A DNA stretch of 64,000 bases, from NCBI GenBank assembly GCA_945877765.1, contig CAMDWQ010000002.1:14464-78463 (forward strand), read 5' to 3'. A program made the position numbers and the translations under genes. Origin of the DNA: Candidatus Omnitrophota bacterium (GTDB lineage Bacteria > Omnitrophota > Gorgyraeia > 2-02-FULL-51-18). How positions within the stretch are numbered: position 1 is the first letter of the stretch; every line of letters starts with the position of its first letter. Below, piece after piece: positions 1 through 64,000 of this stretch. Under the pieces are notes generated by a model. It did not search any database, was not told the DNA's origin, and worked only from the letters and a program-made list of their open reading frames with translations.

Positions 1-1311
1 GAAACAAGGATTTATCATCTAAAGTATGCCCGTTTATCCAACTCTCCCATTGATGTGGGGGGGAACGGGACGATTAAGGATCTTGTTTCCTTGCAGAGCG
101 CTTCTATTGAGAGCTCGGGCTCTCGTTCGTCTTCTTCAGGATCTTCGGCCTCATCGACAACCTCCTCAAATTCTAGCTCGGCAACTCCTGCTAATTTGGT
201 GGTTGAGCGCGGAATTGACCGCGTCATCGCAAGTCTCTTGACGCCGGCAGGTAAACTTACCGGTGATATTCAAAGCAACAGCTTGATTATCACGGATGTC
301 CCTTCAAAATTAGATGATATTGAAAAGGTGTTGGCGCAGATTGATCTGCCCACTCCTCAAGTTTTAATTGAAGTCTACTTAATGGAGATCAAAAAAGATA
401 TCCTAACCAATCATGGCGTTGATTGGGGTGGAGAGGATGGAGCGATTGCCTCGTTCACCGGTGGGTCAAGAACCACAGGTTTTCCTTTTACGGAAAGTTT
501 CCTTAACAGTTCAAAGGGTGTAAAGGCGACCACCCAAGGAACATCTACTTTGACGCTGGGAACATTGAGCGCCACAAGTTTTCAGGCGACTTTGCATTTT
601 CTTACGCAGGATATCAGCACAAAAGTATTGGCGCGCCCCCGTGTTCTTACTATGAGCAATGAAGCGGCCAATATCAAGCTCGTGACGAACGCAGCGATCG
701 CTAACCAAACTTCGCTAACAACAGCCGATGGTCAGTCAACTTCCACAGCTAATTCGGCAGAGAGATCTCAGGTCGGCATTACTTTGAAAATGACACCTCA
801 GGTCAATGCCGATGAAACGGTGGGACTATTTTTAGAGCCCTCCATCACCACAGTTGCTGTCTCAAGTTTTTTCCCCACCATATTTTTGGATCCAACTACT
901 CGCGTGGTGCGCACTGTCACACGTGTTAAAAATCATGAGACGCTGGTCATTGGCGGTCTCATGGAAAGAAACGGTAGTAAAGACGGCAAAAGAATACCTT
1001 TTTTAGGAAGCGTCCCTCTGGTTGGAAAGGCTTTCAGCTACGACAATAACTCTGACAGCGATCGCGAGCTTATTATTTTTATTACGCCACACATTGTTCA
1101 TACTTATAATACTTTCTCACAAAAAAATGCAATGTCTCCCATGGGTCAAAAAGATACTTCAATCCAAAAAGTTTTGAGTGAGTTTCGGGATTCAGAGATG
1201 ATTTCTGAGCTCGATGTGGCCGAAGCCCGCGGAATCAAAAATGATCTCAAAGTTAAAGAAAAAAAAATGAGGACGCCGCTTCCTCCTGAAGGCAACAGAG
1301 GTATTCTCTGA
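1..1311 (+). CDS. Secretin (GspD/PilQ family), 5'-truncated at window edge
   Basis: The frame is open from position 1. N-terminal secretin-N-like 'IYHLKYA' motif, Ser-rich linker, and C-terminal secretin signature '...ETLVIGGLMERNGSKDGKRIPFLGSVPLVGKAF...RELIIFITPHIV'. The stop overlaps the start of the next gene (TGATG). Confidence 0.85.
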   Translation, partial: ETRIYHLKYARLSNSPIDVGGNGTIKDLVSLQSASIESSGSRSSSSGSSASSTTSSNSSSATPANLVVERGIDRVIASLLTPAGKLTGDIQSNSLIITDVPSKLDDIEKVLAQIDLPTPQVLIEVYLMEIKKDILTNHGVDWGGEDGAIASFTGGSRTTGFPFTESFLNSSKGVKATTQGTSTLTLGTLSATSFQATLHFLTQDISTKVLARPRVLTMSNEAANIKLVTNAAIANQTSLTTADGQSTSTANSAERSQVGITLKMTPQVNADETVGLFLEPSITTVAVSSFFPTIFLDPTTRVVRTVTRVKNHETLVIGGLMERNGSKDGKRIPFLGSVPLVGKAFSYDNNSDSDRELIIFITPHIVHTYNTFSQKNAMSPMGQKDTSIQKVLSEFRDSEMISELDVAEARGIKNDLKVKEKKMRTPLPPEGNRGIL

Positions 1312-3026
1312 TGGCAGGAAAAAATCCACGCATAGGCGACCTTCTAATTGAAGCTGGGTTGGTTACGGCTTCTCAGGTTGAACAGGCTTTAAAACAACAA
1401 GAGAAGGGTGGGGGGGAACTTCTTGGCGCGACTTTAATTCGGCTTGGATTTGTGGATGAAAAAAATCTTGCCACTGCCCTCAGCAAGCAGCTTAAAATCC
1501 CATTTTTTTCAATGGAAAACTGGCCAGGAATTGCCTCCAACGCCAAGCGATTGACGTATCTCATTCCAGAGGTTTATGCGCGCAAAAATACGGTGCTGGT
1601 GATTGAGCGCAAGGACGGGGTGATGGTAGTCGCTCTGACGGACCCTACCGATGTTGTCTTGTTGGACAACTTGCAAAAAATGACTCGCCTGGAAATAGAA
1701 AGCGTAATTGCGACGCGTACCGATATTATTGCAGCCTTAAATCAAATTTATACCGAGGGGGGAGCGTTAAAATCTGCAGTCGAATCATTTAGGTTGCAGT
1801 CAGGCTTCGAATCCTCGGCTGCGGCAGGTGCTGCAGGCCTTGGGAATGCGGTAGCCGAAATTGATAAAGCGCCGGTGGTGCAGCTGACCAACCTTATTCT
1901 TGACGAAGCGATGCGTTATCGCGCCAGTGATATTCATCTAGAACCTTATGAAAAAGAAACTTCCATTCGTTTTCGTATTGACGGCGTGCTTAAATCAGTC
2001 GCTCCGCCAGACAAAACAATTTTTACGGCACTTGTTTCTCGTTTAAAAATTCTTTCCAATATGGATATCGCTGAAAAGCGTTTGCCTCAAGATGGAAGTT
2101 TTACAGCGACTGTTAGAAATAAGGTCTACGATTTCCGTGTCTCCACCGTGCCAACGATCTACGGGGAAAAAATGGTTTTGCGTATCCTTGACCGCAGCAG
2201 CGCTCGTCTTGAGCTGGGAATACTGGGATTTGAGGCGGATGAATTAGCGCTTTTTCGAGAAGCAATCAATAAGCCTAATGGACTCATTTTAATCACCGGA
2301 CCCACGGGAAGCGGCAAAACCACTACGCTTTACTCAGCCCTAAATGAATTGAAGGGCGAGCAGGTTAATATTACAACCATTGAAGACCCTGTGGAGTATC
2401 AGCTGGAGGGGGTTAATCAGGTCCAAGTGAAGTCAAGTATCGGGTTAACGTTCGCTTCCGCGCTGCGTTCTTTTTTGCGGCAAGATCCTGATATCATTCT
2501 TGTGGGAGAGACACGTGATTTAGAGACGGCACAGATTTGCATCCGCTCATCGCTTACCGGACACCTGGTTTTTAGCACGATTCATACCAACGACGCTATC
2601 TCTAGCGTCACCCGCCTTCAAGATATTGGCATCGAACCTTTTTTGGTCGCCTCCTCCTTAACGCTGATCGTTGCCCAAAGGCTTGTTCGACGACTCTGCG
2701 AGAAATGCAAAATGCCTCACCAGCCGAACTGGGAATCAATTCCCAAGGAAGTCGTTTGGGATAGATCCAAGACCATTTACCAGGCGGTGGGTTGTGAGGA
2801 TTGCGCTAAAACTGGTTATTTAGGTCGAATGGCTATTTATGAAATCGTGCCGGTTTACGAAGATATGCGCGAATTAATTGCAAAAAAAGCACCGATTTCT
2901 GAGCTTCGGGCTCTGGCTTTAAAAAATGGGTGGCCTACGCTTGCCCAAAGCGCTTTCAAAAAAGTTTTTTTAGGAATCACCTCTCTGGATGAGGCTCTGC
3001 GAATGGTTATGATTAGGGAAGGCTAA
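1311..3026 (+). CDS. Type II secretion / type IV pilus assembly ATPase (GspE/PilB family)
   Basis: GspE N-terminal domain, Walker A 'GPTGSGKTTT', Asp/His boxes, and C-terminal tetracysteine-like 'CEKCK...CEDCAKTGY' motif. Length 571 aa. Confidence 0.9.
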   Translation: MAGKNPRIGDLLIEAGLVTASQVEQALKQQEKGGGELLGATLIRLGFVDEKNLATALSKQLKIPFFSMENWPGIASNAKRLTYLIPEVYARKNTVLVIERKDGVMVVALTDPTDVVLLDNLQKMTRLEIESVIATRTDIIAALNQIYTEGGALKSAVESFRLQSGFESSAAAGAAGLGNAVAEIDKAPVVQLTNLILDEAMRYRASDIHLEPYEKETSIRFRIDGVLKSVAPPDKTIFTALVSRLKILSNMDIAEKRLPQDGSFTATVRNKVYDFRVSTVPTIYGEKMVLRILDRSSARLELGILGFEADELALFREAINKPNGLILITGPTGSGKTTTLYSALNELKGEQVNITTIEDPVEYQLEGVNQVQVKSSIGLTFASALRSFLRQDPDIILVGETRDLETAQICIRSSLTGHLVFSTIHTNDAISSVTRLQDIGIEPFLVASSLTLIVAQRLVRRLCEKCKMPHQPNWESIPKEVVWDRSKTIYQAVGCEDCAKTGYLGRMAIYEIVPVYEDMRELIAKKAPISELRALALKNGWPTLAQSAFKKVFLGITSLDEALRMVMIREG

Positions 3027-3034
3027 GCTCACCG

Positions 3035-4246
3035 ATGCCGCGTTTCCGTTATGTAGCCCACACGCTGGCAGGGCTTCGTATTACGGGTGAAGAAGTTGCC
3101 GTTGATGAGAACGCTCTGGTCAGGGCCCTTCAAAGCCGCGATCTGTTCGTCGCGCGATTAGCCATGACCGGTGAAGAGCTTGGGGGCGAGCTTTCCAAAA
3201 GAGCCCATTCAAAAATACGCGATGAGGATCTTCTTCATTTTGCACGAGAATTAGGGACACTGCTGAACTCAGGAATTCCTTTCGATCATGCGCTAGACTT
3301 GGTCACCGACCAAGTGCGAAGCTTTCAACTGGCTAAAGTCTTAATACAGATTCGTGAGGATGTGAACGCAGGCGTCTCTTTTCATCATGCGATCGAAAAG
3401 CATCCCAAAAGTATCCCCTTTTTGTGGGGGCATCTGATTGAAGCGGGGGAGGCTGTAGGTAATATTGCCGGGGTTTTGGGGCATATAGCCAAGCAGCTTG
3501 AGCAGTCAATCGCGCTAAAAAGAAAAATTATATCGGCTCTTTTGTACCCGGCCATCCTGATTGTTGTTACCATCATCGCAATCTCTGTTTTCCTCCTGTT
3601 TGTCATCCCGCAGTTTAGCCGCGTATTTGAGGTTTTGCACACGAAGCTGCCTTTGATGACGCGCGTCATTTTTTCGATTAGTGCATTCGCGAAGACCTTT
3701 TTTATCCCGAGTTTTGTTGTCATTTTTTTGGCCGCTTATATTTTAAAAAAAAGCACCGAGACCCCGACCGGCCGGCGCACGCTGGATCTATGGCTAGTGA
3801 AGGCGCCCATCATTAGCGAGCTCGTTCGAGACGTTGTGATGGCGCGTATTTGTATTAATCTAGCAGCCGTATTATCCAGTGGTGTCGGGCTGATTTATGG
3901 GCTTGATGTAGTTTCGCGGACATCCGGAAATAAGATTTATGAAGAGATGTTGGAAGGCGTGATGGAGGATGTGCGGGACGGCAGCTCCATGTCGCAGGCA
4001 TTAAGTAAGCGGGCTGTTTTTTCTCCGCTGATGATCCAGATGGTGATCGTGGGAGAAGAAAGTGGGCAATTGCCGGAAATGATTCAGAAAGTAGCTAATT
4101 ATTATGAAGAGAAGGTGGAAACTTTGGTGGCGCGAGTCAGCACTTTATTCGAACCGGTGATGTTGATTTTTTTGGGAGTTGTCGTCGGGTCGATTGTAGT
4201 GGCGCTCATGTTGCCGATTGTCACGATTTCATCGTCTCTTCATTGA
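3035..4246 (+). CDS. Inner-membrane platform protein (GspF/PilC family)
   Basis: 403 aa, two repeated GspF domains with hydrophobic TM segments, placed directly after the ATPase. Confidence 0.88.
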   Translation: MPRFRYVAHTLAGLRITGEEVAVDENALVRALQSRDLFVARLAMTGEELGGELSKRAHSKIRDEDLLHFARELGTLLNSGIPFDHALDLVTDQVRSFQLAKVLIQIREDVNAGVSFHHAIEKHPKSIPFLWGHLIEAGEAVGNIAGVLGHIAKQLEQSIALKRKIISALLYPAILIVVTIIAISVFLLFVIPQFSRVFEVLHTKLPLMTRVIFSISAFAKTFFIPSFVVIFLAAYILKKSTETPTGRRTLDLWLVKAPIISELVRDVVMARICINLAAVLSSGVGLIYGLDVVSRTSGNKIYEEMLEGVMEDVRDGSSMSQALSKRAVFSPLMIQMVIVGEESGQLPEMIQKVANYYEEKVETLVARVSTLFEPVMLIFLGVVVGSIVVALMLPIVTISSSLH

Positions 4247-4355
4247 TAAATAGTAGTTGAAATGTGCTAGGTATGGTGTAGACTTACATTAGGAAAGCTA
4301 GTTTTAGTTAAAATATTTTAACAGAACGAAAAGAAGGATAAATAGGGGATTTGAA

Positions 4356-4802
4356 ATGATAAAATTAATAAAAAATAAAAAAGGTTTTACTCTTCTAGAG
4401 CTTTTGATTGTGCTTGTCGTGATGGGTGTTATTGCAGGGTTGATGTTTCCTGTATTGGCGGCTCAGGTTGAAAGAGGGCGTGCTCAGGAAGCGGTGACGG
4501 CACTTGGGACGGCCAAGCAGATGATGGTTGTCTACCATCAAACAACGGGAGGGAATTCCTATGCCAACGCCGGTTTTAATCCTGCGGTTCCTGGGTTCAT
4601 GGGGTACGACCCTAACGCTGCAGCTGCGGGACAAGTACCTGTTTTTATTTACACGGTGGTCTCTGCCGGCGATACATTTACCATCACCGCGACTCGTCAG
4701 GCTACGGTCTTAGCGCCTTTGCCGGCGAATTTTAACCCAGTAAATAACACCATTACTATTAATGAGCAAGGGCAGGTTGTTCGAAACGGCATTTACGCAT
4801 AA
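4356..4802 (+). CDS. Prepilin-type (GspG/major pilin-like) protein 1
   Basis: Class III leader 'MIKLIKNKKG|FTLLELLIVLVVMGVIAGL' with G(-1), F(+1), E(+5) followed by a hydrophobic helix. 148 aa, no Cys pair (GspG-like). Confidence 0.85.
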   Translation: MIKLIKNKKGFTLLELLIVLVVMGVIAGLMFPVLAAQVERGRAQEAVTALGTAKQMMVVYHQTTGGNSYANAGFNPAVPGFMGYDPNAAAAGQVPVFIYTVVSAGDTFTITATRQATVLAPLPANFNPVNNTITINEQGQVVRNGIYA

Positions 4803-4823
4803 TCAGGGCTGAAAGAATGTGGC

Positions 4824-5237
4824 ATGCGTACTTGTAGACAGCTTCAAAATTGCCGAGGTATAGGTCTGGCTGAAATTTTAATTGTCCTGTCGGTTATGTG
4901 TGTGGTGGCAGGACTAACAATACCTGTCTATATCGCAAGGACAGAGAGGCATCGATCGGAGGAAGCGATTCAGCACCTGGCAGCTGTGAAGGATGCTTTG
5001 TTGCAGTACCGATCCCTTAACGGCACCTACGCAGGGGCATCCTTTAATAATATTCGCTACGACCCAAATGTAGGCGAAGCCGGGCAGGACGCTCTTTTTT
5101 CTTACAACCTCGATATTCTTACGACTAATGAGTATACGGTTACCGCTCAACGATTACCATTAGATGCTAATAACGGGAATACGATTAGCCTAGATCAAGC
5201 CGGAACGCTAACGAGGCGGGGAGTTTATGATGGGTAG
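4824..5237 (+). CDS. Prepilin-type protein 2
   Basis: '...CRG|IGLAEILIVLSVMCVVAGL' prepilin N-terminus with E(+5). 137 aa. Confidence 0.75.
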   Translation: MRTCRQLQNCRGIGLAEILIVLSVMCVVAGLTIPVYIARTERHRSEEAIQHLAAVKDALLQYRSLNGTYAGASFNNIRYDPNVGEAGQDALFSYNLDILTTNEYTVTAQRLPLDANNGNTISLDQAGTLTRRGVYDG

Positions 5238-5655
5238 ATTGACACGCCGGCCAACGGGGGGCAGATCGCAAGGGTTTACACTGCTGGAAATATTGATTAC
5301 CCTAATGATTTTGGGGGTACTTGCGGGACTTGCGATACCGATTTATTCCCGGCGAGTTGAAGAGAGCCGCGCCAACGAAGCCACTGTCAATCTCAACGCT
5401 ATCTACATGGGCCAAAAAATATACGCGCTCAATAATAGCGGAGATTACTGGAATGGCGGGGTGGGTCCTGCCGTTGCGGATATCAACACCACTCTAAATA
5501 TTGACATCAATCCGCAATTTTATGACATTGCTTCTATCAGTGCCGCTAACGGGGCAAACCCCAAAACATTTGTCGCCGTTGCAACTCGAAATAATACTTC
5601 GGGCGGGGATGGGGTTACTAGTTATAGGATCAATGACGCTGGTGTGGTGAGTTAG
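5227..5655 (+). CDS. Prepilin-type protein 3
   Basis: '...RSQG|FTLLEILITLMILGVLAGL' prepilin N-terminus. 142 aa. Confidence 0.8.
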   Translation: MMGRLTRRPTGGRSQGFTLLEILITLMILGVLAGLAIPIYSRRVEESRANEATVNLNAIYMGQKIYALNNSGDYWNGGVGPAVADINTTLNIDINPQFYDIASISAANGANPKTFVAVATRNNTSGGDGVTSYRINDAGVVS

Positions 5656-6047
5656 TGTTGACTAGAAATTGTCGCCCGGTCAATGTCACGAAAAATCAAA
5701 ATGGTTTTTCGTTGGTTGAGGTGGTTGTGGCGTTAATTGTTCTTGCCGTGCTTTCTGTGGGTTTGCTTCGAGGTGCAATTTCAGCGCACCGCTCGGTTCC
5801 TGCTCAATTGGATCGCAGCGGCGCTCAAAACCTCGGGCGTGCGATTATTGAGTCTCTTTATGAGGCTGTGCGTCAGGACTGGTGGAATTTAACCGACCGT
5901 CCGCTAAGCGTAGGCACTCCCTTGGGCGCCCCCCGCGCAACGACCGTTGCTGGCAGGACTTACACCTCTGAATATTCGGTCGCCGCTGTCAACTTGGCTG
6001 GAGATCCCGGTCAGGATTATCGCAAGATCGAAGTCACTGTTCGATGA
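5655..6047 (+). CDS. Minor pseudopilin (GspI/PilV-like)
   Basis: '...NQNG|FSLVEVVVALIVLAVLSVGLL'. 130 aa. Confidence 0.7.
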   Translation: MLTRNCRPVNVTKNQNGFSLVEVVVALIVLAVLSVGLLRGAISAHRSVPAQLDRSGAQNLGRAIIESLYEAVRQDWWNLTDRPLSVGTPLGAPRATTVAGRTYTSEYSVAAVNLAGDPGQDYRKIEVTVR

Positions 6048-6610
6048 AAATCAGGGGTACTTCAGGGCACACATTGCTTGAAATTGTAATTGCCAGTGTT
6101 TTGATCGGCATGATTTTTGTGATGATCACCACTTTGTACGCTACTTCCTTGAAATTCTTAAGAGGTGACATGGCCTCAAATGACCTTGATACCTTGTTAG
6201 CTCTTGAGACGATGGCGCGTAACGCTTCGACGTCGACGGACGCCGTCGTGGACATGGGTGGATCACAACTTAAGCTTCGAATCGATACGAATAACCCCTC
6301 CACAGCAACAGCTTTGGATGACCAATGGGTGAGTTATCGCTTTTTAAGGAACGGCGCCGCTTTTGAGCTTAGAAATCGCACGGTGCTGCCTCCCGCAGCT
6401 GCGCCTGCTAATGTGACGGTAGCGGATAGAGAAGTGGTAAGCGGGTTGCCGGTGCTTGGTGGTGCAGGCCAGTCGGGTTTTCAACTTTTAAATCCATCTA
6501 CACCAGAGGGGGCCCCAACGGTTGTACAGATTATGCTGGTAGTTTCGGGCACTGCCAATTCGCAACCGCGCACTTTTTTGACTAGCGTGGCTTTAGAGAG
6601 AGCTAAATGA
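6044..6610 (+). CDS. Minor pseudopilin (GspJ/PilW-like)
   Basis: '...TSG|HTLLEIVIASVLIGMIF'. 188 aa. Confidence 0.65.
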   Translation: MKIRGTSGHTLLEIVIASVLIGMIFVMITTLYATSLKFLRGDMASNDLDTLLALETMARNASTSTDAVVDMGGSQLKLRIDTNNPSTATALDDQWVSYRFLRNGAAFELRNRTVLPPAAAPANVTVADREVVSGLPVLGGAGQSGFQLLNPSTPEGAPTVVQIMLVVSGTANSQPRTFLTSVALERAK

Positions 6611-7026
6611 GGTGCGGTAGGGGCAGATTTCTTAAAAATAAAAAAGGGGCCGTTTTATTTGTGGTGCTTCTATTTAGTCTTTTGATCGCCTCTATCATGG
6701 CTTATATTGCGCATATGGTTTATCAGCGTACACGATTGCTGGATGCGGTGGGTGTCAAACGGACGAGAAATTATTACCGCGCTCAGGCCGGTCTTGTGGA
6801 TGCCTATTGGCGGCTGAGGACGAATCACGCACCGCCTGGATTGCCTGGAAATTTTAATGATGCCAACTTTTCAGTGCAGTATTATATGAGCATTGATTCC
6901 GGCACTATAACGCCGGCACGGGAGGCAGATTCAACCGTCATGGTAACGATAGGGACAAGAAATGACAATATTGCCAGTGCGGATTACCATTTGCGGCCGG
7001 TTTCTGCCACGGGTTTGGACACGTAA
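6607..7026 (+). CDS. Minor pseudopilin lacking Glu+5 (GspK/PilX-like, short)
   Basis: 'KKGAVLFVVLLFSLLIASIMA' prepilin-like hydrophobic N-terminus without E(+5), as in the GspK family. Only 139 aa. Confidence 0.55.
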   Translation: MRCGRGRFLKNKKGAVLFVVLLFSLLIASIMAYIAHMVYQRTRLLDAVGVKRTRNYYRAQAGLVDAYWRLRTNHAPPGLPGNFNDANFSVQYYMSIDSGTITPAREADSTVMVTIGTRNDNIASADYHLRPVSATGLDT

Positions 7027-7053
7027 AATGAATGAGCAGAGAAAGGTGGAGAC

Positions 7054-7539
7054 GTGAAAAATAAACAGTGTTTTGGGACGATGATGGTTTTTTTGTTGTG
7101 GGCTCTGTTGCCCACGGCTCTCGCCGCAGAAGATTCTGCCGTCCCGCAGGCGATGAAAAAAATGCAAGAAAACCAGGCAAGGTTTTTACGTGAAGCGGAC
7201 GAGCAGGAAGAAAAGATGATGGAGGCGATGAAGGCGATAAACCCCGAAGCTTACAAGCAGCGTAAAGCTGCGATTGAAAATCAAAAAAAAATCAATAGCA
7301 TTGCCAGTTTATTTTATGCAAAAAAGATGTCCGAGTCGGAGGCGCGGTCACGATTAACACCTCTTCTAGGAGACCGGATTCGTCAAGAGGCAGCCGGGGT
7401 TGACTCAGAAATTCACCGTCTAGAAAAAAAATTGGAATCTCTTAAGCAGGTGAAGGGAAATAGCTCTGCTTTGCTTAAGCGGCGGATCGACCAGATTCTT
7501 GGTCTGGTAAAAATTAACCCGGAAGACGCAATCTTTTAA
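7054..7539 (+). CDS. Secreted coiled-coil protein (Sec signal peptide; possible periplasmic Spy/CpxP/ZraP-like)
   Basis: GTG start after RBS 'AAAGGTGGAG'. Signal peptide '...LLPTALAAE', then Lys/Glu-rich helical sequence. 161 aa. Confidence 0.45.
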   Translation: MKNKQCFGTMMVFLLWALLPTALAAEDSAVPQAMKKMQENQARFLREADEQEEKMMEAMKAINPEAYKQRKAAIENQKKINSIASLFYAKKMSESEARSRLTPLLGDRIRQEAAGVDSEIHRLEKKLESLKQVKGNSSALLKRRIDQILGLVKINPEDAIF

Positions 7540-7548
7540 AGGACACCT

Positions 7549-8649
7549 ATGATGCTGCAAAAAAAAACACGAAATATCGGATTAATTCTTATTTTGATGA
7601 CGGTTCCTCTCTTTGCATTGCGCGCGGCTAGTGCCGAGGATGTTAAGATAAGCACGTATTATCCAGCACCTTATGGAAGCTATGACGAGCTTACCAGTGA
7701 GAGTAAGACGTTGCTTGCGACCAACCCGATCACGGGGGTCGCGGGGGATGCGAACGCCAAAGTGGGCATCGGAACTACTGTGCCCGCCTACAAGTTGGAC
7801 GTGGCGGGAACCGCTGGTTTGGGACAGACCTATCTCAAAGAATCAACCCTTCTTTTTAGTGATCCAAACCATGCTTTTACAGCCATTGGAAACACAGACG
7901 GTTATGCGGCGATTGAAAATGATGTCAATCGCGACACGCTTATGATTATGGGGCGCAGTGGAGGAATTGGCGGTGTGCGCTCCGTTAGTATTTATGACCG
8001 GTTAGATGTGAACGGCTTTCTGCGCGTATTCAATGGAGCTTTTTTAACTATCAATGACCCGCTTGAAGCGGCTGTGCAAGGTGTAAATAATGGCACTGGA
8101 TCATTAGGATCGCTAGGCGTCGGCGTCTACGGTGTATATGGTATTACGCATTCCAATAGTTTCGCAGGTTATTTTAGAGGGGATTCTTATGGAGTGCTCG
8201 GTGGAAGCGAGCTGGCAGAGGGTTATGCAGGCTTATTCTATAACTACGCATCCAACTACTTCTCAATTTTAGGCTATCAAAATTATGGCTTATATTCCAA
8301 TGGAGTTGTCTCAGCTCTTAACGTAGCACCTTCTGACAGCAGAAAAAAAACTGATATCGCGACCATTCCAAACGCTCTTGATAAAGTCTCTGCTCTTCGC
8401 GGAGTTAATTTCAAATGGAAAGAGGAGAAGCCTCTGGCGGGCCAGCAGATGGGGCTGATCGCGCAGGAAGTGGAAACCGTTTTCCCGGAGCTGGTCACAG
8501 ACGATCCAACCGGGTACAAGGCGCTTAATTATACTGGGCTGTCGGGCGCGCTCGTGGAAGCGATTAAGGAGCTTAAGTTAAAAAATGAAGCTCTTGAAAA
8601 GGAAACACAACTGCTTAAAGAGCGCATAGAAAAGTTAGAAAATAAATAG
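7549..8649 (+). CDS. Secreted Gly-rich fibre-like protein with C-terminal intramolecular-chaperone (Peptidase S74 / endosialidase chaperone-like) domain
   Basis: Signal peptide 'MMLQKKTRNIGLILILMTVPLFALRAASAE', then a Gly/Tyr-rich region. C-terminus 'SDSRKKTDIATIPNALDKVSALRGVNFKWKEEKPLAGQQMGLIAQEVETVFPELV...ALVEAIKELKLKNEALEKE' matches the tail-fibre chaperone domain consensus. Confidence 0.7.
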   Translation: MMLQKKTRNIGLILILMTVPLFALRAASAEDVKISTYYPAPYGSYDELTSESKTLLATNPITGVAGDANAKVGIGTTVPAYKLDVAGTAGLGQTYLKESTLLFSDPNHAFTAIGNTDGYAAIENDVNRDTLMIMGRSGGIGGVRSVSIYDRLDVNGFLRVFNGAFLTINDPLEAAVQGVNNGTGSLGSLGVGVYGVYGITHSNSFAGYFRGDSYGVLGGSELAEGYAGLFYNYASNYFSILGYQNYGLYSNGVVSALNVAPSDSRKKTDIATIPNALDKVSALRGVNFKWKEEKPLAGQQMGLIAQEVETVFPELVTDDPTGYKALNYTGLSGALVEAIKELKLKNEALEKETQLLKERIEKLENK

Positions 8650-8666
8650 AATAATCAAGAAACCAA

Positions 8667-8695
8667 TTGAGATGTCTACTTTATTAGTATATACT
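8667..8695 (+). promoter_or_regulatory. Candidate sigma70 promoter (TTGAGA-17-TATACT), possibly producing a near-leaderless transcript for the 8704 gene
   Basis: -35 at 8667-8672, -10 at 8690-8695, only 8 nt before ATG 8704. No SD sequence in between. Confidence 0.3.
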
Positions 8696-8703
8696 CATTT
8701 CTC

Positions 8704-9522
8704 ATGAGTCTATCTAAACCCAAGAATACTCAAATCGTAATAATCTTCGTCGCAGTCCTTTTGGCTGGCTCAACCGTGTTTTTTTATCAAACTAGCGCAT
8801 CCGAGCGCCAAAATCGCATTCAAAAAGAGCAACAGCTGTCTCAAAAGCAAGTAGAATTGGATAACACAGAAGCACAGATTGCGGAACTCAACAAAGCCAT
8901 GGAAGATCTAAAAGAGACATCAAACAAGACCGTTGAAACTCTCCAGAGCAAAGAAGAGGCGCTAAAAGACTTTGAGGGGCAGTTGAGCAGAATGAAAAAA
9001 GAGGTTGAAAGCTTAAGCCGGGACAAAGAGCAGGCTGTTAACGACAGCTTTAAGAAAGACGAAGTAATTGCTGAGTTTACCGAACGCTTAGCTGTGCTTC
9101 AACGCGAGAAAAAGATCCTTTTGGGTAAACAAGAAGAGCTTACCAAGGAATTGAATGATCTCAAAAATCAAACGTGGCAAGGAAGCTCTTCGTCAGCTGC
9201 CGATGAGCCCTATTCGGTGGTTTCTAGCAATGATTCGGGAGAAGGAATTGATACCGTTAGCTTAGGTAAAATTGTTGTGTCTAAAAAAACGAGTAGCGCT
9301 GCGCGCGTTCAGCAGGTCAATCCGGTCTATGATTTTATTGTTATTGATGCGGGGAAGAATGAAGGAATGAAGGATGGTGCCATTGTCAATATTGTTCGGA
9401 ATAATACCTTGATTGGAAAAGCAGTCATTCGTCACACGCGCCCAGATGTATCTGCCGCAACACTTCTACCTGAATGGAAAAAATTGCCAGTTCAAAAGGG
9501 CGACCTAGTCACTAAGCTCTAA
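8704..9522 (+). CDS. Bitopic coiled-coil membrane protein (N-terminal TM anchor, long coiled coil, C-terminal beta-rich domain; GspM/PilO/GspC-like topology)
   Basis: N-terminal TM 'IVIIFVAVLLAGSTVFFY', heptad-rich Glu/Lys region, Ser-rich linker, and C-terminal 'DFIVIDAGKNEGMKDGAIVNIV...GKAVI' beta-barrel-like (SAF/FlgA-like) segment. Confidence 0.35.
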   Translation: MSLSKPKNTQIVIIFVAVLLAGSTVFFYQTSASERQNRIQKEQQLSQKQVELDNTEAQIAELNKAMEDLKETSNKTVETLQSKEEALKDFEGQLSRMKKEVESLSRDKEQAVNDSFKKDEVIAEFTERLAVLQREKKILLGKQEELTKELNDLKNQTWQGSSSSAADEPYSVVSSNDSGEGIDTVSLGKIVVSKKTSSAARVQQVNPVYDFIVIDAGKNEGMKDGAIVNIVRNNTLIGKAVIRHTRPDVSAATLLPEWKKLPVQKGDLVTKL

Positions 9523-9546
9523 ATCAAATCTATTTTTTAAAAAAAA

Positions 9547-10002
9547 TTAAGCGGTAAATTTATCAGCGTAGCGGGAAATCCACTTGCGCGCTGCTTCTTC
9601 CTCAGAAAGCTCATAGCCGAGTTCGCGAGAAATAGTTTTTTGGTATTCGATAATCTGCAGGACTTCTTCGGCAAGCTTTGCTTTGAAGGCATCGGGGGAA
9701 TTGATGAAGGCTACGCCCGTGCGGAATTGAGTGCTTTTTTTGTACCCTTTGCAATACGCCACGCGCGCGCGGACATCAAACAGTTTTTCCTTCACCGGGA
9801 TTGAGAGAGTTAAAAGAGAACCCTTAGAAAGCCTGCTAGGCCACACAAACGAGAGACCCCCCAGCGAAATATCTTTGGATTCTGAAATATAGACATCTTT
9901 CGCTTTTTCCAGCTTAAGCTGGATGGGAACGTTGACAGGATGACGGAAAAAACGGCGCTTTTCCCTGCGGAATAAGTTTAACATAGGTGTACTATACCAC
10001 AT
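9547..10002 (-). CDS. PilZ domain (c-di-GMP binding) protein
   Basis: 'RREKRRFFRHP' (RxxxR) and 'DISLGGLSF' (DxSxGG) motifs. 151 aa. Divergent from xth. Confidence 0.7.
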   Translation of the reverse strand: MWYSTPMLNLFRREKRRFFRHPVNVPIQLKLEKAKDVYISESKDISLGGLSFVWPSRLSKGSLLTLSIPVKEKLFDVRARVAYCKGYKKSTQFRTGVAFINSPDAFKAKLAEEVLQIIEYQKTISRELGYELSEEEAARKWISRYADKFTA

Positions 10003-10100
10003 GAGATGAGCTTCTTTTTAAAAAAGTTTTTATTCTTTGGGTATGCTCATTTGGATTTAAATTTGCTAATCGACGTCGTGTGCCCGGAGCCTGTTTTTCT

Positions 10101-10129
10101 TTGCGTTACAAGTCTTTTTTGCCTAGAAT
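10101..10129 (+). promoter_or_regulatory. Candidate sigma70 promoter for xth (TTGCGT-17-TAGAAT)
   Basis: -35 TTGCGT at 10101-10106, 17-nt spacer, -10 TAGAAT at 10124-10129, about 15 nt before ATG 10144. Confidence 0.35.
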
Positions 10130-10143
10130 GTGTGCTAGCCATC

Positions 10144-10911
10144 ATGGAAATTAAAATTGTTTCTTGGAATGTCAACGGTATCCGTTCGGCGATGCGGCAA
10201 GGCTTTTTAGATTTTGTCCAAAATGAAAAGCCGGATATTGTTTGTTTGCAGGAAATAAAAGCCGCAGCGGGAGGGATGAAGAATCCGCTCGAAGGTTATT
10301 TTGATTTCTGGAATCACGCACAGAGGCCCGGTTATGCCGGCACGGCGATTTTTAGCCGAATAAAACCGCTAGCCGTCAACAATGGGATCGGGGTTTCTAA
10401 ACACGACAGCGAAGGCAGGGTTTTAACGGCGGAATATAAAGATTTTTTTCTTGTCAATGTGTATGTGCCTAATTCCAAGCGTGATTTGAGTCGTTTGAAT
10501 TATCGTGCAAAAGAGTGGGATGTCGATTTTTTGAAATATCTCAAAACGCTCAGAAAGAAAAAGCCAGTCATTTTTTGCGGTGACTTGAACGTGGCTCACC
10601 ATGAAATTGATCTGACGAATCCCAAGAGCAATCAAAAAAACCACGGTTTTACACCCCAAGAGCGCGCTGGTTTTGATGCGTTTGTAAAGGCTGGCTTCAC
10701 TGATACTTTTCGCGAATTTGAAAAAGGGCCAGGCCATTATACGTGGTGGAGCCGTCTGAATAATTGCCGTAAGCGAAATATCGGCTGGCGTATTGATTAT
10801 TTTTGTATTTCTTCAGATTTAAAGAAATTTTTAAAAAAAGCCTGGATTTTAAACGAGGTTAACGGATCGGATCATTGTCCGGTTGGGATTGTGTTGAAAG
10901 GAGTTTTATGA
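10144..10911 (+). CDS. xth: Exodeoxyribonuclease III (AP endonuclease, Xth family)
   Basis: 'MEIKIVSWNVNGIRSA...CLQEIK...LNVAHHEIDL...GSDHCPV'. The upstream in-frame extension from 10006 has no family support. Confidence 0.85.
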   Translation: MEIKIVSWNVNGIRSAMRQGFLDFVQNEKPDIVCLQEIKAAAGGMKNPLEGYFDFWNHAQRPGYAGTAIFSRIKPLAVNNGIGVSKHDSEGRVLTAEYKDFFLVNVYVPNSKRDLSRLNYRAKEWDVDFLKYLKTLRKKKPVIFCGDLNVAHHEIDLTNPKSNQKNHGFTPQERAGFDAFVKAGFTDTFREFEKGPGHYTWWSRLNNCRKRNIGWRIDYFCISSDLKKFLKKAWILNEVNGSDHCPVGIVLKGVL

Positions 10912-11288
10912 ACTTTAAAAAAATTCAAAAAGAGCAGGATGTATGGTCTCGCAAAAATTTTGGCAACAAAAAAGTTTACCAACCCATTCTTGGCGCGGCG
11001 GAAGAAGTGGGTGAGTTGGCTCATGCGTACTTAAAGATGGAGCAGGGGATACGGGGGACTCGCCAGGAGCATGAGGCTAAGATGAAGGATGCTGTTGGGG
11101 ATACTTGCGTTTTCTTGATGGACTTATGTAATCAGATGGGGTGGCAGTTGGATGAGATTATTGAAAGCACCTGGAACGAGGTAAAAAAGAGAAATTGGAA
11201 AAAAGATACACTTCAAGACACGGAAAAAATAAATCAATACAAATCTAAAACTGCCCGTCGAAAGCCCGGAAAACGGCGGCTTGGATGA
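10908..11288 (+). CDS. MazG-like nucleotide pyrophosphohydrolase domain protein
   Basis: 'LGAAEEVGELAHAY' and 'DAVGDTCVFLMDLCNQMGW' EExxE/DxxD-type motifs. ATGA overlap with the xth stop. Confidence 0.55.
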   Translation: MNFKKIQKEQDVWSRKNFGNKKVYQPILGAAEEVGELAHAYLKMEQGIRGTRQEHEAKMKDAVGDTCVFLMDLCNQMGWQLDEIIESTWNEVKKRNWKKDTLQDTEKINQYKSKTARRKPGKRRLG

Positions 11289-11383
11289 TTCTTCACCAGT
11301 TTATAGCCAAGCGCCCCCTTGTTTCGGGTTTGCAAACGGCGATGATTGGCGCAGCCGCGGCCTCTGCGGTCTATTTCATCGCG

Positions 11384-11412
11384 GGATTTTTCAGTTAGAG
11401 TTGTGGTATAAT
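11384..11412 (+). promoter_or_regulatory. Candidate promoter with extended -10 (TGgTATAAT) upstream of yebC
   Basis: 'tggtataat' at 11404-11412 with a weak -35. About 35 nt upstream of ATG 11448. Confidence 0.35.
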
Positions 11413-11447
11413 TTCCAAAAACAGGAATCACTTTCGAGGGAGATATT

Positions 11448-12200
11448 ATGTCTGGTCACTCAAAATGGGCAACAATTAAGCACAAAAAAGGCGCATTGGA
11501 TGCTAAGCGAGGCGCTCTTTTTACCAAATTAATTAAAGAAATAACGACCGCGGCACGCACGGGCGGCGGAAGCATGGACACGAACCCTCGGCTTCGCCTG
11601 GCGATTGAAAAAGGCAAGGCAGCTAACATGCCTAGCGATAATATTGACCGAGCGGTTAAAAAAGGAACCGGCGAGCTTCCCGGCGTAACGTATGAAGAGT
11701 TGATGTATGAGGGTTACGGCCCTAATGGAATTGCAATTTTGATTGAAATTCTCACCGATAATAAAAACCGCGCGGCGTCCGAAATCCGAAACATTCTTGA
11801 AAAAAAGGGCGGGAGTCTTTCAGGCTCCGGATCGGTAGCGTGGCAGTTTGCCAAAAAAGGGCTGATTGTTGTCAAAAAAGAAGCGGCGGATGAAGACAAA
11901 ATGATGGGTATCGCTTTGGAAGCCGGAGCTTCTGATTTTAGTGCGGAAAAAGAAATTTATGAAATTACGACAGAGCCTCATGATTTTGAAAAAGTAAAAA
12001 AAGCTATCGCGGATGCCGGAATCACGCCGGAAAGCGCCGAAGTGACTCGTATTCCTTCCGCCACTGTTAAAGTGGCTGGAATTAATGAGGCTAGGTCTAT
12101 CATGATCCTAATGGATGCACTTGAAGACCACGAGGATACGCAGAATGTATACGCCAACTTTGATATTTCTGATGAAATTTTGCATGAATTGGCGAAGTGA
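11448..12200 (+). CDS. yebC: YebC/PmpR family DNA-binding transcriptional regulator
   Basis: 'MSGHSKWATIKHKKGALDAKRG' hallmark N-terminus. 250 aa. Confidence 0.9.
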   Translation: MSGHSKWATIKHKKGALDAKRGALFTKLIKEITTAARTGGGSMDTNPRLRLAIEKGKAANMPSDNIDRAVKKGTGELPGVTYEELMYEGYGPNGIAILIEILTDNKNRAASEIRNILEKKGGSLSGSGSVAWQFAKKGLIVVKKEAADEDKMMGIALEAGASDFSAEKEIYEITTEPHDFEKVKKAIADAGITPESAEVTRIPSATVKVAGINEARSIMILMDALEDHEDTQNVYANFDISDEILHELAK

Positions 12201-12206
12201 TTTCGC

Positions 12207-12707
12207 TTGAAGGTTCTCGGGGTTGATCCGGGCCTAAGAATCACCGGCTACGGAGTGGTGCTGGTGCCGGATGGTTGGAAAGGCGACTGTTCGCAGGCGC
12301 AAATACTTGAAGCGGGGATCGTCAACGCTAAAACTCGCGAGGGAATTTCGGAGCGGCTTCGCAAGATCTACCAGTCGCTCTCGGAAGTGATCGAAGAATT
12401 TAAGCCTGATGTGCTGGTGATCGAAAAGTTGTATGCGCATTATAGCCACCCCGCTACGGCGATCTTGATGGGGCATGCGCGAGGCGTTGTTTGCCTTTTG
12501 AGCGGGGTGTATGGAGTGCCGCTGGTCAGCCTCGCTTCCACGCATGTCAAAAAATCAGTGACGGGTAAAGGCCATGCAGGAAAAAATCAGGTTCAGCGCA
12601 TGATTCAGCACGAGTTTTCTCTAAAAAAGCTACCCGAACCTCCCGATGTGGCAGATGCGCTGGCGGTGGCGTTGGCCTACCTAGCCTCCGTAAAGAAAAA
12701 AAGGTGA
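12207..12707 (+). CDS. ruvC: Holliday junction resolvase RuvC
   Basis: TTG start. 'KVLGVDPGLRITGYGVV' RNase H-like fold motif. Confidence 0.88.
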   Translation: MKVLGVDPGLRITGYGVVLVPDGWKGDCSQAQILEAGIVNAKTREGISERLRKIYQSLSEVIEEFKPDVLVIEKLYAHYSHPATAILMGHARGVVCLLSGVYGVPLVSLASTHVKKSVTGKGHAGKNQVQRMIQHEFSLKKLPEPPDVADALAVALAYLASVKKKR

Positions 12708-12711
12708 ACCG

Positions 12712-13350
12712 ATGATCGCGCAAATTTCAGGAAATATTGAAAGTCTTTGTGATAATACGCTGACCCTCGCCGTTGGAGGCATTTCCTATGAAGTTTACAT
12801 TCCCACAGCGGTAATCAAAAATTTTGAAGGGCGCCTTGAAAAAGATTCCAAGATTTCCCTGTTTACCTACCATTACTATCAGACTGATCCTTCGCGAAGC
12901 ATTCCCATTTTGATTGGATTTGCCAATCGCATAGAAAAAGATTTTTTTGAAAAATTTATCACGGTTTCCGGTGTGGGGCCCAAGGCGGCGGTTCGGGCGC
13001 TTTCACAACCCATGCCTGATATTGCCGCGGCCATTGATGAGGGAGATCTTAAGTACCTGAAAGCGCTCCCGGGAATCGGTGAACAGCGCGCCAAAGAAAT
13101 CATTGCCAAGCTACAGGGGAAGATGGGTCGGTTTGGCCTCATGAAAATTACCGCCGGGGCAGGATCTTCAAGGCCTGTGACTTCTAAAGCGTCGGACCTT
13201 GAAAATGAGGCGATGGAAGTGCTTTTGCAATTGGAGTACAAAAAAGACGAGGCTAAAGAGATGCTGCGAAAGGCCTTTTCGCGCAAACCCTCGGTTTCTA
13301 CTATCGAAGAATTGCTTAACGAAGTTTACCGGCAGAAAAAAGAGCTGTGA
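12712..13350 (+). CDS. ruvA: Holliday junction DNA helicase RuvA
   Basis: OB-fold N-domain, tandem HhH 'ISGVGPKAA...[12 protein letters not shown]', and C-terminal RuvB-binding domain. Confidence 0.85.
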
Positions 13351-14420
13351 AAAAAAAAGAGAGCGGTCGCGAGAAAGTTGATTTTGAGAGGACCAAGCGG
13401 CAGGATTTGGTCGACTCGCAAGCCATTGATGACTCTGATGGAGTGGTAGAGATATCGCTTCGCCCCTCCAAAATTGATGAGTTTATCGGCCAGGATCATC
13501 TCAAAGAAAATCTTAAAATTGCTCTCCAGGCGGCTCAAAAAAGAAAAGAACCGCTGGAGCACGTGCTTTTATCCGGGCCTCCGGGGCTAGGCAAGACAAC
13601 ATTGGCGCATATATTGGCGCATGAGATGGGCGCTAAGATCATGGCGACCAGCGGACCGGCGATTGAGCGAGCGGGCGATTTGATTGGCATTTTGACCAAT
13701 CTCGACGACGGCGATATTCTTTTCATCGATGAAATTCACCGCCTTTCCAAAGTGGTTGAAGAATTTGTATATCCGGCGATGGAAGATTACAAAATTGATT
13801 TTGTCGTCGACAAGGGGCCCTACGCTAAGACGATTAAATTTTCGCTGAAACGTTTTACATTGATAGGCGCAACGACGCGGCAGGGGCTTTTGAGTTCGCC
13901 CTTAAGAGACCGTTTTGGATTTTTATTCCACCTTGATTTTTATGAGCCTGAGGATTTGACCCGCATCATTGAGCGGTCGGCTAGCATTCTTTCGATTTCC
14001 ATCGATAAGGATGCAGCGCTTGAGCTGGCTCGCCGCTCACGGGGTACTCCGCGTATCGCCAATAAACTTTTACGGCGCGTCAGGGATTACGTGCAAGTAA
14101 AAGCCCACGACAAGATTACTTTGCAGACTGTGGAACAAGCGCTGCAGAGTCATGGGGTGGATAAAGGTGGGCTGGATGCGCTGGACCGCAAGGTTTTAAA
14201 AGTTTTGATCGAGAATTATGACGGAGGGCCGGTAGGTGTGGATTCGCTGGCCGCGACTCTAAACGAAGAGGTGGATACGCTAGTGGATGTGGTCGAGCCT
14301 TTTTTGCTTAAGATTGGTTTTTTAAAGAGGACTTCCCGTGGCCGCGAAGCTACACCGGCTGCTTTTGCTCACCTTAATTCCCAAAAAAAAGCTTCCCCAA
14401 AAAATAAAGATCTTTTTTGA
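13347..14420 (+). CDS. ruvB: Holliday junction DNA helicase RuvB
   Basis: GTG start overlapping the ruvA stop. AAA+ Walker A '[13 protein letters not shown]', Walker B '[10 protein letters not shown]'. Confidence 0.93.
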
Positions 14421-15577
14421 TGCGTATTAAAATAATGAGCCGATTATTTGTCGCGCTGTTTTTTTTGCAATTTATTTTTCTTCCGCCGCTTCAGGCGGAT
14501 ACCCAAATCCGTGTGCTGGTCGCTGAAAACCAAAAGATGCTGAAAGTGAATATCCGGGGGGAATACCAGATCAGGGTATTGCCGACGATGCAATTGGTAA
14601 AAAAAGGCAAGGGCCTGTCCGATGCTTGGCTTGTGCCGACAGCCGCTGGCGTGCGGATAGGCCACGAAGAATGGGCTTGCCGCGGCCTGCTGATTCAGCC
14701 GGCAGAAGACCGTGATTTGGTCATAGGCCGCTCAGGTTTTCGGGGTGCTATTTCTATCCTCAAAGATAAAAATAATTTATTTTACGCCATTAATTCTTTG
14801 GATATCGAACGATATCTTTATGGCGTGCTTCATCATGAAGTGGCGGCCTGGTGGCCGATGGAGGCGCTTAAGGCTCAGGCAGTTGCCGCGCGCAGTTATG
14901 CATTGTATCAAGCTGCGGTGAGTCAGCGCGCCGAATATGATGTTAAAAGCAATACCAGCTCTCAGGTTTATGGCGGCAGCACCACAGAGCGCTACCGCAC
15001 CAAACGCGCAGTGAATTTGACGGCCGGCGAGGTGCTTTCTTATCAGGGAAAAGCTTTCCCAGCTTATTTCCATGCCGCGTGCGCGGGTTTGACAGCCGCT
15101 TCCTCGGAGCTTTGGAACATTAGCCTGCCTCCTTTAGCCGGTGGAGTTAAGTGCAGCTATTGCCGCATCTCGCCGCATTACAATTGGGAGTCGCGCGTGC
15201 CGCTGGCTGAAATTGAGGAAAAGTTGAAAAAATATGGCCGTCCTGTTGGGCGAACCCTAAGAATCGAAATCATCTCCCAGACACCCTCTCGCCGAGTCGG
15301 AAGGCTTCGTATTATTGGTACCGCCGGAGAGATTGTTGTCGCCGCCAAGGATTTTCGGGTTTGGATTGGAGGTGACAAGATACGCAGCACTTCGTTTTCC
15401 ATTGAAGTGCGTGAAGATGCGATTTATTTTCACGGCAAGGGGTGGGGACACGGCGTGGGGCTTTGCCAGTGGGGCCTTTTGGGGCAGGCGCTCTTAGGAA
15501 AGACCTATCGCAGCCTGCTGGAGTTTTATTACCCCGGATCGCAAATTGCTCTCAATGCGGCGACAAAAACTTCATGA
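14417..15577 (+). CDS. SpoIID/LytB domain protein (peptidoglycan lytic transglycosylase/amidase enhancer family)
   Basis: Signal peptide, then '[31 protein letters not shown]'. Start is TTG 14417 or ATG 14420. Confidence 0.72.
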
Positions 15578-16650
15578 GTACCGATTTTTTTAATTACGAA
15601 TTACCGGCCGAGCTTATTGCTCAAGAACCCTCGTTGACAAGAGACGCCTCGCGACTACTGGTGATTGATCGTAAGACAGGATCCCTCGTGGACCGCCAGT
15701 TTTCCGACATCGAGGAATATTTGGCGCCAGGGGATATTTTGGCGCTTAATGACACCAAAGTGTTTCCTGCTCGCATCCTAGGAAAAAAGGAAAAAACGGG
15801 CGGTAAAGTGGATTTGCTTCTTTTGTCGCCGTACGAAAAAGCGCTTTCCAAGGCCGATGAATCGATGTCGGCAGGCGCAGCGGAAGAATGGAAATCCAAG
15901 ATTCTATGGAAATGCCTGGTCCAACCCTCCCTGAGGGAAGACCAAGAGATAATATTCGAAAATGAGGCGGCGCGAGCGGTATTTCTAAAGAGGGATTTGG
16001 ACGGCGTGCCAATTGTGGAATTTAAAAATATACGGGATCCTCGAGAGCTGTCACGCCGGATCGGGCACATGCCGTTACCGCCCTACATTCGCCGTGAAGA
16101 TGCGCCCCCGGATACCCAGCGCTACCAGACAGTCTACGCCAAGAATGAGGGCGCTGTTGCCGCGCCTACGGCTGGCCTTCATTTTACAGAGGCACTTCTT
16201 GAAAAAATAAGGCACAAAGGTGTCCAAACAGAGATGCTGACGCTTCATGTTGGTTATGGGACATTTAAACCAGTGGAGAATCTTGAAACTCACCGCATGC
16301 ATACCGAAGTTTTTGAGCTGGGGTTGGATGCGGCGGAAAGAATCAACAAGGCAAAGTTGGAAAAAAGACAAATTTTTGCGGTGGGCACAACCACGGTGCG
16401 CGTGCTTGAGACGTGTGTCCAGAATAATCGATTGATAGCTGGCCGGGGAGAAACAGATATTTTTATTCGTGAGCCGTTTGAGTTTGAAGCCGTGGATAGC
16501 CTTGTGACTAATTTTCATTTACCGAAAACCACACTGCTTCTTTTGGTTGGGGCGTTCATGGGAGAAAAACTCTTAAAAAAGGCTTACGAGCACGCCATTC
16601 AAGAGCGATACCGGTTTTATTCGTATGGCGACGCCATGCTGATTTTATAG
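15574..16650 (+). CDS. queA: S-adenosylmethionine:tRNA ribosyltransferase-isomerase QueA
   Basis: '[19 protein letters not shown]' N-terminus and 'TAGLHFT' motif. ATGA overlap with the spoIID stop. The longer ORF from 15442 lacks support. Confidence 0.9.
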   Translation: MSTDFFNYELPAELIAQEPSLTRDASRLLVIDRKTGSLVDRQFSDIEEYLAPGDILALNDTKVFPARILGKKEKTGGKVDLLLLSPYEKALSKADESMSAGAAEEWKSKILWKCLVQPSLREDQEIIFENEAARAVFLKRDLDGVPIVEFKNIRDPRELSRRIGHMPLPPYIRREDAPPDTQRYQTVYAKNEGAVAAPTAGLHFTEALLEKIRHKGVQTEMLTLHVGYGTFKPVENLETHRMHTEVFELGLDAAERINKAKLEKRQIFAVGTTTVRVLETCVQNNRLIAGRGETDIFIREPFEFEAVDSLVTNFHLPKTTLLLLVGAFMGEKLLKKAYEHAIQERYRFYSYGDAMLIL

Positions 16651-16679
16651 CGGCTGATGAGATTTCAGGGTTATTTCCT

Positions 16680-17555
16680 ATGAAAAAAGAAAAGCTGCCT
16701 CCATTTTCCGCTGAAATTATTTTACGGCCTCGGTCTGCGTGGCTTTCTTTTGATTGGAACGAATTTTTTCAGTACCAGGATCTTTTGTGGCTCCTGGTGC
16801 GACGGGACATCGTCGCCCGCTACAAGCAAACTTTTTTCGGCAGAAGCTGGTTTGTTTTGCAGCCGTTACTGATGACCATCGTTTTTACGGTTGTTTTTGG
16901 AGGCGGGGTGGGTATCTCCACCGACGGCGCGCCGCGTATTCTTTTTTATCTCTGCGGGCTGCTTCCGTGGATTTATTTTTCAGAAAGCCTTCTTTCGGCC
17001 TCCTCAGCGCTTTTATCCAACGCGGACATGTTTCGTAAAATTTATTTTCCTCGATTGATTGTACCTATTGCCACGGTGCTATCGAGGCTTTTTGGTTTCG
17101 CCGTTCATTTCGGCATATTGATCGCTGTTTATGCCTATTACAAATTTTTTACCGTTTCCGGACAGAGCCTTTTTTTTGGCCGTTTCTGGTGGCTGCTTCC
17201 TTTGGCTTTTTGCCAGACGCTGGTCTTAAGCCTGGCAATGGGTTTGTGGGTCTCTGCGCTTTCGGTCAAGCGCCGTGATCTCCAGCATGCGGCGCCATTT
17301 TTGATTCAGATATGGATGTATGTTTCGCCGGTGATTTACCCGGTTTCGCTCGTTTCCGCTCAATGGCATGCGGCGTACCGCTTGAACCCAATGACCTGGG
17401 TTATTGAATTGTACCGGCACGCCTTCCTAGGAACGCCGTCCTTGGTAATTAATGCCGGCTGGATAGTAACCTCGTTGTTGATAAGTTTTTTTCTTTTGAT
17501 AGGCGGTTTTGCGGCGTTTAACGGCATTCAGCGGACGCTGGTCGACGCTCTCTAG
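16680..17555 (+). CDS. ABC-2 type polysaccharide export permease (Wzm/KpsM/TagG family)
   Basis: Six predicted TM segments and 'RDIVARYKQTFFGRSWFVLQPLLM' ABC-2 signature. 291 aa. Confidence 0.75.
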   Translation: MKKEKLPPFSAEIILRPRSAWLSFDWNEFFQYQDLLWLLVRRDIVARYKQTFFGRSWFVLQPLLMTIVFTVVFGGGVGISTDGAPRILFYLCGLLPWIYFSESLLSASSALLSNADMFRKIYFPRLIVPIATVLSRLFGFAVHFGILIAVYAYYKFFTVSGQSLFFGRFWWLLPLAFCQTLVLSLAMGLWVSALSVKRRDLQHAAPFLIQIWMYVSPVIYPVSLVSAQWHAAYRLNPMTWVIELYRHAFLGTPSLVINAGWIVTSLLISFFLLIGGFAAFNGIQRTLVDAL

Positions 17556-17560
17556 CGCGC

Positions 17561-18724
17561 ATGAGCCTGCCAGCCCTTGAGACGCAAGCACTTTCCAAAT
17601 CATATTCCATCCTGTCGGGTGGAAAATCCGAAACTCTGTGGGCGATCAAAGACCTAACACTTTCAATCCAAAATGGCGAGGTTGTGGGAATTATCGGGCG
17701 TAATGGTGCGGGCAAATCAACGCTGTTGAAAATCCTTTCCCGAATCACCGACCCCACCTCAGGCCATGCGATTTTGCGCGGAAGAGTTTCTTCTCTTCTA
17801 GAGGTTGGTACAGGTTTTCATCCGGAGCTTAGCGGCACCGACAATGTCTATGTTAACGGCGCGATTCTGGGAATGAAGCGTGCGGAAATAAGCGCAAAAT
17901 TTAAAGCCATTTCTGAATTTGCCGAAATTGAGAAGTTTATGGACATGCCCATTAAGTTTTATTCCAGCGGCATGCTGCTGCGCCTGGCTTTTGCTGTTGC
18001 CGCCCACTTGGAACCGGAGGTTCTAATTGTGGATGAGATTCTTGCCGTGGGTGATATTGGTTTCCAAAAAAAATGTATTGAAAAAACACACGACCTAACT
18101 CAGAGCGGGCGGACGGTGGTGCTGGTCTCGCACCAGATGAACCAGATTCGAAAACTATGCACCCGTTGTTTTTGGCTGGAGGAGGGCCGTCTAAAACAAG
18201 AAGGGCCGGTAGCGGAGGTGACAAGCGCCTACGAAGAAACGGCGGTATCAGGCGCTATTTTTCGTGATGCCCAGACGCATCCGTCCGCTGTGCGCGGAAA
18301 GGCAAAATTCAGCGGATGGGAAATCAGCGAACCGGCCCCGGACCCCAAGAGAAGTTTTGCGGTGAAAGCCGAACAGCCGTTTTCGGCGGCGTTTACGGCA
18401 GAGATTTCGACCGAATTGTTCAACGTGATTCAGGGCTGCGCTCTTTACGATTCTCAAGGACAACTTCTTTGGGGCGGCGGCGCCCAGCATCTGCGATTGA
18501 CGCCCGGGCGTAAAAAATTTATTTACCGGATGCCGGCGCTTCCTTTGACGCCGGGGAACTATTATTGGCATGTCAGTCTTTACGAGGGAGAAGAAATGCT
18601 CGACAATTGGTACGCAAAGCCCGCGATGAACGTGGAGGCTTTGCCCTTGAATCATCCGATGGATGTCTGGCGTGGGATTTTAAATTTTCCTTATAATTTT
18701 AAGGTGACCGATGAGACCTCGTGA
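17561..18724 (+). CDS. Polysaccharide ABC transporter ATP-binding protein with C-terminal glycan-binding extension (Wzt-like)
   Basis: Walker A 'GRNGAGKSTLLKIL', ABC signature 'YSSGMLLRLAF', Walker B 'VLIVDEILAVGD'. About 150-aa C-terminal extension typical of Wzt. Confidence 0.8.
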   Translation: MSLPALETQALSKSYSILSGGKSETLWAIKDLTLSIQNGEVVGIIGRNGAGKSTLLKILSRITDPTSGHAILRGRVSSLLEVGTGFHPELSGTDNVYVNGAILGMKRAEISAKFKAISEFAEIEKFMDMPIKFYSSGMLLRLAFAVAAHLEPEVLIVDEILAVGDIGFQKKCIEKTHDLTQSGRTVVLVSHQMNQIRKLCTRCFWLEEGRLKQEGPVAEVTSAYEETAVSGAIFRDAQTHPSAVRGKAKFSGWEISEPAPDPKRSFAVKAEQPFSAAFTAEISTELFNVIQGCALYDSQGQLLWGGGAQHLRLTPGRKKFIYRMPALPLTPGNYYWHVSLYEGEEMLDNWYAKPAMNVEALPLNHPMDVWRGILNFPYNFKVTDETS

Positions 18725-18787
18725 ATGGATCGATCTACTTGTTCTTCGGGTAAATAATTTCATTCGTCTTAAAAGCGACGGTTTCCA

Positions 18788-19669
18788 ATGACCGAGAGTC
18801 AATACCCCTGTATTTCTGTTGTGATTCCCTCATTTAACCAGGGTCGTTTTATTGAACAAACCCTTCTGTCTGTTTTGGGGCAACAGTACCCAAACCTCGA
18901 GGTGCTGGTAATGGATGCAGGCAGCACCGACGAAACTCATGAAATTCTGAGGAAGTATCAAGATAGAATTTTTTGGCAAGCTAAGCCCGATGGCGGACAG
19001 GCAGAAGCGATCAATGAAGGGATGCGTATCAGTCGGGGAGATATTCTTTGCTGGCTAAGCTCTGATGATTTTTATTTGCCTGGCACTCTTTTGGACATCG
19101 CTCGTCGTTTCCAGGGGCATCTGAAGGAGTCTTTTTTGGTGTACGGCTCTGCACTGACTCTTTATGAGGAAAATGGCGTCATTGACGGTGGTTGGAAAAA
19201 TGCCGATGCGCTGGATTGCGTTGCGCTGACTTATGAGTGTACGGTGATTCAGCCCAGCGTTTTTTGGACTCGTGAAGCGTGGCGGCGGGTAGGACCGATC
19301 AACACCAAGTACGACCACGTGATTGACTGGGAATGGTATATCCGCGCTTCCAAAATTGCGACTTTTTGTTCTGTTGCAAAATTTTATTCAGTATTCAGGC
19401 TCCATCCGTTGCAGAAATCGAAAAAGGACGGGTTGTGCCGACGCCGGGAAATACTCGAAGTCATCGATATTTACGCGCCAGACAATTGGAAAAAAAATTA
19501 TCATTTAATTTACAGCCGCTTCGAACGCGTTCAGCGGCTACTAGTTTTTTTTAAAAATAGAAAAAGCATCTCTCTTTATTTATTGTTTTGCCTATGTTTT
19601 CCGTGGGTTGCTTTTAAAATTAAATCACGGCGGGATGTAGGGATTATCCTGGGTATGTTGGAACAATAA
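18788..19669 (+). CDS. Glycosyltransferase family 2
   Basis: 'ISVVIPSFNQGRFIEQTLLSVLGQQYPNLEVLVMDAGSTDET' GT-A N-terminus and 'WLSSDDFY' DxD-like motif. Confidence 0.8.
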   Translation: MTESQYPCISVVIPSFNQGRFIEQTLLSVLGQQYPNLEVLVMDAGSTDETHEILRKYQDRIFWQAKPDGGQAEAINEGMRISRGDILCWLSSDDFYLPGTLLDIARRFQGHLKESFLVYGSALTLYEENGVIDGGWKNADALDCVALTYECTVIQPSVFWTREAWRRVGPINTKYDHVIDWEWYIRASKIATFCSVAKFYSVFRLHPLQKSKKDGLCRRREILEVIDIYAPDNWKKNYHLIYSRFERVQRLLVFFKNRKSISLYLLFCLCFPWVAFKIKSRRDVGIILGMLEQ

Positions 19670-19687
19670 CCTTCTTAAAGGAATTCT

Positions 19688-22243
19688 ATGGAAACTCTTC
19701 CGCTTATCTCCATGGTGACGCCCTCGCTGAATCAGGGCGAGTATTTGGAGCAAGCGATAGTCTCGGTCCTTTCCCAAGATTATCCTCGCATCGAATACAT
19801 AATCATCGATGGCGGCAGCACGGATGGCAGCCAAAAAATCATTGAGCGCTATCAAGAGCGTTTGAAATACTGGCGGAGTGCCCCGGATCGCGGACAGTCA
19901 CACGCTATCAATGAGGGATTTGCTCGCTCATTCGGAGAAATTTTGTGCTGGCTCAATTCGGACGACATTTTGATGCCAGGCGCTTTGCGTCGCGTGGCGG
20001 ATTATTTCACTGCCCAGACGAGCCCTGCTTGGCTTATCGGCGGTTGTGAGATTTTTGATGACGAAAAAAATAAAGTTTTCACACGTTTTGCCCACCCCGA
20101 CCTAAACCAAAAAACCTTGCTAGATTGGGATCGGTATTGTTTTGCGCAGCAATCTACTTTTTGGAATCGCTCGATGTGGGAAAAAGCAGGCCCCTTAAAC
20201 GAGTCTCTTCACTACGCGATGGATTTTGCGCTTTGGATTTCCATGATGAAGCAGGCACTGCCAATAAAATCGAATGATGTTTTTTCGCGGTATAGGCTTC
20301 ACTCTAGGGCCAAGGGAATCGCTGGGGCAGATTTATCTCGCAGGGAGCTGCTGAGCGTTATCCACGACAGCAGCACTCTCGTTGATGGGGGATCGGTATC
20401 GCAGCTGGATTCCAAGACCACCCGCTCACCGGATGTCAAAATTTACTGCTTAGCCGCATCCTGTTCAAGGCATAGTTGGGGCACGGGAATAATTTACAAC
20501 CACGCCGCTATTTTACGAAAAAATGGCTATCCTGCTTTTGTTCTGCATGAAGAGGAGCCATTTTCTTTGGAATGGCTTCACTGTGATGTTCCGGTAGTCT
20601 ATCTCAACCGCATGCAAACCTCGATCAGAAAACATGATTTATTGATTGTCCCTGAAGTGATGGCATCAGACCCTAAAATTCTTTCCATTCAATGCCGGAA
20701 AGTGGTGCATGTGCAGAATATTTTTTTTATGACGACGAATGCTCCTGATAACATTGATTTCTCGAAACTCGGATACGAGAGAGTGCTAATTGCGTCGGAG
20801 CGCATGCAAGACGCCATCGTCCGTTTTCACGGGATCCGAGGGGATATCATGCCGCCTTTTGTGGCACCCTATTTTTATCCTGCGACAACCCCCAAAAAAT
20901 CTCACGCTCGGCCCCGGCGGATCGTGATTTATCCCAAAAATGAATGCCTGGACTATCAAATCCTTTCACGGGTTTTACGCGAATATGTAGAGAATCATTG
21001 CACGGGATGGGAGATTGTCGAGCTGCGCGGAAAATCTCACACCGAGTGGGCCGACCTCTTAAGGGGATCTGCTTTTTTTGTGAGCGTGAACTGTTGTGAG
21101 GGTTTTAATGCCAGTGTTCCTGAGGCAATGGCGGCCGGCTGCATCCCGTTTTGTTATGACGCGTATGGCGGCCTGGATTATCTCAAAGATAACCACAATG
21201 CCTGCGCCTTTCCGAATAATCACATTTATCCGCTGCTGACGCGCTTAACCGATTGGATGGACCGCTATGACAAAATTCAACCACAGTTATTATCGATGCG
21301 GAAAAAAGCTTACAAAACAATGCTCGGCTATCGGATAGAAAAAACTGAGGCGGCGCTGTTGCTTTTGTTTAAAGATTTGATCCCAAAAAAAAGCGTGATT
21401 CCCGATAAAAATGAAAATGCGGAGCGCTACCAGGCGTTTATAAAAATTGCTAAAGACCGTTCCCGGGAGTACGCGACTGCAAAGCCATTTGCGCACACTG
21501 TGCTCGATAATTTTTTTCCAGAGCCGGTTCTCGAGCAAGTAATTAATGAATTTCCTTTGACTGAAGCGGCTCTGTGGCAGCGTTACCGCAACAGCCACGA
21601 GCAGAAGCTTGAGTGGTCTGCCAGCGCTCAGATGGGAGAGGTGACGGATCGGCTGCTAAAGGAGCTTTGCAGCGCCAACTTTCTATTGTTTCTAGAAAAA
21701 CTGACCGGCATTCGTGGGTTGATCCCCGATCTTAATCTTTCTGGGGCGGGGCTGCACCAGGTGGAGGCGGGTGGTTTTTTGGATATACATGTGGATTTTA
21801 ACCGACACAAAACCACCGGGTACGAACGGCGGCTGAATTTACTTTTGTATTTGAATAAAGATTGGAAAGAAGAATATGGCGGTCACCTAGAACTTTGGGA
21901 CAGCGCGCGGCAGAATTGCGTCAAAAAAATTACTCCCGTGTTTAACCGCTGTGTCATTTTTAGTACGTCGCGATTTTCTTGGCATGGTCACCCGCAGCCG
22001 CTCGCGTGCCCCCCAGACAGAACCCGCAAGTCACTCGCGCTTTATTATTACACGCGCACCCGAAATGATGGGGAATCACAGGGAGGCCACAACACCTTGT
22101 TTGGTCCGATGCCGGCACCTGTTAAGAAGAATGCTTTTTTGTGGGAGCTTCTTTGGATGATATTCTCGCCCAGACTCATGAATCAAGCCCAGCGTCTTAA
22201 GAGAAAGTGGTTGGGACCCAAAAGCCCTAAGGACGCATCGTAA
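19688..22243 (+). CDS. Multidomain glycosyltransferase: N-terminal GT2 + central GT1/GT4-like region + C-terminal 2OG-Fe(II) oxygenase (prolyl-hydroxylase-like) domain
   Basis: GT2 'ISMVTPSLNQGEYLEQAIVSVLSQDYPRIEYIIIDGGSTDGS'. Central 'EAMAAGCIPF' GT-B-like. C-terminal 'GGFLDIHVDFNRH...YGGHLELWD...RCVIFSTSRFSWHGHPQP...RKSLALYYY' carries HxD...H and a basic 2OG-binding residue. Confidence 0.7.
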   Translation: METLPLISMVTPSLNQGEYLEQAIVSVLSQDYPRIEYIIIDGGSTDGSQKIIERYQERLKYWRSAPDRGQSHAINEGFARSFGEILCWLNSDDILMPGALRRVADYFTAQTSPAWLIGGCEIFDDEKNKVFTRFAHPDLNQKTLLDWDRYCFAQQSTFWNRSMWEKAGPLNESLHYAMDFALWISMMKQALPIKSNDVFSRYRLHSRAKGIAGADLSRRELLSVIHDSSTLVDGGSVSQLDSKTTRSPDVKIYCLAASCSRHSWGTGIIYNHAAILRKNGYPAFVLHEEEPFSLEWLHCDVPVVYLNRMQTSIRKHDLLIVPEVMASDPKILSIQCRKVVHVQNIFFMTTNAPDNIDFSKLGYERVLIASERMQDAIVRFHGIRGDIMPPFVAPYFYPATTPKKSHARPRRIVIYPKNECLDYQILSRVLREYVENHCTGWEIVELRGKSHTEWADLLRGSAFFVSVNCCEGFNASVPEAMAAGCIPFCYDAYGGLDYLKDNHNACAFPNNHIYPLLTRLTDWMDRYDKIQPQLLSMRKKAYKTMLGYRIEKTEAALLLLFKDLIPKKSVIPDKNENAERYQAFIKIAKDRSREYATAKPFAHTVLDNFFPEPVLEQVINEFPLTEAALWQRYRNSHEQKLEWSASAQMGEVTDRLLKELCSANFLLFLEKLTGIRGLIPDLNLSGAGLHQVEAGGFLDIHVDFNRHKTTGYERRLNLLLYLNKDWKEEYGGHLELWDSARQNCVKKITPVFNRCVIFSTSRFSWHGHPQPLACPPDRTRKSLALYYYTRTRNDGESQGGHNTLFGPMPAPVKKNAFLWELLWMIFSPRLMNQAQRLKRKWLGPKSPKDAS

Positions 22244-24528
22244 TGGTTGATGTCATTATTCCTATTTTCAACGCCTACGAGGCGCTTGCGCGCTGTTTGG
22301 AGAGCATAAGGGCGACCAGCGCCGGAGAGGTCTCCTACCGCCTTATCCTGATTGATGACGCCAGTGAGGACCCAAGAATTTTTCCCTTTCTTGAAAAAAT
22401 GAAAGCGCCTGACGATCTGCTGTTGAAAAATGAAAACAATTTAGGTTTTGTCCAGACCGCAAACCGAGGAATGGCTGTTTCGCAGGAGCATGATGTTGTA
22501 TTGCTTAATTCGGACACCCTCGTAACAGAGGGTTGGTTAGCAGCACTCCAAAAAGCGGCTTACCAGCACCCCTCGATCGGCGGCGCTAACCCGCTGACGA
22601 ATTGCGCTTCTATTTTCTCTGTCCCCGAGCTGTCCGCATTTGCCCAGCCGACTTCATTACAAAAAATAAGCCGTTGGATAAAAAATAACCAGAAGGGATT
22701 AGCGCACGACATTCCATCAGCCGTCGGGTTTTGTTTTTATATTAAACGATGTGTTATTCGCGAGGTTGGGCTGTTTGATGAAATTTTTGGCAGGGGTTAT
22801 GGTGAAGAGAATGATTTTTGCATGAAAGCCAAGAAAAGGGGATATCGATTTGTTCTTACCAACGAAGCCTTCGTTTATCACGAAGGTCACGTTTCGATGA
22901 AGGCCGCGGGTGTTGTCCTAGAGGGACAAGAAGCTTTGCCAGCGCATCAGAACATTATTGATGAGCGTTATCCTGGATACTCAGACATGGTTCAACGTTA
23001 TGCGCACAGCGGCGTGATGCAGCAAATGCGCTCGGATGTTTTACAGGGCTTGGCTTCACAGCTGGGTTTGGGGCGAAAAAGAATTCTTTATTTTCTCCAT
23101 CACGCGGTGGACGGCTCTAGTGTCGGCGGAGCCGAATTTCATGTACGTGGTTTGGTGGAGCAGCTGAAACAAGAATATGTCTGTTATGTTGCGCGCATCG
23201 AGAACAATGTATTTTACATTGATGAGTATGTGGACGAGCTGCATCTTTCCTATGCTTACCCGCTAAGCCAACGACTGCCCTACCTGGCTTTGAGGCATCC
23301 GGCCGCGTTTCAGGCGGCTTGTGAAGTTTTGACGGCGTTCGCGATTGATCTTGTGCACATGCATTTGACGATGAACAATAATCTTGAAATTGTGCATGCC
23401 GCAAAGACTCTTGGCATCCCAGTTTTTTTATCTTTGCATGATTACTATTGTGCCAGTCCTGATTTTAATCTCTCCTACAAATTTCACGACCTGACTTGGA
23501 ATGAAAACCGAAATCCACCGCGTGGTTTTTTTTATGGTCTCTATGGCGCAAGAAATTTTAATGAAATTGCATGGCGCCAAGAGATGGCTGCTGCCTTTAG
23601 GCGGATAGATGAAGTTTTGGTCCCTAGCCATGACACGCTAAATCGTGTAAAAAAATATTTTAAGCGAACCACGAGAATTCGCGTGATTGAGCACGGTGTT
23701 CTTGACTATGAAACCAATTTGCTTTCCTTGCAAGCAGCAAGCCGGGATTCAAAAAAGTTTTCTATTTGTTTTTTGGGGTACACGCACGCCCCTCATAAGG
23801 GAGCCCAAGTGCTGCCCAAGATCATCCCAAAACTTCTGGCGCAAGGCATTGAAGTGCATCTTTTAGGTACTGACGCTGTTCATTGGAAGCGATATCCCTG
23901 GGCGCGGGAAATCCATATCCATGGCTCTTATCAACGCTCTCAAGTGATTCAAAAAATACGGACCATCAACCCATCCCTTGTCGCAATCACTTCCATCTGC
24001 CCCGAAACTTTTTCATACACCCTTAATGAGGCCTGGGCTGCTGGCGTGCCTGTGGTGGTGCCGCCTATCGGGGCTCCGGCAGAGCGAGTACAAAGGGCGG
24101 GTGGCGGGGTTGTACTGAGTGATTTCAAGCCAGAAACTTTTATCAGAGAAGTAATGGGAATGGTAAACAACAAGGCAGAATACAGCCAGCTTCAAAAGGC
24201 TGCGGAGAACATGCGCTTGAAGACAGCTGATGAAAATACTCAAGACTATCGGTATTTGTATGAGTCGTATTTTGCCAGGCACACGCAGGCGAGGCGCAGC
24301 AATTATTCCCCCGTAAACCAATTTAAACTTCAAGGGCAAAAAAAATATTGGGGTCTAAGCGCTCCTTTTGAGGGGCCCAGGTTTTTGTTTGCCATGAGCT
24401 TGTTGCATGATTTTAAGTGGATGCTTGTGCCGTTTGTTCGCCGCTCAACAGCTTGGTTCCTGGCTCTTTTTTCAAAGTCTCAAAATACGGAAATTGAGAT
24501 TTTGGACGGCGACCTGTCCGAAGAGTAA
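22243..24528 (+). CDS. Bifunctional glycosyltransferase (N-terminal GT2 + C-terminal GT1/GT4-like)
   Basis: 'VIIPIFNAYEALARCLESI...LIDDAS' GT-A N-terminus. C-terminal 'LNEAWAAGVPVVVPPIGAPAERV' GT-B EX7E-like region. 761 aa. Confidence 0.7.
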   Translation: MVDVIIPIFNAYEALARCLESIRATSAGEVSYRLILIDDASEDPRIFPFLEKMKAPDDLLLKNENNLGFVQTANRGMAVSQEHDVVLLNSDTLVTEGWLAALQKAAYQHPSIGGANPLTNCASIFSVPELSAFAQPTSLQKISRWIKNNQKGLAHDIPSAVGFCFYIKRCVIREVGLFDEIFGRGYGEENDFCMKAKKRGYRFVLTNEAFVYHEGHVSMKAAGVVLEGQEALPAHQNIIDERYPGYSDMVQRYAHSGVMQQMRSDVLQGLASQLGLGRKRILYFLHHAVDGSSVGGAEFHVRGLVEQLKQEYVCYVARIENNVFYIDEYVDELHLSYAYPLSQRLPYLALRHPAAFQAACEVLTAFAIDLVHMHLTMNNNLEIVHAAKTLGIPVFLSLHDYYCASPDFNLSYKFHDLTWNENRNPPRGFFYGLYGARNFNEIAWRQEMAAAFRRIDEVLVPSHDTLNRVKKYFKRTTRIRVIEHGVLDYETNLLSLQAASRDSKKFSICFLGYTHAPHKGAQVLPKIIPKLLAQGIEVHLLGTDAVHWKRYPWAREIHIHGSYQRSQVIQKIRTINPSLVAITSICPETFSYTLNEAWAAGVPVVVPPIGAPAERVQRAGGGVVLSDFKPETFIREVMGMVNNKAEYSQLQKAAENMRLKTADENTQDYRYLYESYFARHTQARRSNYSPVNQFKLQGQKKYWGLSAPFEGPRFLFAMSLLHDFKWMLVPFVRRSTAWFLALFSKSQNTEIEILDGDLSEE

Positions 24529-24593
24529 ATTTTATAAAGCATTGACACTATTTTTTAAATAACACAAAATGTGAGTTCACAAAGTGAGGGAAT

Positions 24594-25484
24594 ATGGCAG
24601 AATTAAAAACAAATTGGAAAAATCTTGTCAAGATGGCAGTGCAGGGGAAACCTGCGAATCCTTTGCGTTTCGGAGAATTTGAAATGGATTGGAAGGGGCA
24701 AGGACACTCGCTGCCGAGTGTTGGGGGGATTACTTACAACGTAAAGGTGGGCGACAGCGCATTTCATTGGCGGGGTGATCATATCGAGCCGGGTGTGTCG
24801 ATGGTGTTGGATGAAGAAAAAAGATCCAGCAAGCAAAATATGGCACTGCAGTTTTTGGCGTGTGTTGGCAATGAGGCGGTGGTTGTCTCGGGTGCCGCCA
24901 AAGGCGCTAGGGGCGTAGTGGTTGGGCATCATGGCGGCGTGGAGCACATGATCGTCGATTTTGACGATAAAACTCTCAACAAACTGACGTATGATGACAA
25001 AATTTTGATTAAGGCTTTCGGGCAAGGCCTCAAGCTTCTGGACGTGCCGGAGGTTTTTGTATACAACCTAGATCCCGGAGTTTTAAAGCCTTGGGGAGTT
25101 AGGATTTCTGGGGGCAAGCTGGAAGTGCCTGTGACAATGACGGTGCCGTCCTCGCTCATGGGCTCAGGGCTTGGGCACGGCGACCCTGCGACCGGAGACT
25201 ACGACATCACCACACAGGATGCCAAAGCGGTAAAACGCTATGGGTTGGATCAGCTGCGTTTTGGAGATTTTGTGGCCATCATGGATGCGGATAATACATT
25301 TGGGCGGCATTATTTTGAGGGAGCTGTTACGATTGGGGTTGTTGCGCACTCGGATAGCTTTCTTTCAGGTCATGGGCCGGGAATTTCAACGCTATTTTCA
25401 TCGAGAACGCCTGCGATTCGTCCTAAGATTTCATATAATGCTAATCTTGCCAATGTGTTAAAAATCGGAAGATATAGGAAATAA
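24594..25484 (+). CDS. Conserved hypothetical protein
   Basis: 296-aa ORF with RBS 'GAGGGAATATG'. No confidently recognised family. Confidence 0.5.
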   Translation: MAELKTNWKNLVKMAVQGKPANPLRFGEFEMDWKGQGHSLPSVGGITYNVKVGDSAFHWRGDHIEPGVSMVLDEEKRSSKQNMALQFLACVGNEAVVVSGAAKGARGVVVGHHGGVEHMIVDFDDKTLNKLTYDDKILIKAFGQGLKLLDVPEVFVYNLDPGVLKPWGVRISGGKLEVPVTMTVPSSLMGSGLGHGDPATGDYDITTQDAKAVKRYGLDQLRFGDFVAIMDADNTFGRHYFEGAVTIGVVAHSDSFLSGHGPGISTLFSSRTPAIRPKISYNANLANVLKIGRYRK

Positions 25485-25493
25485 GTGCTTGGC

Positions 25494-25650
25494 GAGGGGC
25501 TAATTATCTTCTTTTAGCCAACGTTAAATTTGCCCCTCCGAGGCAAATTTAACTCGATAGATAAGAGCTCGCTCGTCCCCATCTACTACGATGGGGACAC
25601 CATGGCCGCTCGCCTTATCTACGCGTCTAAAAGAAGATAATTAGCCCCTC
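25494..25650. repeat. 157-nt structured element bounded by a perfect 24-bp inverted repeat with nested hairpins (intergenic, hypothetical protein -> tgt)
   Basis: Arms 25494-25517 'gaggggctaattatcttcttttag' and 25627-25650, exact reverse complements. Inner 12-bp hairpin (gttaaatttgcc/ggcaaatttaac) and 9-bp hairpin (gtccccatc/gatggggac), flanked by gataag/cttatc. Confidence 0.55.
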
Positions 25651-25671
25651 ACCGAACACTGGAACCAAAAA

Positions 25672-26817
25672 ATGCAGAAAATTTTTGAAATTCAACATAA
25701 GGATCCTCAAAGCAAAGCCCGGACGGGTGTGTTGAAAACTGCCCATGGGGAAATAAAGACGCCCGTCTTTATGCCGGTGGGGACGCAGGCGACGGTTAAG
25801 ACGATTTCCAATGATGAGCTTCTGGGGACTGGCGCGCAGGTTATTTTGTCCAATAGCTATCATTTGTATTTGCGGCCAGGCGAAGCGGTGATGAAAGAGG
25901 CGGGCGGGTTGCACCGCTTTATGAATTGGCAGAAACCAATTCTTACGGATTCGGGAGGTTTTCAGATTTTTAGCCTGGCTAGATTAAACAAAATTACCGC
26001 CGAGGGCGTGCATTTCCAATCTCACATCGATGGCTCTAAACATTTTTTATCTCCGGAAGATGTCATTCGCGTTGAGCATACGTTGGGCAGTGATATTATT
26101 ATGCCTTTGGATGAGTGTGTGAAGTATCCCAGCGAACATGATTATGTAAAAAAATCTCTTAAAATTACCCATGACTGGGCACGGCGGAGTAAGGTGGCGT
26201 GGGAGGCGGCTGGTTGTAGAAATGATTATGGTTTGAGCAGTATTCTTTTTGGGATTGTACAGGGTGGCGTCTATCATGATCTGCGGGAAGAATCAGCCAA
26301 GGCGTTGGTGGATATTGATTTTCCGGGATATTCGATCGGGGGTTTGAGTGTGGGCGAGCCTAGCCAGGCGATGTATGAGACGTTGGCGGCTACATTGCCG
26401 CATTTACCTGAAGATAAGCCGCATTATTTAATGGGAGTGGGATTTCCTCTGGATCTTTTTGAAGCGGTGTCGCAGGGCGTAGATATGTTTGATTGTGTGG
26501 TTCCCACGCGAAACGGACGCAATGCCACGGTATTTACTCGATATGGAAAGCTTTTGCTTCGCGGCGCTTCCTATATCCGTGATTTTGGACCTATCGAGGA
26601 AGGCTGTGCTTGCTACACCTGCAAAAATCATACCCGCGCATACTTGCGCCACCTTTTCAATGCGGACGAATATTTGGCGGGTCGATTAGCTTCTTTACAT
26701 AATCTAACATTTTTTATACAATTGCTGGCATCAATGAGGCGGGCGATTGAGGAAGATAGGTTCGTAGCGTTTCGCCGCGAGTTTGAAAGTGATTACAACC
26801 GCATAAAGGAGTCCTAA
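25672..26817 (+). CDS. tgt: Queuine tRNA-ribosyltransferase Tgt
   Basis: 'FMPVGTQATVK...LGFPLDLFEAV...CxCxxC' zinc motif 'CACYTCKNHTRAYLRHL'. Confidence 0.93.
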   Translation: MQKIFEIQHKDPQSKARTGVLKTAHGEIKTPVFMPVGTQATVKTISNDELLGTGAQVILSNSYHLYLRPGEAVMKEAGGLHRFMNWQKPILTDSGGFQIFSLARLNKITAEGVHFQSHIDGSKHFLSPEDVIRVEHTLGSDIIMPLDECVKYPSEHDYVKKSLKITHDWARRSKVAWEAAGCRNDYGLSSILFGIVQGGVYHDLREESAKALVDIDFPGYSIGGLSVGEPSQAMYETLAATLPHLPEDKPHYLMGVGFPLDLFEAVSQGVDMFDCVVPTRNGRNATVFTRYGKLLLRGASYIRDFGPIEEGCACYTCKNHTRAYLRHLFNADEYLAGRLASLHNLTFFIQLLASMRRAIEEDRFVAFRREFESDYNRIKES

Positions 26818-27104
26818 TGCAAGGTCAGCCCCCATTTTTTCTTCAGCCGCAATTTGTCATGATGCTTTTTTTTATCGGAATGATGTATTTCATTATTCTT
26901 CGTCCGCAAATCAAGGCCAAAAAAGACCACCAAAATCTTCTGGCAAAGCTTGATAAAAATGATGAAATCATTACCTCCGGCGGAGTGCATGCAACCGTGA
27001 TCTCTGTGGGAGACAAGACCGTCATTTTGCGAATCGCTGACAATGTGAAAATTGAAATCGAGAAAAGCTCGATTACACAAGTCACCAAATCCAGGCAGTC
27101 CTAA
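26817..27104 (+). CDS. yajC: Preprotein translocase subunit YajC
   Basis: 'MMLFFIGMMYFIILRPQIKAKKDHQ...GDEIITSGGVHATVISV'. TAATG overlap with tgt. The true start may be the internal Met. Confidence 0.82.
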   Translation: MQGQPPFFLQPQFVMMLFFIGMMYFIILRPQIKAKKDHQNLLAKLDKNDEIITSGGVHATVISVGDKTVILRIADNVKIEIEKSSITQVTKSRQS

Positions 27105-27120
27105 ACCAAAAGAAAGCGTT

Positions 27121-29316
27121 ATGACACAAAAAAGTTTATCTTGGCGTTTTTCTCTGATTGCAATCGTCGTTGCCGCCTGTTTTTATTATGCGATTCCTCC
27201 GTTTGGCACTCCCCAGAAACCGGGAAAGATAAAGCTTGGATTGGATTTGCAGGGTGGCATGCATTTGTTGCTACGCGTGGACACCTCAAAGCTTTCGGAA
27301 AAAGCCAAAGAGGATGCTACGGAGCGAGCGATGGAAATTATTCGTAACCGTATCGATCAATTCGGCGTTGCGGAGCCTTCCATTCAGCGCGAGGGAAATG
27401 ACCGCATTGTGGTTCAGCTTCCGGGAGTCACAGACCGCGAGCGCGCGCTGTCTCTTTTGGGGAAGACGGCACTTTTGGAATTTAAAGTAGTTTCTGATGA
27501 CGCTGGACTGCTAAAAGAGGCGATCGCAGGAAACGTGCCCGATGGTTTTGAGCTGCACTCATCGGATGAGGGTGGGCAGATTCTTGTTGAAAAAGAAACA
27601 CTTTTGACGGGCAAGCATATCACTAACGCCGGGGTAAGCTTTGAATCCAACTTTAATGAGCCTGTTGTTACGTTAGAATTTAACAGCGAAGGCGGGAAAA
27701 TTTTTTCTGACATCACCGGGGCGAATGTCGGCCGCCGGATTGCAATTATTCTGGATGGAAATGTGCAGTCTGCACCCGTGGTGAACGAGCGCATCCCTTC
27801 GGGAAAAGCACAAATTACCGGACGCTTCAATATTGATGCCGCCAACGATCTGTCGATTGCCTTGCGAGCCGGCGCCTTACCCGCACCTATTATCGTGGAG
27901 GAAGAACGAAGTGTGGGTCCAAGCCTTGGAAAGGATTCGATTCAGCAGGGAATTAGCGCGTCGCTCTTCGGGTTTGGTGCTGTCGTTGTTTTCATGATGA
28001 TTTATTATATGTTTGGCGGTCTTGTCGCCAGCATCGCCCTCTTCTTAAATGTCGTCATTACACTGGCCGCTTTGAGTTATTTTCATGCCACGCTGACACT
28101 GCCGGGTATCGCTGGGACCGTGTTGACAGTGGGTATGGCGGTGGACGCAAACGTGCTTATTTTTGAGCGTATCCGCGAAGAGCGCGCTCTGGGAAAACCG
28201 ATGGCCGCGGCCTTGATCGCCGGCTACAACAAAGCCTTTTTAACCATTTTGGATACGCACTCAACGACACTGATTTCATCGGGAATCCTTTATTATATCG
28301 GTACGGGTCCGATCAAGGGGTTTGCGTTGACGCTGGCAATTGGTATTTTGGCAAGCTTGTTCACCAGCGTTTTTGTCACCCGGGCAATTTTTGATCTTTT
28401 GATTAGCAAGGGCGGTTTAAAAAATCTAAAGATGTTACAACTTTTAAACTATGTGCCAAAAATTGATTACTTAAAAGTCCGTAAAATTTGCTACATCGGT
28501 TCGGTTCTTGTGATTTTAGCGGGAGCCTATTTCTTTTTTAACCGCGGGGAAAAAATGTTTGGCGTCGAATTCACCGGCGGTACGATGCAAGAGTACCGTT
28601 TTACTCAAGCCGTTTCGGTAGACGATATTCGCAAGAGTCTGGATCAGATTGGATTTGGCACGGCGACGATTCAAAAGGTAGGCGAAGGCAACGATATCAT
28701 GATCCGTGCCGGTCAGGGATCCGAAACCACGATACAGAAAAAACTCACGCAGGATTTTCCCCAAAATAAACATGAATTGTTAAGGCTTGAAAGTGTTGGC
28801 CCGGTGGTGGGCAAAGAGCTCAAAGTGAAGGCGCTTTGGGCGGTTGCACTCGCGCTGTTGGGGATTTGGATATACATCGTATGGCGTTTTGATTTTAAAT
28901 TTGCTTTTGGCGCGATCCTCTCGCTTTTTCATGACGCGTTGGTTACGATCGGTTTTGTCGCCATCAGCGGCCGTGAATTTTCGGTGCCAGTGCTTGCGGC
29001 AATTTTGACGATCATTGGTTTTTCAATCAATGATACGATTGTCATTTTTGACCGCATTCGTGAGAGGCGTCGCGCCGGGACGAAGGAGACCTTTGCGGAG
29101 ACGGTGAATACCAGTATCAACCAGACGCTGCCGAGGACAATTTTGACAACGTTGACGGTTTTTATGGTAATCCTGGCGCTTTATTTTAAGGGTGGTGAAG
29201 TGATTAATGACTTTGCGTTTACGATGCTTGTAGGTGTGATTAGCGGTACCTATTCCACGATTTATATCGCCGCCCCGGTCCTGATTGATTGGCCCGGTTC
29301 TAAGAAAAACAAATGA
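27121..29316 (+). CDS. secDF: Fused protein-export membrane protein SecDF
   Basis: SecD periplasmic domain plus two 6-TM SecD/SecF blocks with repeated '...FDRIRE...' motifs. Follows yajC. Confidence 0.9.
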   Translation: MTQKSLSWRFSLIAIVVAACFYYAIPPFGTPQKPGKIKLGLDLQGGMHLLLRVDTSKLSEKAKEDATERAMEIIRNRIDQFGVAEPSIQREGNDRIVVQLPGVTDRERALSLLGKTALLEFKVVSDDAGLLKEAIAGNVPDGFELHSSDEGGQILVEKETLLTGKHITNAGVSFESNFNEPVVTLEFNSEGGKIFSDITGANVGRRIAIILDGNVQSAPVVNERIPSGKAQITGRFNIDAANDLSIALRAGALPAPIIVEEERSVGPSLGKDSIQQGISASLFGFGAVVVFMMIYYMFGGLVASIALFLNVVITLAALSYFHATLTLPGIAGTVLTVGMAVDANVLIFERIREERALGKPMAAALIAGYNKAFLTILDTHSTTLISSGILYYIGTGPIKGFALTLAIGILASLFTSVFVTRAIFDLLISKGGLKNLKMLQLLNYVPKIDYLKVRKICYIGSVLVILAGAYFFFNRGEKMFGVEFTGGTMQEYRFTQAVSVDDIRKSLDQIGFGTATIQKVGEGNDIMIRAGQGSETTIQKKLTQDFPQNKHELLRLESVGPVVGKELKVKALWAVALALLGIWIYIVWRFDFKFAFGAILSLFHDALVTIGFVAISGREFSVPVLAAILTIIGFSINDTIVIFDRIRERRRAGTKETFAETVNTSINQTLPRTILTTLTVFMVILALYFKGGEVINDFAFTMLVGVISGTYSTIYIAAPVLIDWPGSKKNK

Positions 29317-29321
29317 TTCGA

Positions 29322-31003
29322 TGAGGCGAAACTGGGTTCTTCATCCGCCTGGTGATGAAGCCCATCGCCTTGCTACTGCATTAAAAATAAACCCGCTGAT
29401 TGCCGGCCTTTTGCTTCGCCGCGGCCTATCCGACCACGGTGAAATCGACCGGTTTCTAAATCCTTCCTTCGAGCACCTCCAAGACCCCTTTGTTTTTGTA
29501 GACATGGCCAAAGCGGTCGAAAGAATCCGTCAGGCGATTCGTCAAAAAGAAAAAATTTTAGTTTACGGCGACTACGATGTTGACGGCATCACCGGAAGCG
29601 CCATTTTGTATCCGGTACTAAAAAAACTTGGCGCCGATGTTGAAGTCCATATTCCACACCGGATGAATGACGGGTACGGGCTTAACCGGGATTCTTTAGA
29701 AAAACTTCTCCGGCAAAAATTCACTCTGGTCATCACGGTGGACAATGGGATCACCGGCGCTGACGAGGTGCGCTATTTAAATGAAAAAGGCGCCGACGTG
29801 ATTATCGTGGATCACCACACTCCCAAAGAGGAGGTGCCGCCGGCGTTTGCGATTGTCAGCAGTGTTGCGGGGGGCAAAGGAGACAATAATCTTGCGGCTT
29901 GCGGACTGGCTTTTAAAGTGGCGTGGGCGCTATTGGGGAGTCTTGAGCAGGCGCTTGAGTATTTGGATTTAGTGGCGGTGGGCACCGTCGCTGATTTGGC
30001 TCCCGTGCTTGGGGACAATCGGATTATTCTTAAATTAGGCCTTCCGCTTTTAGCCAAAACCAAGCGCCCCGGTTTAAGAGCGCTGATGGAAGTCGCCAAA
30101 ATAGAAAAACATTTTGTTTCTTACCGCGATATCGCGTTTGGTTTGGGGCCTCGCATCAATGCGTCGGGACGGATGGGCTCACCGCTGGCGGCGTTTAAGT
30201 TATTGACCACTGAAAATCCTCTCGAAGCCAGGAATCTGGCGCAAATTCTTGACCAGGGCAATCGTGACCGTCAACGGGTGGAAGCAGATGCTTTCGAAGA
30301 GGCAATTGGGCAGGTGGAGATGGATCCGGGTAAAGAAGAGCAAAAAATTATTGTTCTGGAGAATGCGGCTTGGCATGAAGGCGTTCTTGGAATTATTGCC
30401 GCCCGGCTTGTCGAGCGCTACCGCAAGCCCGCCATTGTGATTTCGCTAAAAGGCAATGTGGGAAAGGGATCTGGCCGATCGATTCCTTCCTTTTCTATTT
30501 ATGACGCCATGCTTCCTCATGAAACGCTCATGGTAAATTTTGGCGGCCACGCCCAAGCGTGTGGTTTAACGATACAAAAAGAAAATATTCAGGCACTTCG
30601 TCAAAGCCTAAACCGTGCGGATTACAAAATGGGCGATCTGTCGGAAGGCGTTGATTTGGCTGTGGACGGGCAGATGCTGGCGGCCGATATCGGAGCGCCT
30701 TTTTTGAAAGCGTTGGGCCAGATGACGCCCTTTGGACCGGGAAACCCAAAACCTTTGTTTGTTTCTAAGAATATGAAAGTACGCGGAGAAGTGAGAAAAC
30801 GCGGCAAAGACACGCTTCAATGCTGGATGACGGATCAAGCGGGTAAAATCACGTTGGAAGTGATAGGGTTTCGTTCGTATGGACGCTGGATGTCTGATGG
30901 GCAAGAAAAAAGCGCCGTTGATATTGTGTATCAACCGGCGCTTAAAACATTTAATGGCATTACTTCAATCCAGCTAGAGCTGGAGGACTGGCGGTCAGGC
31001 TGA
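29322..31003 (+). CDS. recJ: Single-stranded-DNA-specific exonuclease RecJ
   Basis: DHH motifs 'VYGDYDVDGITG', 'IITVDNG', 'DHH' and DHHA1 'GGGH'. Start chosen at 'MRRNWVLHP'. Confidence 0.88.
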
Positions 31004-31258
31004 GACGGCTTCGGGCTTCCAGGTACGTCTGGGGGCTTTGACGACCTTGCCAGCTTTGAGGTAGTTGGCGGCAACCAGAACTCGTTTGACGGTGCCGTTT
31101 TCAATAATCTTGACGGATTGTAAATTGGGCTTAAAACGACGGCAGGTGATGCCGGTGGTCTTAAGACCGATACCGCCGGACTTCTTGGCAATACCGCGAC
31201 GGGCAATACGTTTTCCCATTTTTGGCTTTTTTCCGGTAAAATAGCAAACTTTAGACAT
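30995..31258 (-). CDS. rpmB: 50S ribosomal protein L28
   Basis: 'MSKVCYFTGKKPKMGKRIARRGIAKKSGGIGLKTTGITCRRFKPNLQ', 87 aa. The 3' end overlaps the recJ 3' end by 9 nt. The longer annotated ORF upstream is unsupported. Confidence 0.9.
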   Translation of the reverse strand: MSKVCYFTGKKPKMGKRIARRGIAKKSGGIGLKTTGITCRRFKPNLQSVKIIENGTVKRVLVAANYLKAGKVVKAPRRTWKPEAVSA

Positions 31259-31337
31259 CGAGAACTCCTTAAAAATAGTTAAATTGAGAAGCAGTAATGT
31301 ATCACGGTGCTCGTGGAGAGCGCAAGAGAAATTCTTC

Positions 31338-33422
31338 ATGGAACAAACGATCTCCTTAAAAACCCCCCTGCAGTACTTAAAGGGCGTGGGGCCTGAGCGC
31401 TCCAAGGTCTTGGCGCGGCTAAACCTCGTGACCATCCTGGACTTGCTGTATTTTTTCCCCCGCCGCTACGAAAATCGCCTGCCGGTGAAGCTTATTGGCG
31501 AGTTGGTTTTTGAGGACAAGGAGTGCGTTCGTGGTGTTGTTTCTAGCTGTGGGGTGATGCGTCTGCGGACGGGGCAGGTGATTTTAAAGGTTGTGATTTC
31601 TGATGGCAAGTCACAGATGCACGGTCTTTGGTTTAATCAAGCGTATCTTAAAAAGACATTCACCCCCAAATCAAGCGTGATTTTTTATGGAAAAGCCGAA
31701 AAATCCGGCAAGCAGGCGCAAATGGTTCATCCCGAATATGAGATATTCCCCGGGGATGTTCCAGCCCAAACAGTTCATACAGGCAGAATCGCTCCCATCT
31801 ATCCTCTGACGGAAGATTTGGCGCAAAAAGGGATTCGCCAGTTGGTTTATCGGGCGCTTGAGATATTTTCAAGCCTGTTGCGGGATCCTTTGGCGCTTTC
31901 GATGAAAAATCGTCTTGATCTTCCTGACCGCGCTTGGGCGATCCGCCAGATTCATTTTCCGGATGAGGAAAGAAATGCGCTGTCGGCGTATCGCAGGCTT
32001 GTATTTGATGAATTTTTCATGATGCAGATTGTATTGGAGATGAAAAAAGCTGAATATCAAAAAGAAAACCGGCTGATGACTCACGGTGATAAAAAGGCCC
32101 AGGTGGAGCAATTTTTGACGACGCTTGATTTTGAGTTGACTGCGGGCCAGGAAAAAGCTGTGTGGGAAATAATTGCGGATCTGCAATCGGGGCATGTGAT
32201 GAATCGGCTGGTGCAGGGCGATGTTGGTAGCGGCAAAACCGTGGTGGCCGCGGCGGCTCTTGTTTTTACTGCGGCTAATGGCTTCCAGGGGGCGCTGATG
32301 GCGCCGACCGAAGTCTTGGCGCAGCAGCATTATTTAAAACTTTCTCAGTTTCTTGAGCCTTTGGGAATTGCCTGTGGGTATCTTGCTCAAAATCTTCCCG
32401 CAGCCGAAAAAGAAAAAATCCTAACGCGTTTGGCAGATGGCTCGGTTGACGTGGTGGTTGGCACGCACTCGTTGATTCAAGAGGGTGTGCGTTTTAAAAA
32501 GCTGGGTCTTGCAGTCATTGATGAACAGCATAAATTTGGCGTGTTCCAGCGAGGGGCACTGGCGAAAAAGGGTTTTGAGTCGGCGCATCTTCTTTTGATG
32601 ACTGCGACACCGATTCCCAGAACCTTGGCGCTGACACTTTACGGGGATCTTGATATTTCCATCATTGGTGAGTTGCCTCAGGGGCGCCAGCCGGTGCGGA
32701 CGTTGTGGGTCACTGAGAATCGTAGGCAGGCGATGTATGCGCTTTTGGATTCTTTTTTGGCCAAGGGAAGTCAAGGGTATGTGCTTTGTCCGCTGATTGA
32801 ATTTAAAGGAAAAGAAGACGTTAAGAGTATTTTTAAGGCTTACGAAGATCTCTCGCAAGTTTTGTCGCATCGAAAATTTGGTATTTTGCATGGCAAAATG
32901 AAGAGCGATGAAAAAAAGAAAGTCATGCAAGAGTTTAAAGAAAAGAAGATCGATGTGCTTATTTCTACTGTCGTGATCGAGGTAGGGATCGACGTGCCCA
33001 ATGCCAATATCATGATCATTGAAAATGCGGAAAAATTTGGCTTGGCGCAGCTGCATCAGTTACGGGGGCGTGTGGGACGTGGGGCTGAGGAATCCTACTG
33101 CATTCTTTTCTCGGAGGCACGCGGCGAGGATTCTATTGAAAGGTTGGAAGCATTTACCAAGACCTCCAGCGGCTTTGAGATTGCCGAGAAGGATTTAAGT
33201 CTTCGCGGCGGAGGTGACATCGTGGGTGAGAAACAGCACGGCCTGCCTCCACTACGCATTGGGGATATCGTGCGGGATATTGCAATTCTTGAATTGGCCA
33301 AAAAAGAGGCTAGGAAAATCGTCTCGGTCGACCCAAAACTTCTCGCGCCCCAAAACCGACTGGTCCGCCGTGCCGTGGAAAGCCGGTACGGGATAAGCTC
33401 GAAAACAGCGGCTCTCTCTTGA
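31338..33422 (+). CDS. recG: ATP-dependent DNA helicase RecG
   Basis: 'MEQTISLKTPLQYLKGVGPERSKVLA' wedge-domain N-terminus. Helicase motifs 'GDVGSGKT', 'DEQH', 'TATPIPRT', 'QLHQLRGRVGRG'. Confidence 0.9.
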   Translation: MEQTISLKTPLQYLKGVGPERSKVLARLNLVTILDLLYFFPRRYENRLPVKLIGELVFEDKECVRGVVSSCGVMRLRTGQVILKVVISDGKSQMHGLWFNQAYLKKTFTPKSSVIFYGKAEKSGKQAQMVHPEYEIFPGDVPAQTVHTGRIAPIYPLTEDLAQKGIRQLVYRALEIFSSLLRDPLALSMKNRLDLPDRAWAIRQIHFPDEERNALSAYRRLVFDEFFMMQIVLEMKKAEYQKENRLMTHGDKKAQVEQFLTTLDFELTAGQEKAVWEIIADLQSGHVMNRLVQGDVGSGKTVVAAAALVFTAANGFQGALMAPTEVLAQQHYLKLSQFLEPLGIACGYLAQNLPAAEKEKILTRLADGSVDVVVGTHSLIQEGVRFKKLGLAVIDEQHKFGVFQRGALAKKGFESAHLLLMTATPIPRTLALTLYGDLDISIIGELPQGRQPVRTLWVTENRRQAMYALLDSFLAKGSQGYVLCPLIEFKGKEDVKSIFKAYEDLSQVLSHRKFGILHGKMKSDEKKKVMQEFKEKKIDVLISTVVIEVGIDVPNANIMIIENAEKFGLAQLHQLRGRVGRGAEESYCILFSEARGEDSIERLEAFTKTSSGFEIAEKDLSLRGGGDIVGEKQHGLPPLRIGDIVRDIAILELAKKEARKIVSVDPKLLAPQNRLVRRAVESRYGISSKTAALS

Positions 33423-33970
33423 AAATTTTATCCGGCTATTTAAAAGGGCGACTGGTGCATTTTAAACCCAGCCAGACTTTAAGGCCCACTGCCGATGTGG
33501 TGCGCAAAGCCATTTTTGATACGCTCCAGGGCGCTCTCGAAGGAAAGCGGGTGCTGGATGTTTTTAGTGGTACAGGCGCGATGGGTTTTGAAGCGCTCTC
33601 ATCCGGCGCCAGCGAGGTTCTGTGGGTCGAAGCTGAACGAACACAGACAGCCTCTATTGAAAAAACAATCACAGCGCTCGGCTTGGAGGGTGTCGGCAGG
33701 GTAATTCATTCGGATGCCTTCAAGGCTATCGAGAGTCTGGGCCGTCACGGGGAAGTATTTGACCTTATTTTTTTAGACCCGCCCTATCATCAAGGATTAG
33801 GCCAGAGAGCGGTCGGGTTAATTTCCCGATTGGGACTTTGCCGTGCCGGCGCATTTGTCATATTAGAAACTCACAAAACGGAAGACCCTCCAGAGATTGT
33901 GGGTGGGTTGAAAGCAGTCAAAACCAAGAAGCATGGGGATACCAAGATTACGTTTTACCGACAAGATTAA
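33419..33970 (+). CDS. rsmD: 16S rRNA (guanine966-N2)-methyltransferase RsmD
   Basis: TTG start overlapping the recG stop. 'LRPTADVVRKAIFDTL', 'VLDVFSGTGAMGFEALSRGA', 'IFLDPPY'. Confidence 0.85.
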   Translation: MKILSGYLKGRLVHFKPSQTLRPTADVVRKAIFDTLQGALEGKRVLDVFSGTGAMGFEALSSGASEVLWVEAERTQTASIEKTITALGLEGVGRVIHSDAFKAIESLGRHGEVFDLIFLDPPYHQGLGQRAVGLISRLGLCRAGAFVILETHKTEDPPEIVGGLKAVKTKKHGDTKITFYRQD

Positions 33971-34057
33971 AACGACTCACGCAACAAAGCAAACCCTCCG
34001 CCCGACTTGTATCAGCCTCCCCTCTCAGGCATACTTACGCAACCCATAACATAACCC

Positions 34058-37000
34058 ATGAAATTAGATATGTTTATTAACCGCAACCTTTTCAAAAGAC
34101 GAAACCGAATAGGCCTCCGCCTGATATCGCTAGGTCTCGTTATGTCCTTTTTATTCCAAGACTTAAGCTATGGGGGTCAGAGAGGGCAAGACAGGCCGCT
34201 GGCACAGAAGACAATCTACCTTGTTCAGGATGCCCACTCGAATCTCTCTGGGCAGAAAAGTGTAGCTACGATTATCCAGGGCCTCGCGTTAAATGAAAAG
34301 GTTAAAACCATTTACCTGGAAGCGGGTAACGGAAATGAGTCCCTGTCGTTTCTACGCGGGGATGCTGATGCTGAGCGGCTTAAAATAGCGGCAGCTTCCT
34401 ATCTAATTTCCGGTCGCTTGCGTGGTTTTGAATTTGCCAATCTCACGTCTACCCCAAACCTAACTCTTTGGGGCGTCGAAGATATGGAGTTGTACGCCAA
34501 ATCCTTATCTGCCTACCAAATGGTTTCCAAAGATCGGGGTCGGCTGTCCGCTTATCTCGATCGATCGGTTTCGGCGGCGGAAACCCTTAAGAGCTCGGTG
34601 TACGGCGGGGCCCTTCTTTCGTTCGATCAGACAATTGCCGGTTTAAAGGTCAAAAACGACCCTGAAAGTGTAATCCATTTCATCAGTGGAGAGGCGGTAA
34701 AAGCTGGGATCGATCCCAAAAAATACCCTCACGTGCGCGCGTATGTTTCACTAAAAAAATTGGAAACGCGTATCGATTTTGAAAAAGCCAGTAAAGAGCA
34801 GGCTGAGGCGGCCGGCAGCCTCGACCCCGCAGAGATAAGCAAGTACCCGAATCTTTTACTCTACGCCCGATACGAAAAGCGCGCTGCCGTTTTACGTTCG
34901 GCGGCGTTTGTTTTGGAGGTGGACGCGCTTGAGGCACAGCTTTATGAGCGCTTTGCTGCATCGTCCGACGAAAAAAAACTTCTTCAAGCCTCGCGCGATC
35001 TTGCGCTCTTCAAAAAACTGATCGCGTTGACGCTGACGCCTGATGAATACACCGAATATCTATCGCGTGGGGAGTCGATGGAAATAGAGCGGATCACGGG
35101 TTTCCTTAACAAGAAAATAGTCGACTTGAATAAATTTTACGAAAAAGCCGTATTTCTCGAAGAGGGTTACGCGAACTCCGTCAAAATCTGCGAAGATTTT
35201 TATTCGCTAACGCTCCAAAGAGACGAGCGTTTCGTCGCTAATACGCTGACCCAGATGAAGGAGCGGGGAGAGAATAAAGCCGTTCTCATAACCGGCGGTT
35301 TCCACGCGCCGAATTTGAAGCGCTTGTTCGCCGAGCGGAACGTAAACGTCGTTTCCATCGTTCCGCGGATCGAGCAGGAAACCAACTTGAAAAATTACGA
35401 GTCGCAGCTCCTGGGTCCTTTTGCCGGGCAATTTAACAAATCTGCCCACACCGTCTCAACTCATACCAACATGCCTGTCGGCCTCCTGACACGCGACGCG
35501 CTCGGCGGCCCGGACGGCGTAGATTTCTGCGCAGCTATCCACGGCGCCCGCCTTTCCGCCAAAGATCTTCATAAAAAAATGCGTCAACGCTCTTCCTTGC
35601 TGGGTCTCCCCGGAGTAGGGCTTAAGTCAAAAATTCTGTCCGGCGCGCGGCTCGCGAAAGTCGATGCGATGAGCGTAGAAGAAAATGGAAGGGCCGCGAA
35701 AATCATCGAACGCTTTATTCGGCTCAAAGACCAGGCCTATTTATCATCGGGATTGAATGTGAGTTCCAGAAACAATTTTAGCAATCTTGTTACTCATCGA
35801 ATGAGCTCGGGGGAGAGACTATTGAGTTGGTATTTCCTGAGCAATGAGCAATGCGTTGTGTGGGAGGACCTCGAGGATTTCAAAACTAATCTTACGTTGT
35901 CTGTAAGTGTGCTGGATCACGCACTAAGATACGAATCTTCAGAGCTCGCGGAGGTTCCAAAAGATATGATTCAGCGAATTACCGGCTATCGAATGGCCGA
36001 AGGATTCGCTCTGGGCATCAATTTATCACTTTTAAATAAAGGGTTTTTGCCCGAACATAAGGCTCAAATCAAGGTCTTACGAGACAATCTTCATGCAATC
36101 GCCTACGACTGGAGCGCTTTGGTTGATTCTGTGGAAAATCGCCAAGCGACTGAAGGCGCCCGGTTGGCAGAAAGCAAGCCAGTAAGTGCCGCGCGCCTAG
36201 CCGATAATGCAATTGTGACGGGCATTGATTCGCCGTATCCTTGGGATGATTTACGTCAGGAAGATGCAAGAAAAGCGCAGTTTAAAAAACCCTATTTTCA
36301 TGATTTTTTGAAAAATTGTTTCGCTGGGCAAGAGTCTGTCAAAGCCGTTGATATCGGAACCGGTGACGGTTGGTTTGTGGATGAAATCGCCCCGATCTTT
36401 GAGACGCTGTTCCCCGGCGCTATCGTCCAGGGCGTTGAGACGGATGTTGCTTTTGGATTTGAGAATCCAAGCGCCTTTCTCGCTAAGAATGGCCCTGAGT
36501 CAATGGATTTTGTTTCCATCGTTGCCCCGGACCCCATGCGACGAACGGAGCAAATGGAGGTCGCTGATGTATTGTTGCGCCCCAATGGAGTTTTATACAT
36601 CTCGGGCAATTACATGACCAATATATGGGCAACTTCCTGGCTTCTGGAGCGCGGTTACTCCATTTCCCGCATTCCAAGTTTCAACCAAGGACCTCCTTTT
36701 AGTCCTTATGAAGGCCAAGAATTTAGCGGGATCATTTTAGCTAGCAAATCAAATATAAAAGGTTTTCAGTATTTGAAAAAAATGGGATGGGACGTCTTTG
36801 TGTATAATGGCGCCCGTTTGGCCAATATTTCTATTGTCCAGTTACCGGATATCGTACGAGTCGCCGATCGTGTTATAGATTTTATCGATCACGGGGTAGA
36901 GTTTAGCAATGATAGGGAACAGTTGCTCGCTGCATTGAAGTTGGTTGATTTTATGTCGAATAATTTGAATGAATTTGTTCCCGATACCCGTCAAAGAACC

Positions 37001-39472
37001 CAAACAATGTTCTTAATCGAAAACTCTCGAAATAAACTCTCCCAAAATGGTTATGAATTGAATCATTTGGATAACCAGCTTATGTACTCTTTTTCCCGGA
37101 CGGTCATTGCCGGTTTTAGGCTCAGAATGCATAAAGATCCCAAGCTTATCCGGTTTGATCAACAGGTTCAGCGGCCGCGCAAATTTATTATTGAAAATTT
37201 GACGGATCGTCTTCAAAAGGCCAAGCCGTTTTTTAAAGAGAAAGGTTTAGATGAGAAGGTTTCGCAGAAACTTCTTTCAATTCTGATCTGGGAACAATTT
37301 AGTACACTTCTGATGAATGTTGTGGATTTTGAGCCCATATATTCCGACGAGTATGGCGCTATCCTGAAATCTCTGATTGAGCAGGGGCTCGTCGGTGGGT
37401 GGGTGATTCAGGATATTGCCCAACTGGATCGCGAGACACCGTCCGCACGAGCTAAAAGTAACTGGTCTTATATGAAAAAGATAATAGATGTTCTGTTTGT
37501 GGGAGAGGAGCCCGCTTTACAACAACAGTTCCTAGCCGCGGTGATGGAATTCAATCAAGAGTATTCCGTGGCGGGAAATTTGGACAAGGAAACAGAGCAA
37601 GCCATTTTTCAATTAAATTTCTTGAGCTATAGGCATCTTGACCGGTTCACGCCCACCTCGTCGCTCAGCGCCGTGGGACGCAGGATTGTGCGCCATAAGC
37701 TTCTTCCTTCGGAAATCGTCGAAGCTTATGAAAAAATTCAACGAGCGATGCGGACCAAAGGGCTTCTCAGTCCCGAACTTGTCTATGATTTATCGGCCGC
37801 AGACATTTCATCCGCACTGCTTTTAACTGATGCGGAAACCTTCTATTTTAATGATGCTCTTGCGTTTGGTTTTGACGCTGATCCTAACGATCCGCGATAC
37901 GCACGCTTAAAAGAAGCGTATCTGATCGATAAATCAATCAAGGGGTATTCCAACGGTGTTCTACTGGAATCTATCGGAAGCGTTCGGGTTATTTTGGAAT
38001 GGGAGCTAGAGATGCTCGGCGCCCGCAATATTCGTATTGAGAGAAATGCTTCGAACCTGGATCGTTATGAAGTGAGTTTTGACTGGTCATACGATGGGTC
38101 TGAGGCCTTTCGTAAGCCTCGTAAAATAATTTATACCCAGGGCACCTTCGAGTCAGATGATGGGTTTGCCGCGCACGCCAATAGCTTGACAGGGGGAATG
38201 TACCTACGTAAGGCCGATATGGGGCTTTTCGCGATTTCGGATATCAAGATGCCGGTTCTGATTAGTTTTGAGAATTCAGAAAATCTTCCCGGTTACGACC
38301 GTTTTCCACTCACGGAAATGGTCGGTGCCAGCGCCTCATCCGTATATATCAGTCAGCCAGATACAAATTATGCCGATGTTAATAAAGGCTCGGTCTATGT
38401 TCGGAAGGAAAACGCTCCAAAGCATGACGTGAAAAAGGGCGCCCGGCTCGCGACAGAGGATCAGGAGCATCTTCAGCGTCTCGCTTTGGAGTTAGCGGTT
38501 TCGCGATCTGAGAGCGAGCTGGGAAATGAAATTGCCGTTTCGATTGATGATGAGAATCCGTCGTTATTTCGCGTGTCGGTGGAACGCGACGCCGAAGGCG
38601 CTTTGATAGCCGTGAAAATGTTCTTGAGAGGCGACGATCAGCCGGTTGTTGATTTGAATGGGAATATTCGCCAGAGGCTGAGAAATTTGCAGGCTACGAG
38701 CACCTCCCCCACGGATGTTGTTCGGGATGCCGTTCTTACACCGATGAACATCGCAGCTATGAGGGCGGATGCCGCGATGCCTGCAGACCTCGAGAAAGAG
38801 ACGCTAGGGGCGTATGGCTTAGCAATTCCAATGGGTAGATTCGCGGCGTGGGACAGCGTTCGGTTTGAGGCTCAGGTAAAATTGTTATCGCGAGATATAA
38901 AAAAGGCTAAGGAAAAATCCAAATACAAAAAGGCCGTTTACTATCTGGAAGGTACCGATAGTTTTAGCGAGGCACAGCGATCCATCCTTCGGGATGAAAT
39001 TCAAAAAGCCGGTCTTGGGGAAGACGTTCAGTTTAATGCCGCGGATAAATTTAACGGAATCGTTATCCGGATAGCCTCTCCCGACGATGAAGAGGCTCTC
39101 GGGGTAGAGAGCAATGCACTGATTTTCCCCGTGTCTGGAATTCAGCCCGATGCGCTACTGGGTTGGTACGAAGCGCTCCGCTCGGCGACGTTTATCGCAA
39201 CCGCATTGGGAGGCCTATACACCGAGGCGGGTTTATCGCACCAGGACATTAACGCCGCTTCAGTCCCCATCGAGGTTTTTGAACATTTCAACAGCCGAGC
39301 CGAACATCGCGTGGCGGACCGCGCCGCATTCGCCGATCTCCTGACGGGTCGCATGCATAAAACCGACCGCGCCCGTTTCAGTTTTTATCTACCCATTATC
39401 GAGCGTGTTCCCACGGATCTTTTGATCGCGGCCGCACGTCTTGCGCTCCGCACAGCGGGCGTTTCGGCGTAA
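34058..39472 (+). CDS. Giant multidomain protein (1804 aa): N-terminal TM, then TraB/Tiki/GumN-like domain, then class I SAM-methyltransferase-like segment, then about 900 aa of unknown function
   Basis: 'IYLVQDAHSNLSG' and 'VLITGGFHAPNL' resemble the paired GxxH motifs of the TraB/Tiki family. 'AVDIGTGDGWFVDEIAP...VQGVETD...LLRPNGVLYISG' resemble MTase motifs I/II/III. Single uninterrupted ORF. Confidence 0.7.
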   Translation: MKLDMFINRNLFKRRNRIGLRLISLGLVMSFLFQDLSYGGQRGQDRPLAQKTIYLVQDAHSNLSGQKSVATIIQGLALNEKVKTIYLEAGNGNESLSFLRGDADAERLKIAAASYLISGRLRGFEFANLTSTPNLTLWGVEDMELYAKSLSAYQMVSKDRGRLSAYLDRSVSAAETLKSSVYGGALLSFDQTIAGLKVKNDPESVIHFISGEAVKAGIDPKKYPHVRAYVSLKKLETRIDFEKASKEQAEAAGSLDPAEISKYPNLLLYARYEKRAAVLRSAAFVLEVDALEAQLYERFAASSDEKKLLQASRDLALFKKLIALTLTPDEYTEYLSRGESMEIERITGFLNKKIVDLNKFYEKAVFLEEGYANSVKICEDFYSLTLQRDERFVANTLTQMKERGENKAVLITGGFHAPNLKRLFAERNVNVVSIVPRIEQETNLKNYESQLLGPFAGQFNKSAHTVSTHTNMPVGLLTRDALGGPDGVDFCAAIHGARLSAKDLHKKMRQRSSLLGLPGVGLKSKILSGARLAKVDAMSVEENGRAAKIIERFIRLKDQAYLSSGLNVSSRNNFSNLVTHRMSSGERLLSWYFLSNEQCVVWEDLEDFKTNLTLSVSVLDHALRYESSELAEVPKDMIQRITGYRMAEGFALGINLSLLNKGFLPEHKAQIKVLRDNLHAIAYDWSALVDSVENRQATEGARLAESKPVSAARLADNAIVTGIDSPYPWDDLRQEDARKAQFKKPYFHDFLKNCFAGQESVKAVDIGTGDGWFVDEIAPIFETLFPGAIVQGVETDVAFGFENPSAFLAKNGPESMDFVSIVAPDPMRRTEQMEVADVLLRPNGVLYISGNYMTNIWATSWLLERGYSISRIPSFNQGPPFSPYEGQEFSGIILASKSNIKGFQYLKKMGWDVFVYNGARLANISIVQLPDIVRVADRVIDFIDHGVEFSNDREQLLAALKLVDFMSNNLNEFVPDTRQRTQTMFLIENSRNKLSQNGYELNHLDNQLMYSFSRTVIAGFRLRMHKDPKLIRFDQQVQRPRKFIIENLTDRLQKAKPFFKEKGLDEKVSQKLLSILIWEQFSTLLMNVVDFEPIYSDEYGAILKSLIEQGLVGGWVIQDIAQLDRETPSARAKSNWSYMKKIIDVLFVGEEPALQQQFLAAVMEFNQEYSVAGNLDKETEQAIFQLNFLSYRHLDRFTPTSSLSAVGRRIVRHKLLPSEIVEAYEKIQRAMRTKGLLSPELVYDLSAADISSALLLTDAETFYFNDALAFGFDADPNDPRYARLKEAYLIDKSIKGYSNGVLLESIGSVRVILEWELEMLGARNIRIERNASNLDRYEVSFDWSYDGSEAFRKPRKIIYTQGTFESDDGFAAHANSLTGGMYLRKADMGLFAISDIKMPVLISFENSENLPGYDRFPLTEMVGASASSVYISQPDTNYADVNKGSVYVRKENAPKHDVKKGARLATEDQEHLQRLALELAVSRSESELGNEIAVSIDDENPSLFRVSVERDAEGALIAVKMFLRGDDQPVVDLNGNIRQRLRNLQATSTSPTDVVRDAVLTPMNIAAMRADAAMPADLEKETLGAYGLAIPMGRFAAWDSVRFEAQVKLLSRDIKKAKEKSKYKKAVYYLEGTDSFSEAQRSILRDEIQKAGLGEDVQFNAADKFNGIVIRIASPDDEEALGVESNALIFPVSGIQPDALLGWYEALRSATFIATALGGLYTEAGLSHQDINAASVPIEVFEHFNSRAEHRVADRAAFADLLTGRMHKTDRARFSFYLPIIERVPTDLLIAAARLALRTAGVSA

Positions 39473-39655
39473 AGTCTGATACAATCTCTGCATACAGCGG
39501 GTTTCACAACTATCGAGAAAACGCTTACATCCAAACCCCGCCATTCACCTTGTGTTCTCCCTATTATTTTGATAAATTGGACTTCGATTTACTCGATTAA
39601 ACAGAAGGCAAGAGCGGTCGTGGTCAATACTAAAGAAATACGGAGCCTTTTTTAA

Positions 39656-40342
39656 GTGTCTAATTTTCTAAAATCTTCGGTGGGCCGTAAGAGTGTTATG
39701 GCGGTCACGGGTCTTTTGCTTTTTGGTTTTGTGATCATCCACATGATCGGGAATCTACAGCTATTTCTCGGGCAGGATGCGCTCAATGACTATGCCAAGC
39801 ACTTGGTAGAAATGCCTCTTTTGTTGTGGCCGGCGCGGGTAGTTCTGTTGGCGATACTCGTCACCCATATTTTTGTCTCGATGAGCTTGGCCAAGGAAAA
39901 TCGGGTGGCGCGTCCGGTGCGCTACACCCAGGGAGCTACGATTCAAGCCTCTTATGCTTCGCGAACGATGGTGATGTCCGGCATCATTATTTTTCTTTTC
40001 ATCGTCTATCATCTACTGCATTTTACTTTTGGAAAAATACAGCCGCAATTTTATGACCAACTGGATGCCGAGGGCCGCAAGGATGTGTATGGAATGATCG
40101 TTTACGGATTTCAAAATATTTATGTATCGGGCGCTTACGTGACGGCGATGGCCGTGCTCTGCTTTCATCTTTCGCATGGGCTGCAAAGTCTTTTCCAGTC
40201 GCTAGGATTGCGTTCAAACGCACTGGCGCCTCTTTTGAAAAAAATGGCGGTTGGATTAAGTTTGTTTATTTTTATCGGGAATACCTCTATTCCTCTTTCT
40301 ATTCTTCTGGGGTTTGTTCGCATGCCCGGGGTAGGGCGCTAA
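39656..40342 (+). CDS. sdhC: Succinate dehydrogenase / fumarate reductase cytochrome b subunit (5-TM, Bacillus/Wolinella type)
   Basis: 228 aa with five hydrophobic helices and conserved His residues. Directly upstream of the flavoprotein subunit. Confidence 0.75.
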
Positions 40343-42255
40343 TGGAACTTAACGGAAAAATCCCCCCAGGGCCCTTAGCTGAAAAGTGGGACAAGCACCG
40401 CTTCAATCTTAAGCTAATCAATCCCGCCAATAAACGGAAACATGAAATTATTGTGGTGGGCACGGGTCTTGCCGGCGCCGCCGCTGCAGCCTCCTTGGCT
40501 GAGCTGGGTTATGGCGTGCATTCATTTTGTTTTCAGGACAGCCCAAGGCGTGCGCACAGCATTGCCGCTCAAGGCGGAATTAATGCCGCCAAAAATTATC
40601 AAAACGATGGCGACAGCGTGGAGCGTCTTTTTTATGACACGATCAAGGGTGGAGATTTTCGCGCGCGTGAAGCCAATGTGTACCGCTTGGCGCAGATTAG
40701 TACGAGCATCATTGATCAATGCGTTGCGCAAGGCGTACCGTTTGCGCGTGAATACGGAGGGTCGCTAGCCAACCGCTCTTTTGGCGGCTCGCAAGTGTCT
40801 CGCACGTTTTATGCCCGTGGTCAGACGGGGCAGCAGCTTCTTTTAGGTGCCTATCAGGCCTTGTCGCGTCAAATCGGCATAGGGAAAGTCAAAATGTATC
40901 CTCGCACTGAAATGCTGGATTTGGTTTTGGTTGACGGTCACGCCAAGGGTATCGTGGTGCGCGATTTGGTCACTGGGAAAATTTCCTCGTATGCCGCGGA
41001 TGCGGTGGTCCTGGCAACGGGGGGCTATTCGAATGCCTATTATCTTTCAACCAATGCCGTGGGCTGTAACGTGACGGCGATTCACCGCGCTTATAAAAAA
41101 GGCGCTTATTTTGCCAACCCTTGCTACACGCAAATTCACCCGACCTGCATTCCGGTCAGCGGGGATTACCAATCCAAGTTGACGCTCATGTCCGAATCGC
41201 TTCGCAATGACGGGCGTATCTGGGTCCCTTTAAAAAAAGGCGACAAACGGGCACCGGCGGATATTCCGGAGAGCGAGCGTGATTATTATTTAGAGAGAAA
41301 ATATCCCAGCTACGGAAATCTGGCTCCGCGCGATATTGCGTCTCGTGCCGCTAAGGAGGTCTGTGATGAGGGCCGTGGGGTGGGAGAGTTGGGTCTAGGT
41401 GTGTATCTTGATTTTGCCGATGCCATCAAACGGGTAGGCGCCAAAGTCATCGACGAGCGCTACGACAATCTTTTTGCGATGTATGAGCGCATCACCGGTG
41501 AAGACCCCTTCCGGTCGCCCATGAGAATTTATCCCGCGCTCCATTACACGATGGGTGGTCTTTGGGTGGATTATAATCTGATGAGCAATATCCCGGGATT
41601 GTACGTCATCGGTGAAGCTAATTTTTCAGATCACGGCGCCAACCGACTGGGGGCAAGCGCTCTGATGCAGGGCCTGGCGGATGGTTATTTTATTTTGCCG
41701 TATACGATCGGCGATTATTTAGCGGTGTCGGGGAAGGTGAAGGTCAAGGCGGATCACGCGGAATTTAAAAAATCCGAAGAAGATGTCTCACGGCGCACTC
41801 AACTATTTTTATCGATCAAAGGAAAGCGTACCGCGGATTCTTTTCATAAGGAGCTGGGGCTTTTACTTTGGGAAAATTGCGGAATGGCGCGGACGGATGA
41901 GGGGTTAAAGAGGGCACTGGCAAAGATTCCCGTCATCCGTGACGAGTTTTGGAAGAATTTGAATGTTCCCGGCGAGGGCCAAGAAATGAACAAATCGCTG
42001 GAGCGCGCGGGACGCGTGGCAGACTTTCTTGAGTTTGCTGAGCTTTTATGTCTGGATGCTCTCGAGCGAAAAGAATCCTGCGGCGGGCACTTCCGGCAAG
42101 AATTTCAGACCTCGGAAGGAGAGGCCAAGCGCGATGATGCCAATTTTTGTCATGTCGCGGCCTGGGAGTTTAAGGGCGTGGGCAAAGAGCCGGTACGCCA
42201 CCAAGAACCGCTCGTGTTTGAAAATGTCCATTTAGGCGAAAGAAACTACAAATGA
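40342..42255 (+). CDS. sdhA: Succinate dehydrogenase / fumarate reductase flavoprotein subunit
   Basis: FAD-binding '[12 protein letters not shown]', '[12 protein letters not shown]' (covalent FAD His), 'HYTMGG'. Confidence 0.95.
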
Positions 42256-43016
42256 GCACACCAAGTATGAATTTAAAACTTCGCGTCTGGCGCCAAAAGG
42301 ATGCTTCCAAGGCCGGTAAAATTGAGGAATACGAAGCTAAAAATATTAATCCGCACATGTCTTTTTTGGAGATGCTCGATGTGGTGAATGAGGGCCTGGC
42401 CCAAAACGGCGTGGAGCCGATTGCTTTTGACAGCGATTGCCGTGAGGGAATATGCGGGATGTGTTCGCTGGTCATTAACGGCATTCCTCACGGACCGGAT
42501 CGCGGGACGGCGACCTGTCAGCTGCATATGAGAAAATTTAAGGACGGCGATACCATCACGATTGAACCGTGGCGTGCGAAGGCGTTTCCAGTGGTGAAAG
42601 ATTTGGTGACGGACCGCAGTGCTTTTGACCGCATCATTCAAGCGGGGGGATTTGTCTCAGTAAATACTGGCTGCGCTCCCGAGGCCAACGCGATCCCCAT
42701 TGGCAAGCATCTGGCGGATCCCGCGATGGATGCCGCGGCTTGTATCGGTTGCGGAGCCTGTGTCGCGGCCTGTAAAAACGCTTCGGCCATGCTTTTTGTT
42801 GCCGCCAAAGTATCTCATTTGGCCCTCTTACCTCAAGGGCAGGTAGAAAAAGCGGCGCGTGTCCAAAAAATGGTTGCTGCGATGGACCGCGAGCAATTTG
42901 GAAATTGTACCAATCAGTTTGAATGCGAAGCGGCTTGTCCCAAAGAAATCAGTGTTTCTTTTATTTCAAAAATGAACCAGGAATACTTAAAAGCATTCAA
43001 AGGAGATATCTTATGA
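42252..43016 (+). CDS. sdhB: Succinate dehydrogenase / fumarate reductase iron-sulfur subunit
   Basis: 2Fe-2S 'CREGICGMC', 4Fe-4S '[11 protein letters not shown]', 3Fe-4S '[12 protein letters not shown]'. Confidence 0.92.
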
Positions 43017-43453
43017 GCGATCTTGCGCCGGCGGCGCCGTCCGCGGGGGCCAAAAAAGTCCCCGGACCGGTTATTTTTGTGGCCATCTTGAATTTTTTGT
43101 CGGTCTCATTTTTGGGGATTATTTCGTTGGTTTGCCTGATAGCCCTCATCTTCGGCAACGTCATGGGTCTTTATGATGTTGTTTCCAAGCAAATGAGTCA
43201 GTATGCTCAGACACCCAATTATACTTATGGGGTGACGTTTATTTTTGGGGCGCTATTGGCGGCCTGCTTAACGTTTGTTCTTTTCTTTGTTTTTCTGGGG
43301 ATAGGGCTTCTGAAAAGAAAAAAAACAGCTTGGTATGTGCAGGTGGTGTTGAGCGTGCTGGGCCTTTTTGCCTTTCCGCTGGGGACGATCTTTAACGGCA
43401 TCATCTTATTCTTATTTTTCCGTCAACCAATTCGCGATTTTTTTGAGGTCTAA
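43013..43453 (+). CDS. Small membrane protein (hypothetical)
   Basis: ATGA overlap with sdhB. Four predicted TM helices. 146 aa. Confidence 0.45.
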
Positions 43454-43455
43454 TC

Positions 43456-44307
43456 ATGCCGCTAGTCAAAGCTAAAATACGTGTGGGACACAGCCCGGAC
43501 GCGGACGACGCATTTATGTTTTATGCGATTGCTCACGATAAAATTAAAACTGAGGGAATCAAGTTTTCTCACGTAATCGAGGATATTGAAAGTCTCAACA
43601 AGCGGGCGTTTAAAGCGGAGCTTGAAGTGACCGCGGTTTCGGCGTTTGCTTTTTTTGAATGTGCGGACAAGTACGCTCTCATGGCTTGCGGTGCCAGCAT
43701 CGGGGATAATTATGGTCCAGTGCTTGTTTCAAAAAAAAGCATGTATGCCAAAGAGCTAAAAGGGAAGAAAATTGCCGTGCCAGGCCTGCACACGACCGCT
43801 TATCTGACACTGAAACTTTTTTTGCCTGATTTTGAAGAGGTGGTGGTGCCTTTTGATAAAATTTTAGATGCCGTAGAAAACGGCGAAGTCGATGCGGGTC
43901 TTGTCATCCACGAGGGACAACTGACTTACGGGAAGCTGGGATTTAAAAAAGTGGTGGATTTGGGCGAATGGTTTTATGAAATGACTAAACTGCCCTTGCC
44001 TCTAGGCGTCGATGTCATCCGCAAGAGCCTTGGCCGGGATATCATGAGAAAAACCACCCGGATTTTAAAAGAAAGCATTGTTTACGCGCTCAAACACCGC
44101 GAAGAGGCGCTGGAGTATGCGATGAAGTTTGGCCGCGGCGTTGAGACAGCCACGGCGGACCAGTTTGTGGGCATGTATGTCAACGACTACACAGTGGATA
44201 TGGGAAAAAAAGGCAAAGACGCGCTCCATTTCCTGCAAAAAGCCGCCATTGATGCGGGGCTAGTCAAAAAGAAACTTGCCCAGATTGAATTTGTGGACAT
44301 GAATTAA
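43456..44307 (+). CDS. MqnA/MqnD family protein (futalosine-route menaquinone biosynthesis; likely 1,4-dihydroxy-6-naphthoate synthase MqnD)
   Basis: 'RVGHSPDADDAFMFYAIAH' matches the MqnD-type 'SP(C/D)xxD(T/A)F(I/M)FYA' N-terminal motif. PBP-like fold size (283 aa). Confidence 0.65.
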   Translation: MPLVKAKIRVGHSPDADDAFMFYAIAHDKIKTEGIKFSHVIEDIESLNKRAFKAELEVTAVSAFAFFECADKYALMACGASIGDNYGPVLVSKKSMYAKELKGKKIAVPGLHTTAYLTLKLFLPDFEEVVVPFDKILDAVENGEVDAGLVIHEGQLTYGKLGFKKVVDLGEWFYEMTKLPLPLGVDVIRKSLGRDIMRKTTRILKESIVYALKHREEALEYAMKFGRGVETATADQFVGMYVNDYTVDMGKKGKDALHFLQKAAIDAGLVKKKLAQIEFVDMN

Positions 44308-44321
44308 GCGGACCTAATTCT

Positions 44322-46136
44322 GTGGCTATAAAAAAATCCTCTCAGACATTTATCCAAAAATCTTCCGAATGGATACGCAAGCCCAAAAAAAGCGACGCCA
44401 ATTTAAAAGATTATTTTAAAACGTACCAATCTTTTCGCTGGAAGTCAGTTGAAAAAGAGTTTGACTGGCACAAGACGGGCAAGGTCAATATGGTCCACGA
44501 GATCATCGACCGGCACGCGCAAGGTGCTAGAAAAAATAAAGTGGCGCTTTATTTTTGGGATCCCGCATCTACCCAAGTCTATCCTCGGGGACGTGACGAA
44601 AAATATACCTTTTTGGATTTAAAAAAATCCTCCTCTCGTTTTGGGCATGTCCTAAAAAAATGCGGTGTCAAAAAAGGGGATCGCGTCGCTGTGTTTTTGC
44701 CTCGGACGCCGGAGCTTTACATTTCTATCTTGGGAATTCATCGTGTGGGCGCAATTCCGGTGCCGCTTTTCGAGGCATTCATGGAAACTGCAGTGCTGGA
44801 CCGGCTTTCTGACAGCCAGGCGTCTGTTATCGTGACCAACACAGCGCTTAAAGGACGGGTTCCATTTGAAAAATTAAATCATTTGAAGGGCGTTATTTTG
44901 GTGGACGAGTTAGAGGTCAGTAGAAGCGAAAACCAAGACAACGAACCTGCCTGCGATTTCTGCGATGTTTACAATTATTTTGAAGAGATGAAACTAGCAT
45001 CTGAGTCTTTGGAGCCGGTGTGGCTTAACAAGGACGATGGCTTGGTGATCCATTACACTTCCGGATCCACGGGAAAATCCAAAGGAGTTTTGCATCGTCA
45101 GTACGCGATGGTAGGGCACTTGCAGACATCCAAGTGGGTGCTTGATTTGCGCGAAGATGATATTTATTGGTGCACAGCCGATCCGGGCTGGGTGACGGGA
45201 ACTTCTTATGGCATTTACGGGCCCTGGTCGTTGGGGGCTTCGAGCGTCGTTCTGGGGGGGCGGTTTTCCGCTGAGCGCTGGTACGAGGCGATTCAAAAAT
45301 ACAGCGTCACGGTTTGGTACAGCGCGCCGACGGCGTTTCGGATGCTGATGGCTCAAGGTAAAACGCTTCCCAAAAAGTTTAATTTAAAAAGTATCCGCCA
45401 TATCTGTTCGGTGGGTGAGCCGCTTAATCCCGAGGCTCTGCGCTGGATTCGCGCCATTACCGGTGTCGCGCCGCACGAGACATGGTGGATGACGGAGACA
45501 GGGATGCACATTATCTGCAATTTCCGGAGCCTTGATTTTAAATTAGGCGCCACGGGCCGGCCTTTTCCGGGGACTTACGCGAGCGTTGTTGACGACAAGG
45601 GGAAAGAAGTCGCGCCCAACACGCTGGGAAATCTCGTGGTCAAAACCGGCTGGCCATCCTTGATGAAAGAGATTTGGAAAAATAAAGCGAAGTTTGACGA
45701 ATATTTTGAATTGAAGGGCTGGTACAAGAGCGGGGATTCCGCCTACAAGGACAAAGATGGTTTTATTTGGTTTGCTGGACGCGTGGATGATGTGATCAAG
45801 ACGGCGGGTGAGCGCGTGGGGCCGTTTGAGGTCGAGAGCGCTCTTATTCAGCACCCGGCCGTGGCGGAGGCTGGCGTCATCGGAAAACCAGATCAAGTGC
45901 GCGGGCACATTATCAAGGCGTTTATCAGCTTGCGTCCGGGATTTTCACCCTCAGATCATTTAAAAGCAGAAATTGCTGATTTTGTGAAAAAAAATCTCGC
46001 GGCACACGCTGCCCCGCGTGAAATTGATTTTCGTGACAGCATCCCCAAGACTCGCTCGGGGAAAATCATGCGGCGCGTATTGAGGGCGTGGGACCAGGGG
46101 TTGCCGGTGGGAGATGTTAGTACAATGGACGAATAG
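44322..46136 (+). CDS. Acetyl-CoA synthetase-like AMP-forming acyl-CoA ligase
   Basis: 'IHYTSGSTGKSKGV', 'YWCTADPGWVTGTSYGIYGP', 'SGDSAYKDKDGFIWFAGRVDDVIK', C-terminal 'RSGKIMRR'. Confidence 0.85.
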   Translation: MAIKKSSQTFIQKSSEWIRKPKKSDANLKDYFKTYQSFRWKSVEKEFDWHKTGKVNMVHEIIDRHAQGARKNKVALYFWDPASTQVYPRGRDEKYTFLDLKKSSSRFGHVLKKCGVKKGDRVAVFLPRTPELYISILGIHRVGAIPVPLFEAFMETAVLDRLSDSQASVIVTNTALKGRVPFEKLNHLKGVILVDELEVSRSENQDNEPACDFCDVYNYFEEMKLASESLEPVWLNKDDGLVIHYTSGSTGKSKGVLHRQYAMVGHLQTSKWVLDLREDDIYWCTADPGWVTGTSYGIYGPWSLGASSVVLGGRFSAERWYEAIQKYSVTVWYSAPTAFRMLMAQGKTLPKKFNLKSIRHICSVGEPLNPEALRWIRAITGVAPHETWWMTETGMHIICNFRSLDFKLGATGRPFPGTYASVVDDKGKEVAPNTLGNLVVKTGWPSLMKEIWKNKAKFDEYFELKGWYKSGDSAYKDKDGFIWFAGRVDDVIKTAGERVGPFEVESALIQHPAVAEAGVIGKPDQVRGHIIKAFISLRPGFSPSDHLKAEIADFVKKNLAAHAAPREIDFRDSIPKTRSGKIMRRVLRAWDQGLPVGDVSTMDE

Positions 46137-46142
46137 CGTCAT

Positions 46143-46289
46143 GGCGGGAGGTTGTTTATTTTTGCAGCGAATGCATGCGACGCGCAGGCTGCTATGTGTA
46201 AATTTTTTTACAGCCTGAAGCTCGACGAAAGTCCCAAGCCCCGTCGACGCGGAGCGGCAATTTGCGGAAAAAATAAACAACCTCCCGCC
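46143..46289. repeat. 147-nt structured element bounded by a 21-bp perfect inverted repeat (intergenic, after acyl-CoA ligase)
   Basis: Arms 46143-46163 'ggcgggaggttgtttattttt' and 46269-46289 'aaaaataaacaacctcccgcc'. Internal caggctg/cagcctg hairpin and cgtcgacg palindrome. Confidence 0.5.
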
Positions 46290-46325
46290 CACACCTATTT
46301 TTAGACTATTACACAAAAGGAGACT

Positions 46326-46586
46326 GTGATGTTCGAGCAAATTAAAGGAATGGCGGGGAAATTTCAGATGATGCAGAAAATGATGCAGGATGAGGATTTT
46401 AAGGCGTTTGTTTCCAATCCTAAAATTCAGGCGCTGTTTGGGGATCCTGAGTTTAAGGAAATTGCAAAAACGCGCGATTTTAGTAAGATCCTTACCAACC
46501 CTAAATTTTCAGGTCTGATGAAGGACCCCGAAATCGCGTCGTTGGTGGCCAAGCTCAACCCTAAAAAATTCATTCCCACCCCATGA
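46326..46586 (+). CDS. Small hypothetical protein with internal repeats
   Basis: 86 aa with repeated 'DPEFKEI / NPKFSGL / DPEIASL' units. RBS 'AAAGGAGAC'. Confidence 0.4.
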   Translation: MMFEQIKGMAGKFQMMQKMMQDEDFKAFVSNPKIQALFGDPEFKEIAKTRDFSKILTNPKFSGLMKDPEIASLVAKLNPKKFIPTP

Positions 46587-47185
46587 CGCCGATAAAGGCT
46601 CTTCTTTTGGTGCTAATTTTTTTAGCGTTGAACCAGAATTTGTCGCAGGCGTCCTCGCGCGAGGAGTGGAAGGATCAGGATAAAGATGGCTTCAAAGAGA
46701 CGCACTTATTTTTGGATGGAAAAGGAAAATTGCTGCAGAAAACCAAGGACACCAATGCCGACGGAAAGCCTGATGAGTATTCCAGCTATCCTCAAGGTAG
46801 CCGAAATTTTGTCTTGAAGGAATTGGATCGCAATTTTGACGGGAAAATTGACAAGCGCTCTCTTTCTCAATGGGATCCCAATAAAGGCATTTCAATTTGG
46901 GATGGAAAGCGCATCATCAAGACCCCCGTCCCCGGCTACAGCCCGATTTGGAAAGAAGGGGACAATGATTTTGACGGCATTATTGATACTTATCATGAAA
47001 AAAAACAAAAAAATGAAACAGTCGCACCTCTAAAAAACAAGGTGGGGCAGGCGATCGATATTCGCCCTATGACGGTTTCAGCACAAGATGGGGTTGAAAA
47101 AACAGCCAAGGAAGCAGGTCCCCAAACTTCGCAAGAACAAGAGCGTATCGATCAGTTAAATCAAAAGATGGGTCTGAAATCATGA
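46583..47185 (+). CDS. Secreted protein with repeated D-x-D-G-x-x-D (EF-hand/calcium-binding-like) motifs
   Basis: Signal peptide 'LLVLIFLALNQNLSQAS'. Motifs 'DKDGFKE', 'NADGKPDE', 'DRNFDGKIDK', 'DNDFDGIIDT'. Confidence 0.45.
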   Translation: MTPIKALLLVLIFLALNQNLSQASSREEWKDQDKDGFKETHLFLDGKGKLLQKTKDTNADGKPDEYSSYPQGSRNFVLKELDRNFDGKIDKRSLSQWDPNKGISIWDGKRIIKTPVPGYSPIWKEGDNDFDGIIDTYHEKKQKNETVAPLKNKVGQAIDIRPMTVSAQDGVEKTAKEAGPQTSQEQERIDQLNQKMGLKS

Positions 47186-48744
47186 AAAACAAAACGCTGG
47201 CACTAGTGGTTTTTATTTGCGGTATGGCGACGATGACGCTTGAGCTTGTCGGCTCACGGATTTTTGCGCCCTATGTGGGCACCTCCATTTTTGTTTGGAC
47301 GAACCTGATTGGTGTCATTCTTGGATTTTTAAGTCTTGGGTATGCCTGGGGAGGAAAAATCGCCGACAAAAATCCGAGCGCAAATATTTTTTCTTTAATT
47401 ATTCTTGGGGCTGCCTTTTGGATTATCTTGCTGGGATTTATTTCAGACCCTGTGTTGGTTTTGATTCAGCAGGTGGTCCATGATGTGCGTGCCGCGGCAC
47501 TTTTAGCAGCGATAGTTTTATTCGGGGTTCCATCGACCCTTTTGGGGATGGTGTCTCCCTACGCTGTTAAGCTCAAAACTTATTCCCCCGATAAAGCGGG
47601 GTCCGCCGTGGGGGAGCTTTATGCGCTCTCAACGATCGGCAGTATTGCGGGGACTTTTTTGACGGGCTTTGTACTGCTATCTTATTTTGGAAACACGCTC
47701 ATCCTTTTTGGGCTTGCAGGGGTCTTGATTTTGACGGCCTTGATGGTTTCTCGATGGGCAGGCAAGGCCAAGATCTTCTTTTTTTTGATTGCCGTATTTT
47801 TGTCGTGCTCGTCCGAGGTTTTGGCCAGCATCATTCGCGGAAGAGACCTTGTGGATGTGAACACACCTTACAGTCGTGTTTGGATTTACGATTTACCGGC
47901 GCAGGGCGCCAAAACAGCCAGGGTCATGCAGATCAATGACGAGCTCAGCTCGATGAAAATTTTAGGCAGTCAAGAGCTCCTCGCGCCCTACACCAAATAT
48001 TATGAGCTTTCGGGCCACTTTTATCCCAACCCAACGAGCACGCTGATGCTGGGAGGGGCAGGTTATTGTTATCCCGAAAAATTTCTCTCTGATTATCCTC
48101 AAGCCGCTATCGATGTGGTAGAGATTGATCCGGGAGTTACCCGTCTGGCTGAAAAATATTTTGATTTAAAAGAGGATAGCCGCCTTACGATTTATCACGA
48201 AGACGCTCGCACCTACCTAAACAGGAATAAAAAAATTTACAATTTAATCTTTGTCGATGTTTTCCGGTCCTCCTCCATTCCCTTTCACGTCACCACCAAA
48301 GAAGCTGTGCGTAAAATGGCCGAAGCGCTCGATGATGAGGGGATCCTTATGATGAACGTGATATCCAGTATTGAAGGGGAGGCTGGGGAGTTTCTGAGAG
48401 CGGAGCTGGCTACGCTCAAAACAGCTTTCTCCCAGGTCTACATTTATCCCGTGCAGGATCGTGACAATGCAAAATTAGTACAAAATTTAATGGTGGTAGC
48501 TTTAAAGTCAAAAAGCATTCCCAAATTTTATAGCCGGGACGCTAAGCTCAATGACTATTTGTCCCATTTATGGATCAACCCCATCGTCGAGGATCAGGCG
48601 GTTCTGACAGATGATTTTGCTCCAGTCGACCGCTATTCGCTTAGGAATTTAAGTGGTCTAAGCGCATCCGAAAACCCTATATTTAAGCATTGGAAGCGAC
48701 TTTTCTCACAAAGAACGCTATTTGGTGAAAAAGCCCACTCTTAA
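47182..48744 (+). CDS. Polyamine aminopropyltransferase (spermidine synthase family) fused to an N-terminal multi-TM domain
   Basis: About 200-aa N-terminal membrane region, then 'STLMLGGAGYCYPEKFL...VEIDPGVTRLAEKYF...NLIFVDVF' SpeE-like motifs. Confidence 0.72.
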   Translation: MKNKTLALVVFICGMATMTLELVGSRIFAPYVGTSIFVWTNLIGVILGFLSLGYAWGGKIADKNPSANIFSLIILGAAFWIILLGFISDPVLVLIQQVVHDVRAAALLAAIVLFGVPSTLLGMVSPYAVKLKTYSPDKAGSAVGELYALSTIGSIAGTFLTGFVLLSYFGNTLILFGLAGVLILTALMVSRWAGKAKIFFFLIAVFLSCSSEVLASIIRGRDLVDVNTPYSRVWIYDLPAQGAKTARVMQINDELSSMKILGSQELLAPYTKYYELSGHFYPNPTSTLMLGGAGYCYPEKFLSDYPQAAIDVVEIDPGVTRLAEKYFDLKEDSRLTIYHEDARTYLNRNKKIYNLIFVDVFRSSSIPFHVTTKEAVRKMAEALDDEGILMMNVISSIEGEAGEFLRAELATLKTAFSQVYIYPVQDRDNAKLVQNLMVVALKSKSIPKFYSRDAKLNDYLSHLWINPIVEDQAVLTDDFAPVDRYSLRNLSGLSASENPIFKHWKRLFSQRTLFGEKAHS

Positions 48745-48825
48745 ACCCAGACTAGCTTAAGCTATAATTCCTATTGACAATCACCCTGCGGGGTGCTATT
48801 TTATCAGCTCTTTACGAGGAGATTT

Positions 48826-49263
48826 ATGTCAACATTTTTTTTGAAGAAAGAACAGATTACCGATAAGAAGTGGCATGTGATTGATGCCAAAGACCAAGTG
48901 GTCGGCCGCCTGGCTGCCCGCATTTCAAGAATTTTGATGGGAAAAAATAAGACTTCGTACACTCCTCACGTCGACAGCGGGGATGGCGTGATTGCCATCA
49001 ATGCCTCGCAAGTGCGCGTCACGGGCAGGAAAAACGAGCAAAAACTTTACACCAACTACTCGGGTTATCCGGGCGGGTTGAAGACAAGGACTTTTGATCG
49101 TGTGATGAAGCAGGACCCGACGTATGCGCTGACGCATGCGGTCAAGGGAATGCTTCCTAAAAACCGGATGGGCAAGCAGATGATTACTCATTTTTTGGTG
49201 TATGCCGGATCTACGCATCCGCACCAGGCTCAGAAACCGCAAGCCATGAACACAAAGGCCTAA
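48826..49263 (+). CDS. rplM: 50S ribosomal protein L13
   Basis: '[21 protein letters not shown]...LMGKNK..YTPH'. Start taken at 'MSTFFLKK'. Confidence 0.9.
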
Positions 49264-49267
49264 TTTA

Positions 49268-49702
49268 ATGTCGACTGAAACGGTTAAAGTAAAACCCACA
49301 CTTCTTAAAGCCTCGACCGACAAAGTAATGACTCGGGGCGGACGCAAGGAAGCCACGGCGCGCGTACAACTTTTTAAAGGCACGGGAATCATTCAGGTCA
49401 ACAAAAGAGCGCTCAAAGCTTATTTTGGTCGACCGACACTTGAAATGGTCATTCGCCAGCCTTTGGAAGCCATCCAGTTGCAGGACAAGGTCGATGTGAT
49501 TGCCAATGTCCGTGGCGGCGGTCTCTCAGGTCAAGCAGGAGCCATTCGTCATGCTATTTCACGGGCACTGGTTCAATTTGATGCCACACTCAAGCCTCTT
49601 CTGCGCAAGGGAGATTTTCTCATGCGCGATGACCGCATGAAGGAACGTAAAAAGTATGGACGCAAGGGCGCACGCCGTCGCTTCCAGTTCTCCAAGCGTT
49701 AA
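49268..49702 (+). CDS. rpsI: 30S ribosomal protein S9
   Basis: '[19 protein letters not shown]...[25 protein letters not shown]' canonical C-terminus. Confidence 0.95.
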
Positions 49703-49757
49703 AGTGAGGCAAATCCCGAGTTTCATTTTTTAATTAAATTGTTGTAAGTGAAGGAAC

Positions 49758-49794
49758 AGCCGAGCTTTATGCTCGGCTTTCTTTTTTATTTTTT
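49758..49794 (+). terminator. Rho-independent terminator after rplM-rpsI
   Basis: Stem 'agccgagc'-tttat-'gctcggct' followed by 'ttctttttttattttt'. Confidence 0.7.
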
Positions 49795-49874
49795 GACATG
49801 CACGACAAAGCTAATTATAATGAACACTTCGCGGATAAAATAGCACAGATAATACAGAGCAGTGTCAGAGTAGT

Positions 49875-49944
49875 GTCATCCCCGAATTTTCTTATCGGGG
49901 ATCATGTATTAGTTTGATTCCCGATTAAAACTTTCGGGAATGAC
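49875..49944 (+). repeat. Bipartite palindromic repeat unit, copy A (upstream of argC)
   Basis: 'gtcatccccga-N10-tcggggatcatg...tgattcccga-N10-tcgggaatgac'. Ends 13 nt before ATG 49958, with GGGAG in between. Confidence 0.8.
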
Positions 49945-49957
49945 GATTGGGAGCGGA

Positions 49958-50983
49958 ATGAAAAAACTTCGAGTAGGTATTGTCGGCGCCACCGGATATA
50001 CCGGTGAAGAAATCGTACGCATCCTCTCCAAACACCCACACGTTGAAATCACTTACGTCTCCGGAAAAGAAGACCGTGAGATTAGGATTCAGGAAATCTT
50101 TCCTTACCTGTCTGGAAGATTGGATTTGGAATGCAAGGCTTTTTCGCAGGAGGAAGCCACCGAAAAAACAGATCTTGTTTTTTTATCCCTGCCGCACACC
50201 GTTTCGATGCAAGCCGCACCCTTATTTTTGAAAGCGGGGAAAAAAGTCATTGATGTCAGCGCTGATTACCGGCTAAAAGATCTGGCCGTCTATGAAAAAT
50301 TTTATAAGGTTGAGCACAAAGACCCGGCGAATTTAAAACACGCGATTTATGGTTTACCTGAAATCAACCGGGAAAAAATTCGGAAAGCCTCGCTTGTGGC
50401 CAATCCTGGCTGCTATCCGACCGGCGCCATTCTTGGGCTTTTGCCCGGAATCAAGGGCGGGTTTTTCGATCTAGACCGCATTTGCATCGACGCCAAGAGC
50501 GGAGTCACCGGGGCGGGGAGAAAAGCGGAAAAATCGCTCAACTTTTCGGAAGTCAATGAGTCTTTCAAAGCTTATAAACTTTTTGAGCATCAGCACGTCC
50601 CTGAAATCGATCAGGAGCTCAGCCGCTTTTCAAAAAAAGAAGTCAGCGTTGTTTTTGTTCCGCATCTTTTGCCCATCAATCGGGGCATTTTAAGCACGAT
50701 GTATATTCCGCTGAAAAAAAAGACGACGACGCAGGATCTTTGCACGGCGTATCAAAAATTTTATAAAAATGAGCCGTTTGTAAAAGTGTACGGCGGCGGC
50801 CGTTTGCCCGAATTAAAACATGTGGCGCATACCAATTTTTGCGATATTGGCCTTAAAGTCAACGAAGCCAAGTCGCTCGCCGTTGTCGTGGCGGCGATTG
50901 ATAATTTGACCAAAGGTGCCGCAGGGCAGGCCGTGCAGAACATGAATATCATGTCCGGTTTTGACGAGCGCGAGGGCTTTTAA
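49958..50983 (+). CDS. argC: N-acetyl-gamma-glutamyl-phosphate reductase
   Basis: 'KLRVGIVGATGYTGEE' NAD-binding motif and active-site 'ANPGCYPT'. The upstream ATG 49940 lies inside the repeat and was not used. Confidence 0.93.
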   Translation: MKKLRVGIVGATGYTGEEIVRILSKHPHVEITYVSGKEDREIRIQEIFPYLSGRLDLECKAFSQEEATEKTDLVFLSLPHTVSMQAAPLFLKAGKKVIDVSADYRLKDLAVYEKFYKVEHKDPANLKHAIYGLPEINREKIRKASLVANPGCYPTGAILGLLPGIKGGFFDLDRICIDAKSGVTGAGRKAEKSLNFSEVNESFKAYKLFEHQHVPEIDQELSRFSKKEVSVVFVPHLLPINRGILSTMYIPLKKKTTTQDLCTAYQKFYKNEPFVKVYGGGRLPELKHVAHTNFCDIGLKVNEAKSLAVVVAAIDNLTKGAAGQAVQNMNIMSGFDEREGF

Positions 50984-52207
50984 ATGAAAGTCATTCACGG
51001 CGGCATCACGGCGGCAACAGGATTTAAAGCCAGCGGGCTTTATTGCGGCATTAAAGTTTCGAAGAAAAAAGATCTTTCGCTTATTTATTCTGAAAAAATT
51101 TGCGATGCGGCCGGCTCCTTTACAACCAATAAAGTCCAAGCGTCTTGCGTGGTGGTAAATAAAGAGCACTTAAAGGACCATAAAGCACAGGCGATTATTG
51201 CCAATTCGGGAAACGCCAATTGCATGACCGGCGAGAGTGGTTTTGAAAATACCAGAACCATGGCGTCTGTGACAGCTCGGTTACTTAAAATTCGTAAGAA
51301 GGATGTCTTGGTTGCGTCAACCGGTGTCATTGGGAAGCCGTTGCCGATTAAAAAAATTATAGAAGCAGCGCCGCAGTTGGTGGGAGATCTGAGCAAAAAA
51401 GGCGGAGAGCATGCCGCTGCGGGTATTTTGACCACGGACCGCTTAAATAAAGAAATGGCAGTGGAGTTTTTGGTCGGTGCAAAGAGTGTACGTGTAGGTG
51501 CTATCGCCAAAGGAGCCGGGATGATTCATCCGCAGATGACTGTCCACGGGCCCAAACACGCGACCATGCTTTGTTTTGCGACAACCGATGCGTTGATTGC
51601 GCCGACGGCACTGCGCGCGGCTTTGGACCGGTCCATAGGCAAATCTTTTAATGCCATCACCATTGACGGTGATATGTCGACGAATGACATGGTGTTGGTG
51701 CTGGCCAACGGCATGGCAGGGAACAAAAAAATAATCGAGGGCACCAAAGAGTTTCGTTTGTTTGTCCGCGCACTCGAAACCATTTTTTTACACCTGGCCA
51801 AGGAAATGGTACGGGACGCCGAGGGTGCCACTAAATTTGTGGAAGTGGCGGTTAAAAATGCTTCCAGCGCCGAAGACGCAATTAATACGGCCCGTTCCGT
51901 TGCCAGTTCCAATCTTTTTAAGTGCGCTTTGTTTGGTTCAGATCCCAACTGGGGACGCATCGCTGCTGCTGCCGGATATTCTGGCGCTCATCTGGATCCC
52001 TGGAAGCTTTGTATTTATTTGGGAAAAGAACTCGTTCTCAAAAATGGCGGCAGGGTCAAACAAAAAGCAGCCGTGCTAAACCGCGTTTTTGCGCAAAAAA
52101 ATATTAAAATTACCGTCGACTTGGGATTGGGAAAGTACAGCGCCAGCGCTTATACGTGTGATTTTTCAACCGGGTATGTGCGGATTAATTCCGCGTACAG
52201 AACTTAA
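50984..52207 (+). CDS. argJ: Bifunctional glutamate N-acetyltransferase / amino-acid acetyltransferase ArgJ
   Basis: 'GFKASGLYCGIK', and autoproteolysis region 'FATTDALI' (ATML/TTDA-type). 407 aa. Confidence 0.93.
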   Translation: MKVIHGGITAATGFKASGLYCGIKVSKKKDLSLIYSEKICDAAGSFTTNKVQASCVVVNKEHLKDHKAQAIIANSGNANCMTGESGFENTRTMASVTARLLKIRKKDVLVASTGVIGKPLPIKKIIEAAPQLVGDLSKKGGEHAAAGILTTDRLNKEMAVEFLVGAKSVRVGAIAKGAGMIHPQMTVHGPKHATMLCFATTDALIAPTALRAALDRSIGKSFNAITIDGDMSTNDMVLVLANGMAGNKKIIEGTKEFRLFVRALETIFLHLAKEMVRDAEGATKFVEVAVKNASSAEDAINTARSVASSNLFKCALFGSDPNWGRIAAAAGYSGAHLDPWKLCIYLGKELVLKNGGRVKQKAAVLNRVFAQKNIKITVDLGLGKYSASAYTCDFSTGYVRINSAYRT

Positions 52208-52245
52208 TTATCAGGGCGCTGTTTCGTTTGGACACGAAATAGGTT

Positions 52246-52275
52246 TGATCCCCGATTAAAGATTTCGGGGATGAC
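52246..52275 (-). repeat. Half-copy (single hairpin) of the palindromic repeat, copy B, inverted orientation (upstream of argB)
   Basis: 'tgatccccgattaaagatttcggggatgac'. The flanking 'gatgacactgtgctgacatt' mirrors the 5' flank of copy A. Confidence 0.65.
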
Positions 52276-52303
52276 ACTGTGCTGACATTGGAGAGGGTAA
52301 ACC

Positions 52304-53167
52304 ATGGATGATATTATTAAAAAAGCGGATGTGTTGATTGAAGCGCTTCCGTTTATCCAGAGTTTTTATGACAAGACGGTTGTTATTAAATATGGCGGTG
52401 CGGTTCTCACGGATACCGAGATACGGCGCAACGTGCTTGAGGACATTGTGTTTATGAGCTACGTGGGCATGCGGCCGGTGCTGGTTCACGGTGGCGGCCC
52501 GTACATCAGTAAGCGGTTGGAGTCTACCGGTAAAATACCCAAATTTGTGCAGGGTTTTCGTGTCACGGACGAAGAGACCATCGAAGTAGTCGAGGAAGAG
52601 CTCACCAAAATTAATCGCGAGATTGTCCGCGAAATCATTTCTTTAGGGGGGAGTGCGATTTCCCTTTCGGGCAGAGAAGATCATCTGATCGAAGTTAAAA
52701 AGCACGCAGACATCGACGGTGAGGACATCGGTTTTGTTGGGGAAGTTACCAAAGTGAATGGCGATGTGATTTCAAAAATGATCACTAGCGACATCATCCC
52801 GGTCATCTCACCGATGGGTATCGGCAAAGACGGATTGACGTACAACGTGAACGCGGACCAGGCGGCTGCGGAAATTGCGCGCAATCTCAGTGCTCTCAAA
52901 TTCATTTTGCTGACGAACGTCCGCGGTATTTTAAAAAATCTTGAGGACCCCGAGTCCGTTATTTCTCACATCACCATCGCCGAAGTGGATGAGTACATGG
53001 AAAAAAAAGTCATTGGCGGCGGCATGATACCAAAGGTGCGTGCTTGTATGCGTGCGCTCGACCGTGGAGTTAAGAAAACCCATATTATTGACGGGCGGAT
53101 TCCTCATGGACTCCTGCTTGAAATTTTCACCGATAAGGGCATTGGCACCGAAATTGTCAGGCGCTAG
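52304..53167 (+). CDS. argB: Acetylglutamate kinase
   Basis: 'VIKYGGAV...PVLVHGGGP...' amino-acid kinase motifs. 287 aa. Confidence 0.93.
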   Translation: MDDIIKKADVLIEALPFIQSFYDKTVVIKYGGAVLTDTEIRRNVLEDIVFMSYVGMRPVLVHGGGPYISKRLESTGKIPKFVQGFRVTDEETIEVVEEELTKINREIVREIISLGGSAISLSGREDHLIEVKKHADIDGEDIGFVGEVTKVNGDVISKMITSDIIPVISPMGIGKDGLTYNVNADQAAAEIARNLSALKFILLTNVRGILKNLEDPESVISHITIAEVDEYMEKKVIGGGMIPKVRACMRALDRGVKKTHIIDGRIPHGLLLEIFTDKGIGTEIVRR

Positions 53168-53179
53168 AGAGAAAATCTG

Positions 53180-54367
53180 ATGGATTATAGAAAAATAATA
53201 CGGCTCTATTACGATTACGTCGTTCCCTGCTATACCAAGTTTCCGCTGGTTTTGCAGAAGGGCCGCGGGACTCGCGTGTGGGATTCTCATGGCGACGAAT
53301 ACCTTGATTTTTTTCCCGGATGGGCAGTTAGCGGGATTGGGCATTGCCATAAGCGCGTGACGGAGGCTATCAAGCGTCAGGTCGAGCAGCTGATGCACGT
53401 GTCCAATAACTATTACCATGCCGAACAGGGAAAGCTGGCGGAGCTGATTATTCGCCACTCGTTTCCAGGGAAGGTTTTTTTCTGTAACTCCGGCGCGGAA
53501 GCTAATGAAGCGGCGTTTAAACTTGCTCGCAAATTTGGAAATCCTGCACGCAACGAAATTATCGCGATGGAGCGTTCTTTTCATGGCAGGACGCTTGCCG
53601 CGGTCACAGCGACAGGAACGGCAAAGTATCACGAGGGATTCGAGCCTCTGGTGCCAGGTTTTAAACATGTGCCATTCAACGATTTTGCCGCGCTTGAGCG
53701 AGCGGTGTCCTCCAAGACAGCCGCTATTATCATGGAGCCTATTCAAGGGGAAGGCGGCATTCATGTGGCGGATTCTCACTATTTATCGAACGTGAGGCGT
53801 CTTTGCAATGACAAAAAGATTCTTTTGATATTTGATGAGGTGCAGACCGGGATGGGGCGTACCGGCAGACTGTTTTGTTTTAAAAATTTTGGGATTGAGC
53901 CGGATGTGATGACGCTGGCGAAGTCGCTTGGCAGTGGTTTTCCGATCGGCGCCATGGTGGTCAAAAAGCAATATGCCGATATTTTGCAGCCGGGAATGCA
54001 TGCCACCACATTTGGCGGAAGCCCGCTGGCTTGTGTGGCGGCATTGGCGACATTTGAAGCGATTGAAAAAGAAAAACTCTTGAGTAATGCGGTCGTTACT
54101 GGTTCCCACTTATTTAAAAAATTGGGAGAGCTTAAAAAGAAGCATTCGATCATTCGCCAAGTGCGCGGGATGGCGCTCATGGCGGGAATTGAGCTTGAAA
54201 TTGAGGGAAAGGCGATTTATGAGCAGTGTTTACAGAGAAAACTTCTCATTAATTGCACACAAGGAAACGTTCTTCGTCTCATGCCTCCGTTGGTGGTGAA
54301 AGAAAAAGAGATTGATCGGGCGATTCAGATTTTAGATGAAGTCCTGGCAGGTCAGGCAGGAAAATGA
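53180..54367 (+). CDS. argD: Acetylornithine aminotransferase
   Basis: Class III aminotransferase. PLP-lysine region 'IFDEVQTGMGRTG...LAKSLGSGFPIGA'. Confidence 0.9.
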   Translation: MDYRKIIRLYYDYVVPCYTKFPLVLQKGRGTRVWDSHGDEYLDFFPGWAVSGIGHCHKRVTEAIKRQVEQLMHVSNNYYHAEQGKLAELIIRHSFPGKVFFCNSGAEANEAAFKLARKFGNPARNEIIAMERSFHGRTLAAVTATGTAKYHEGFEPLVPGFKHVPFNDFAALERAVSSKTAAIIMEPIQGEGGIHVADSHYLSNVRRLCNDKKILLIFDEVQTGMGRTGRLFCFKNFGIEPDVMTLAKSLGSGFPIGAMVVKKQYADILQPGMHATTFGGSPLACVAALATFEAIEKEKLLSNAVVTGSHLFKKLGELKKKHSIIRQVRGMALMAGIELEIEGKAIYEQCLQRKLLINCTQGNVLRLMPPLVVKEKEIDRAIQILDEVLAGQAGK

Positions 54368-54393
54368 TTCGTAAAAAAAGGGAGTAGGATTCC

Positions 54394-55404
54394 ATGAAAA
54401 AGAAATCAAGCAAGAAGTCCAAATCTAAAAAAATTTCTTCGGGGGCCCGCAAACCGGCGGTCCTGTTTGAAGCGAAAGATTTTCTGAGTTTAAAAGAAGT
54501 CCACGCATCGGATTTGGAGACTTTATTTAAGCTGGCGGACAAAATGAAAAAAAATCCCGCGCAGTTTTTGGGAAAATTAAAAGGCAAGTCACTGGCGCTT
54601 CTATTCCAGAAGCCATCGATCCGTACGCGCGTGTCTTTCCAGGTAGGAATGGCTCAGCTGGGTGGAAACTGTGTCTACATGGACCCCCAGGAAATGCCGC
54701 TAGGCGAGCGTGAGTCCATCAAGGACGTGGCAAGAGTTTTGTCGCGCTATTGCGATGCGGTGGTGACGCGTACTTATTCGCACACGGCGTTGGAAGATTT
54801 TGCCAAATTTGCCACGGTTCCGGTGATCAACGGCTTGAGTGATTCTTACCACCCCTGCCAGACGATTGCGGACCTCTTTACGATTCGCGAAAAATTTGGT
54901 GATTTGAAGAAAATCAATATTGCCTATATCGGCGATAGCAACAATGTTCTGAACTCTCTTTTGTACGGCGTTGCCAAAGTGGGTGCGAATCTATCCATTG
55001 CGTCTCCCCGTGGCTATGAACCGAATGAAGAGATCTTAAAAGACCTAAAGCTTCAGTGCAAGGATTCCGGCGCTAAAATTGCCGTGTGTAACAATCCGTT
55101 TAACGCGATCAAAAACGCCCATGTCGTTTACACGGACGTCTGGGTGAGTATGGGCCAGGAAAAGCAGCGCGACCAGCGGTTGCGTGATTTCCAGCCGTTT
55201 CAAGTCAATGGCGCGATTGCCAGTAAAGCACCCAAGGACTCGATTTTTATGCACTGTTTGCCGGCGCATCGCGGCGAAGAAATCACCGACGAGGTTATTG
55301 AGCATCCGCGTTCGGCTATTTTTGACCAAGCTGAAAACAGGCTTCACACACAGAAAGCGCTGCTGTATTTGCTTTTGACAAGAAAAACTAAAAAGAAAAA
55401 GTAA
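54394..55404 (+). CDS. argF: Ornithine carbamoyltransferase
   Basis: 'STRTR' carbamoyl-phosphate motif ('PSIRTRVSF'), 'HPCQ', 'HCLPAHRGEE'. Confidence 0.93.
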   Translation: MKKKSSKKSKSKKISSGARKPAVLFEAKDFLSLKEVHASDLETLFKLADKMKKNPAQFLGKLKGKSLALLFQKPSIRTRVSFQVGMAQLGGNCVYMDPQEMPLGERESIKDVARVLSRYCDAVVTRTYSHTALEDFAKFATVPVINGLSDSYHPCQTIADLFTIREKFGDLKKINIAYIGDSNNVLNSLLYGVAKVGANLSIASPRGYEPNEEILKDLKLQCKDSGAKIAVCNNPFNAIKNAHVVYTDVWVSMGQEKQRDQRLRDFQPFQVNGAIASKAPKDSIFMHCLPAHRGEEITDEVIEHPRSAIFDQAENRLHTQKALLYLLLTRKTKKKK

Positions 55405-55415
55405 TCACACAAGGT

Positions 55416-55486
55416 GTCATCCCCGAGATCATTAATCGGGGATCATGTCTTAAGTTTGATTCCCGATAAAAAAATTCGGGAATGAC
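55416..55486 (+). repeat. Palindromic repeat unit, copy C1 (tandem pair upstream of argG)
   Basis: 71-nt unit matching the family consensus. Separated from C2 by 12 nt. Confidence 0.8.
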
Positions 55487-55498
55487 GTAGAATGGTAT

Positions 55499-55568
55499 GT
55501 CATCCCCGAAATCTTTTATCGGGGATCATGTGTAGGTTTGATTCCCGATTAAAACTTTCGGGAATGAC
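55499..55568 (+). repeat. Palindromic repeat unit, copy C2
   Basis: 70-nt unit. Ends 13 nt before ATG 55582, with GGGAGAG in between. Confidence 0.8.
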
Positions 55569-55581
55569 ATTGGGAGAGAAA

Positions 55582-56751
55582 ATGAAAAAAATTGTTCTAG
55601 CATATTCCGGCGGTTTAGACACTTCGGTCGCGATTAAGTGGCTCAAAGACAAAGGCTATGAAGTGATCGCCTACATGGCGGATGTGGGTCAAGAAAAAAC
55701 CACCACCGCGGCGATTGCGCGCGCGAAAAAAGCCGGCGCCTCCAAAGTTGTCGTGAAGGATCTCAAAAAGAAATTTGTGACGGACTATGTATGGCCGGCG
55801 CTAAAGGCCGGAGCTGTTTACGAAGGCCGTTACACGCTAGCCACCGCCTTGTCACGTCCCTGTATTGCGGCCGAACAAGTCGCGGTTGCACACGCCGAAA
55901 AGGCCACCGCAGTCGGTCACGGCTGTACCGGGAAGGGCAACGATCAGGTACGCTTTGAGGTCACGATCCAAGCGCTCGATAGCTCACTTGAGATTTTAGC
56001 GCCTTTGCGCGAATGGGAGTTTAAGTCGCGCGATGAGGAAATTGATTACGCGATCAAGCACCGGATTCCTATTGACGTCACGAAGAAAAGCTCGTATTCC
56101 ATCGACAAGAACGTGTGGGGCGTGTCGGTCGAGTCTGGCGTTCTCGAAAATCCTAATATAGAACCGCCGCAGGATTCATTCCAGTGGACGCGCGGCGCCG
56201 AAAAAAGAAATCTTAAAGATCGCGTTGTTACGATCGAATTCAACAAAGGTATCCCCGTTGGCCTCGACGGCAAAAAGCTCGGGCCGCTTGAGCTCATCGC
56301 CAAACTCAATGATACCGGGGCGCAATACGGCATCGGCCGCATGGACATGATCGAAAATCGTCTCGTCGGCATCAAATCCCGCGAGACATACGAAGCGCCG
56401 GCCGCGACGATTCTGATGCTTGCACACGCGGATCTTGAGAGCCTCGTGCTTGACCGCGAACTTTTGCATTACAAGCAGGGGATTTCGCAGAAGTACGCAG
56501 ATCTTGTGTATTACGGTCTGTGGTTTACGCCAATGCGTGAGGCGCTGGACGCGTTCGTTGAAACCACGCAGAAAAAAGTCACTGGCAAAGTCCGTGTGCG
56601 CCTGCGCAAATTCAGCGCGAACATTGTCGGCCGCACCTCACCGTTTTCGCGTTATAACGAGAACCTGGCGACGTACACCGCCAAGGATACGTTTGATCAC
56701 CGGCTCGCCAAGGGGTTCATCGACCTTTGGGCTCTGCCTTACAGGAAATGA
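55582..56751 (+). CDS. argG: Argininosuccinate synthase
   Basis: 'KIVLAYSGGLDTSV' PP-loop and 'GCTGKGNDQVRFE'. The longer ORF from 55492 would read through the repeats. Confidence 0.93.
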   Translation: MKKIVLAYSGGLDTSVAIKWLKDKGYEVIAYMADVGQEKTTTAAIARAKKAGASKVVVKDLKKKFVTDYVWPALKAGAVYEGRYTLATALSRPCIAAEQVAVAHAEKATAVGHGCTGKGNDQVRFEVTIQALDSSLEILAPLREWEFKSRDEEIDYAIKHRIPIDVTKKSSYSIDKNVWGVSVESGVLENPNIEPPQDSFQWTRGAEKRNLKDRVVTIEFNKGIPVGLDGKKLGPLELIAKLNDTGAQYGIGRMDMIENRLVGIKSRETYEAPAATILMLAHADLESLVLDRELLHYKQGISQKYADLVYYGLWFTPMREALDAFVETTQKKVTGKVRVRLRKFSANIVGRTSPFSRYNENLATYTAKDTFDHRLAKGFIDLWALPYRK

Positions 56752-56759
56752 CGCGAAGC

Positions 56760-56830
56760 GTCATCCCCGAAATATTTAATCGGGGATCATGTGTTGGGTT
56801 TGATTCCCGATAAAAACTTTCGGGAATGAC
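56760..56830 (+). repeat. Palindromic repeat unit, copy D (upstream of argH)
   Basis: 71-nt unit. The additional 7-bp palindrome atgacgc/gcgtcat spans the argG stop codon. Confidence 0.8.
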
Positions 56831-56844
56831 AGGGAGTATTAAAA

Positions 56845-58221
56845 ATGGCAAAAAAATTATGGGGCGGGCGCTTTCGCAAGAAAATAGACCCGGATTTTGA
56901 CAAATTTAGCGCCTCGTTCCGCTGGGATCATCGGCTTAGCGGCTATGATCTGGCAATCGACGCGGCGCATGCCAAAGCTTTGAAAAAATGTGGTGTTTTG
57001 ACTTCATCAGAAGCCAAAAAAATACTTGCCGCGGTAGCGAGTTTGCAAAAAAAGGCCGCAGCGGGAACCTTAAAACTTGATAAGTCCTCCGAAGACGTGC
57101 ATTCGGCGATCCAGGCCGAATTGAAGAAAATTGCGGGTCCGGCCGCGGATAAAATTCATACGGGCCGCTCGCGCAATGACTTAGTGAGTCAGAGCAGCCG
57201 GCTTTATGTCAAAGACCATTTGGTGCGCATCGCGCGCCTTTTGACCGTTTTACAGAAAGAGATCGTCGCGAAGGCCGCGCAGTCCGAGAAGGTTCTTTTG
57301 CCCGGCATGACGCATCTTCAGCCAGCGCAGGTTCTCTCACAGGCGCATATTTTTCTATCGTACGTTGAGATGTTGGAGCGCGACCGCCTGCTTGCCGGGG
57401 GAGCCCTGAAGCTCGCCGACCTATGCGTGCTAGGTAGCGGTGCATTGGCCGGCACAACGTATGCGCTCGACCAGAAGCTGATCGCCCGCGAATTGGGCCT
57501 TTCGGCAATCACGCGCAACAGCTACGATGTTGCGGGCGACCGGGACTTCGTCGCGGCAGCACTGTATGTCACATGGTCTATTGGGACGCATCTTTCGCGT
57601 ATTGCCGAAGATCTCATGATTGGCCAGACGCGCGGTTTTATGACTGTCGATATGGACCAGGCTTTTTGCACGGGCAGTTCCATGATGCCGCAGAAAAAAA
57701 ACGCTGATTTCACCGAATTGGTACGCGGTGCCGCGGGAGTATTTGCGGGTAATTTTACGGGCATGGCAGTGACGCTTAAAGGATTGCCAACGTCGTACAA
57801 CCGCGATCTCCAGTGGGATAAAAAATATCTTTTTGAATCCGTGGAAACAGCCGAAGAAATTTTGACTATTTTTATACGCCTGATGAAAACGCTTCGAATC
57901 AACGCCCCTGCGGCAGAAAAGTTTTTAAAGGACGAGAGTTTGTATGCCACCGATCTTGCGGATTATCTGGTCGGGCGGGGCGTGCCGTTTGGGACCGCGC
58001 ATGAACAGGTAGGGAAGATTGTCAGTTTTTCAGAAGAAAAAGGGATCGCTATTTCCAAAATTGGGCTAGATCTTTTAAAACAGTTCGCGCCAAAGCTTGA
58101 GGCGGATGTTTACGATTTATTTACCCCCGAGCATTCGGTGCGAATGAAAAAAACCAGCGGCAGCACTCATCCGGCGGAGATCGCAAAACAAATTAATTTT
58201 TGGAAACATAAGTTAAAATAA
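56845..58221 (+). CDS. argH: Argininosuccinate lyase
   Basis: 'GRSRNDLV' and 'GSSMMPQKKNAD' fumarate-lyase signature. Confidence 0.95.
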   Translation: MAKKLWGGRFRKKIDPDFDKFSASFRWDHRLSGYDLAIDAAHAKALKKCGVLTSSEAKKILAAVASLQKKAAAGTLKLDKSSEDVHSAIQAELKKIAGPAADKIHTGRSRNDLVSQSSRLYVKDHLVRIARLLTVLQKEIVAKAAQSEKVLLPGMTHLQPAQVLSQAHIFLSYVEMLERDRLLAGGALKLADLCVLGSGALAGTTYALDQKLIARELGLSAITRNSYDVAGDRDFVAAALYVTWSIGTHLSRIAEDLMIGQTRGFMTVDMDQAFCTGSSMMPQKKNADFTELVRGAAGVFAGNFTGMAVTLKGLPTSYNRDLQWDKKYLFESVETAEEILTIFIRLMKTLRINAPAAEKFLKDESLYATDLADYLVGRGVPFGTAHEQVGKIVSFSEEKGIAISKIGLDLLKQFAPKLEADVYDLFTPEHSVRMKKTSGSTHPAEIAKQINFWKHKLK

Positions 58222-58223
58222 CT

Positions 58224-58286
58224 GTCATTCCCAAATTTTTTATCGGGAATCAAACTTGATCCCCGATTAAAGATTTCGGGGATGAC
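58224..58286 (-). repeat. Palindromic repeat unit, copy E, inverted orientation (upstream of lysA)
   Basis: 'gtcattccc-aaattttttatcgggaatcaaac ttgatccccgattaaagatttcggggatgac' is the reverse complement of the consensus. Confidence 0.78.
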
Positions 58287-58299
58287 ACTCGAGGAGTTT

Positions 58300-59565
58300 A
58301 TGCATCGATTTCATTATAAAGGCAAAGAGCTTTACGCGGAAAATGTAGCGGTCCGCAAAGTGGCTCAGGCTGTGGGGACACCTTTTTACCTCTACAGCAT
58401 CGGCACTTTTCTTGACCATTATTTCAAGCTTCAGGAAGCGTTTAAGCCGCTCAATCCCCTGATCTGTTTTTCTACCAAGGCCAACTCCAATTTGACGGTT
58501 CTCAAAGCACTCGTCAACCAGGGATCCGGTCTTGATATTGTCTCGGGCGGTGAGCTGGCACGAGCCAAAAAAGTCGGTGTGGATCCCCAGAAAATCGTGT
58601 ACGCCTCTGTCGGAAAGTCTCAAGCAGAGATTGAGGAAGCGATACGTTCCAAAATTTTAATGTTCAATGTGGAGTCTGTGCAGGAGTTGGAAGTAATCAA
58701 CGCCGCAGCTGCTAAGCTAAAAACAAGCCAGAAGATTGCCATCCGCATCAATCCGGACGTTCAGCCGCACACGCATCATTACATCACCACCGGATCCAAG
58801 GAGAATAAATTTGGGTTGGACATGGAGACCGCCTATAAGCTTTTTGTGGAGGCTTATCGCTACCCCAATTTGCAATTTGCCGGGATTCATATCCATATTG
58901 GTTCGCAAATCACCGAGTCCCGGCCATTTGTGCAAGCCATCAAAAAATGTCTTCAATTTATCGATAGCGTCAGCTACAACGGCAGTGCGGTTGAATACTT
59001 AAATATCGGCGGAGGGCTTGGCATCGTGTATTCCAAGGAAAAACCGCAGACAGCCCAGCAGTTTGCCAATGTCGTGGTGCCCCTTTTTAAAAAAAACCAG
59101 GGCCTTAAGATTGTTCTTGAGCCCGGAAGATTTATTTCGGGAAACAGCGGCATCTTGGTGACGAAGGTGATGTATGAGAAGATCGCCAAGACAAAATCTT
59201 TTTTGATTGTGGACGCGGCGATGAATGATTTGATTCGGCCGGCATTTTACGGCGCGTATCATGAAATTGTGCCGGTCACCAAGAAATCGGGAAAAAAGAA
59301 GTTTGCTCAAGCCGATATTGTGGGTCCCATTTGCGAAAGCGGCGATTTTTTGGCAAAAAATAGGAAGATGGATTCTGCCGCTGTGGGGGATCTGCTGGCC
59401 GTAATGTCATGCGGGGCTTATGGGTTTGTGATGTCGAGCAATTACAATACACGGCCGCGCGTGCCGGAGGTGGTGGTGAAGGGCGCAAAATTTTATACCG
59501 CGCGCCGACGCGAAACACTTGATGATCTTTTTCGTGTCGAAAAAATAGTCCAAGAGGTGGTTTGA
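58300..59565 (+). CDS. lysA: Diaminopimelate decarboxylase
   Basis: Orn/DAP/Arg decarboxylase family: PLP-Lys 'FSTKAN', 'GGGLGI', 'EPGRFISG', 'CESGD'. Start chosen at ATG 58300 after 'GAGGAG'. The ATG at 58282 lies inside the repeat. Confidence 0.9.
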   Translation: MHRFHYKGKELYAENVAVRKVAQAVGTPFYLYSIGTFLDHYFKLQEAFKPLNPLICFSTKANSNLTVLKALVNQGSGLDIVSGGELARAKKVGVDPQKIVYASVGKSQAEIEEAIRSKILMFNVESVQELEVINAAAAKLKTSQKIAIRINPDVQPHTHHYITTGSKENKFGLDMETAYKLFVEAYRYPNLQFAGIHIHIGSQITESRPFVQAIKKCLQFIDSVSYNGSAVEYLNIGGGLGIVYSKEKPQTAQQFANVVVPLFKKNQGLKIVLEPGRFISGNSGILVTKVMYEKIAKTKSFLIVDAAMNDLIRPAFYGAYHEIVPVTKKSGKKKFAQADIVGPICESGDFLAKNRKMDSAAVGDLLAVMSCGAYGFVMSSNYNTRPRVPEVVVKGAKFYTARRRETLDDLFRVEKIVQEVV

Positions 59566-59568
59566 TCC

Positions 59569-60378
59569 ATGGCCAAAGAAATCTCATTCACAAAAATGGT
59601 GGGAGCTGGAAACGACTTTATCGTGATAGACAATCGCACGGGTGTTGTTGCCGCGAGATCTCGTGCCGCTAAAAAATGGTGTGACCGTAAAAATTCTATC
59701 GGCGCGGATGGTGTCCTTTTTTTAGAAAAATCTCGACAGGCCAATTTTCAGATGCGGATAGTCAATTCAGACGGCAGCGAAGCGGAAATGTGCGGAAACG
59801 GAATTCGTTGTATTGCCAAATTTGCGCAAGACCAGAAGTTGGTCGGTAAAAAATTTAAAATCCAGACGATTGCCGGTATCATTGATGTCGAAATCAAAGG
59901 GGCTATTGTGAAGGCGCGGATGGTGGATCCCAAAGACATGAAACTTAACCTCAACATTCTTTTAAATGATCAATCCGCGGCGATGAGCTTTGTGAATACC
60001 GGGGTGCCTCATGCCGTTTGTGTGGTGAAGTCTCTCAAAGCGGTTGATGTTGATGGGTTGGGACGCGCAATCCGCACGCATGATTATTTTAAGCCTCGCG
60101 GGACCAACGCCAATTTTATTCAATTTAATCTCGACCGTTCGATTGACATCCGCACGTACGAACGCGGTGTTGAGGGCGAGACGCTTTCCTGTGGCACAGG
60201 CTCTACGGCCGGCGCTTTGATTGCCGCGGCCACCAAAGATCTTCCATCGCCGGTGTTGGTTCGGACAAAAAGCGGGGAAACTTTAAAGATTTATTTTTCA
60301 AAAGAGGGGCAGAACTTCCACGATGTGTATCTGGAAGGCCCTGTTCAAAAAAGTTTCGAGGGGAGGGCGACACAATGA
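59569..60378 (+). CDS. dapF: Diaminopimelate epimerase
   Basis: '[15 protein letters not shown]', and catalytic Cys motifs 'MCGNGIRC' and 'CGTGSTA'. Confidence 0.9.
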
Positions 60379-61253
60379 AGTTTCATGGAGCGATGACCGC
60401 ACTTGCCACACCGTTTAAAAATGGAAAAGTGGATGAAAAAACACTGGCTGCTTTAGTGCGCCGGCAAATCAAAGCGGGGATTGACGGACTCATTCCTGTG
60501 GGGACGACGGGCGAATCTCCCACGCTTTCGCATCTTGAGCATGAGCGCGTAATTGAGATTACGGTCGAGGCCGCTGAAAAAAAAGTCCCGGTGATTGCCG
60601 GAACAGGCTCTAACAGCACGGCAGAGGCGATTTCTTTAACCAAATTTGCAAAAAAAGCCGGCGCTTCCGCGGCACTCATTGTGACGCCTTATTACAACAA
60701 GCCGACACAGGAAGGGATTTACCGTCATTACGAGGCGATTGCCAAGGCGGTGGACATTCCAATCATTCTTTATAATATTCCAGGGCGTTCGGTGGTGAAT
60801 GTCGCTCCCGAAACGGTGGCGCGGCTCTCCAAGATTCCGACGATCGTCGCGGTTAAAGAATCCACAGGAAATATGGATCAGGCCTCGCATATTTTATCGC
60901 TTTGCGATATCACAGTTCTTTCGGGCGACGATTCGCTGACCCTGCCGCTTTTGGCTCTAGGCGCTAAGGGTGTTATTTCGGTAGCGGCCAATATTGTGCC
61001 GGAAGCGGTTTCAGAATTGGTCGATTCATTTTTTGTCGGCAATCTTTCAAAGGCGCAGGCGCTCCATCACAAACTTTTTTCGTTGTGCCGGGCTTTGTTT
61101 GTCGAAACCAACCCGATTCCAGTAAAGCGCGCGATGAAGTTGTTGGGGCTTTGCGAAGGGGACGTTCGTTTACCTCTGTGTGCCATGCAGCCGCAAAATG
61201 AAAAAATATTGATTCAGGCACTTAAGGATTTTGGTTTAAGGATAAAGGGTTAA
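60375..61253 (+). CDS. dapA: 4-hydroxy-tetrahydrodipicolinate synthase
   Basis: 'ALATPF...[15 protein letters not shown]', Schiff-base Lys region 'VAVKESTGN'. ATGA overlap with dapF. Confidence 0.93.
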
Positions 61254-61256
61254 TCA

Positions 61257-62051
61257 ATGATTAAAATTGCCGTCAACGGAGCTGTGGGAAGAATGGGAAG
61301 CCGCATTTTAGCGCTGGCTTCCGAAGCCCCCAAAGATTTTGAGATTGCCGGCGCTTTTGAGCATGAAAAAAGTGGTCAACGCGGACAGCGGCTTTCACTG
61401 GGCAAGCAGAGTCTCTTGGTTGAGGGAATAAACAAATCCTCTTTGAAGGGAAAGGGAGTCTTGATTGATTTTTCAGGGCCCACAGGGACGTCGGCTGCGC
61501 TTGTTCATGCAGCAAAGGCAGGCTGGGGGGTTGTGGTGGGTACGACAGGGCTTGAGCCAGCGATCCAAAAAAGCATACAAAAATTTTCACGAACAATCCC
61601 CATTGTTTATTCAGCCAACATGAGCGTTGGGGTAAACCTTATCGCAAAGCTCGTGGCGCTGGCGGCTGAAAAACTAGGCAAAGATTTTGATATCGAAATC
61701 ACAGAGGCGCACCACCGTCATAAAAAAGATGCCCCCAGTGGTACGGCGCTTCTTTTGGCCGAGGCGATTACGCGGGCAAAGGGCTGGCAGCTTGAAAAAG
61801 TGTTAAAGATGCGCAAACCCGGAAAATCTGAAACCGAGCGCTCTAACGAAGAAATCGGCATGCAGGTAATCCGAGCCGGAGAAATTGTCGGCGACCATAC
61901 CGTGCTTTTTGCAGGCCTAGCCGAAACCATCGAGATCACGCATCGCGCCCAGTCGCGCGACACGTTTGCCCGCGGCGCACTCACAGCGGCAACTTTTTTA
62001 TCCAAAAAGAAATCCGGCCTTTTCACGATGGCGGATGTCCTAGGAATTTAA
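61257..62051 (+). CDS. dapB: 4-hydroxy-tetrahydrodipicolinate reductase
   Basis: 'IKIAVNGAVGRMGSRI' NAD(P)-binding and 'EAHHRHKKDAPSGTA' DapB signature. Confidence 0.9.
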   Translation: MIKIAVNGAVGRMGSRILALASEAPKDFEIAGAFEHEKSGQRGQRLSLGKQSLLVEGINKSSLKGKGVLIDFSGPTGTSAALVHAAKAGWGVVVGTTGLEPAIQKSIQKFSRTIPIVYSANMSVGVNLIAKLVALAAEKLGKDFDIEITEAHHRHKKDAPSGTALLLAEAITRAKGWQLEKVLKMRKPGKSETERSNEEIGMQVIRAGEIVGDHTVLFAGLAETIEITHRAQSRDTFARGALTAATFLSKKKSGLFTMADVLGI

Positions 62052-62056
62052 ATCTA

Positions 62057-63274
62057 ATGACACATCCTTTTTTTCTTGAAGAATCTAATCGCCTGAAAGC
62101 ACTGCCTCCGTATCTTTTTCTCGAGATTGACCGCGCCAAACGGCGGGCGATTGAAAAAGGGGTCAAAGTGATTGATTTCGGCATTGGCGATCCTGATCAG
62201 CCAACACCCAAATATATTCTGGATGTCATGCAGCGCGTGGTCAAAGACCCCAAAAATCATCATTATCCTCTGGACCGCGGAAGCCACGCCTTTCGGTTGG
62301 CGGCATCCGTATGGTTAAAAAAACGATTTGGAAGCTATTTTGACCCGGACACTGAAATTTTGCCGCTCATTGGCTCGAAGGAAGGGATTGCTCATCTGCC
62401 ATTAGCCTTCATCAATCCCGGTGATGTCGTGCTGGTTCCTGATCCTTGTTATCCGCCGTACAAAAGCGGCACATTGTTTGCCGGCGGGCACGCGCATCTT
62501 ATGCCGCTGAAGGAAGAAAACGCATTTCTGCCAGATTTTGAAGCGGTCCCCGCAGAAGTTTTAAAAAAATCAAAAATAATTTTTGTAAACTACCCCAATA
62601 ATCCCACGGGTGCTGTAGCGACGCGCCCCTTTTACGAGAAGCTGGTCAAGTGGGCACACACACACAAAATCCTCATTGCCTCGGATCTGGCTTATTCGGA
62701 GGTATTTTTTACAAAAGAAAAACCGCTGAGCATTTTTGAAGTTCCGGGGGCCAGAGAGGTAGCGATTGAATTTCACTCTCTCTCAAAGACTTGTAATATG
62801 ACTGGCTGGCGGATTGGTTTTGCCGTTGGAAGAGCCGAAGCGATTTCTTCGCTCTTGCGGGTGAAATCCAACCTTGATTCGGGTGTTTTTACCGCGATAC
62901 AAATGACCGCGATTGAGGCGCTCAAAAATAGTTTTGGGTTTTCCAAGAAAACCAACATCATGTATCGCCGCCGCCGCGATCTTTTGGTGGCTGGCTTAAA
63001 AGAGCTGGGTTTCCCCATAAAACCCAATCAGGCCTCCTTTTATTTGTTTACTCGCCTTCCGGCGGGGTCAACGGATTCTACTACCTATTGTAAAAATCTT
63101 TTGGAGAAAACGGGCATTGTCGCAACGCCTGGAGTGGGCTTTGGAGCGCCGGGCGAGGGCTATATTCGTTTTACGTTGACGGTGCCAGAAGCTGAAATTC
63201 GCGAAGCCATCATACGGATGAAAAAATATTACGCAGTGTCATCCCCGAAATCTTTAATCGGGGATCATGTCTAG
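62057..63274 (+). CDS. dapL: LL-diaminopimelate aminotransferase-like class I aminotransferase (DapL-type); last 12 codons + stop lie inside repeat copy F
   Basis: 'SKEGIAHLPLAFINPGD', 'FVNYPNNPTG', PLP-Lys 'SLSKTCNMTGWRIG'. Contiguous with dapB/dapA/dapF/lysA. C-terminal 'VSSPKSLIGDHV*' is encoded by 'gtgtcatccccgaaatctttaatcggggatcatgtctag'. Confidence 0.78.
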   Translation: MTHPFFLEESNRLKALPPYLFLEIDRAKRRAIEKGVKVIDFGIGDPDQPTPKYILDVMQRVVKDPKNHHYPLDRGSHAFRLAASVWLKKRFGSYFDPDTEILPLIGSKEGIAHLPLAFINPGDVVLVPDPCYPPYKSGTLFAGGHAHLMPLKEENAFLPDFEAVPAEVLKKSKIIFVNYPNNPTGAVATRPFYEKLVKWAHTHKILIASDLAYSEVFFTKEKPLSIFEVPGAREVAIEFHSLSKTCNMTGWRIGFAVGRAEAISSLLRVKSNLDSGVFTAIQMTAIEALKNSFGFSKKTNIMYRRRRDLLVAGLKELGFPIKPNQASFYLFTRLPAGSTDSTTYCKNLLEKTGIVATPGVGFGAPGEGYIRFTLTVPEAEIREAIIRMKKYYAVSSPKSLIGDHV

Positions 63275-63307
63275 GTTTGATTCCCGATAAGTACTTTCGG
63301 GAATGAC
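63238..63307 (+). repeat. Palindromic repeat unit, copy F (overlaps dapL 3' end, upstream of folK)
   Basis: 70-nt unit matching the consensus. Confidence 0.8.
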
Positions 63308-63345
63308 AAAGGGAGTCACAAAGGGAATGCAAATGGAAGGGTGCT

Positions 63346-63846
63346 ATGGCCATCGTTTATATAGGTGTGGGAAGCAATCTTGGGGACCGCCAGTCTAACA
63401 TTGACCGCGCTTTCGCGTTTCTTCGCGAAGACGAAGACATCGAAGTCCTGGCAATTTCAAACCTTGTGGAGACTGATTTTGAAGGGCAGGGTCCCGAACA
63501 AGGCAAATTTTTAAATGGGGCCTTTAAAATTATAACCGATCTCTTGCCTTTGGACCTTCTAAGCCGTCTCAAAGCGGTGGAAAGACGGCTCGGCCGTGTG
63601 AAGGCTCAGGGGGTAAATCTGCCGCGTACGCTGGATCTGGATATTCTTTTCTATGATGACGTGGTGATTGTGGACGGAAAGACTCTTCAGATTCCACATC
63701 CAAGGCTCGAGGAACGTCTCTTTGTCCTGGATCCATTGGCCCAAATAGCTCCGGATCTTGTTCATCCACGCAGCGGCAAGACGATACAAGATCTTCACCG
63801 GGACCTTTTACATCATGCAAGTTCTCTCAAGCCCCAAAACTCTTAA
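63346..63846 (+). CDS. folK: 2-amino-4-hydroxy-6-hydroxymethyldihydropteridine pyrophosphokinase (HPPK)
   Basis: '[13 protein letters not shown]...', '[12 protein letters not shown]', '[15 protein letters not shown]'. Confidence 0.9.
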
Positions 63847-64000
63847 AAAACTCGTCGCTCTCCTTCGTAAAAAAAATAAGTCGATTGGGTTTGTTCCCAC
63901 GATGGGTTCTTTGCATGAGGGCCATCTGACGCTCGCGAAGAAATCTATCCAAGAGAATAATTTTACAATTGCCAGTATTTTTGTAAATCCGCTGCAGTTT
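63816..64000 (+). CDS. panC: Pantoate--beta-alanine ligase, 3'-truncated at window edge
   Basis: '...[21 protein letters not shown]' HIGH-type motif of PanC. Overlaps the folK 3' end in another frame. Runs off the window. Confidence 0.8.

Follow-up and report, generated by a model that had tools for sequence, protein, structure and literature searches.

Recurring pentapeptides at the module borders of a probably exported Omnitrophota protein family: candidate cleavage sites of proposed bacterial polyproteins

Introduction

Omnitrophota are ultra-small bacteria that have not been cultured and probably depend on hosts; a remarkable share of the coding capacity of their genomes goes to very long multi-enzyme proteins. 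One open reading frame of 1804 codons, in a window of 64,000 nucleotides from a Candidatus Omnitrophota contig (the whole stretch of DNA that was analyzed), raises the question of how such a chain is organized and whether it acts as one protein or as several. Judged from its letters alone, it had been described as a stand-alone protein, with no similar architecture known, that combines a TraB/Tiki-like domain, a SAM-methyltransferase-like segment and a long remainder without motifs. The analysis reported here supports that description in part: a Tiki-like fold and a methyltransferase-like segment are present, but the proposed hydrophobic anchor, the motif-free remainder and the uniqueness did not stand. 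The protein belongs, as one of the smaller members, to a large and unnamed family of modular, probably exported Omnitrophota proteins, and we see about an even chance that it is a Sec-exported polyprotein cut at short delimiter peptides, probably by its own Tiki-like domain.

The gene and its neighborhood

The gene occupies positions 34058..39472 of the window (+ strand; 1804 amino acids plus stop) and runs from ATG to TAA without interruption, frameshifts or internal stops, in agreement with the single 5.4-kb ORF originally proposed and with both the ORF list and the translation. A protein of 100% identity (P0001), with the same neighbors, is encoded on the independently assembled ENA contig ERZ27280191 k141_470273 (24,980 bp), and the ORF is therefore not an artefact of assembly joining separate genes, which the original prediction had named as a possible refutation. 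The P0001 gene call begins at M29; homologues favor M1, with its charged and hydrophobic leader.

As predicted, the gene lies between rsmD (PF03602; 33419-33970, +) on its 5′ side and sdhC/sdhA/sdhB (39656 onward, +) on its 3′ side, with no companion genes. All neighbors are housekeeping genes on the + strand, among them secDF, recJ, recG and an mqnA-like gene. No protease gene adjoins it and no tRNA or Rfam element was found in the 64-kb window, and a promoter and terminator scan gave matches equal to the shuffled expectation. The sequence strings on which the prediction was built are all present: IYLVQDAHSNLSG (aa 53-65), VLITGGFHAPNL (aa 409-420), AVDIGTGDGWF, VQGVETD and LLRPNGVLYISG.

N-terminal leader and Tiki-like module

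The first 39 residues (34058..34174, +) were assessed by sequence, a hydropathy scan and a comparison of 28 N-termini. They comprise a positive n-region (KRRNR) and a short h-region (LISLGLVMSFLF), followed by FLFQDLSYG, which represents a motif conserved within the clade, F-L-x-[EQ]-[EQD]-x-x-[FWY]-[AG]; relatives have an AxA-like c-region. No 19-residue window reached a Kyte-Doolittle mean of 1.6, and by inspection the leader looks like a cleavable Sec signal peptide, which is the probable assignment, rather than a hydrophobic anchor.

The N-module that follows (aa 45-460; 34190..35437, +) is modeled as an alpha/beta core of the TIKI/TraB/EreA/ChaN fold, with a parallel beta-sheet and a helical insert of ~260 aa. 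Its first putative catalytic motif, Q57-D58-A59-H60 (34226..34237, +), matches the E-x-H of RRSP, a proven sequence-specific endopeptidase with a TIKI fold (PMC6254334). Glutamate E88 (34319..34321, +) stands 28 residues after H60, a His-Glu spacing shared with H85/E113 of Bcr135 and H3902/E3930 of RRSP (PMC6254334). Further along the chain are an arginine, R388 (35219..35221, +), and a second motif, G413-G414-F415-H416 (35294..35305, +). H60, E88, R388, G413, G414 and H416 are invariant in all 66 N-module sequences compared, and acidic residues recur throughout at the positions of D58 and E141, the former being D or E in 64 of the 66. Equated by position, these residues would supply the His-Glu pair and the second His within a C-terminal GxxH, and the N-module thus appears to carry the complete His/Glu/Arg/His active-site constellation of a putative hydrolase. 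Esterases (EreA/EreC), haem binders (ChaN) and inactive members (PMT) belong to the TIKI superfamily as well, and protease activity does not follow from the fold alone.

Sequence models did not recover this relationship. Neither TraB_PrgY_gumN, Erythro_esteras and Cofac_haem_bdg nor any other Pfam or NCBIfam model matched the N-module at E-values up to 10; a profile of 30 N-modules searched against the PDB returned no superfamily member and only helical noise such as centrin; and phmmer against PDB sequences returned nothing. The proposed TraB/Tiki likeness is thus borne out by fold and conserved residues and not by any curated match in Pfam, NCBIfam or the PDB, and of the two GxxH motifs originally proposed the second (GGFH) has that form, whereas the first reads Q-D-A-H.

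Internal cassettes and C-terminal module

Three cassettes and a C-terminal module make up the rest of the chain. Cassette M1 (aa 534-699; 35657..36154, +) has no homologue beyond the identical P0001. Cassette M2 (aa 716-917; 36203..36808, +) resembles a divergent class I SAM methyltransferase, as suggested by its homologues, their alignment and a profile search of the PDB. The motifs VDIGTGDG, GVE, MDFVSIV and LLRPNGVLYISG occur in this order and are kept in nine homologues; they would correspond to class I motif I, the acidic end of beta-2 and motifs II and III, with the motif II region reading MDFVSIVAPDP in the 1804-aa protein. The best PDB profile matches were 3i9f (E 0.0039) and Coq5 (E 0.021), and 8 of 12 weak matches were methyltransferases. 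M2 of this protein alone gave DREV as its best Pfam match (E 0.24), its homologue P0072 matched Methyltransf_23 (E 0.0018), and phmmer against PDB sequences found nothing. The conserved motifs I-III favor the methyltransferase-like assignment; no Pfam methyltransferase model matches the 1804-aa protein. Pfam and NCBIfam searches with the whole protein and five segments gave nothing usable, and the whole protein had no Pfam match of any kind.

Cassette M3 (aa 923-1460; 36824..38437, +) is 44% identical over its whole length to aa 2751-3280 of P0058 (5898 aa). Its subdomain M3b (aa 1205-1455; 37670..38422, +) falls within the structure model of aa 1176-1804 and is predicted to be an uncharacterized alpha/beta domain with a methyltransferase-like Rossmann fold. 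It bears the signature SGxDIS...FxD...WELEALGA and is also found as stand-alone proteins of 260-360 aa. The glycine-rich GxGxG SAM-binding loop is absent, the consensus at M3b being Y-x-x-S-G-x-D-I-S (LSAADIS in the 1804-aa protein). The M3b model had no significant Foldseek match, and its profile found nothing in the PDB or Pfam. That M2 and M3b are duplicates was rejected by hhalign (probability 0.1).

The C-module (aa 1466-1804; 38453..39469, +), delimited from homologues and a moderate-confidence model, is common to P0002, P0003, P0004 and P0006, and its last third is also present in P0012, P0015 and P0025; it has no conserved catalytic-looking residues. The chain closes with a tail (39413..39469, +) that contains a predicted helix (aa 1786-1799) and ends in ...GVSA. 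Nearly all full-length family members terminate in [QST]-[AS]-[AV].

Pentapeptides at the module borders

The part of the protein thought to be free of motifs contains one that the first reading had missed. G-A-R-L-[AS] recurs five times (aa 496, 529, 700, 918 and 1461), compared to 0.05 copies expected from shuffling, and is present at every module border. Delimiter 1, GARLS (aa 496-500; 35543..35557, +), follows a segment predicted to be disordered (aa 460-495, pLDDT below 50), and together with delimiter 2, GARLA (aa 529-533; 35642..35656, +), it brackets a 28-aa spacer peptide (aa 501-528). At delimiter 3 (36155..36202, +), GARLA (aa 700-704) is separated by a 6-aa spacer from the variant AARLA (aa 711-715), which occurs once more in the tail (aa 1792-1796); the corresponding border in P0065 has RSEAR. 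Delimiter 4, GARLA (aa 918-922; 36809..36823, +), is aligned, at the same cassette borders, to RSEVR in P0065 and to RSEAS in P0058. Delimiter 5, GARLA (aa 1461-1465; 38438..38452, +), lies in a linker of pLDDT 39, within a stretch modeled below 50 (aa 1456-1465), and its counterpart is GARLA in P0069 and RSExR in P0059 and P0068.

Among the real ORFs of the 64-kb window, this one alone carries the motif. The sites differ in their codons for Arg (CGC, CGG, CGT) and Leu (CTT, CTC, TTG, CTA), and selection therefore acts on the peptide.

The protein family and its delimiters

The statement that no similar architecture is known was overturned by the first search, which found 50 relatives; later searches added more, including an alignment-profile search that gave at least seven proteins. 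Roughly 80 relatives with the N-module, 1-6 kaa in length, were found, and all those named by a source belong to Candidatus Omnitrophica/Omnitrophota. The survey of relatives that had been suggested thus revealed dozens sharing the N-module, cassettes and tail, on a common plan of probable signal peptide, N-module, variable cargo and C-terminal tail. Cargo includes PGM, PGI, enolase and UDPGDH, and M2 and M3 occur in unrelated contexts, showing that cassettes move among family members. In origin, N-terminal signal and unrelated enzyme domains the family agrees with the long multi-enzyme proteins of Omnitrophota. Much of what the family carries (PGI, enolase, DnaJ, an HTH domain, SNF2) normally works in the cytoplasm, which fits export poorly.

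The pentapeptide is a property of the family. P0002-P0027 have 1-11 copies of G-A-R-L-[AS] each, vs. 0.01-0.15 expected, and GARL is their top-ranked 4-mer (77 copies in 25 of 26 proteins). The 111 sites have nothing in common beyond the five residues. In P0002, P0014, P0018, P0021 and P0026 no strict site lies within a Pfam domain, and in P0021 the motif lies 16 aa ahead of the UDPGDH start; in P0005 strict sites are few, and looser G-x-R-[LM]-A variants occur. A search for related loci with the single protein gave two; in loci L001-L003 the motif occurs almost only in family ORFs, with one extra match in an antisense ORF. The first delimiter always follows the N-module by ~40-100 aa, and paired delimiters are common among relatives.

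Other clades use other pentapeptides: RSExR (4-15 copies vs. ~0.1 expected), [AG][AS]SLG (3-12 copies) and SGFGA (7 copies); none was detected in the clade P0028-P0035, which has the N-module and tail. Homologous cassettes carry their own clade's motif at the same border, as in '...GWDVFVYN|GARLA' vs. '...GWKVIVVS|RSEVR', 'VYN|GARLA|NISIVQLPDIVRVADR' vs. 'HEN|RSEAS|LLQLPEMVRIADR', and '...VRKENAPKHDVKK|GARLA' vs. '...LKKTSPH|RSELR'. Motif type tracks the N-module tree, with GARLA proteins forming one large clade and one small one. The delimiters are thus a specific, lineage-specific motif that recurs at domain borders in accessible linkers and is linked to a protease-like domain in cis. We found no prior description in the literature of GARLA, or of polyproteins in Omnitrophota.

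Processing and alternative explanations

Under the polyprotein reading, to which we give the even chance stated above, the chain would be exported by the Sec route, N-terminus first. The N-module would then fold and, as an endopeptidase of defined sequence specificity, cut the GARLA delimiters of its own chain or of other molecules. M1, the SAM-methyltransferase-like M2, M3 with its putative methyltransferase-fold domain, and the C-module would each be freed as individual proteins. Several findings speak against this reading: no TraB, EreA or ChaN sequence model matches the N-module, N-modules without cargo exist, the clade P0028-P0035 showed no delimiter, sister N-modules can go with different motifs, and much of the cargo is of cytoplasmic type.

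The chain may instead stay whole, as a membrane- or envelope-associated multi-enzyme scaffold whose pentapeptides are hinges, or docking and recognition sites for the N-module, a partner or a modifying enzyme. We regard this as rather unlikely. A survey of Omnitrophota proteins of ≥10 kaa does treat 'multi-enzyme metabolic clusters' as single polypeptides associated with the membrane (10.64898/2026.06.07.730766), and the AARLA or GARLA of the tail lies inside a predicted helix, which shows that structured sequence can accommodate the motif. Five residues that stay invariant while their surroundings drift are, however, not what passive linkers normally show, and the short spacing of paired delimiters, with 18-45 aa from start to start, recalls the spacer peptides found in processed polyproteins. 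The clade motifs GARLA, RSExR, ASSLG and SGFGA are also chemically unrelated, which makes a shared chemical modification unlikely. Cleavage by a separate enzyme, such as a periplasmic serine protease or a C-terminal processing protease, would leave the N-module a role as an esterase, in haem or ligand binding like that of ChaN, or in quality control. The small-residue C-terminus of the family resembles the substrates of tail-specific proteases, N-modules without cargo exist (P0053 and P0054, ~525 aa), sister N-modules accompany different motifs (RSExR in P0080, ASSLG in P0090), and family cargo at times includes M48, M23 or trypsin-like proteases. We nevertheless consider this unlikely: the N-module always accompanies the delimiters, as no other globular domain does, and always directly precedes the first of them, its full catalytic set is kept in 66 of 66 sequences, and the window offers no protease gene beside this one.

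Two further readings fare much worse. A one-off bifunctional Tiki-like protease and methyltransferase with an unrelated tail, or a set of mis-assembled genes, draws some support from both domain guesses, but the former is refuted by dozens of relatives of the same plan, and the latter is rejected given the intact ORF, identical on an independent contig; we judge this very unlikely. Action of the motif at the DNA level, marking recombination junctions at which cassettes are shuffled, with the peptide incidental, would suit the mobility of cassettes and the GGCGCC that starts four of the five sites. It was rejected as extremely improbable because codons vary, flanking nucleotides and peptides show no conservation, and conservation at the amino-acid level is strict across proteins of 30-40% identity.

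If the polyprotein reading holds, a wider one follows, which is possible though we think it somewhat doubtful: in a hitherto unrecognized export strategy, one signal peptide would serve many proteins, released by a TIKI-fold endopeptidase whose specificity would have co-diversified with the pentapeptides of each clade (GARLA, RSExR, ASSLG, SGFGA). The enzymes would then work outside the cytoplasm, whether in the periplasm, at the cell surface or within host or prey cells to which the bacteria attach; there, cargo that handles glycogen and sugar phosphates (debranching enzyme, GH77, PGM, PGI, enolase, PPDK) could use host carbon. The same delimiters would also mark the cut points of the Omnitrophota giants of 10-150 kaa. 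The delimiters make the question of processing directly testable by predicting exact neo-termini for existing metaproteomes; they also divide each chain into pieces that structure prediction can handle, and nominate a specific enzyme and active-site residues. If true, this would be a bacterial, chromosomal counterpart of viral polyprotein processing built on a Tiki/TraB fold, and a set of naturally orthogonal protease/site pairs.

Comparison with known systems

The closest parallels in the same phylum are the Archaeovorins and 'multi-enzyme metabolic clusters', which share prevalent N-terminal signal peptides and cargo such as phosphoglucomutase, ROK kinase, methyltransferases, radical SAM enzymes and glycosyltransferases, and in which cleavage is suspected (10.1101/2023.11.21.568195; 10.64898/2026.06.07.730766). 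The authors who suspected cleavage of giant Omnitrophota proteins lacked cut sites (10.1101/2023.11.21.568195), for which the delimiters are the first concrete candidates. Those studies deal with giants above 10-30 kaa and invoke C39 or S8 peptidase domains, and no cut site, recurring delimiter or Tiki/TraB-like N-terminal domain was reported in them, whereas the present family spans ~1-7 kaa and the 1804-aa protein is far shorter than the 10-kaa cut-off of that literature.

Compared with class I SAM methyltransferases, the protein differs in matching no Pfam methyltransferase model and in the missing GxGxG of M3b. From the TIKI superfamily (TIKI, TraB-PrgY-GumN, EreA, EreC, Bcr135/136, ChaN and RRSP) the N-module departs in its first motif, Q-D-A-H rather than GxxH, in having no detectable sequence similarity to Pfam, NCBIfam or PDB members, in the ~260-aa helical insert that splits its core, and in its place, after a probable signal peptide, at the head of multi-kilodalton chains of cassettes.

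MARTX toxins share with this probably exported family a large size, conserved ends and swappable internal effector or enzyme modules, which in MARTX are released by a built-in protease acting in the linkers between them; conserved ends, variable cargo and linker motifs are all present in the family, and one MARTX effector, RRSP, has the TIKI fold. MARTX proteins are cleaved after Leu before a small residue, which GARL|A would fit. The 1804-aa protein, in contrast, lacks a C80 cysteine protease domain as well as RTX or glycine-rich repeats (no Pfam match); its putative protease is N-terminal and TIKI-like, the delimiters are strict pentapeptides that vary from clade to clade, most of the cargo consists of metabolic enzymes, and the hosts are Omnitrophota instead of Vibrio-type pathogens.

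From viral polyproteins the protein differs in being encoded on a bacterial chromosome, amid housekeeping genes and with no viral hallmark genes, and in having a probable signal peptide; its cleavage is a proposal. The likeness lies in the layout: a short invariant motif at every domain border in disordered linkers, spacer peptides between paired sites, and a motif that changes by lineage in step with a protease-like domain.

Gene and genomic context

The 1804-aa protein is encoded by an uninterrupted forward-strand ORF of 1804 codons running from ATG to TAA (34058-39472; ORF list and translation), and every peptide string quoted in the original prediction was found in its translation. A 100% identical protein (P0001) with the same neighbors occurs on a separately assembled 24,980-bp ENA contig, which excludes an assembly join; the ORF is real. 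The public gene call for P0001 begins at M29 (window position 34142 rather than 34058), and so lacks the charged n-region together with the greater part of the hydrophobic leader. Because relatives retain both, sequence comparison favors M1 as the start codon; neither ATG has a clear Shine-Dalgarno sequence ahead of it.

Ordinary chromosomal genes lie on the same strand upstream (secDF, recJ, recG, rsmD), and downstream, also on that strand, are sdhC, sdhA, sdhB, an mqnA-like gene and an AMP-binding ligase. Queuosine genes, an ABC-2/Wzt exporter and glycosyltransferases are found farther away. Base composition is not unusual, and no tRNA or Rfam elements were found in the window. Upstream, two fused glycosyltransferase genes adjoin the ABC-2/Wzt-type exporter (16680-18724), one encoding an 851-aa GT2 with a C-terminal 2OG-Fe(II) oxygenase (19688-22243), the other a 761-aa GT2 + GT4 + GT1 protein (22243-24528), an arrangement that suggests a polysaccharide locus. 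A DUF4438 protein is encoded between them and tgt (24594-25484). The only opposite-strand gene in its part of the window is a small ORF (30931-31206, reverse strand) predicted, via a matching gene on the related locus L003, to encode ribosomal protein L28; an ORF of 146-176 aa that matches no Pfam family (42923-43453) overlaps the end of sdhB ahead of the mqnA-like gene.

A family with a shared N-terminal module and variable cargo

Searches of Pfam and NCBIfam with the whole protein and five segments gave no match, the nearest sub-threshold hits being a DREV methyltransferase (E 0.24, over motif I) and DUF5682 (E 0.12), and the segments searched against PDB sequences matched nothing. A first homology search nevertheless returned 50 relatives of about 1000-3100 aa, and every one with a named source is Candidatus Omnitrophica/Omnitrophota. 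The protein had been thought to have no similar architecture; instead, it belongs to a family sharing an N-terminal module followed by variable cargo, with only aa 45-455 common to all 50. Pfam domains behind this N-module include phosphoglucomutase, phosphoglucose isomerase, enolase, UDP-glucose pyrophosphorylase, UDP-glucose dehydrogenase, carbamoyltransferase with ROK kinase, peptidases (M48, M23, trypsin-like), ABC1 kinase, DnaJ, CheR, GT2, SNF2, and debranching enzyme with GH77, among others.

In an AlphaFold2 model of the N-module from a 30-sequence alignment (pLDDT 87, pTM 0.80), a helical insert of about 260 residues interrupts a small alpha/beta core. Fold relatives listed for the N-module are HopBA1 (9.3), a TraB family protein (9.1), EreC (8.7), ChaN (8.5) and the MARTX effector RRSP (8.4). 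The proposed Tiki/TraB relationship is thus supported by the modeled fold and by the active-site pattern, but not by sequence models (Pfam, or the N-module profile against the PDB). Stand-alone N-modules also occur (P0053, 530 aa, on a 328-kb contig; P0054, 524 aa), with a signal peptide and without cargo or the family tail; these could work in trans or serve some other function.

Our protein has in common with P0002, P0003, P0004 and P0006 a C-terminal module of about 340 aa, the last part of which recurs in P0012, P0015 and P0025. The model of this module is alpha/beta at moderate confidence, and the alignment contains no conserved catalytic-looking residues. At the C-terminus of nearly all complete members, a helix precedes a terminal [QST]-[AS]-[AV] (39413-39469 in our gene); in the sub-clade of our protein this helix holds a delimiter-like (G/A)AR(L/M)(A/V/T) about 13 residues before the C-terminus. 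Conserved small-residue tails of this kind resemble substrates of tail-specific proteases.

The related locus L002 carries two family genes in tandem (1-8199, at least 2733 aa; 9752-19048, 3099 aa), each with seven GARLA-type sites; its label, “uncultured Planctomycetia,” probably reflects a binning or classification problem. At least two paralogues occur in one MAG, as the common locus-tag prefix HYT89 of P0005 and P0022 shows. Strongly hydrophobic, TM-helix-like cassette segments (P0021 aa 1917-2005, P0023 aa 612-778, and many in P0065 and P0094) indicate that the chains mix soluble and membrane modules.

The N-terminal sequences of the family resemble Sec signal peptides. In the GARLA clade (also P0002-P0027 and P0069), a conserved F-L-x-[EQ]-[EQD]-x-x-[FWY]-A (34148-34174, aa 31-39), with A/N-P/E after it, comes ahead of the likely cleavage point, placing acidic or amide residues within the h/c-region. 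Such residues are unusual there, and the motif may be a dedicated sorting signal. Judged from the leaders, the proteins would be exported, which is in line with a recent survey that assigns a signal peptide or TM helices to 94% of long Omnitrophota proteins (10.64898/2026.06.07.730766) and fits awkwardly with DnaJ, HTH and SNF2 cargo domains.

A recurring pentapeptide delimits the modules

The part of the protein beyond its two proposed domains had been described as having no recognizable motifs, yet reading the translation reveals G-A-R-L-[AS] at aa 496, 529, 700, 918 and 1461 (five copies vs. 0.05 predicted by shuffling), with AARLA at 711 and 1792. P0002-P0027 have 1-11 copies each (0.01-0.15 expected), and GARL is their top-ranked 4-mer. 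Across 111 sites conservation is limited to the five residues, the flanks being mutually unrelated. No other real gene of the 64-kb window contains the motif, and at three related loci it is essentially restricted to family ORFs. Strict sites fall between Pfam domains and never inside them (P0002, P0014, P0018, P0021, P0026), and in models they lie in predicted disordered linkers: aa 460-495, directly ahead of site 1, have pLDDT <50, and aa 1456-1465, holding site 5 between two well-folded domains, have pLDDT 39. Successive motif starts lie either 18-45 aa apart, leaving short spacer peptides, or 77-2200 aa apart, enclosing domains.

For giants without GARLA, k-mer statistics identified three further motifs: R-S-E-x-R (4-15 per protein vs. 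about 0.1 expected; P0063, P0065, P0080, P0048, P0058, P0061, P0068, P0045), [AG]-[AS]-S-L-G (3-12 per protein; P0094, P0090, P0044) and S-G-F-G-A (seven copies in P0060). Each exceeds its shuffled expectation 30- to 200-fold, the flanks are likewise unconserved, and in N-module-bearing proteins the first copy comes shortly after the N-module. Homologous cassettes carry the local clade's motif at the same alignment position of the border. The M2 border reads ...GWDVFVYN/GARLA/NISIV in our protein and ...GWKVIVVS/RSEVR/KINQQ in P0065; the N-terminal border of M3 reads VYN/GARLA/NISIVQLPDIVRVADR and, in P0058, HEN/RSEAS/LLQLPEMVRIADR; after the C-terminal border of M3b come GARLA (our protein, P0069), RSEAR (P0059), RSELR (P0068) or RHELR (P0061). 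On a neighbor-joining tree of 66 N-modules, GARLA proteins form one large and one small clade and the other motifs fall in other clades. The match is imperfect, as P0080 (RSExR) and P0090 (ASSLG) are sisters, and motif counts and k-mer ranking detected no delimiter in clade P0028-P0035.

Reused cassettes

Sequence comparison identifies the middle of the protein as reused cargo: 38 proteins, many of them giants with the same N-module and tail and without GARLA, matched aa 529-1460 in an exhaustive HMMER search. M2 (aa 716-917) is found again in several giants and also stands alone in proteins of about 250 aa. Its 10-sequence profile weakly matches “type 11 methyltransferase” 3i9f (E 0.0039) and Coq5 (E 0.021), and SAM-methyltransferases account for 8 of its 12 weak matches. 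With the classical motifs conserved across homologues, this is suggestive of the SAM-methyltransferase-like domain originally predicted, which no Pfam methyltransferase model matched. M3 (aa 923-1453) shares 44% identity with a segment inside the 5898-aa P0058. The C-terminal half of M3, M3b (aa 1205-1455; 37670-38422), represents a widespread uncharacterized domain family whose signature is Y..SG.DISTALL.TDA...F.D.LPF ... WELEALGA. M3b is present in many giants, at times in several copies (3-4 each in P0070 and P0071), and as stand-alone proteins of 260-360 aa with no Pfam match (P0066, P0076, P0079, P0083, P0085, P0089). M3b matched nothing in Pfam, NCBIfam or PDB sequences, and its predicted fold may be methyltransferase-like. 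Neither M1 (aa 534-699) nor the first half of M3 matched a known family in Pfam/NCBIfam or homology searches. Both original domain guesses are good leads; more important are the family and its architecture of cassettes bounded by delimiters, of which we found no earlier description in the literature.

Possible processing and comparison with known systems

The family products would be polyproteins cut at the pentapeptide delimiters between modules, and the N-module would be the likeliest protease. Proteolytic processing is the simplest explanation because a strict pentapeptide occupies disordered linkers at every module border, because motif identity switches between clades while the modules stay homologous, and because the motif is always accompanied by a hydrolase-fold domain with a complete catalytic set. 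The main caveat is that cleavage is inferred from these patterns: we regard processing as an evenly balanced proposition, and hold with somewhat less confidence that the N-module performs it. A different protease might cut the delimiters, which we think unlikely. The chain might instead be a non-cleaved scaffold with the delimiters as docking motifs, which seems rather unlikely. That they are DNA-level junctions is very improbable, since the Arg and Leu codons differ from site to site of the GARLA motif, which indicates selection on the peptide and not on DNA. Position 2 is a small residue in all four motif types (A/S, S, A/S, G); if processing does occur, the scissile bond could follow it, or could follow Leu (GARL/A), which would parallel MARTX toxins, cleaved after Leu.

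By analogy, MARTX toxins and viral polyproteins would be the closest mechanistic counterparts. Our protein departs from MARTX toxins in their defining features, as Pfam finds neither the RTX repeats nor the C80 protease that those have. Two preprints on Omnitrophota giants report the same kinds of cargo (10.1101/2023.11.21.568195; 10.64898/2026.06.07.730766), and one of them voices an explicit suspicion that C39 or S8 domains cleave the giants, while noting that cut points are not known (10.1101/2023.11.21.568195). Both describe neither recurring motifs nor a TraB/Tiki-like domain. The present family is akin at once to the long multi-enzyme proteins of Omnitrophota and to autoprocessing polyproteins.

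Follow-up and report, generated by a model that had tools for sequence, protein, structure and literature searches.

Structure of the palindromic segment downstream of acs

A palindromic segment of 147 bp lies between two co-directional genes at positions 46143 to 46289 of the Candidatus Omnitrophota DNA analysed here (the window, a stretch of 64,000 nucleotides), and it raises the question of where such a segment comes from and what it may do to the genes on either side. The segment, referred to below as B, is assigned to neither strand. It begins 6 nt past the stop codon of acs (44322..46136, plus strand), whose product carries the Pfam domains AMP-binding and AMP-binding_C and whose homologues are named acetate--CoA ligase in Candidatus Omnitrophota; this is the gene that an earlier note on the same DNA had described as an upstream acyl-CoA ligase. 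It ends 39 nt before a gene for an 85-aa, STI1/HOP DP-like protein (46329..46586, plus strand), which directly follows acs in relatives and keeps its own AAGGAG ribosome-binding site (46317-46322) intact. The window is extremely gene-dense, with nearly all genes on the plus strand and with stop and start codons that often overlap. No transposase, integrase or RAYT was found in a Pfam scan of the window ORFs of at least 90 aa, and rRNA is absent from the window. For the yajC, secDF, succinate dehydrogenase and ribosomal genes the identification comes from contig annotations alone.

The earlier note had reported a perfect inverted repeat of 21 bp, a caggctg/cagcctg hairpin and a cgtcgacg palindrome, and all three are present. 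The first 21 nt of the left arm (46143..46172), GGCGGGAGGTTGTTTATTTTT at 46143-46163, and the last 21 nt of the right arm (46260..46289), AAAAATAAACAACCTCCCGCC at 46269-46289, are exact complements; the repeat stretches to 30 nt at 90% (46143-46172 / 46260-46289), and 87 nt separate the arms, neither of which is assigned to a strand. On the gene-sense strand the left arm is G/T-rich. The predicted fold is a Y-shaped three-way junction, closed in the plus-strand RNA by a helix in which a 3x3 internal loop separates 21 perfect pairs from about 11 more. Two hairpins of the plus strand, located from the sequence and the minimum-free-energy fold, occupy the interior. Inner hairpin 1 (46185..46217) has the stems CAGGCTG and CAGCCTG (46185-46191 / 46211-46217), and inner hairpin 2 (46222..46247) consists of TCGACG, a 14-nt loop and CGTCGA. 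The palindrome CGTCGACG (46242-46249) lies for most of its length inside inner hairpin 2, where its CGTCGA is predicted to pair with TCGACG at 46222-46227. The T-rich tract that had been noticed shortly past the right arm is TATTTTT (46296..46302, plus strand); it starts 6 nt past that arm, and its T-run stands 6-8 nt from the stem base.

RNA folding, which the earlier note had proposed as a check, gave -73.6 kcal/mol for the plus strand (z = -6.8), and 0 of 200 shuffles were as stable. The minus-strand RNA reached -72.2 kcal/mol (z = -6.0) and the single-stranded DNA z = -6.9; these folds are about as stable as that of the plus strand, so the structure carries no strand-specific signal. Among 2129 sliding windows of 150 nt along the 64 kb, the one at B was the most stable. 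The longest perfect inverted-repeat arms in the window, for arms at most 400 nt apart, measure 24 nt (element A, discussed below), 21 nt (B) and then 12 nt, and in 100 Markov-1 random sequences such arms never exceeded 17 nt. The inverted repeat of B is far beyond chance. B has no credible coding capacity: it offers merely stop-free stretches of about 50 codons that lack a ribosome-binding site, and no gene is called within it in any contig.

A chimeric inverted repeat produced during assembly or amplification could look much the same, and several short contigs (L004, L008, L009) do begin or end in or beside B. Such an artefact is effectively refuted by the seven contigs in which B is internal, which come from differing samples and assemblers. 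Six of these contigs, all of the same species and independent of one another, have B letter for letter; the seventh (L002) has a single T->G at 46172, which disrupts one inner pair and is uncompensated, and an eighth contig holds just the right end of B. The contigs that carry B derive from ENA megahit assemblies, Logan and an NCBI MAG. The site is filled in 7/7 same-species contigs that span it, and neither B nor element A shows presence/absence polymorphism within the species, every spanning contig being filled. B is fixed in its host species.

An insertion gained in one lineage

The origin of B was approached through the acs loci of the four closest relatives, whose Acs proteins are 80-84% identical and whose acs DNA is 74-81% identical over the aligned parts. 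All four share the gene order of a menaquinone-biosynthesis (mqn) gene, acs and an 84-aa gene. The distance from the acs stop codon to the next start codon is 22 nt in L026, 46 nt in L027, 18 nt in L029 and 13 nt in L047, against 192 nt in the window. The C-terminus of Acs is intact, reading STMDE* in the window and STMEE* in the relatives. When B is excised, CGTCAT and 39 nt are left, an ordinary spacer for the group. Because relatives with the same gene order have spacers of 13-46 nt rather than 192 nt, B is by parsimony a lineage-specific insertion, gained in the lineage of the window species; this absence from all of the closest relatives is a point that goes beyond the earlier note. The TATTTTT stretch may have arrived together with B, since the relatives do not have this tract.

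The absence of B from all of the closest relatives points to selfish or mobile DNA rather than to a conserved regulatory RNA. The explanation that we favour, and hold to be somewhat better than evenly probable, is that B is a lineage-specific, non-coding palindromic insertion of 147 bp, a foldback- or MITE-like selfish hairpin or the relic of one, which became fixed in the spacer of the acs operon. It would have arrived by a copy-and-paste or a hairpin-mediated DNA process and not by gradual evolution.

B might instead have been made or enlarged on the spot by replication errors that form palindromes, such as intrastrand template switching or snap-back synthesis, with no transposition involved. 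Such a local genesis, which we regard as distinctly unlikely, would account for the unique sequence of each hairpin, and A, B and the hairpins E2-E4 of the clade (see below) are indeed each unique. Against it, an ancestral spacer of 13-46 nt is too short to supply the approximately 70 nt of one arm plus core, so that most of B must have come from elsewhere.

Further copies of B were sought at several scales. No second copy of a B arm occurs in the 64-kb window with up to 3 mismatches, and sensitive BLAST with the whole of B had no other match across about 83 kb, made up of the window and about 19 kb from the flanking contigs L060 and L063; a second copy of element A was likewise absent from these 83 kb. 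The extension of about 10 kb on each side of the window contains no further long inverted repeats. A scan of one genome per GTDB species for an 18-mer of the B arm yielded 15 single-arm chance matches, where about 17 were expected by our own estimate, in a collection that evidently lacks the source genome, since the locus of B itself gave no match. The same 18-mer had 11 matches in JGI metagenomes, which on inspection were non-palindromic and due to chance, and one chance match in IMG/VR. This probe comes from the outer arm, which by analogy with E1 may be site-specific, so copies of the inner core could escape it. BLAST of B against plasmids and phages gave no match, and scans of viral contigs with the A arm and the E1 core gave 0 matches. 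Finally, B, A and the E1 core were translated in their stop-free frames and joined into pseudo-proteins, by which spurious ORFs called in other copies should be recognised; these matched none of 5.8 billion proteins.

Comparison with described families

Several features of B are those by which MITEs are recognised: it measures 147 bp (less than about 500 bp), contains no transposase gene, ends in terminal inverted repeats, and has a filled site in one species and orthologous empty sites of 13-46 nt in four relatives. A direct target-site duplication is missing: the flanks of B read GCGTCAT and CACACCT, and no direct repeat of 2 bp or more abuts its ends. The MITEs of the Correia/CREE type of Neisseria and ERIC are, like B, about 100-200 bp long and non-coding, with terminal inverted repeats of 20-30 bp; they also lie in intergenic regions by gene ends, form a stem-loop when co-transcribed and vary in presence among related genomes (PMC10969869). 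B differs from them in that it lacks a target-site duplication, that neither a second copy nor a matching transposase was found, that its interior consists of two further hairpins, and that no promoter or IHF motif was detected.

The intervening sequences (IVS) of bacterial 23S rRNA resemble B in being sporadic, sequence-diverse hairpin insertions of single or low copy number, whose complementary ends pair into a stem of about 28 bp (PMC4990558). However, IVS occupy rRNA helices 9, 25 or 45 rather than spacers of mRNA, and some contain an ORF (PMC4990558); B, which lies between two protein-coding genes and not in a 23S rRNA helix, was rejected as an IVS. B works like a MITE or an IVS, yet it cannot be counted as a member of either family, and is best named a small palindromic intergenic insertion DNA.

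REPINs share with B an intergenic position, the formation of hairpins, the lack of a target-site duplication and a selfish nature, which for B is the probable reading, and both can take a clover shape as well as that of a single long hairpin (PMC3116915). They differ in that the arms of B are not REP palindromes, its inner hairpins are unrelated to each other, it is not multi-copy in the data, and no RAYT was found; with a single copy and no Y1 transposase in the window, B was also set aside as a REPIN or REP element. Two other structured DNAs or RNAs were considered and rejected. As an attC site B fails, since its GTTGTTT / AAACAAC do not follow the RYYYAAC ... GTTRRRY consensus and its neighbours are housekeeping genes, not cassettes. 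As a three-way junction of the hammerhead type it lacks the core motifs CUGANGA/GAAA, and Rfam was negative.

Rickettsia palindromic elements (RPE) are palindromic insertions of 100-150 bp in compact genomes, which sometimes lie in frame inside genes. A hairpin in the signal-peptide region of spoIID in a relative of the window species (described below) resembles them, but RPE form recognisable multi-copy sequence families and B is unique. A literature search on Omnitrophota together with inverted or palindromic repeats returned nothing relevant.

That B could be a small structured RNA gene, whether 6S-like, Y-RNA-like or another ncRNA, or a member of a described RNA family, is suggested by its highly stable fold and by the long closing helix formed from its 5' and 3' ends. 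We consider this very improbable. At Rfam gathering thresholds there were 0 matches in the whole window, and a permissive search around B gave only matches of E > 5, to eukaryotic, microRNA and Burkholderia sRNA families that have no bearing on B, the best scoring 12-16 bits against thresholds of 40-93. ARAGORN detected no tRNA or tmRNA. Neither a sigma-70-like promoter nor a canonical terminator flanks B, B is absent from the syntenic site in all relatives, and its look-alike A shares no sequence with it.

Other hairpin insertions in the clade

The architecture of B recurs in element A (25484..25660, no strand assigned), which fills the DUF4438-tgt spacer with arms of 34 nt at 91%, 24 nt of them perfect. 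Like B it folds into a long closing stem with two inner hairpins (z = -12.8 and -10.7 on the two strands), in agreement with the earlier note, which had seen the same architecture in an element at 25.5 kb; as also stated there, the two sequences differ, and BLAST found no similarity between them. The 187-nt DUF4438-tgt spacer of the window has counterparts of 4 nt (L045) and 15 nt (L046), and by this comparison A is an insertion as well. It is fixed within the species, each spanning contig being filled. A nearby 'GGAA' was examined as a target-site duplication of A and rejected, as it would imply an impossible gene fusion.

The genome represented by L042/L048 carries in the same DUF4438-tgt site a spacer of 372 nt with a different hairpin of about 207 nt and a second, GC-rich hairpin. 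Homology between A and the L048 hairpin was rejected, the alignment showing none past the coding flank. The L048 genome has no fewer than four other hairpin insertions of unrelated sequence, of which one is present twice; they include a 162-nt hairpin at the ruvA/ruvB junction and another at the ruvB/spoIID junction. In the window and in L046 both of these gene pairs overlap by 4 nt, ruvA and ruvB through ATGA, and the sites are empty. Conversely, the acs spacer of the L042/L048 genome is itself empty. As the filled sites differ by genome, each species has a different set of such insertions. When A, B and E1-E4 were all compared with one another by BLAST, no cross-similarity appeared. The earlier suggestion of a class of structured intergenic elements bounded by inverted repeats is borne out by these L048 hairpins and by a REPIN-like family in the window, and such a class is present in the clade.

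The hairpin present in two copies is E1. Its core of 161 nt occurs twice in L048, 7 kb apart and 99% identical (3864-4024 and 10924-11084), in the DUF4438-tgt spacer and in the VIT1-yebC spacer (L048 3850-4038 and 10901-11107; ERZ3430525 NODE_2177). A MAG assembly made independently reproduces the second copy together with its flanks. Three other contigs end within one E1 copy, and the ends of two contigs coincide exactly with the SNP that distinguishes the copies, as repeats predict. Because the E1 core has been copied between loci at 99% identity, at least part of the hairpin class is mobile, and this copying speaks against a purely local genesis of the hairpins.

The flanks of E1 are unrelated between the two copies, yet in each a perfect 14-bp inverted repeat abuts the core: TGGAGCCGCTTAGT/ACTAAGCGGCTCCA at one site and AGACTCGTTTATTC/GAATAAACGAGTCT at the other, with an imperfect continuation to 25-45 bp. 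The palindromic flanks place the core exactly at the dyad of a site-specific palindrome, an arrangement that can also be claimed for palindromes made locally. Two routes to it are possible. The core may insert at the tips of existing hairpins; insertion into palindromic targets has been shown for REP-targeting IS elements (PMC1525189), and IVS elements replace helix tetraloops (PMC4990558), so that their reported position at the tip of an existing helix resembles that of the E1 core. Alternatively, one flank may be copied in inverted orientation during or after insertion.

These observations allow a broader proposal, which would cover A, B and the L048 hairpins alike: an undescribed palindromic insertion DNA of Omnitrophota whose core is copied to a new site and comes to lie at the dyad of a site-specific palindrome. 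We advance it with little confidence. This arrangement would arise either by the targeting of existing hairpin tips or by inverted flank copying, the latter giving palindromes that extend themselves, and by either route the outcome would be multilayer hairpins that are mostly unique in sequence and lack direct target duplications, and that can sit in frame in genes or keep translational coupling. The possibility that cores lie at the dyad of site-specific palindromes, or grow by inverted flank copying, is drawn from one two-copy family in a relative.

The L048 hairpin at the ruvA/ruvB junction lies at 6023-6197, with ATGA at both ends and the ruvB start codon inside its right arm. Its left arm carries GAAGCCAT, which in 7/8 positions is the inverted complement of ATGACTTC, the start of ruvB within the right arm; this may be taken as a trace of local palindrome formation. 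A plain insertion after codon 4 of an older ruvB start, with the old start ATGAATTCTCCTA followed in frame by CAAAAGAT, would be equally consistent with the sequence. Between the old start and the new ATGA the frame stays open for 56 codons, across the hairpin, which suggests that the hairpin may preserve translational coupling. The spoIID hairpin (L048 7263-7384) is apparently in frame inside the region that codes for the signal peptide: 58 residues precede the conserved RVLV motif instead of 26, and the outer 18 nt of the arms match in 17/18 positions, start codon included.

For B itself, the preferred reading remains that of a selfish hairpin or its relic. If it is correct, compact and gene-dense Omnitrophota genomes would have been colonised by hairpin insertions that differ between species and lodge between a stop codon and a ribosome-binding site. 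The matter bears on the unsolved question of how hairpin insertions in single copy, the rRNA IVS elements among them, originate, and E1, with its identical core and unrelated palindromic flanks, provides a concrete handle on how hairpins arise. Hairpins of this kind also affect annotation: they lead to gene starts being over-called and to breaks in the contigs of MAGs. Same-species contigs often start or end in or beside hairpins: L004, L008 and L009 near B, L055 and L058 inside element A, and L060 inside the REPIN-like unit at 63.26 kb.

Possible effects on the acs operon

Since the genes on either side of it point the same way and adjoin each other in relatives, B is probably transcribed as part of the acs operon mRNA. 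If so, a double-stranded RNA helix of 21-30 bp would have been dropped into a polycistronic mRNA, and a helix of this length satisfies the length need of RNase III. B would be a likely substrate of this enzyme or a barrier to 3' exonucleases, and cleavage or an exonuclease block at this point could uncouple the stability or expression of acs from that of the downstream genes. Comparable processing has been described for other hairpin insertions: RNase III cuts Correia transcripts at their paired terminal repeats (PMC10969869), and it cuts IVS, whose occurrence is sporadic and whose origin is unknown, at a 28-bp terminal stem (PMC4990558).

The earlier note had proposed that B may function as a large terminator. 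Intrinsic terminators have a stem of about 5-12 bp, a loop of 3-8 nt and a U-tract immediately after the stem. B shares with Rho-independent terminators, and with the terminator-like mobile element SPRITE of pneumococcus (PMC10969869), a GC-rich stem base, a T-run some bases later and a position right after a stop codon, but it differs from them in its helix of 21-30 bp enclosing 87 nt. A consensus scan for intrinsic terminators flags nothing at B, the T-run standing about 6-8 nt from this stem, and canonical terminator-like sites are not enriched in the region (4 found, 5.6 expected). The ancestral acs spacer would have held no terminator, because the relatives run both genes together with 13-46 nt between them. 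A terminator role of B is weakly supported, and transcription termination there would be at best partial.

More broadly, B could be mainly a functional cis-acting RNA under selection (a large terminator or attenuator, a stabiliser of the acs 3' end or an RNase III site), with its origin a secondary matter. This we judge unlikely, although a number of observations would suit it: the extreme stability of the fold with its 21 perfect pairs, the fixation in all same-species contigs that span the site, the placement exactly between the stop codon and the next ribosome-binding site, and a T-rich arm that comes first on the sense strand in A, B and E1a/E1b alike. A weak stem extension of 4 bp would, moreover, bring the U-run of the downstream TATTTTT beside the helix. 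On the other hand, the relatives manage with their short spacers and no hairpin, B has no homologues and hence no support from covariation, and the U-tract stands off the strong stem, whose dimensions and loop are far from the geometry of an intrinsic terminator. Both strands and the single-stranded DNA fold about alike, with no strand-specific G-U signature, and the sole SNP in the population breaks a pair and is uncompensated.

REPIN-like family and minor observations in the window

A multi-copy REPIN/REP-like family is found at 49874-49945, 52240-52276 (a half unit), 55415-55568 (two tandem units), 56760-56830, 58224-58287 (minus orientation) and 63237-63307. The unit of 72-82 nt forms two small hairpins, GTCATCCCCGA-N9-TCGGGGATCATG and GATTCCCGA-N9-TCGGGAATGAC, or alternatively a single long one. 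Every copy occupies a spacer within the rpsI/arg/dap gene string, and 5/6 share the same orientation, ending just ahead of the GGGAG ribosome-binding site of the next gene. No member of the family was found in the loci of the relatives, and no RAYT gene in the window. Palindromic flanks were not found around the REPIN-like units of the window, this feature being specific to E1. The longest ORF for argininosuccinate synthase (55492-56751) begins inside the REPIN-like array, and its Pfam match starts from residue 33; the true start is probably just after 55570.

Three further observations concern genes. Some Omnitrophota homologues of Acs are about 970 aa long and have intein/LAGLIDADG domains (PF14890, PF14528), another kind of selfish insertion. 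An ORF of 1804 aa at 34058-39472 matches no Pfam family at E < 1e-5. Of a VIT1-family gene just the last ~33 codons (GLQTAMIGAAAASAVYFIAGFFS*) are present, at 11300-11398, and a promoter-like site for yebC, TGnTATAAT, follows immediately; since the full gene of 228 aa is present in L048, this stretch looks like a gene remnant.

Follow-up and report, generated by a model that had tools for sequence, protein, structure and literature searches.

REPs are short, highly similar palindromic sequences of common consensus which lie in extragenic DNA and are transcribed together with the flanking genes (PMC12306157). In E. coli they stabilise mRNA, and those closer than 16 nt to a stop codon lower translation of the upstream gene (summarised in PMC12306157). 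The CGTC-tagged REP superfamily includes dRS3 of Neisseria as well as RPE-4 and RPE-6 of Rickettsia, and among its defining features is an 8-9-bp stem in which positions 1 and 2 are complementary A/T residues (Di Nocera, De Gregorio & Rocco 2013, PMC3733652). The loop is 4-5 nt long in the four described CGTC families and has other lengths in a few species (PMC3733652). Members of the superfamily are scattered through each genome in large numbers, for the most part between unidirectional or convergent ORFs and near the upstream stop codon (PMC3733652).

Sequence comparisons indicate, with a probability of about 0.85, that a set of palindromic elements in an arg-lys-folK operon consists of head-head heterodimers of a CGTC/TGTC-tagged REP which inserted in the operon, and is not a dedicated Arg/Lys regulator. 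As in CGTC REPs, the units of these elements carry an unpaired [C/T]GTC tag and an 8-bp stem with A-T and T-A as its first pairs, and the short unpaired tail opposite the tag is similar in kind. The elements and the CGTC REPs both occur mostly as head-head dimers with the tags outside, often as heterodimers that differ by a compensated stem change, and also as single and grouped units. The copies sampled here also resemble CGTC REPs in lying between unidirectional or convergent genes near the upstream stop, with some overlapping ORF ends. A dedicated transposase is known for neither. The elements differ from the described families in their A/T-rich loop of 9 nt rather than 4-5 nt, their CA(T) tail in place of the consensus CCA, their short (8-9 nt) and conserved dimer linker, and their Omnitrophota-like (PVC) host, which lies outside the 2013 survey (PMC3733652). 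The same organism also has a classical dimer with 4-nt loops, which fills a DHH|pepA junction (3666-3727 of contig L195, a contig very likely from this organism).

The dimer described here corresponds to the BIME of E. coli, in that imperfect palindromic units of two types are inverted in pairs and located at intercistronic or 3'-terminal positions of operons, with co-transcription established in E. coli and presumed here. Distances from the upstream stop codon are also comparable: three copies follow a stop at 2-11 nt, and a fourth overlaps one. The E. coli repeats nevertheless have a GTAG tag and a RAYT (TnpA-REP), and there is no sequence similarity between the two. GTAG REPs and REPtrons, in which a RAYT gene has REPs on either side, resemble the present family as short hairpin repeats of high identity that spread within a lineage and keep the hairpin by compensated changes, but the tag here is [C/T]GTC instead of a 5' GTAG (or GTGG) adjoining the hairpin, and a RAYT was found neither in the window nor, with a crude motif scan, in the 92 related loci listed. 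Structured RNAs upstream of biosynthetic genes also occur as leaders of amino acid operons (riboswitches, T-boxes and attenuators). Such leaders, however, are conserved among orthologues, strand-specific, usually present once per operon, and sequester a terminator or RBS, none of which holds for the elements described below.

Hairpin units of the arg-lys-folK operon

Thirteen hairpin units, ten of them in five full dimers, two in a degenerate inverted dimer and one single and inverted, are located at 49875-63307 of the window (the whole 64-kb stretch of DNA that was analysed), and none was found elsewhere in it. They lie at junctions of a 13-gene operon on the forward strand, argC-argJ-argB-argD-argF-argG-argH-lysA-dapF-dapA-dapB-dapL-folK (49958..63846), and NCBIfam equivalog hits confirmed the gene identities proposed in the initial annotation, all seven of whose ~70-nt bipartite palindromes were recovered. 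The pattern ATYCCCGA-N9-TCGGGRAT has 12 zero-mismatch matches in the window versus 0.14 expected by chance, and all 12 fall in 49878-63304. The claimed confinement of the copies to one biosynthetic block of the window is correct and statistically non-random. In the thirteenth unit (58227-58250) the loop is 8 nt long and one stem position is mismatched. For the tagged arm GTCATYCCCGA, 12 exact matches and a single one-mismatch match (element F, 58224) lie inside the block, while outside there are just two one-mismatch matches versus 1.9 expected by chance. No other family of hairpin repeats was found in positions 1-49700 of the window.

Each basic unit is a hairpin of 30 nt composed of the [C/T]GTC tag, an 8-bp stem AT(C/T)CCCGA, an A/T-rich loop and a CA tail. 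Twelve units have perfect stems, ATCCCCGA/TCGGGGAT or ATTCCCGA/TCGGGAAT, and the tail that follows the stem is CA(T), as in TCGGGGAT-CAT. In these 12 units the loop is exactly 9 nt long, against 8 nt in the degenerate one; this replaces the 9 or 10 nt given earlier. Six of the seven copies are head-head heterodimers that join a CCCC unit to a TTCCC unit, and the window dimers are 84-94% identical among themselves. The stems are invariant and the loops variable, and the linker of 8-9 nt (TGTCTAGGTT) is conserved. Both orientations are present, two of the seven copies being inverted. Element E carries a CGTC tag and the other six elements, A to D, F and G, a TGTC tag.

Element A (49875..49944, + strand) lies in the 5' UTR of argC, with its CCCC unit preceding the TTCCC unit, and ends 13 nt before the ATG at 49958. 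Element B (52246..52275, - strand) is the single inverted unit, of the CCCC type, which is found in the argJ|argB spacer and ends 28 nt before the argB start; it has an extended flank in common with element A (CA[AG]TGTCAG...AGTGTCAT). Two dimers in tandem separate argF from argG: element C (55416..55486, + strand) begins 11 nt past the argF stop and, after a 12-nt gap, element D (55499..55568, + strand) ends 13 nt before the argG ATG at 55582. Element E (56760..56830, + strand) is a dimer that fills the argG|argH spacer from 8 nt past the stop to 14 nt before the ATG. Element F (58224..58286, - strand), the inverted dimer of the argH|lysA spacer, begins 2 nt past the stop and ends 13 nt before the lysA ATG at 58300; its left TTCCC unit is degenerate (loop of 8 nt, G>A change), and the linker is shortened. 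Element G (63238..63307, + strand) is a dimer located 38 nt before folK which overlaps the 3' end of dapL and provides the last ~12 codons of that gene (tail VSSPKSLIGDHV) as well as its TAG stop at 63272-63274; all other copies are intergenic. These distances to the starts (A, B, D, E, F and G) correct the values of the initial annotation, which had rightly placed the elements upstream of start codons. A GGGAG motif follows four of the five forward copies by 1-4 nt.

The repeats distort gene annotation by creating false ATG starts for argC, argG and lysA (the corrected starts are those given above) and by adding a repeat-encoded tail and stop to dapL, and they break assemblies made with k=31. 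Element-encoded peptides (e.g. VIPEIFNRGSC...), used as protein queries for gene calls that read through a repeat, found none.

An intrinsic terminator after rpsI (49758..49788, + strand; 8-bp stem with six GC pairs, followed by a T-run) ends the upstream transcription unit. It is followed by a predicted sigma-70-type promoter, TTGACA-N17-TATAAT (49793..49821, + strand), which matches the consensus at 12 of 12 positions and is probably used by the arg-lys operon. All elements are located downstream of this promoter and on its strand, amid co-directional genes. The elements do not resemble intrinsic terminators or attenuators, as none is followed by a T-run and none was called by a terminator scan. 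An ArgR operator (ARG box) or another transcription factor site was likewise rejected, given that the ARG box consensus does not fit and that the sites are between cistrons rather than at promoters.

The minimum free energy fold of the dimers as RNA is one long hairpin in which arm 1 pairs with arm 4 and arm 2 with arm 3 (-31 to -36 kcal/mol), whereas folding into two separate hairpins gives about -23.5 kcal/mol. The mutually exclusive, riboregulator-like folds that had been proposed can be drawn on paper, but for the five full dimers the long hairpin is favoured by about 8-12 kcal/mol, and no predicted fold of any copy pairs the RBS. The antisense RNA folds as well as the sense RNA. Covariation, one of the checks suggested at the outset, was found at stem position 3 among the matches listed (C-G 43, T-A 36, C.A 7, T.G 4; p = 1e-13), which indicates that the unit hairpin is a constrained structure. 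The suggested Rfam search gave no matching family for the whole window at gathering thresholds or for 49600-63400 at E-value thresholds; both settings gave just chance hits resembling miRNAs or sRNAs.

Copies at other genes and empty sites in relatives

The family also adjoins genes unrelated to arginine, lysine or folate. On L195 (18.6 kb) these are ferredoxin, gltB and pepA genes, with a dimer after the ferredoxin gene and a trimer (9241-9363) upstream of the gltB promoter. A terminal dimer on contig L194 overlaps the stop codon at the end of a GH57 gene. L195 and contigs identical to the window share an ENA sample, and the tetranucleotide correlation of L195 to the window is r = 0.967 (known pieces of the same genome give 0.94-0.96). 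L194 was obtained in a sequencing run that also yielded window-identical contigs. Based on shared samples, source pattern and composition, it is very likely that both derive from the organism of the window, for which about 11 sites are then present in roughly 100 kb sampled, L195 and L194 being assigned by composition and sample. In CAZBIH, a related, Omnitrophota-like MAG, dimers that are 83-96% identical to the window copies occur on at least seven separate contigs. The five CAZBIH copies with identifiable neighbours adjoin asnB-like, purD, gltB, scpA/scpB and nirB-like genes, and hemB is also among the genes adjoined by the family. The gltB copy of CAZBIH is positioned differently from that of L195, indicating independent insertions.

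The unit pattern was matched at 92 or more loci in many phyla, and a scan of viral contigs gave 0 matches. In a crude classification of 93 elements among the matches listed, 66 were away from locus edges, with 34 in unidirectional, 15 in convergent, 5 in divergent and 12 in possibly intragenic contexts, a distribution which is typical of REPs. Units occur singly (element B), as a trimer (L195) or with other partner units (contig L011 and the end of L194), from which it follows that the module is the hairpin unit and not the dimer. A full-text literature search with the stem sequence returned irrelevant primer matches only.

The same operon without the elements is found in the three closest syntenic relatives, L175, L176/L177 and L178 (ArgH 83, 80 and 75% identical), and in a fourth, L183 (67%). 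No units were detected in any of these within 7-21 kb. Gene order is identical in L175, L178, L183 and L096, a locus from another lineage, and in L176/L177 as far as the contigs extend. Junctions in the relatives are 2-26 nt long or the genes overlap: argJ|argB (15-26 nt) and argG|argH (20-21 nt) are empty, and dapL|folK is 2-4 nt. The argC 5' UTR of the relatives lacks element A, and the two whose contigs reach the rpsI-argC spacer, L175 and L178, keep both the terminator and the promoter. Since the orthologous junctions are empty, the window copies are lineage-specific insertions, and the comparison with relatives shows that copies entered an originally compact operon at its short stop-to-RBS spacers and in its 5' UTR, in this lineage alone. 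A scan of JGI metagenomes for ArgG relatives yielded no close ones, the best match being 61% identical, and served as negative background and as the source of locus L096; 806 kb around 80 other argG loci contained a single clear unit of CGTC type, plus one match to the pattern that is doubtful.

Look-ups with ArgH, ArgB, ArgG and FolK revealed no presence/absence polymorphism, the same elements being found in every strain-level contig (the C/D tandem also in L184). No transposase was found among the window ORFs (Pfam), nor was a RAYT-like gene found in the window (Pfam) or in the 92 related loci listed (crude HUH/Y1 motif regex). With neither a transposase nor strain-level polymorphism, the probable mobility of the elements rests on the comparative data.

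Explanations for the operon copies

The initial annotation had considered a cis-regulatory module for Arg/Lys/folate genes. In such a module a trans-acting protein or RNA, or arginine or lysine itself, would act on the paired hairpins to co-regulate the pathways. That copies within 82.5 kb of contiguous sequence are confined to this block, directly upstream of RBSs, and that two alternative folds are possible would fit such a module. It is largely refuted, however, and keeps a very slim probability, because orthologous junctions of the closest relatives are empty, even in two with the same promoter, and the family occurs at ferredoxin, gltB, pepA, GH57, purD, scpAB, hemB and asnB-like genes. 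Inversion of two of the seven copies, an RBS that is sequestered in no predicted fold, the lack of an Rfam family, invariant stems with variable loops (unlike a ligand pocket) and the absence of a candidate regulator from the window also argue against it. A generic repeat had been contrasted with this module as one present in hundreds of copies irrespective of gene function; copies are indeed found at unrelated genes on L195, L194 and CAZBIH, in numbers short of hundreds. The other proposal, a REP/MITE-like mobile palindrome, gains support from these unrelated contexts together with the empty sites in four relatives. Within it, a classical MITE, whose 30-nt units would be terminal inverted repeats for the DDE transposase of an IS elsewhere, is very unlikely. 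The near-perfect inverted ends, the conserved TGTCTAGGTT linker and the occurrence of both orientations would suit a mobile 70-nt dimer. No copy has a target-site duplication by inspection, though, units also occur singly, as a trimer or with different partners, the unit is common to many phyla as a CGTC-type REP, and a transposase gene with matching ends was seen neither among the window ORFs nor in the 92 related loci listed.

A third alternative accepts a generic repeat and supposes that the operon copies were exapted, selection having kept them as intercistronic modules that tune the output of the 13 genes relative to one another, be it as stabilisers of mRNA segments, as RNase III/E processing sites or as translational uncouplers with a strong GGGAG RBS. 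Of the 82.5 kb of contiguous sequence tested, which includes the 64-kb window, 13.4 kb contain six or seven insertions and the remaining 69 kb none (P about 1e-4 to 6e-4), a clustering not expected of a generic repeat inserted purely at random. Exaptation could explain it, but so could local copying or permissive junctions. All junctions with a sufficiently long ancestral spacer are occupied, and every strain-level contig retains every copy. Although GGGAG follows four of the five forward copies here and not those of CAZBIH, strong Shine-Dalgarno motifs (GAGGA, GGGGA, GAGGAG) are already present in the element-free relatives. Unrelated palindromes at argD|argF and argF|argG of the same operon in L096, and the reported enrichment of E. 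coli stop-proximal REPs near arginine biosynthesis genes (PMC12306157), are in line with selection, but four syntenic relatives function without the elements, and exaptation is considered unlikely. If it were true, hairpins at nearly every usable junction, each next to a strong GGGAG RBS, would segment the 14-kb operon mRNA and reset translation gene by gene, and the clustering and the recurrence of palindromes in L096 would reflect selection rather than insertion bias.

For inserted CGTC-tagged REPs, confinement to the block is patchy insertion and not pathway specificity. Placement 13-14 nt before starts is a consequence of insertion into short stop-to-RBS spacers, and the copies may end just before the RBS because purifying selection removes any insertion that damages the stop region upstream or the Shine-Dalgarno sequence downstream. 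The elements would be co-transcribed from the promoter at 49793-49821, each forming a stable hairpin which leaves the RBS free. Functions of the copies can be proposed solely by analogy with E. coli REPs: the hairpins might block 3'-to-5' exonucleases and so stabilise upstream mRNA segments, the greater intercistronic distance may loosen translational coupling, and copies less than 16 nt from a stop (argF, argG, argH and dapL) could damp translation of the upstream gene. Such effects would come incidentally with a generic repeat and would not amount to arginine or lysine sensing.

Significance for the CGTC-type REPs

Assignment of the elements to the CGTC-type REPs removes a tempting false lead, that of a supposed arginine/lysine riboregulator, and documents filled and empty sites of CGTC-type REPs in an uncultured PVC/Omnitrophota lineage. 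The 9-nt-loop form of the unit is spread across many phyla with strong stem covariation. The dense, operon-limited cluster provides a natural test case for how REP insertions bear on the stability of a polycistronic mRNA and on translational coupling.

Seven palindromic elements in the arg-lys-folK operon

The operon that carries the elements follows rplM-rpsI and has the gene order argC-argJ-argB-argD-argF-argG-argH-lysA-dapF-dapA-dapB-dapL-folK, with all genes on the + strand (NCBIfam assignments). An intrinsic terminator (49758-49788) and a predicted promoter with a perfect TTGACA-N17-TATAAT sequence (49793-49821) precede argC, which places element A in the 5' untranslated region (UTR) and the remaining elements in intercistronic spacers. 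Elsewhere in the window, a Pfam search at E <= 1e-5 gave no match for an open reading frame of 1804 amino acids (34058-39472), which is flanked by a gene resembling methyltransferases (Cons_hypoth95, PF03602) and by sdh/frd genes.

Sequence reading and repeat detection bore out the seven palindromes of the initial annotation. Alignment identified elements A (49875-49944), C (55416-55486), D (55499-55568), E (56760-56830) and G (63238-63307) as full dimers in a common orientation, F (58224-58286) as a dimer in the opposite orientation whose left unit is damaged, and B (52246-52275) as a lone inverted unit. A scan of the window with ATYCCCGA-N9-TCGGGRAT returned 12 zero-mismatch matches where 0.14 would be expected by chance, and all of them fall within 49878-63304, in agreement with the earlier view that the copies are confined to one biosynthetic block. 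A 13th unit at 58227-58250 is degenerate and has a loop of 8 nt; the variant loop of 10 nt proposed initially was not found in any unit in the window. Within the block, the tagged arm GTCATYCCCGA is found at 13 places, of which 12 are exact and one, in element F, has a mismatch; the rest of the window has just two matches, each with one mismatch and at chance level.

Measured to the next true start codon, the distance from the end of the element is 13-14 nt for A, D, E and F, 28 nt for B and 38 nt for G. The gap from the previous stop codon to the element is 2-11 nt for C, E and F. Element G overlaps the end of dapL (ORF 62057-63274) and supplies its last ~12 residues (VSSPKSLIGDHV) and the stop codon TAG at 63272-63274, while dapL of relatives ends ~12 codons earlier. 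The argC, argG and lysA ORFs appear falsely long because of in-frame upstream ATGs, two in the ATGAC ends of elements (49940 and 58282) and one in the C-D spacer (55492); comparison with relatives places the true starts at 49958, 55582 and 58300, respectively. The sequence GGGAG follows four of the five forward copies at a distance of 1-4 nt (49949, 55572, 56832 and 63311), and A and D have ATTGGGAG...ATGAAAAAA in common. In copies from the related Omnitrophota-like metagenome-assembled genome (MAG) CAZBIH01, GGGAG does not belong to the element. Its recurrence in the window could reflect selection for a strong ribosome-binding site (RBS) once translational coupling had been lost, or ectopic conversion from one junction to another. 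Some copies are extended beyond the tag by a further flank, CAGTGTCAG-N3-6-AGTGTCAT, with a reiterated TGTCA motif (window 49860-49874 and 52276-52290; 9219-9240 of L195, a contig probably from the same organism). This shared flank suggests that in one sub-lineage the mobile segment may exceed 70 nt.

Predicted folding and covariation of the stem

The best predicted RNA fold of the dimers is one long hairpin in which arm 1 pairs with arm 4 and arm 2 with arm 3 (-31 to -36 kcal/mol), and the alternative of two separate hairpins has about -23.5 kcal/mol. The mutually exclusive folds proposed earlier are thus both computable, with the long hairpin the more stable, but their riboregulator-like reading finds no counterpart at the RBS, as the Shine-Dalgarno sequence is unpaired in the predicted folds of every copy. 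The antisense strand of the dimers folds equally well, none of the copies has a 3' T-run or was called a terminator, and Rfam gave no match, either at gathering thresholds or with the E-value limit relaxed to 1.

The two unit types differ at stem position 3 (C-G vs T-A), a difference which is compensated inside each unit but leaves the long hairpin with a mismatch or wobble. In a set of 90 distinct units of other genomes, this position is C-G in 43, T-A in 36, C.A in 7 and T.G in 4 (Fisher p = 1e-13). Since the position is compensated within the unit and covaries across genomes, evolutionary constraint, as judged from sequence comparison, is on the 30-nt unit hairpin rather than on the bipartite fold.

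Empty sites in relatives and affinity with CGTC-tagged REPs

Syntenic operons were found on contigs of relatives L175, L176/L177 and L178, whose ArgH proteins are 83%, 80% and 75% identical to that of the window, and which keep the window gene order to the limit of each contig. The terminator and promoter upstream of argC are common to the window, L175 and L178. No units were detected in scans of these contigs, and their junctions are short: 15-26 nt for argJ/argB, 15-23 nt for argF/argG, 20-21 nt for argG/argH, 7-19 nt for argH/lysA and 2-4 nt for dapL/folK. The window spacers minus the elements are 15-24 nt, matching the ancestral size. In L183, a further relative (ArgH 67%), no element occurs over 21 kb and the junctions are tight or overlapping; its genome has a related dimer elsewhere, upstream of hemB. 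Comparison of these loci shows the copies to be lineage-specific insertions and not ancestral features. In a spacer of 15-25 nt, an insertion leaves the stop codon and the Shine-Dalgarno sequence intact at one place only, between these two signals, and we infer that this accounts for the position of the elements ahead of the start codon and RBS. In the argC 5' UTR of L178 (~3290-3330), between the conserved promoter and argC, the place of element A is taken by a GC-rich hairpin unlike it, which has a T-run (CCGCGGCAGTCCGCATTTTTTTTGCGGGCGCGGCAG) and could be a leader or attenuator.

The initial annotation had weighed a REP/MITE-like mobile palindrome against a shared regulatory module for arginine, lysine and folate genes. 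Members of the CGTC-tagged superfamily of repetitive extragenic palindromes (REPs) have a terminal CGTC tag, often TGTC, a stem of 8-9 bp opening with A/T pairs, a loop of 4-5 nt and a short tail; they occur mainly as head-head (HH) dimers with the tags outside, often heterodimers, between unidirectional or convergent genes and near the upstream stop codon, occasionally overlap ORF ends, and lack a dedicated transposase (Di Nocera et al. 2013, PMC3733652). The window elements have the tag, the stem and the predominant HH heterodimer arrangement of this superfamily, and one of them (G) overlaps an ORF end; their loop is 9 nt rather than 4-5 nt, and their tail is CA(T) rather than CCA. No transposase genes were found in the window, nor, by a crude motif search, ORFs resembling the REP-associated transposase (RAYT) in related loci among the matches listed. 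In a crude context classification of 93 elements from related loci, 27 were too near the locus edge and 12 possibly intragenic; among the matches listed, the remainder lie between unidirectional (34), convergent (15) or divergent (5) genes, a REP-typical pattern. We accept the mobile-palindrome alternative in the form of HH heterodimers of a CGTC-type REP whose loop is unusually long, in an Omnitrophota-like organism, a label that rests on homologue names. The shared regulatory module is rejected, as the syntenic relatives are empty and the family occurs at unrelated genes; sites at asnB-like, purD, gltB, scpA/scpB, nirB-like, ferredoxin, pepA and GH57 genes speak against pathway-specific regulation.

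A unit-pattern scan with one genome per species gave at least 92 loci in many phyla. The MAGs and isolates with GTCATYCCCGA-N9-TCGGGRATGAC are labelled as many different phyla and classes, Omnitrophota, Nitrospirota, Ignavibacteria and Gammaproteobacteria among them, and similar loop sequences (e.g. AATGCTTTT) reappear among the matches listed. IMG/VR viral contigs had no unit match. The closest copies among the matches listed are in CAZBIH01, which is labelled Planctomycetia and whose GltB groups with proteins named Omnitrophica. Its dimers, on seven separate contigs, have stems and linker as in the window, and five of them, when aligned with the window copies, gave identities of 83-96%, on a par with those among the window copies themselves. 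The dimers with identifiable neighbours lie in an epimerase/asnB-like gap, after purD, in the gltB 5' UTR, in the scpA/scpB gap and beside a nirB-like gene.

With CAZBIH GltB as query, an 89%-identical protein was found in Logan run ERR5863105 and ENA sample ERZ27280191, both of which also hold contigs 100% identical to the window. The tetranucleotide correlation of L195 (18.6 kb) with the window is 0.967, and known pieces of the same genome give 0.94-0.96; from shared samples, shared sources and composition, L195 and a second contig, L194, very probably belong to the window's genome. A classical HH dimer of the CGTC type with 4-nt loops, ATCCTCGC-GAAA-GCGAGGAT and ATCCCCGC-TTTC-GCGGGGAT, fills the DHH/pepA junction of L195 (3666-3727); from its end there are 15 nt to the start codon and 4 nt to a GAGGAG RBS. 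L195 also has an inverted 9-nt-loop dimer 8 nt past a ferredoxin gene and ahead of a terminator, and, upstream of the gltB promoter, a dimer accompanied by a third unit, the latter group placed differently from the CAZBIH gltB copy and thus an independent insertion. On L194 a dimer overlaps the stop codon of a GH57 gene. Two CGTC subfamilies, with 4-nt and 9-nt loops, therefore coexist in what is probably the same organism; the window itself has no 4-nt-loop unit. Logan k=31 contigs of this organism tend to start or stop within elements (L002, L180, L185, L186, L191 and L194, as shown by coordinates or sequence for all of these save L185), which means that the repeats fragment short-k assemblies.

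Clustering and possible effects on the operon

Contigs matched by FolK and GspE added 9.85 kb and 8.7 kb, respectively, which gave an 82.5-kb stretch with no more copies in the added parts. Six or seven insertions fall in 13.4 kb of these 82.5 kb, for which uniform placement gives P about 1e-4 to 6e-4. The gltB contig L195 has a like element density which, together with the arg operon cluster, indicates that the family is patchy in the genome. The cluster may have arisen by local copying, through permissive junctions or by selection. At the more distant syntenic locus L096, a 4-nt-loop CGTC REP (4557-4583) provides the argD tail (VIPAKAGIQ) and stop codon, and a nested palindrome from an unrelated family makes up the 234-nt argF/argG spacer (5515-5748; MFE -71 kcal/mol, z = -4.9). 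Both are independent insertions at junctions of an operon syntenic with that of the window, and suggest that arg-lys operon junctions tolerate or attract palindromes. That the copies have been co-opted as modules which tune the operon is, in our estimation, quite improbable.

The insertions of this multi-copy hairpin repeat are specific to the lineage and lie in spacers that are probably transcribed; in the predicted structures the elements fold stably without occluding the RBS. Their possible effects are drawn by analogy from E. coli REPs and REP dimers (BIMEs), as summarized in PMC12306157. For E. coli REPs within 15 nt of a stop codon, enrichment near genes of arginine biosynthesis and purine/pyruvate metabolism has been reported (PMC12306157), a curious parallel to the arg operon cluster. 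By the same analogy, the hairpins might act as barriers to 3' exonucleases, and elements starting less than 16 nt past the stop codon (argF, argG, argH and dapL) may lower translation of the upstream gene. The insertions would also lengthen the intercistronic distance from ~20 nt to 78-177 nt, and downstream genes would then rely on their own RBS.
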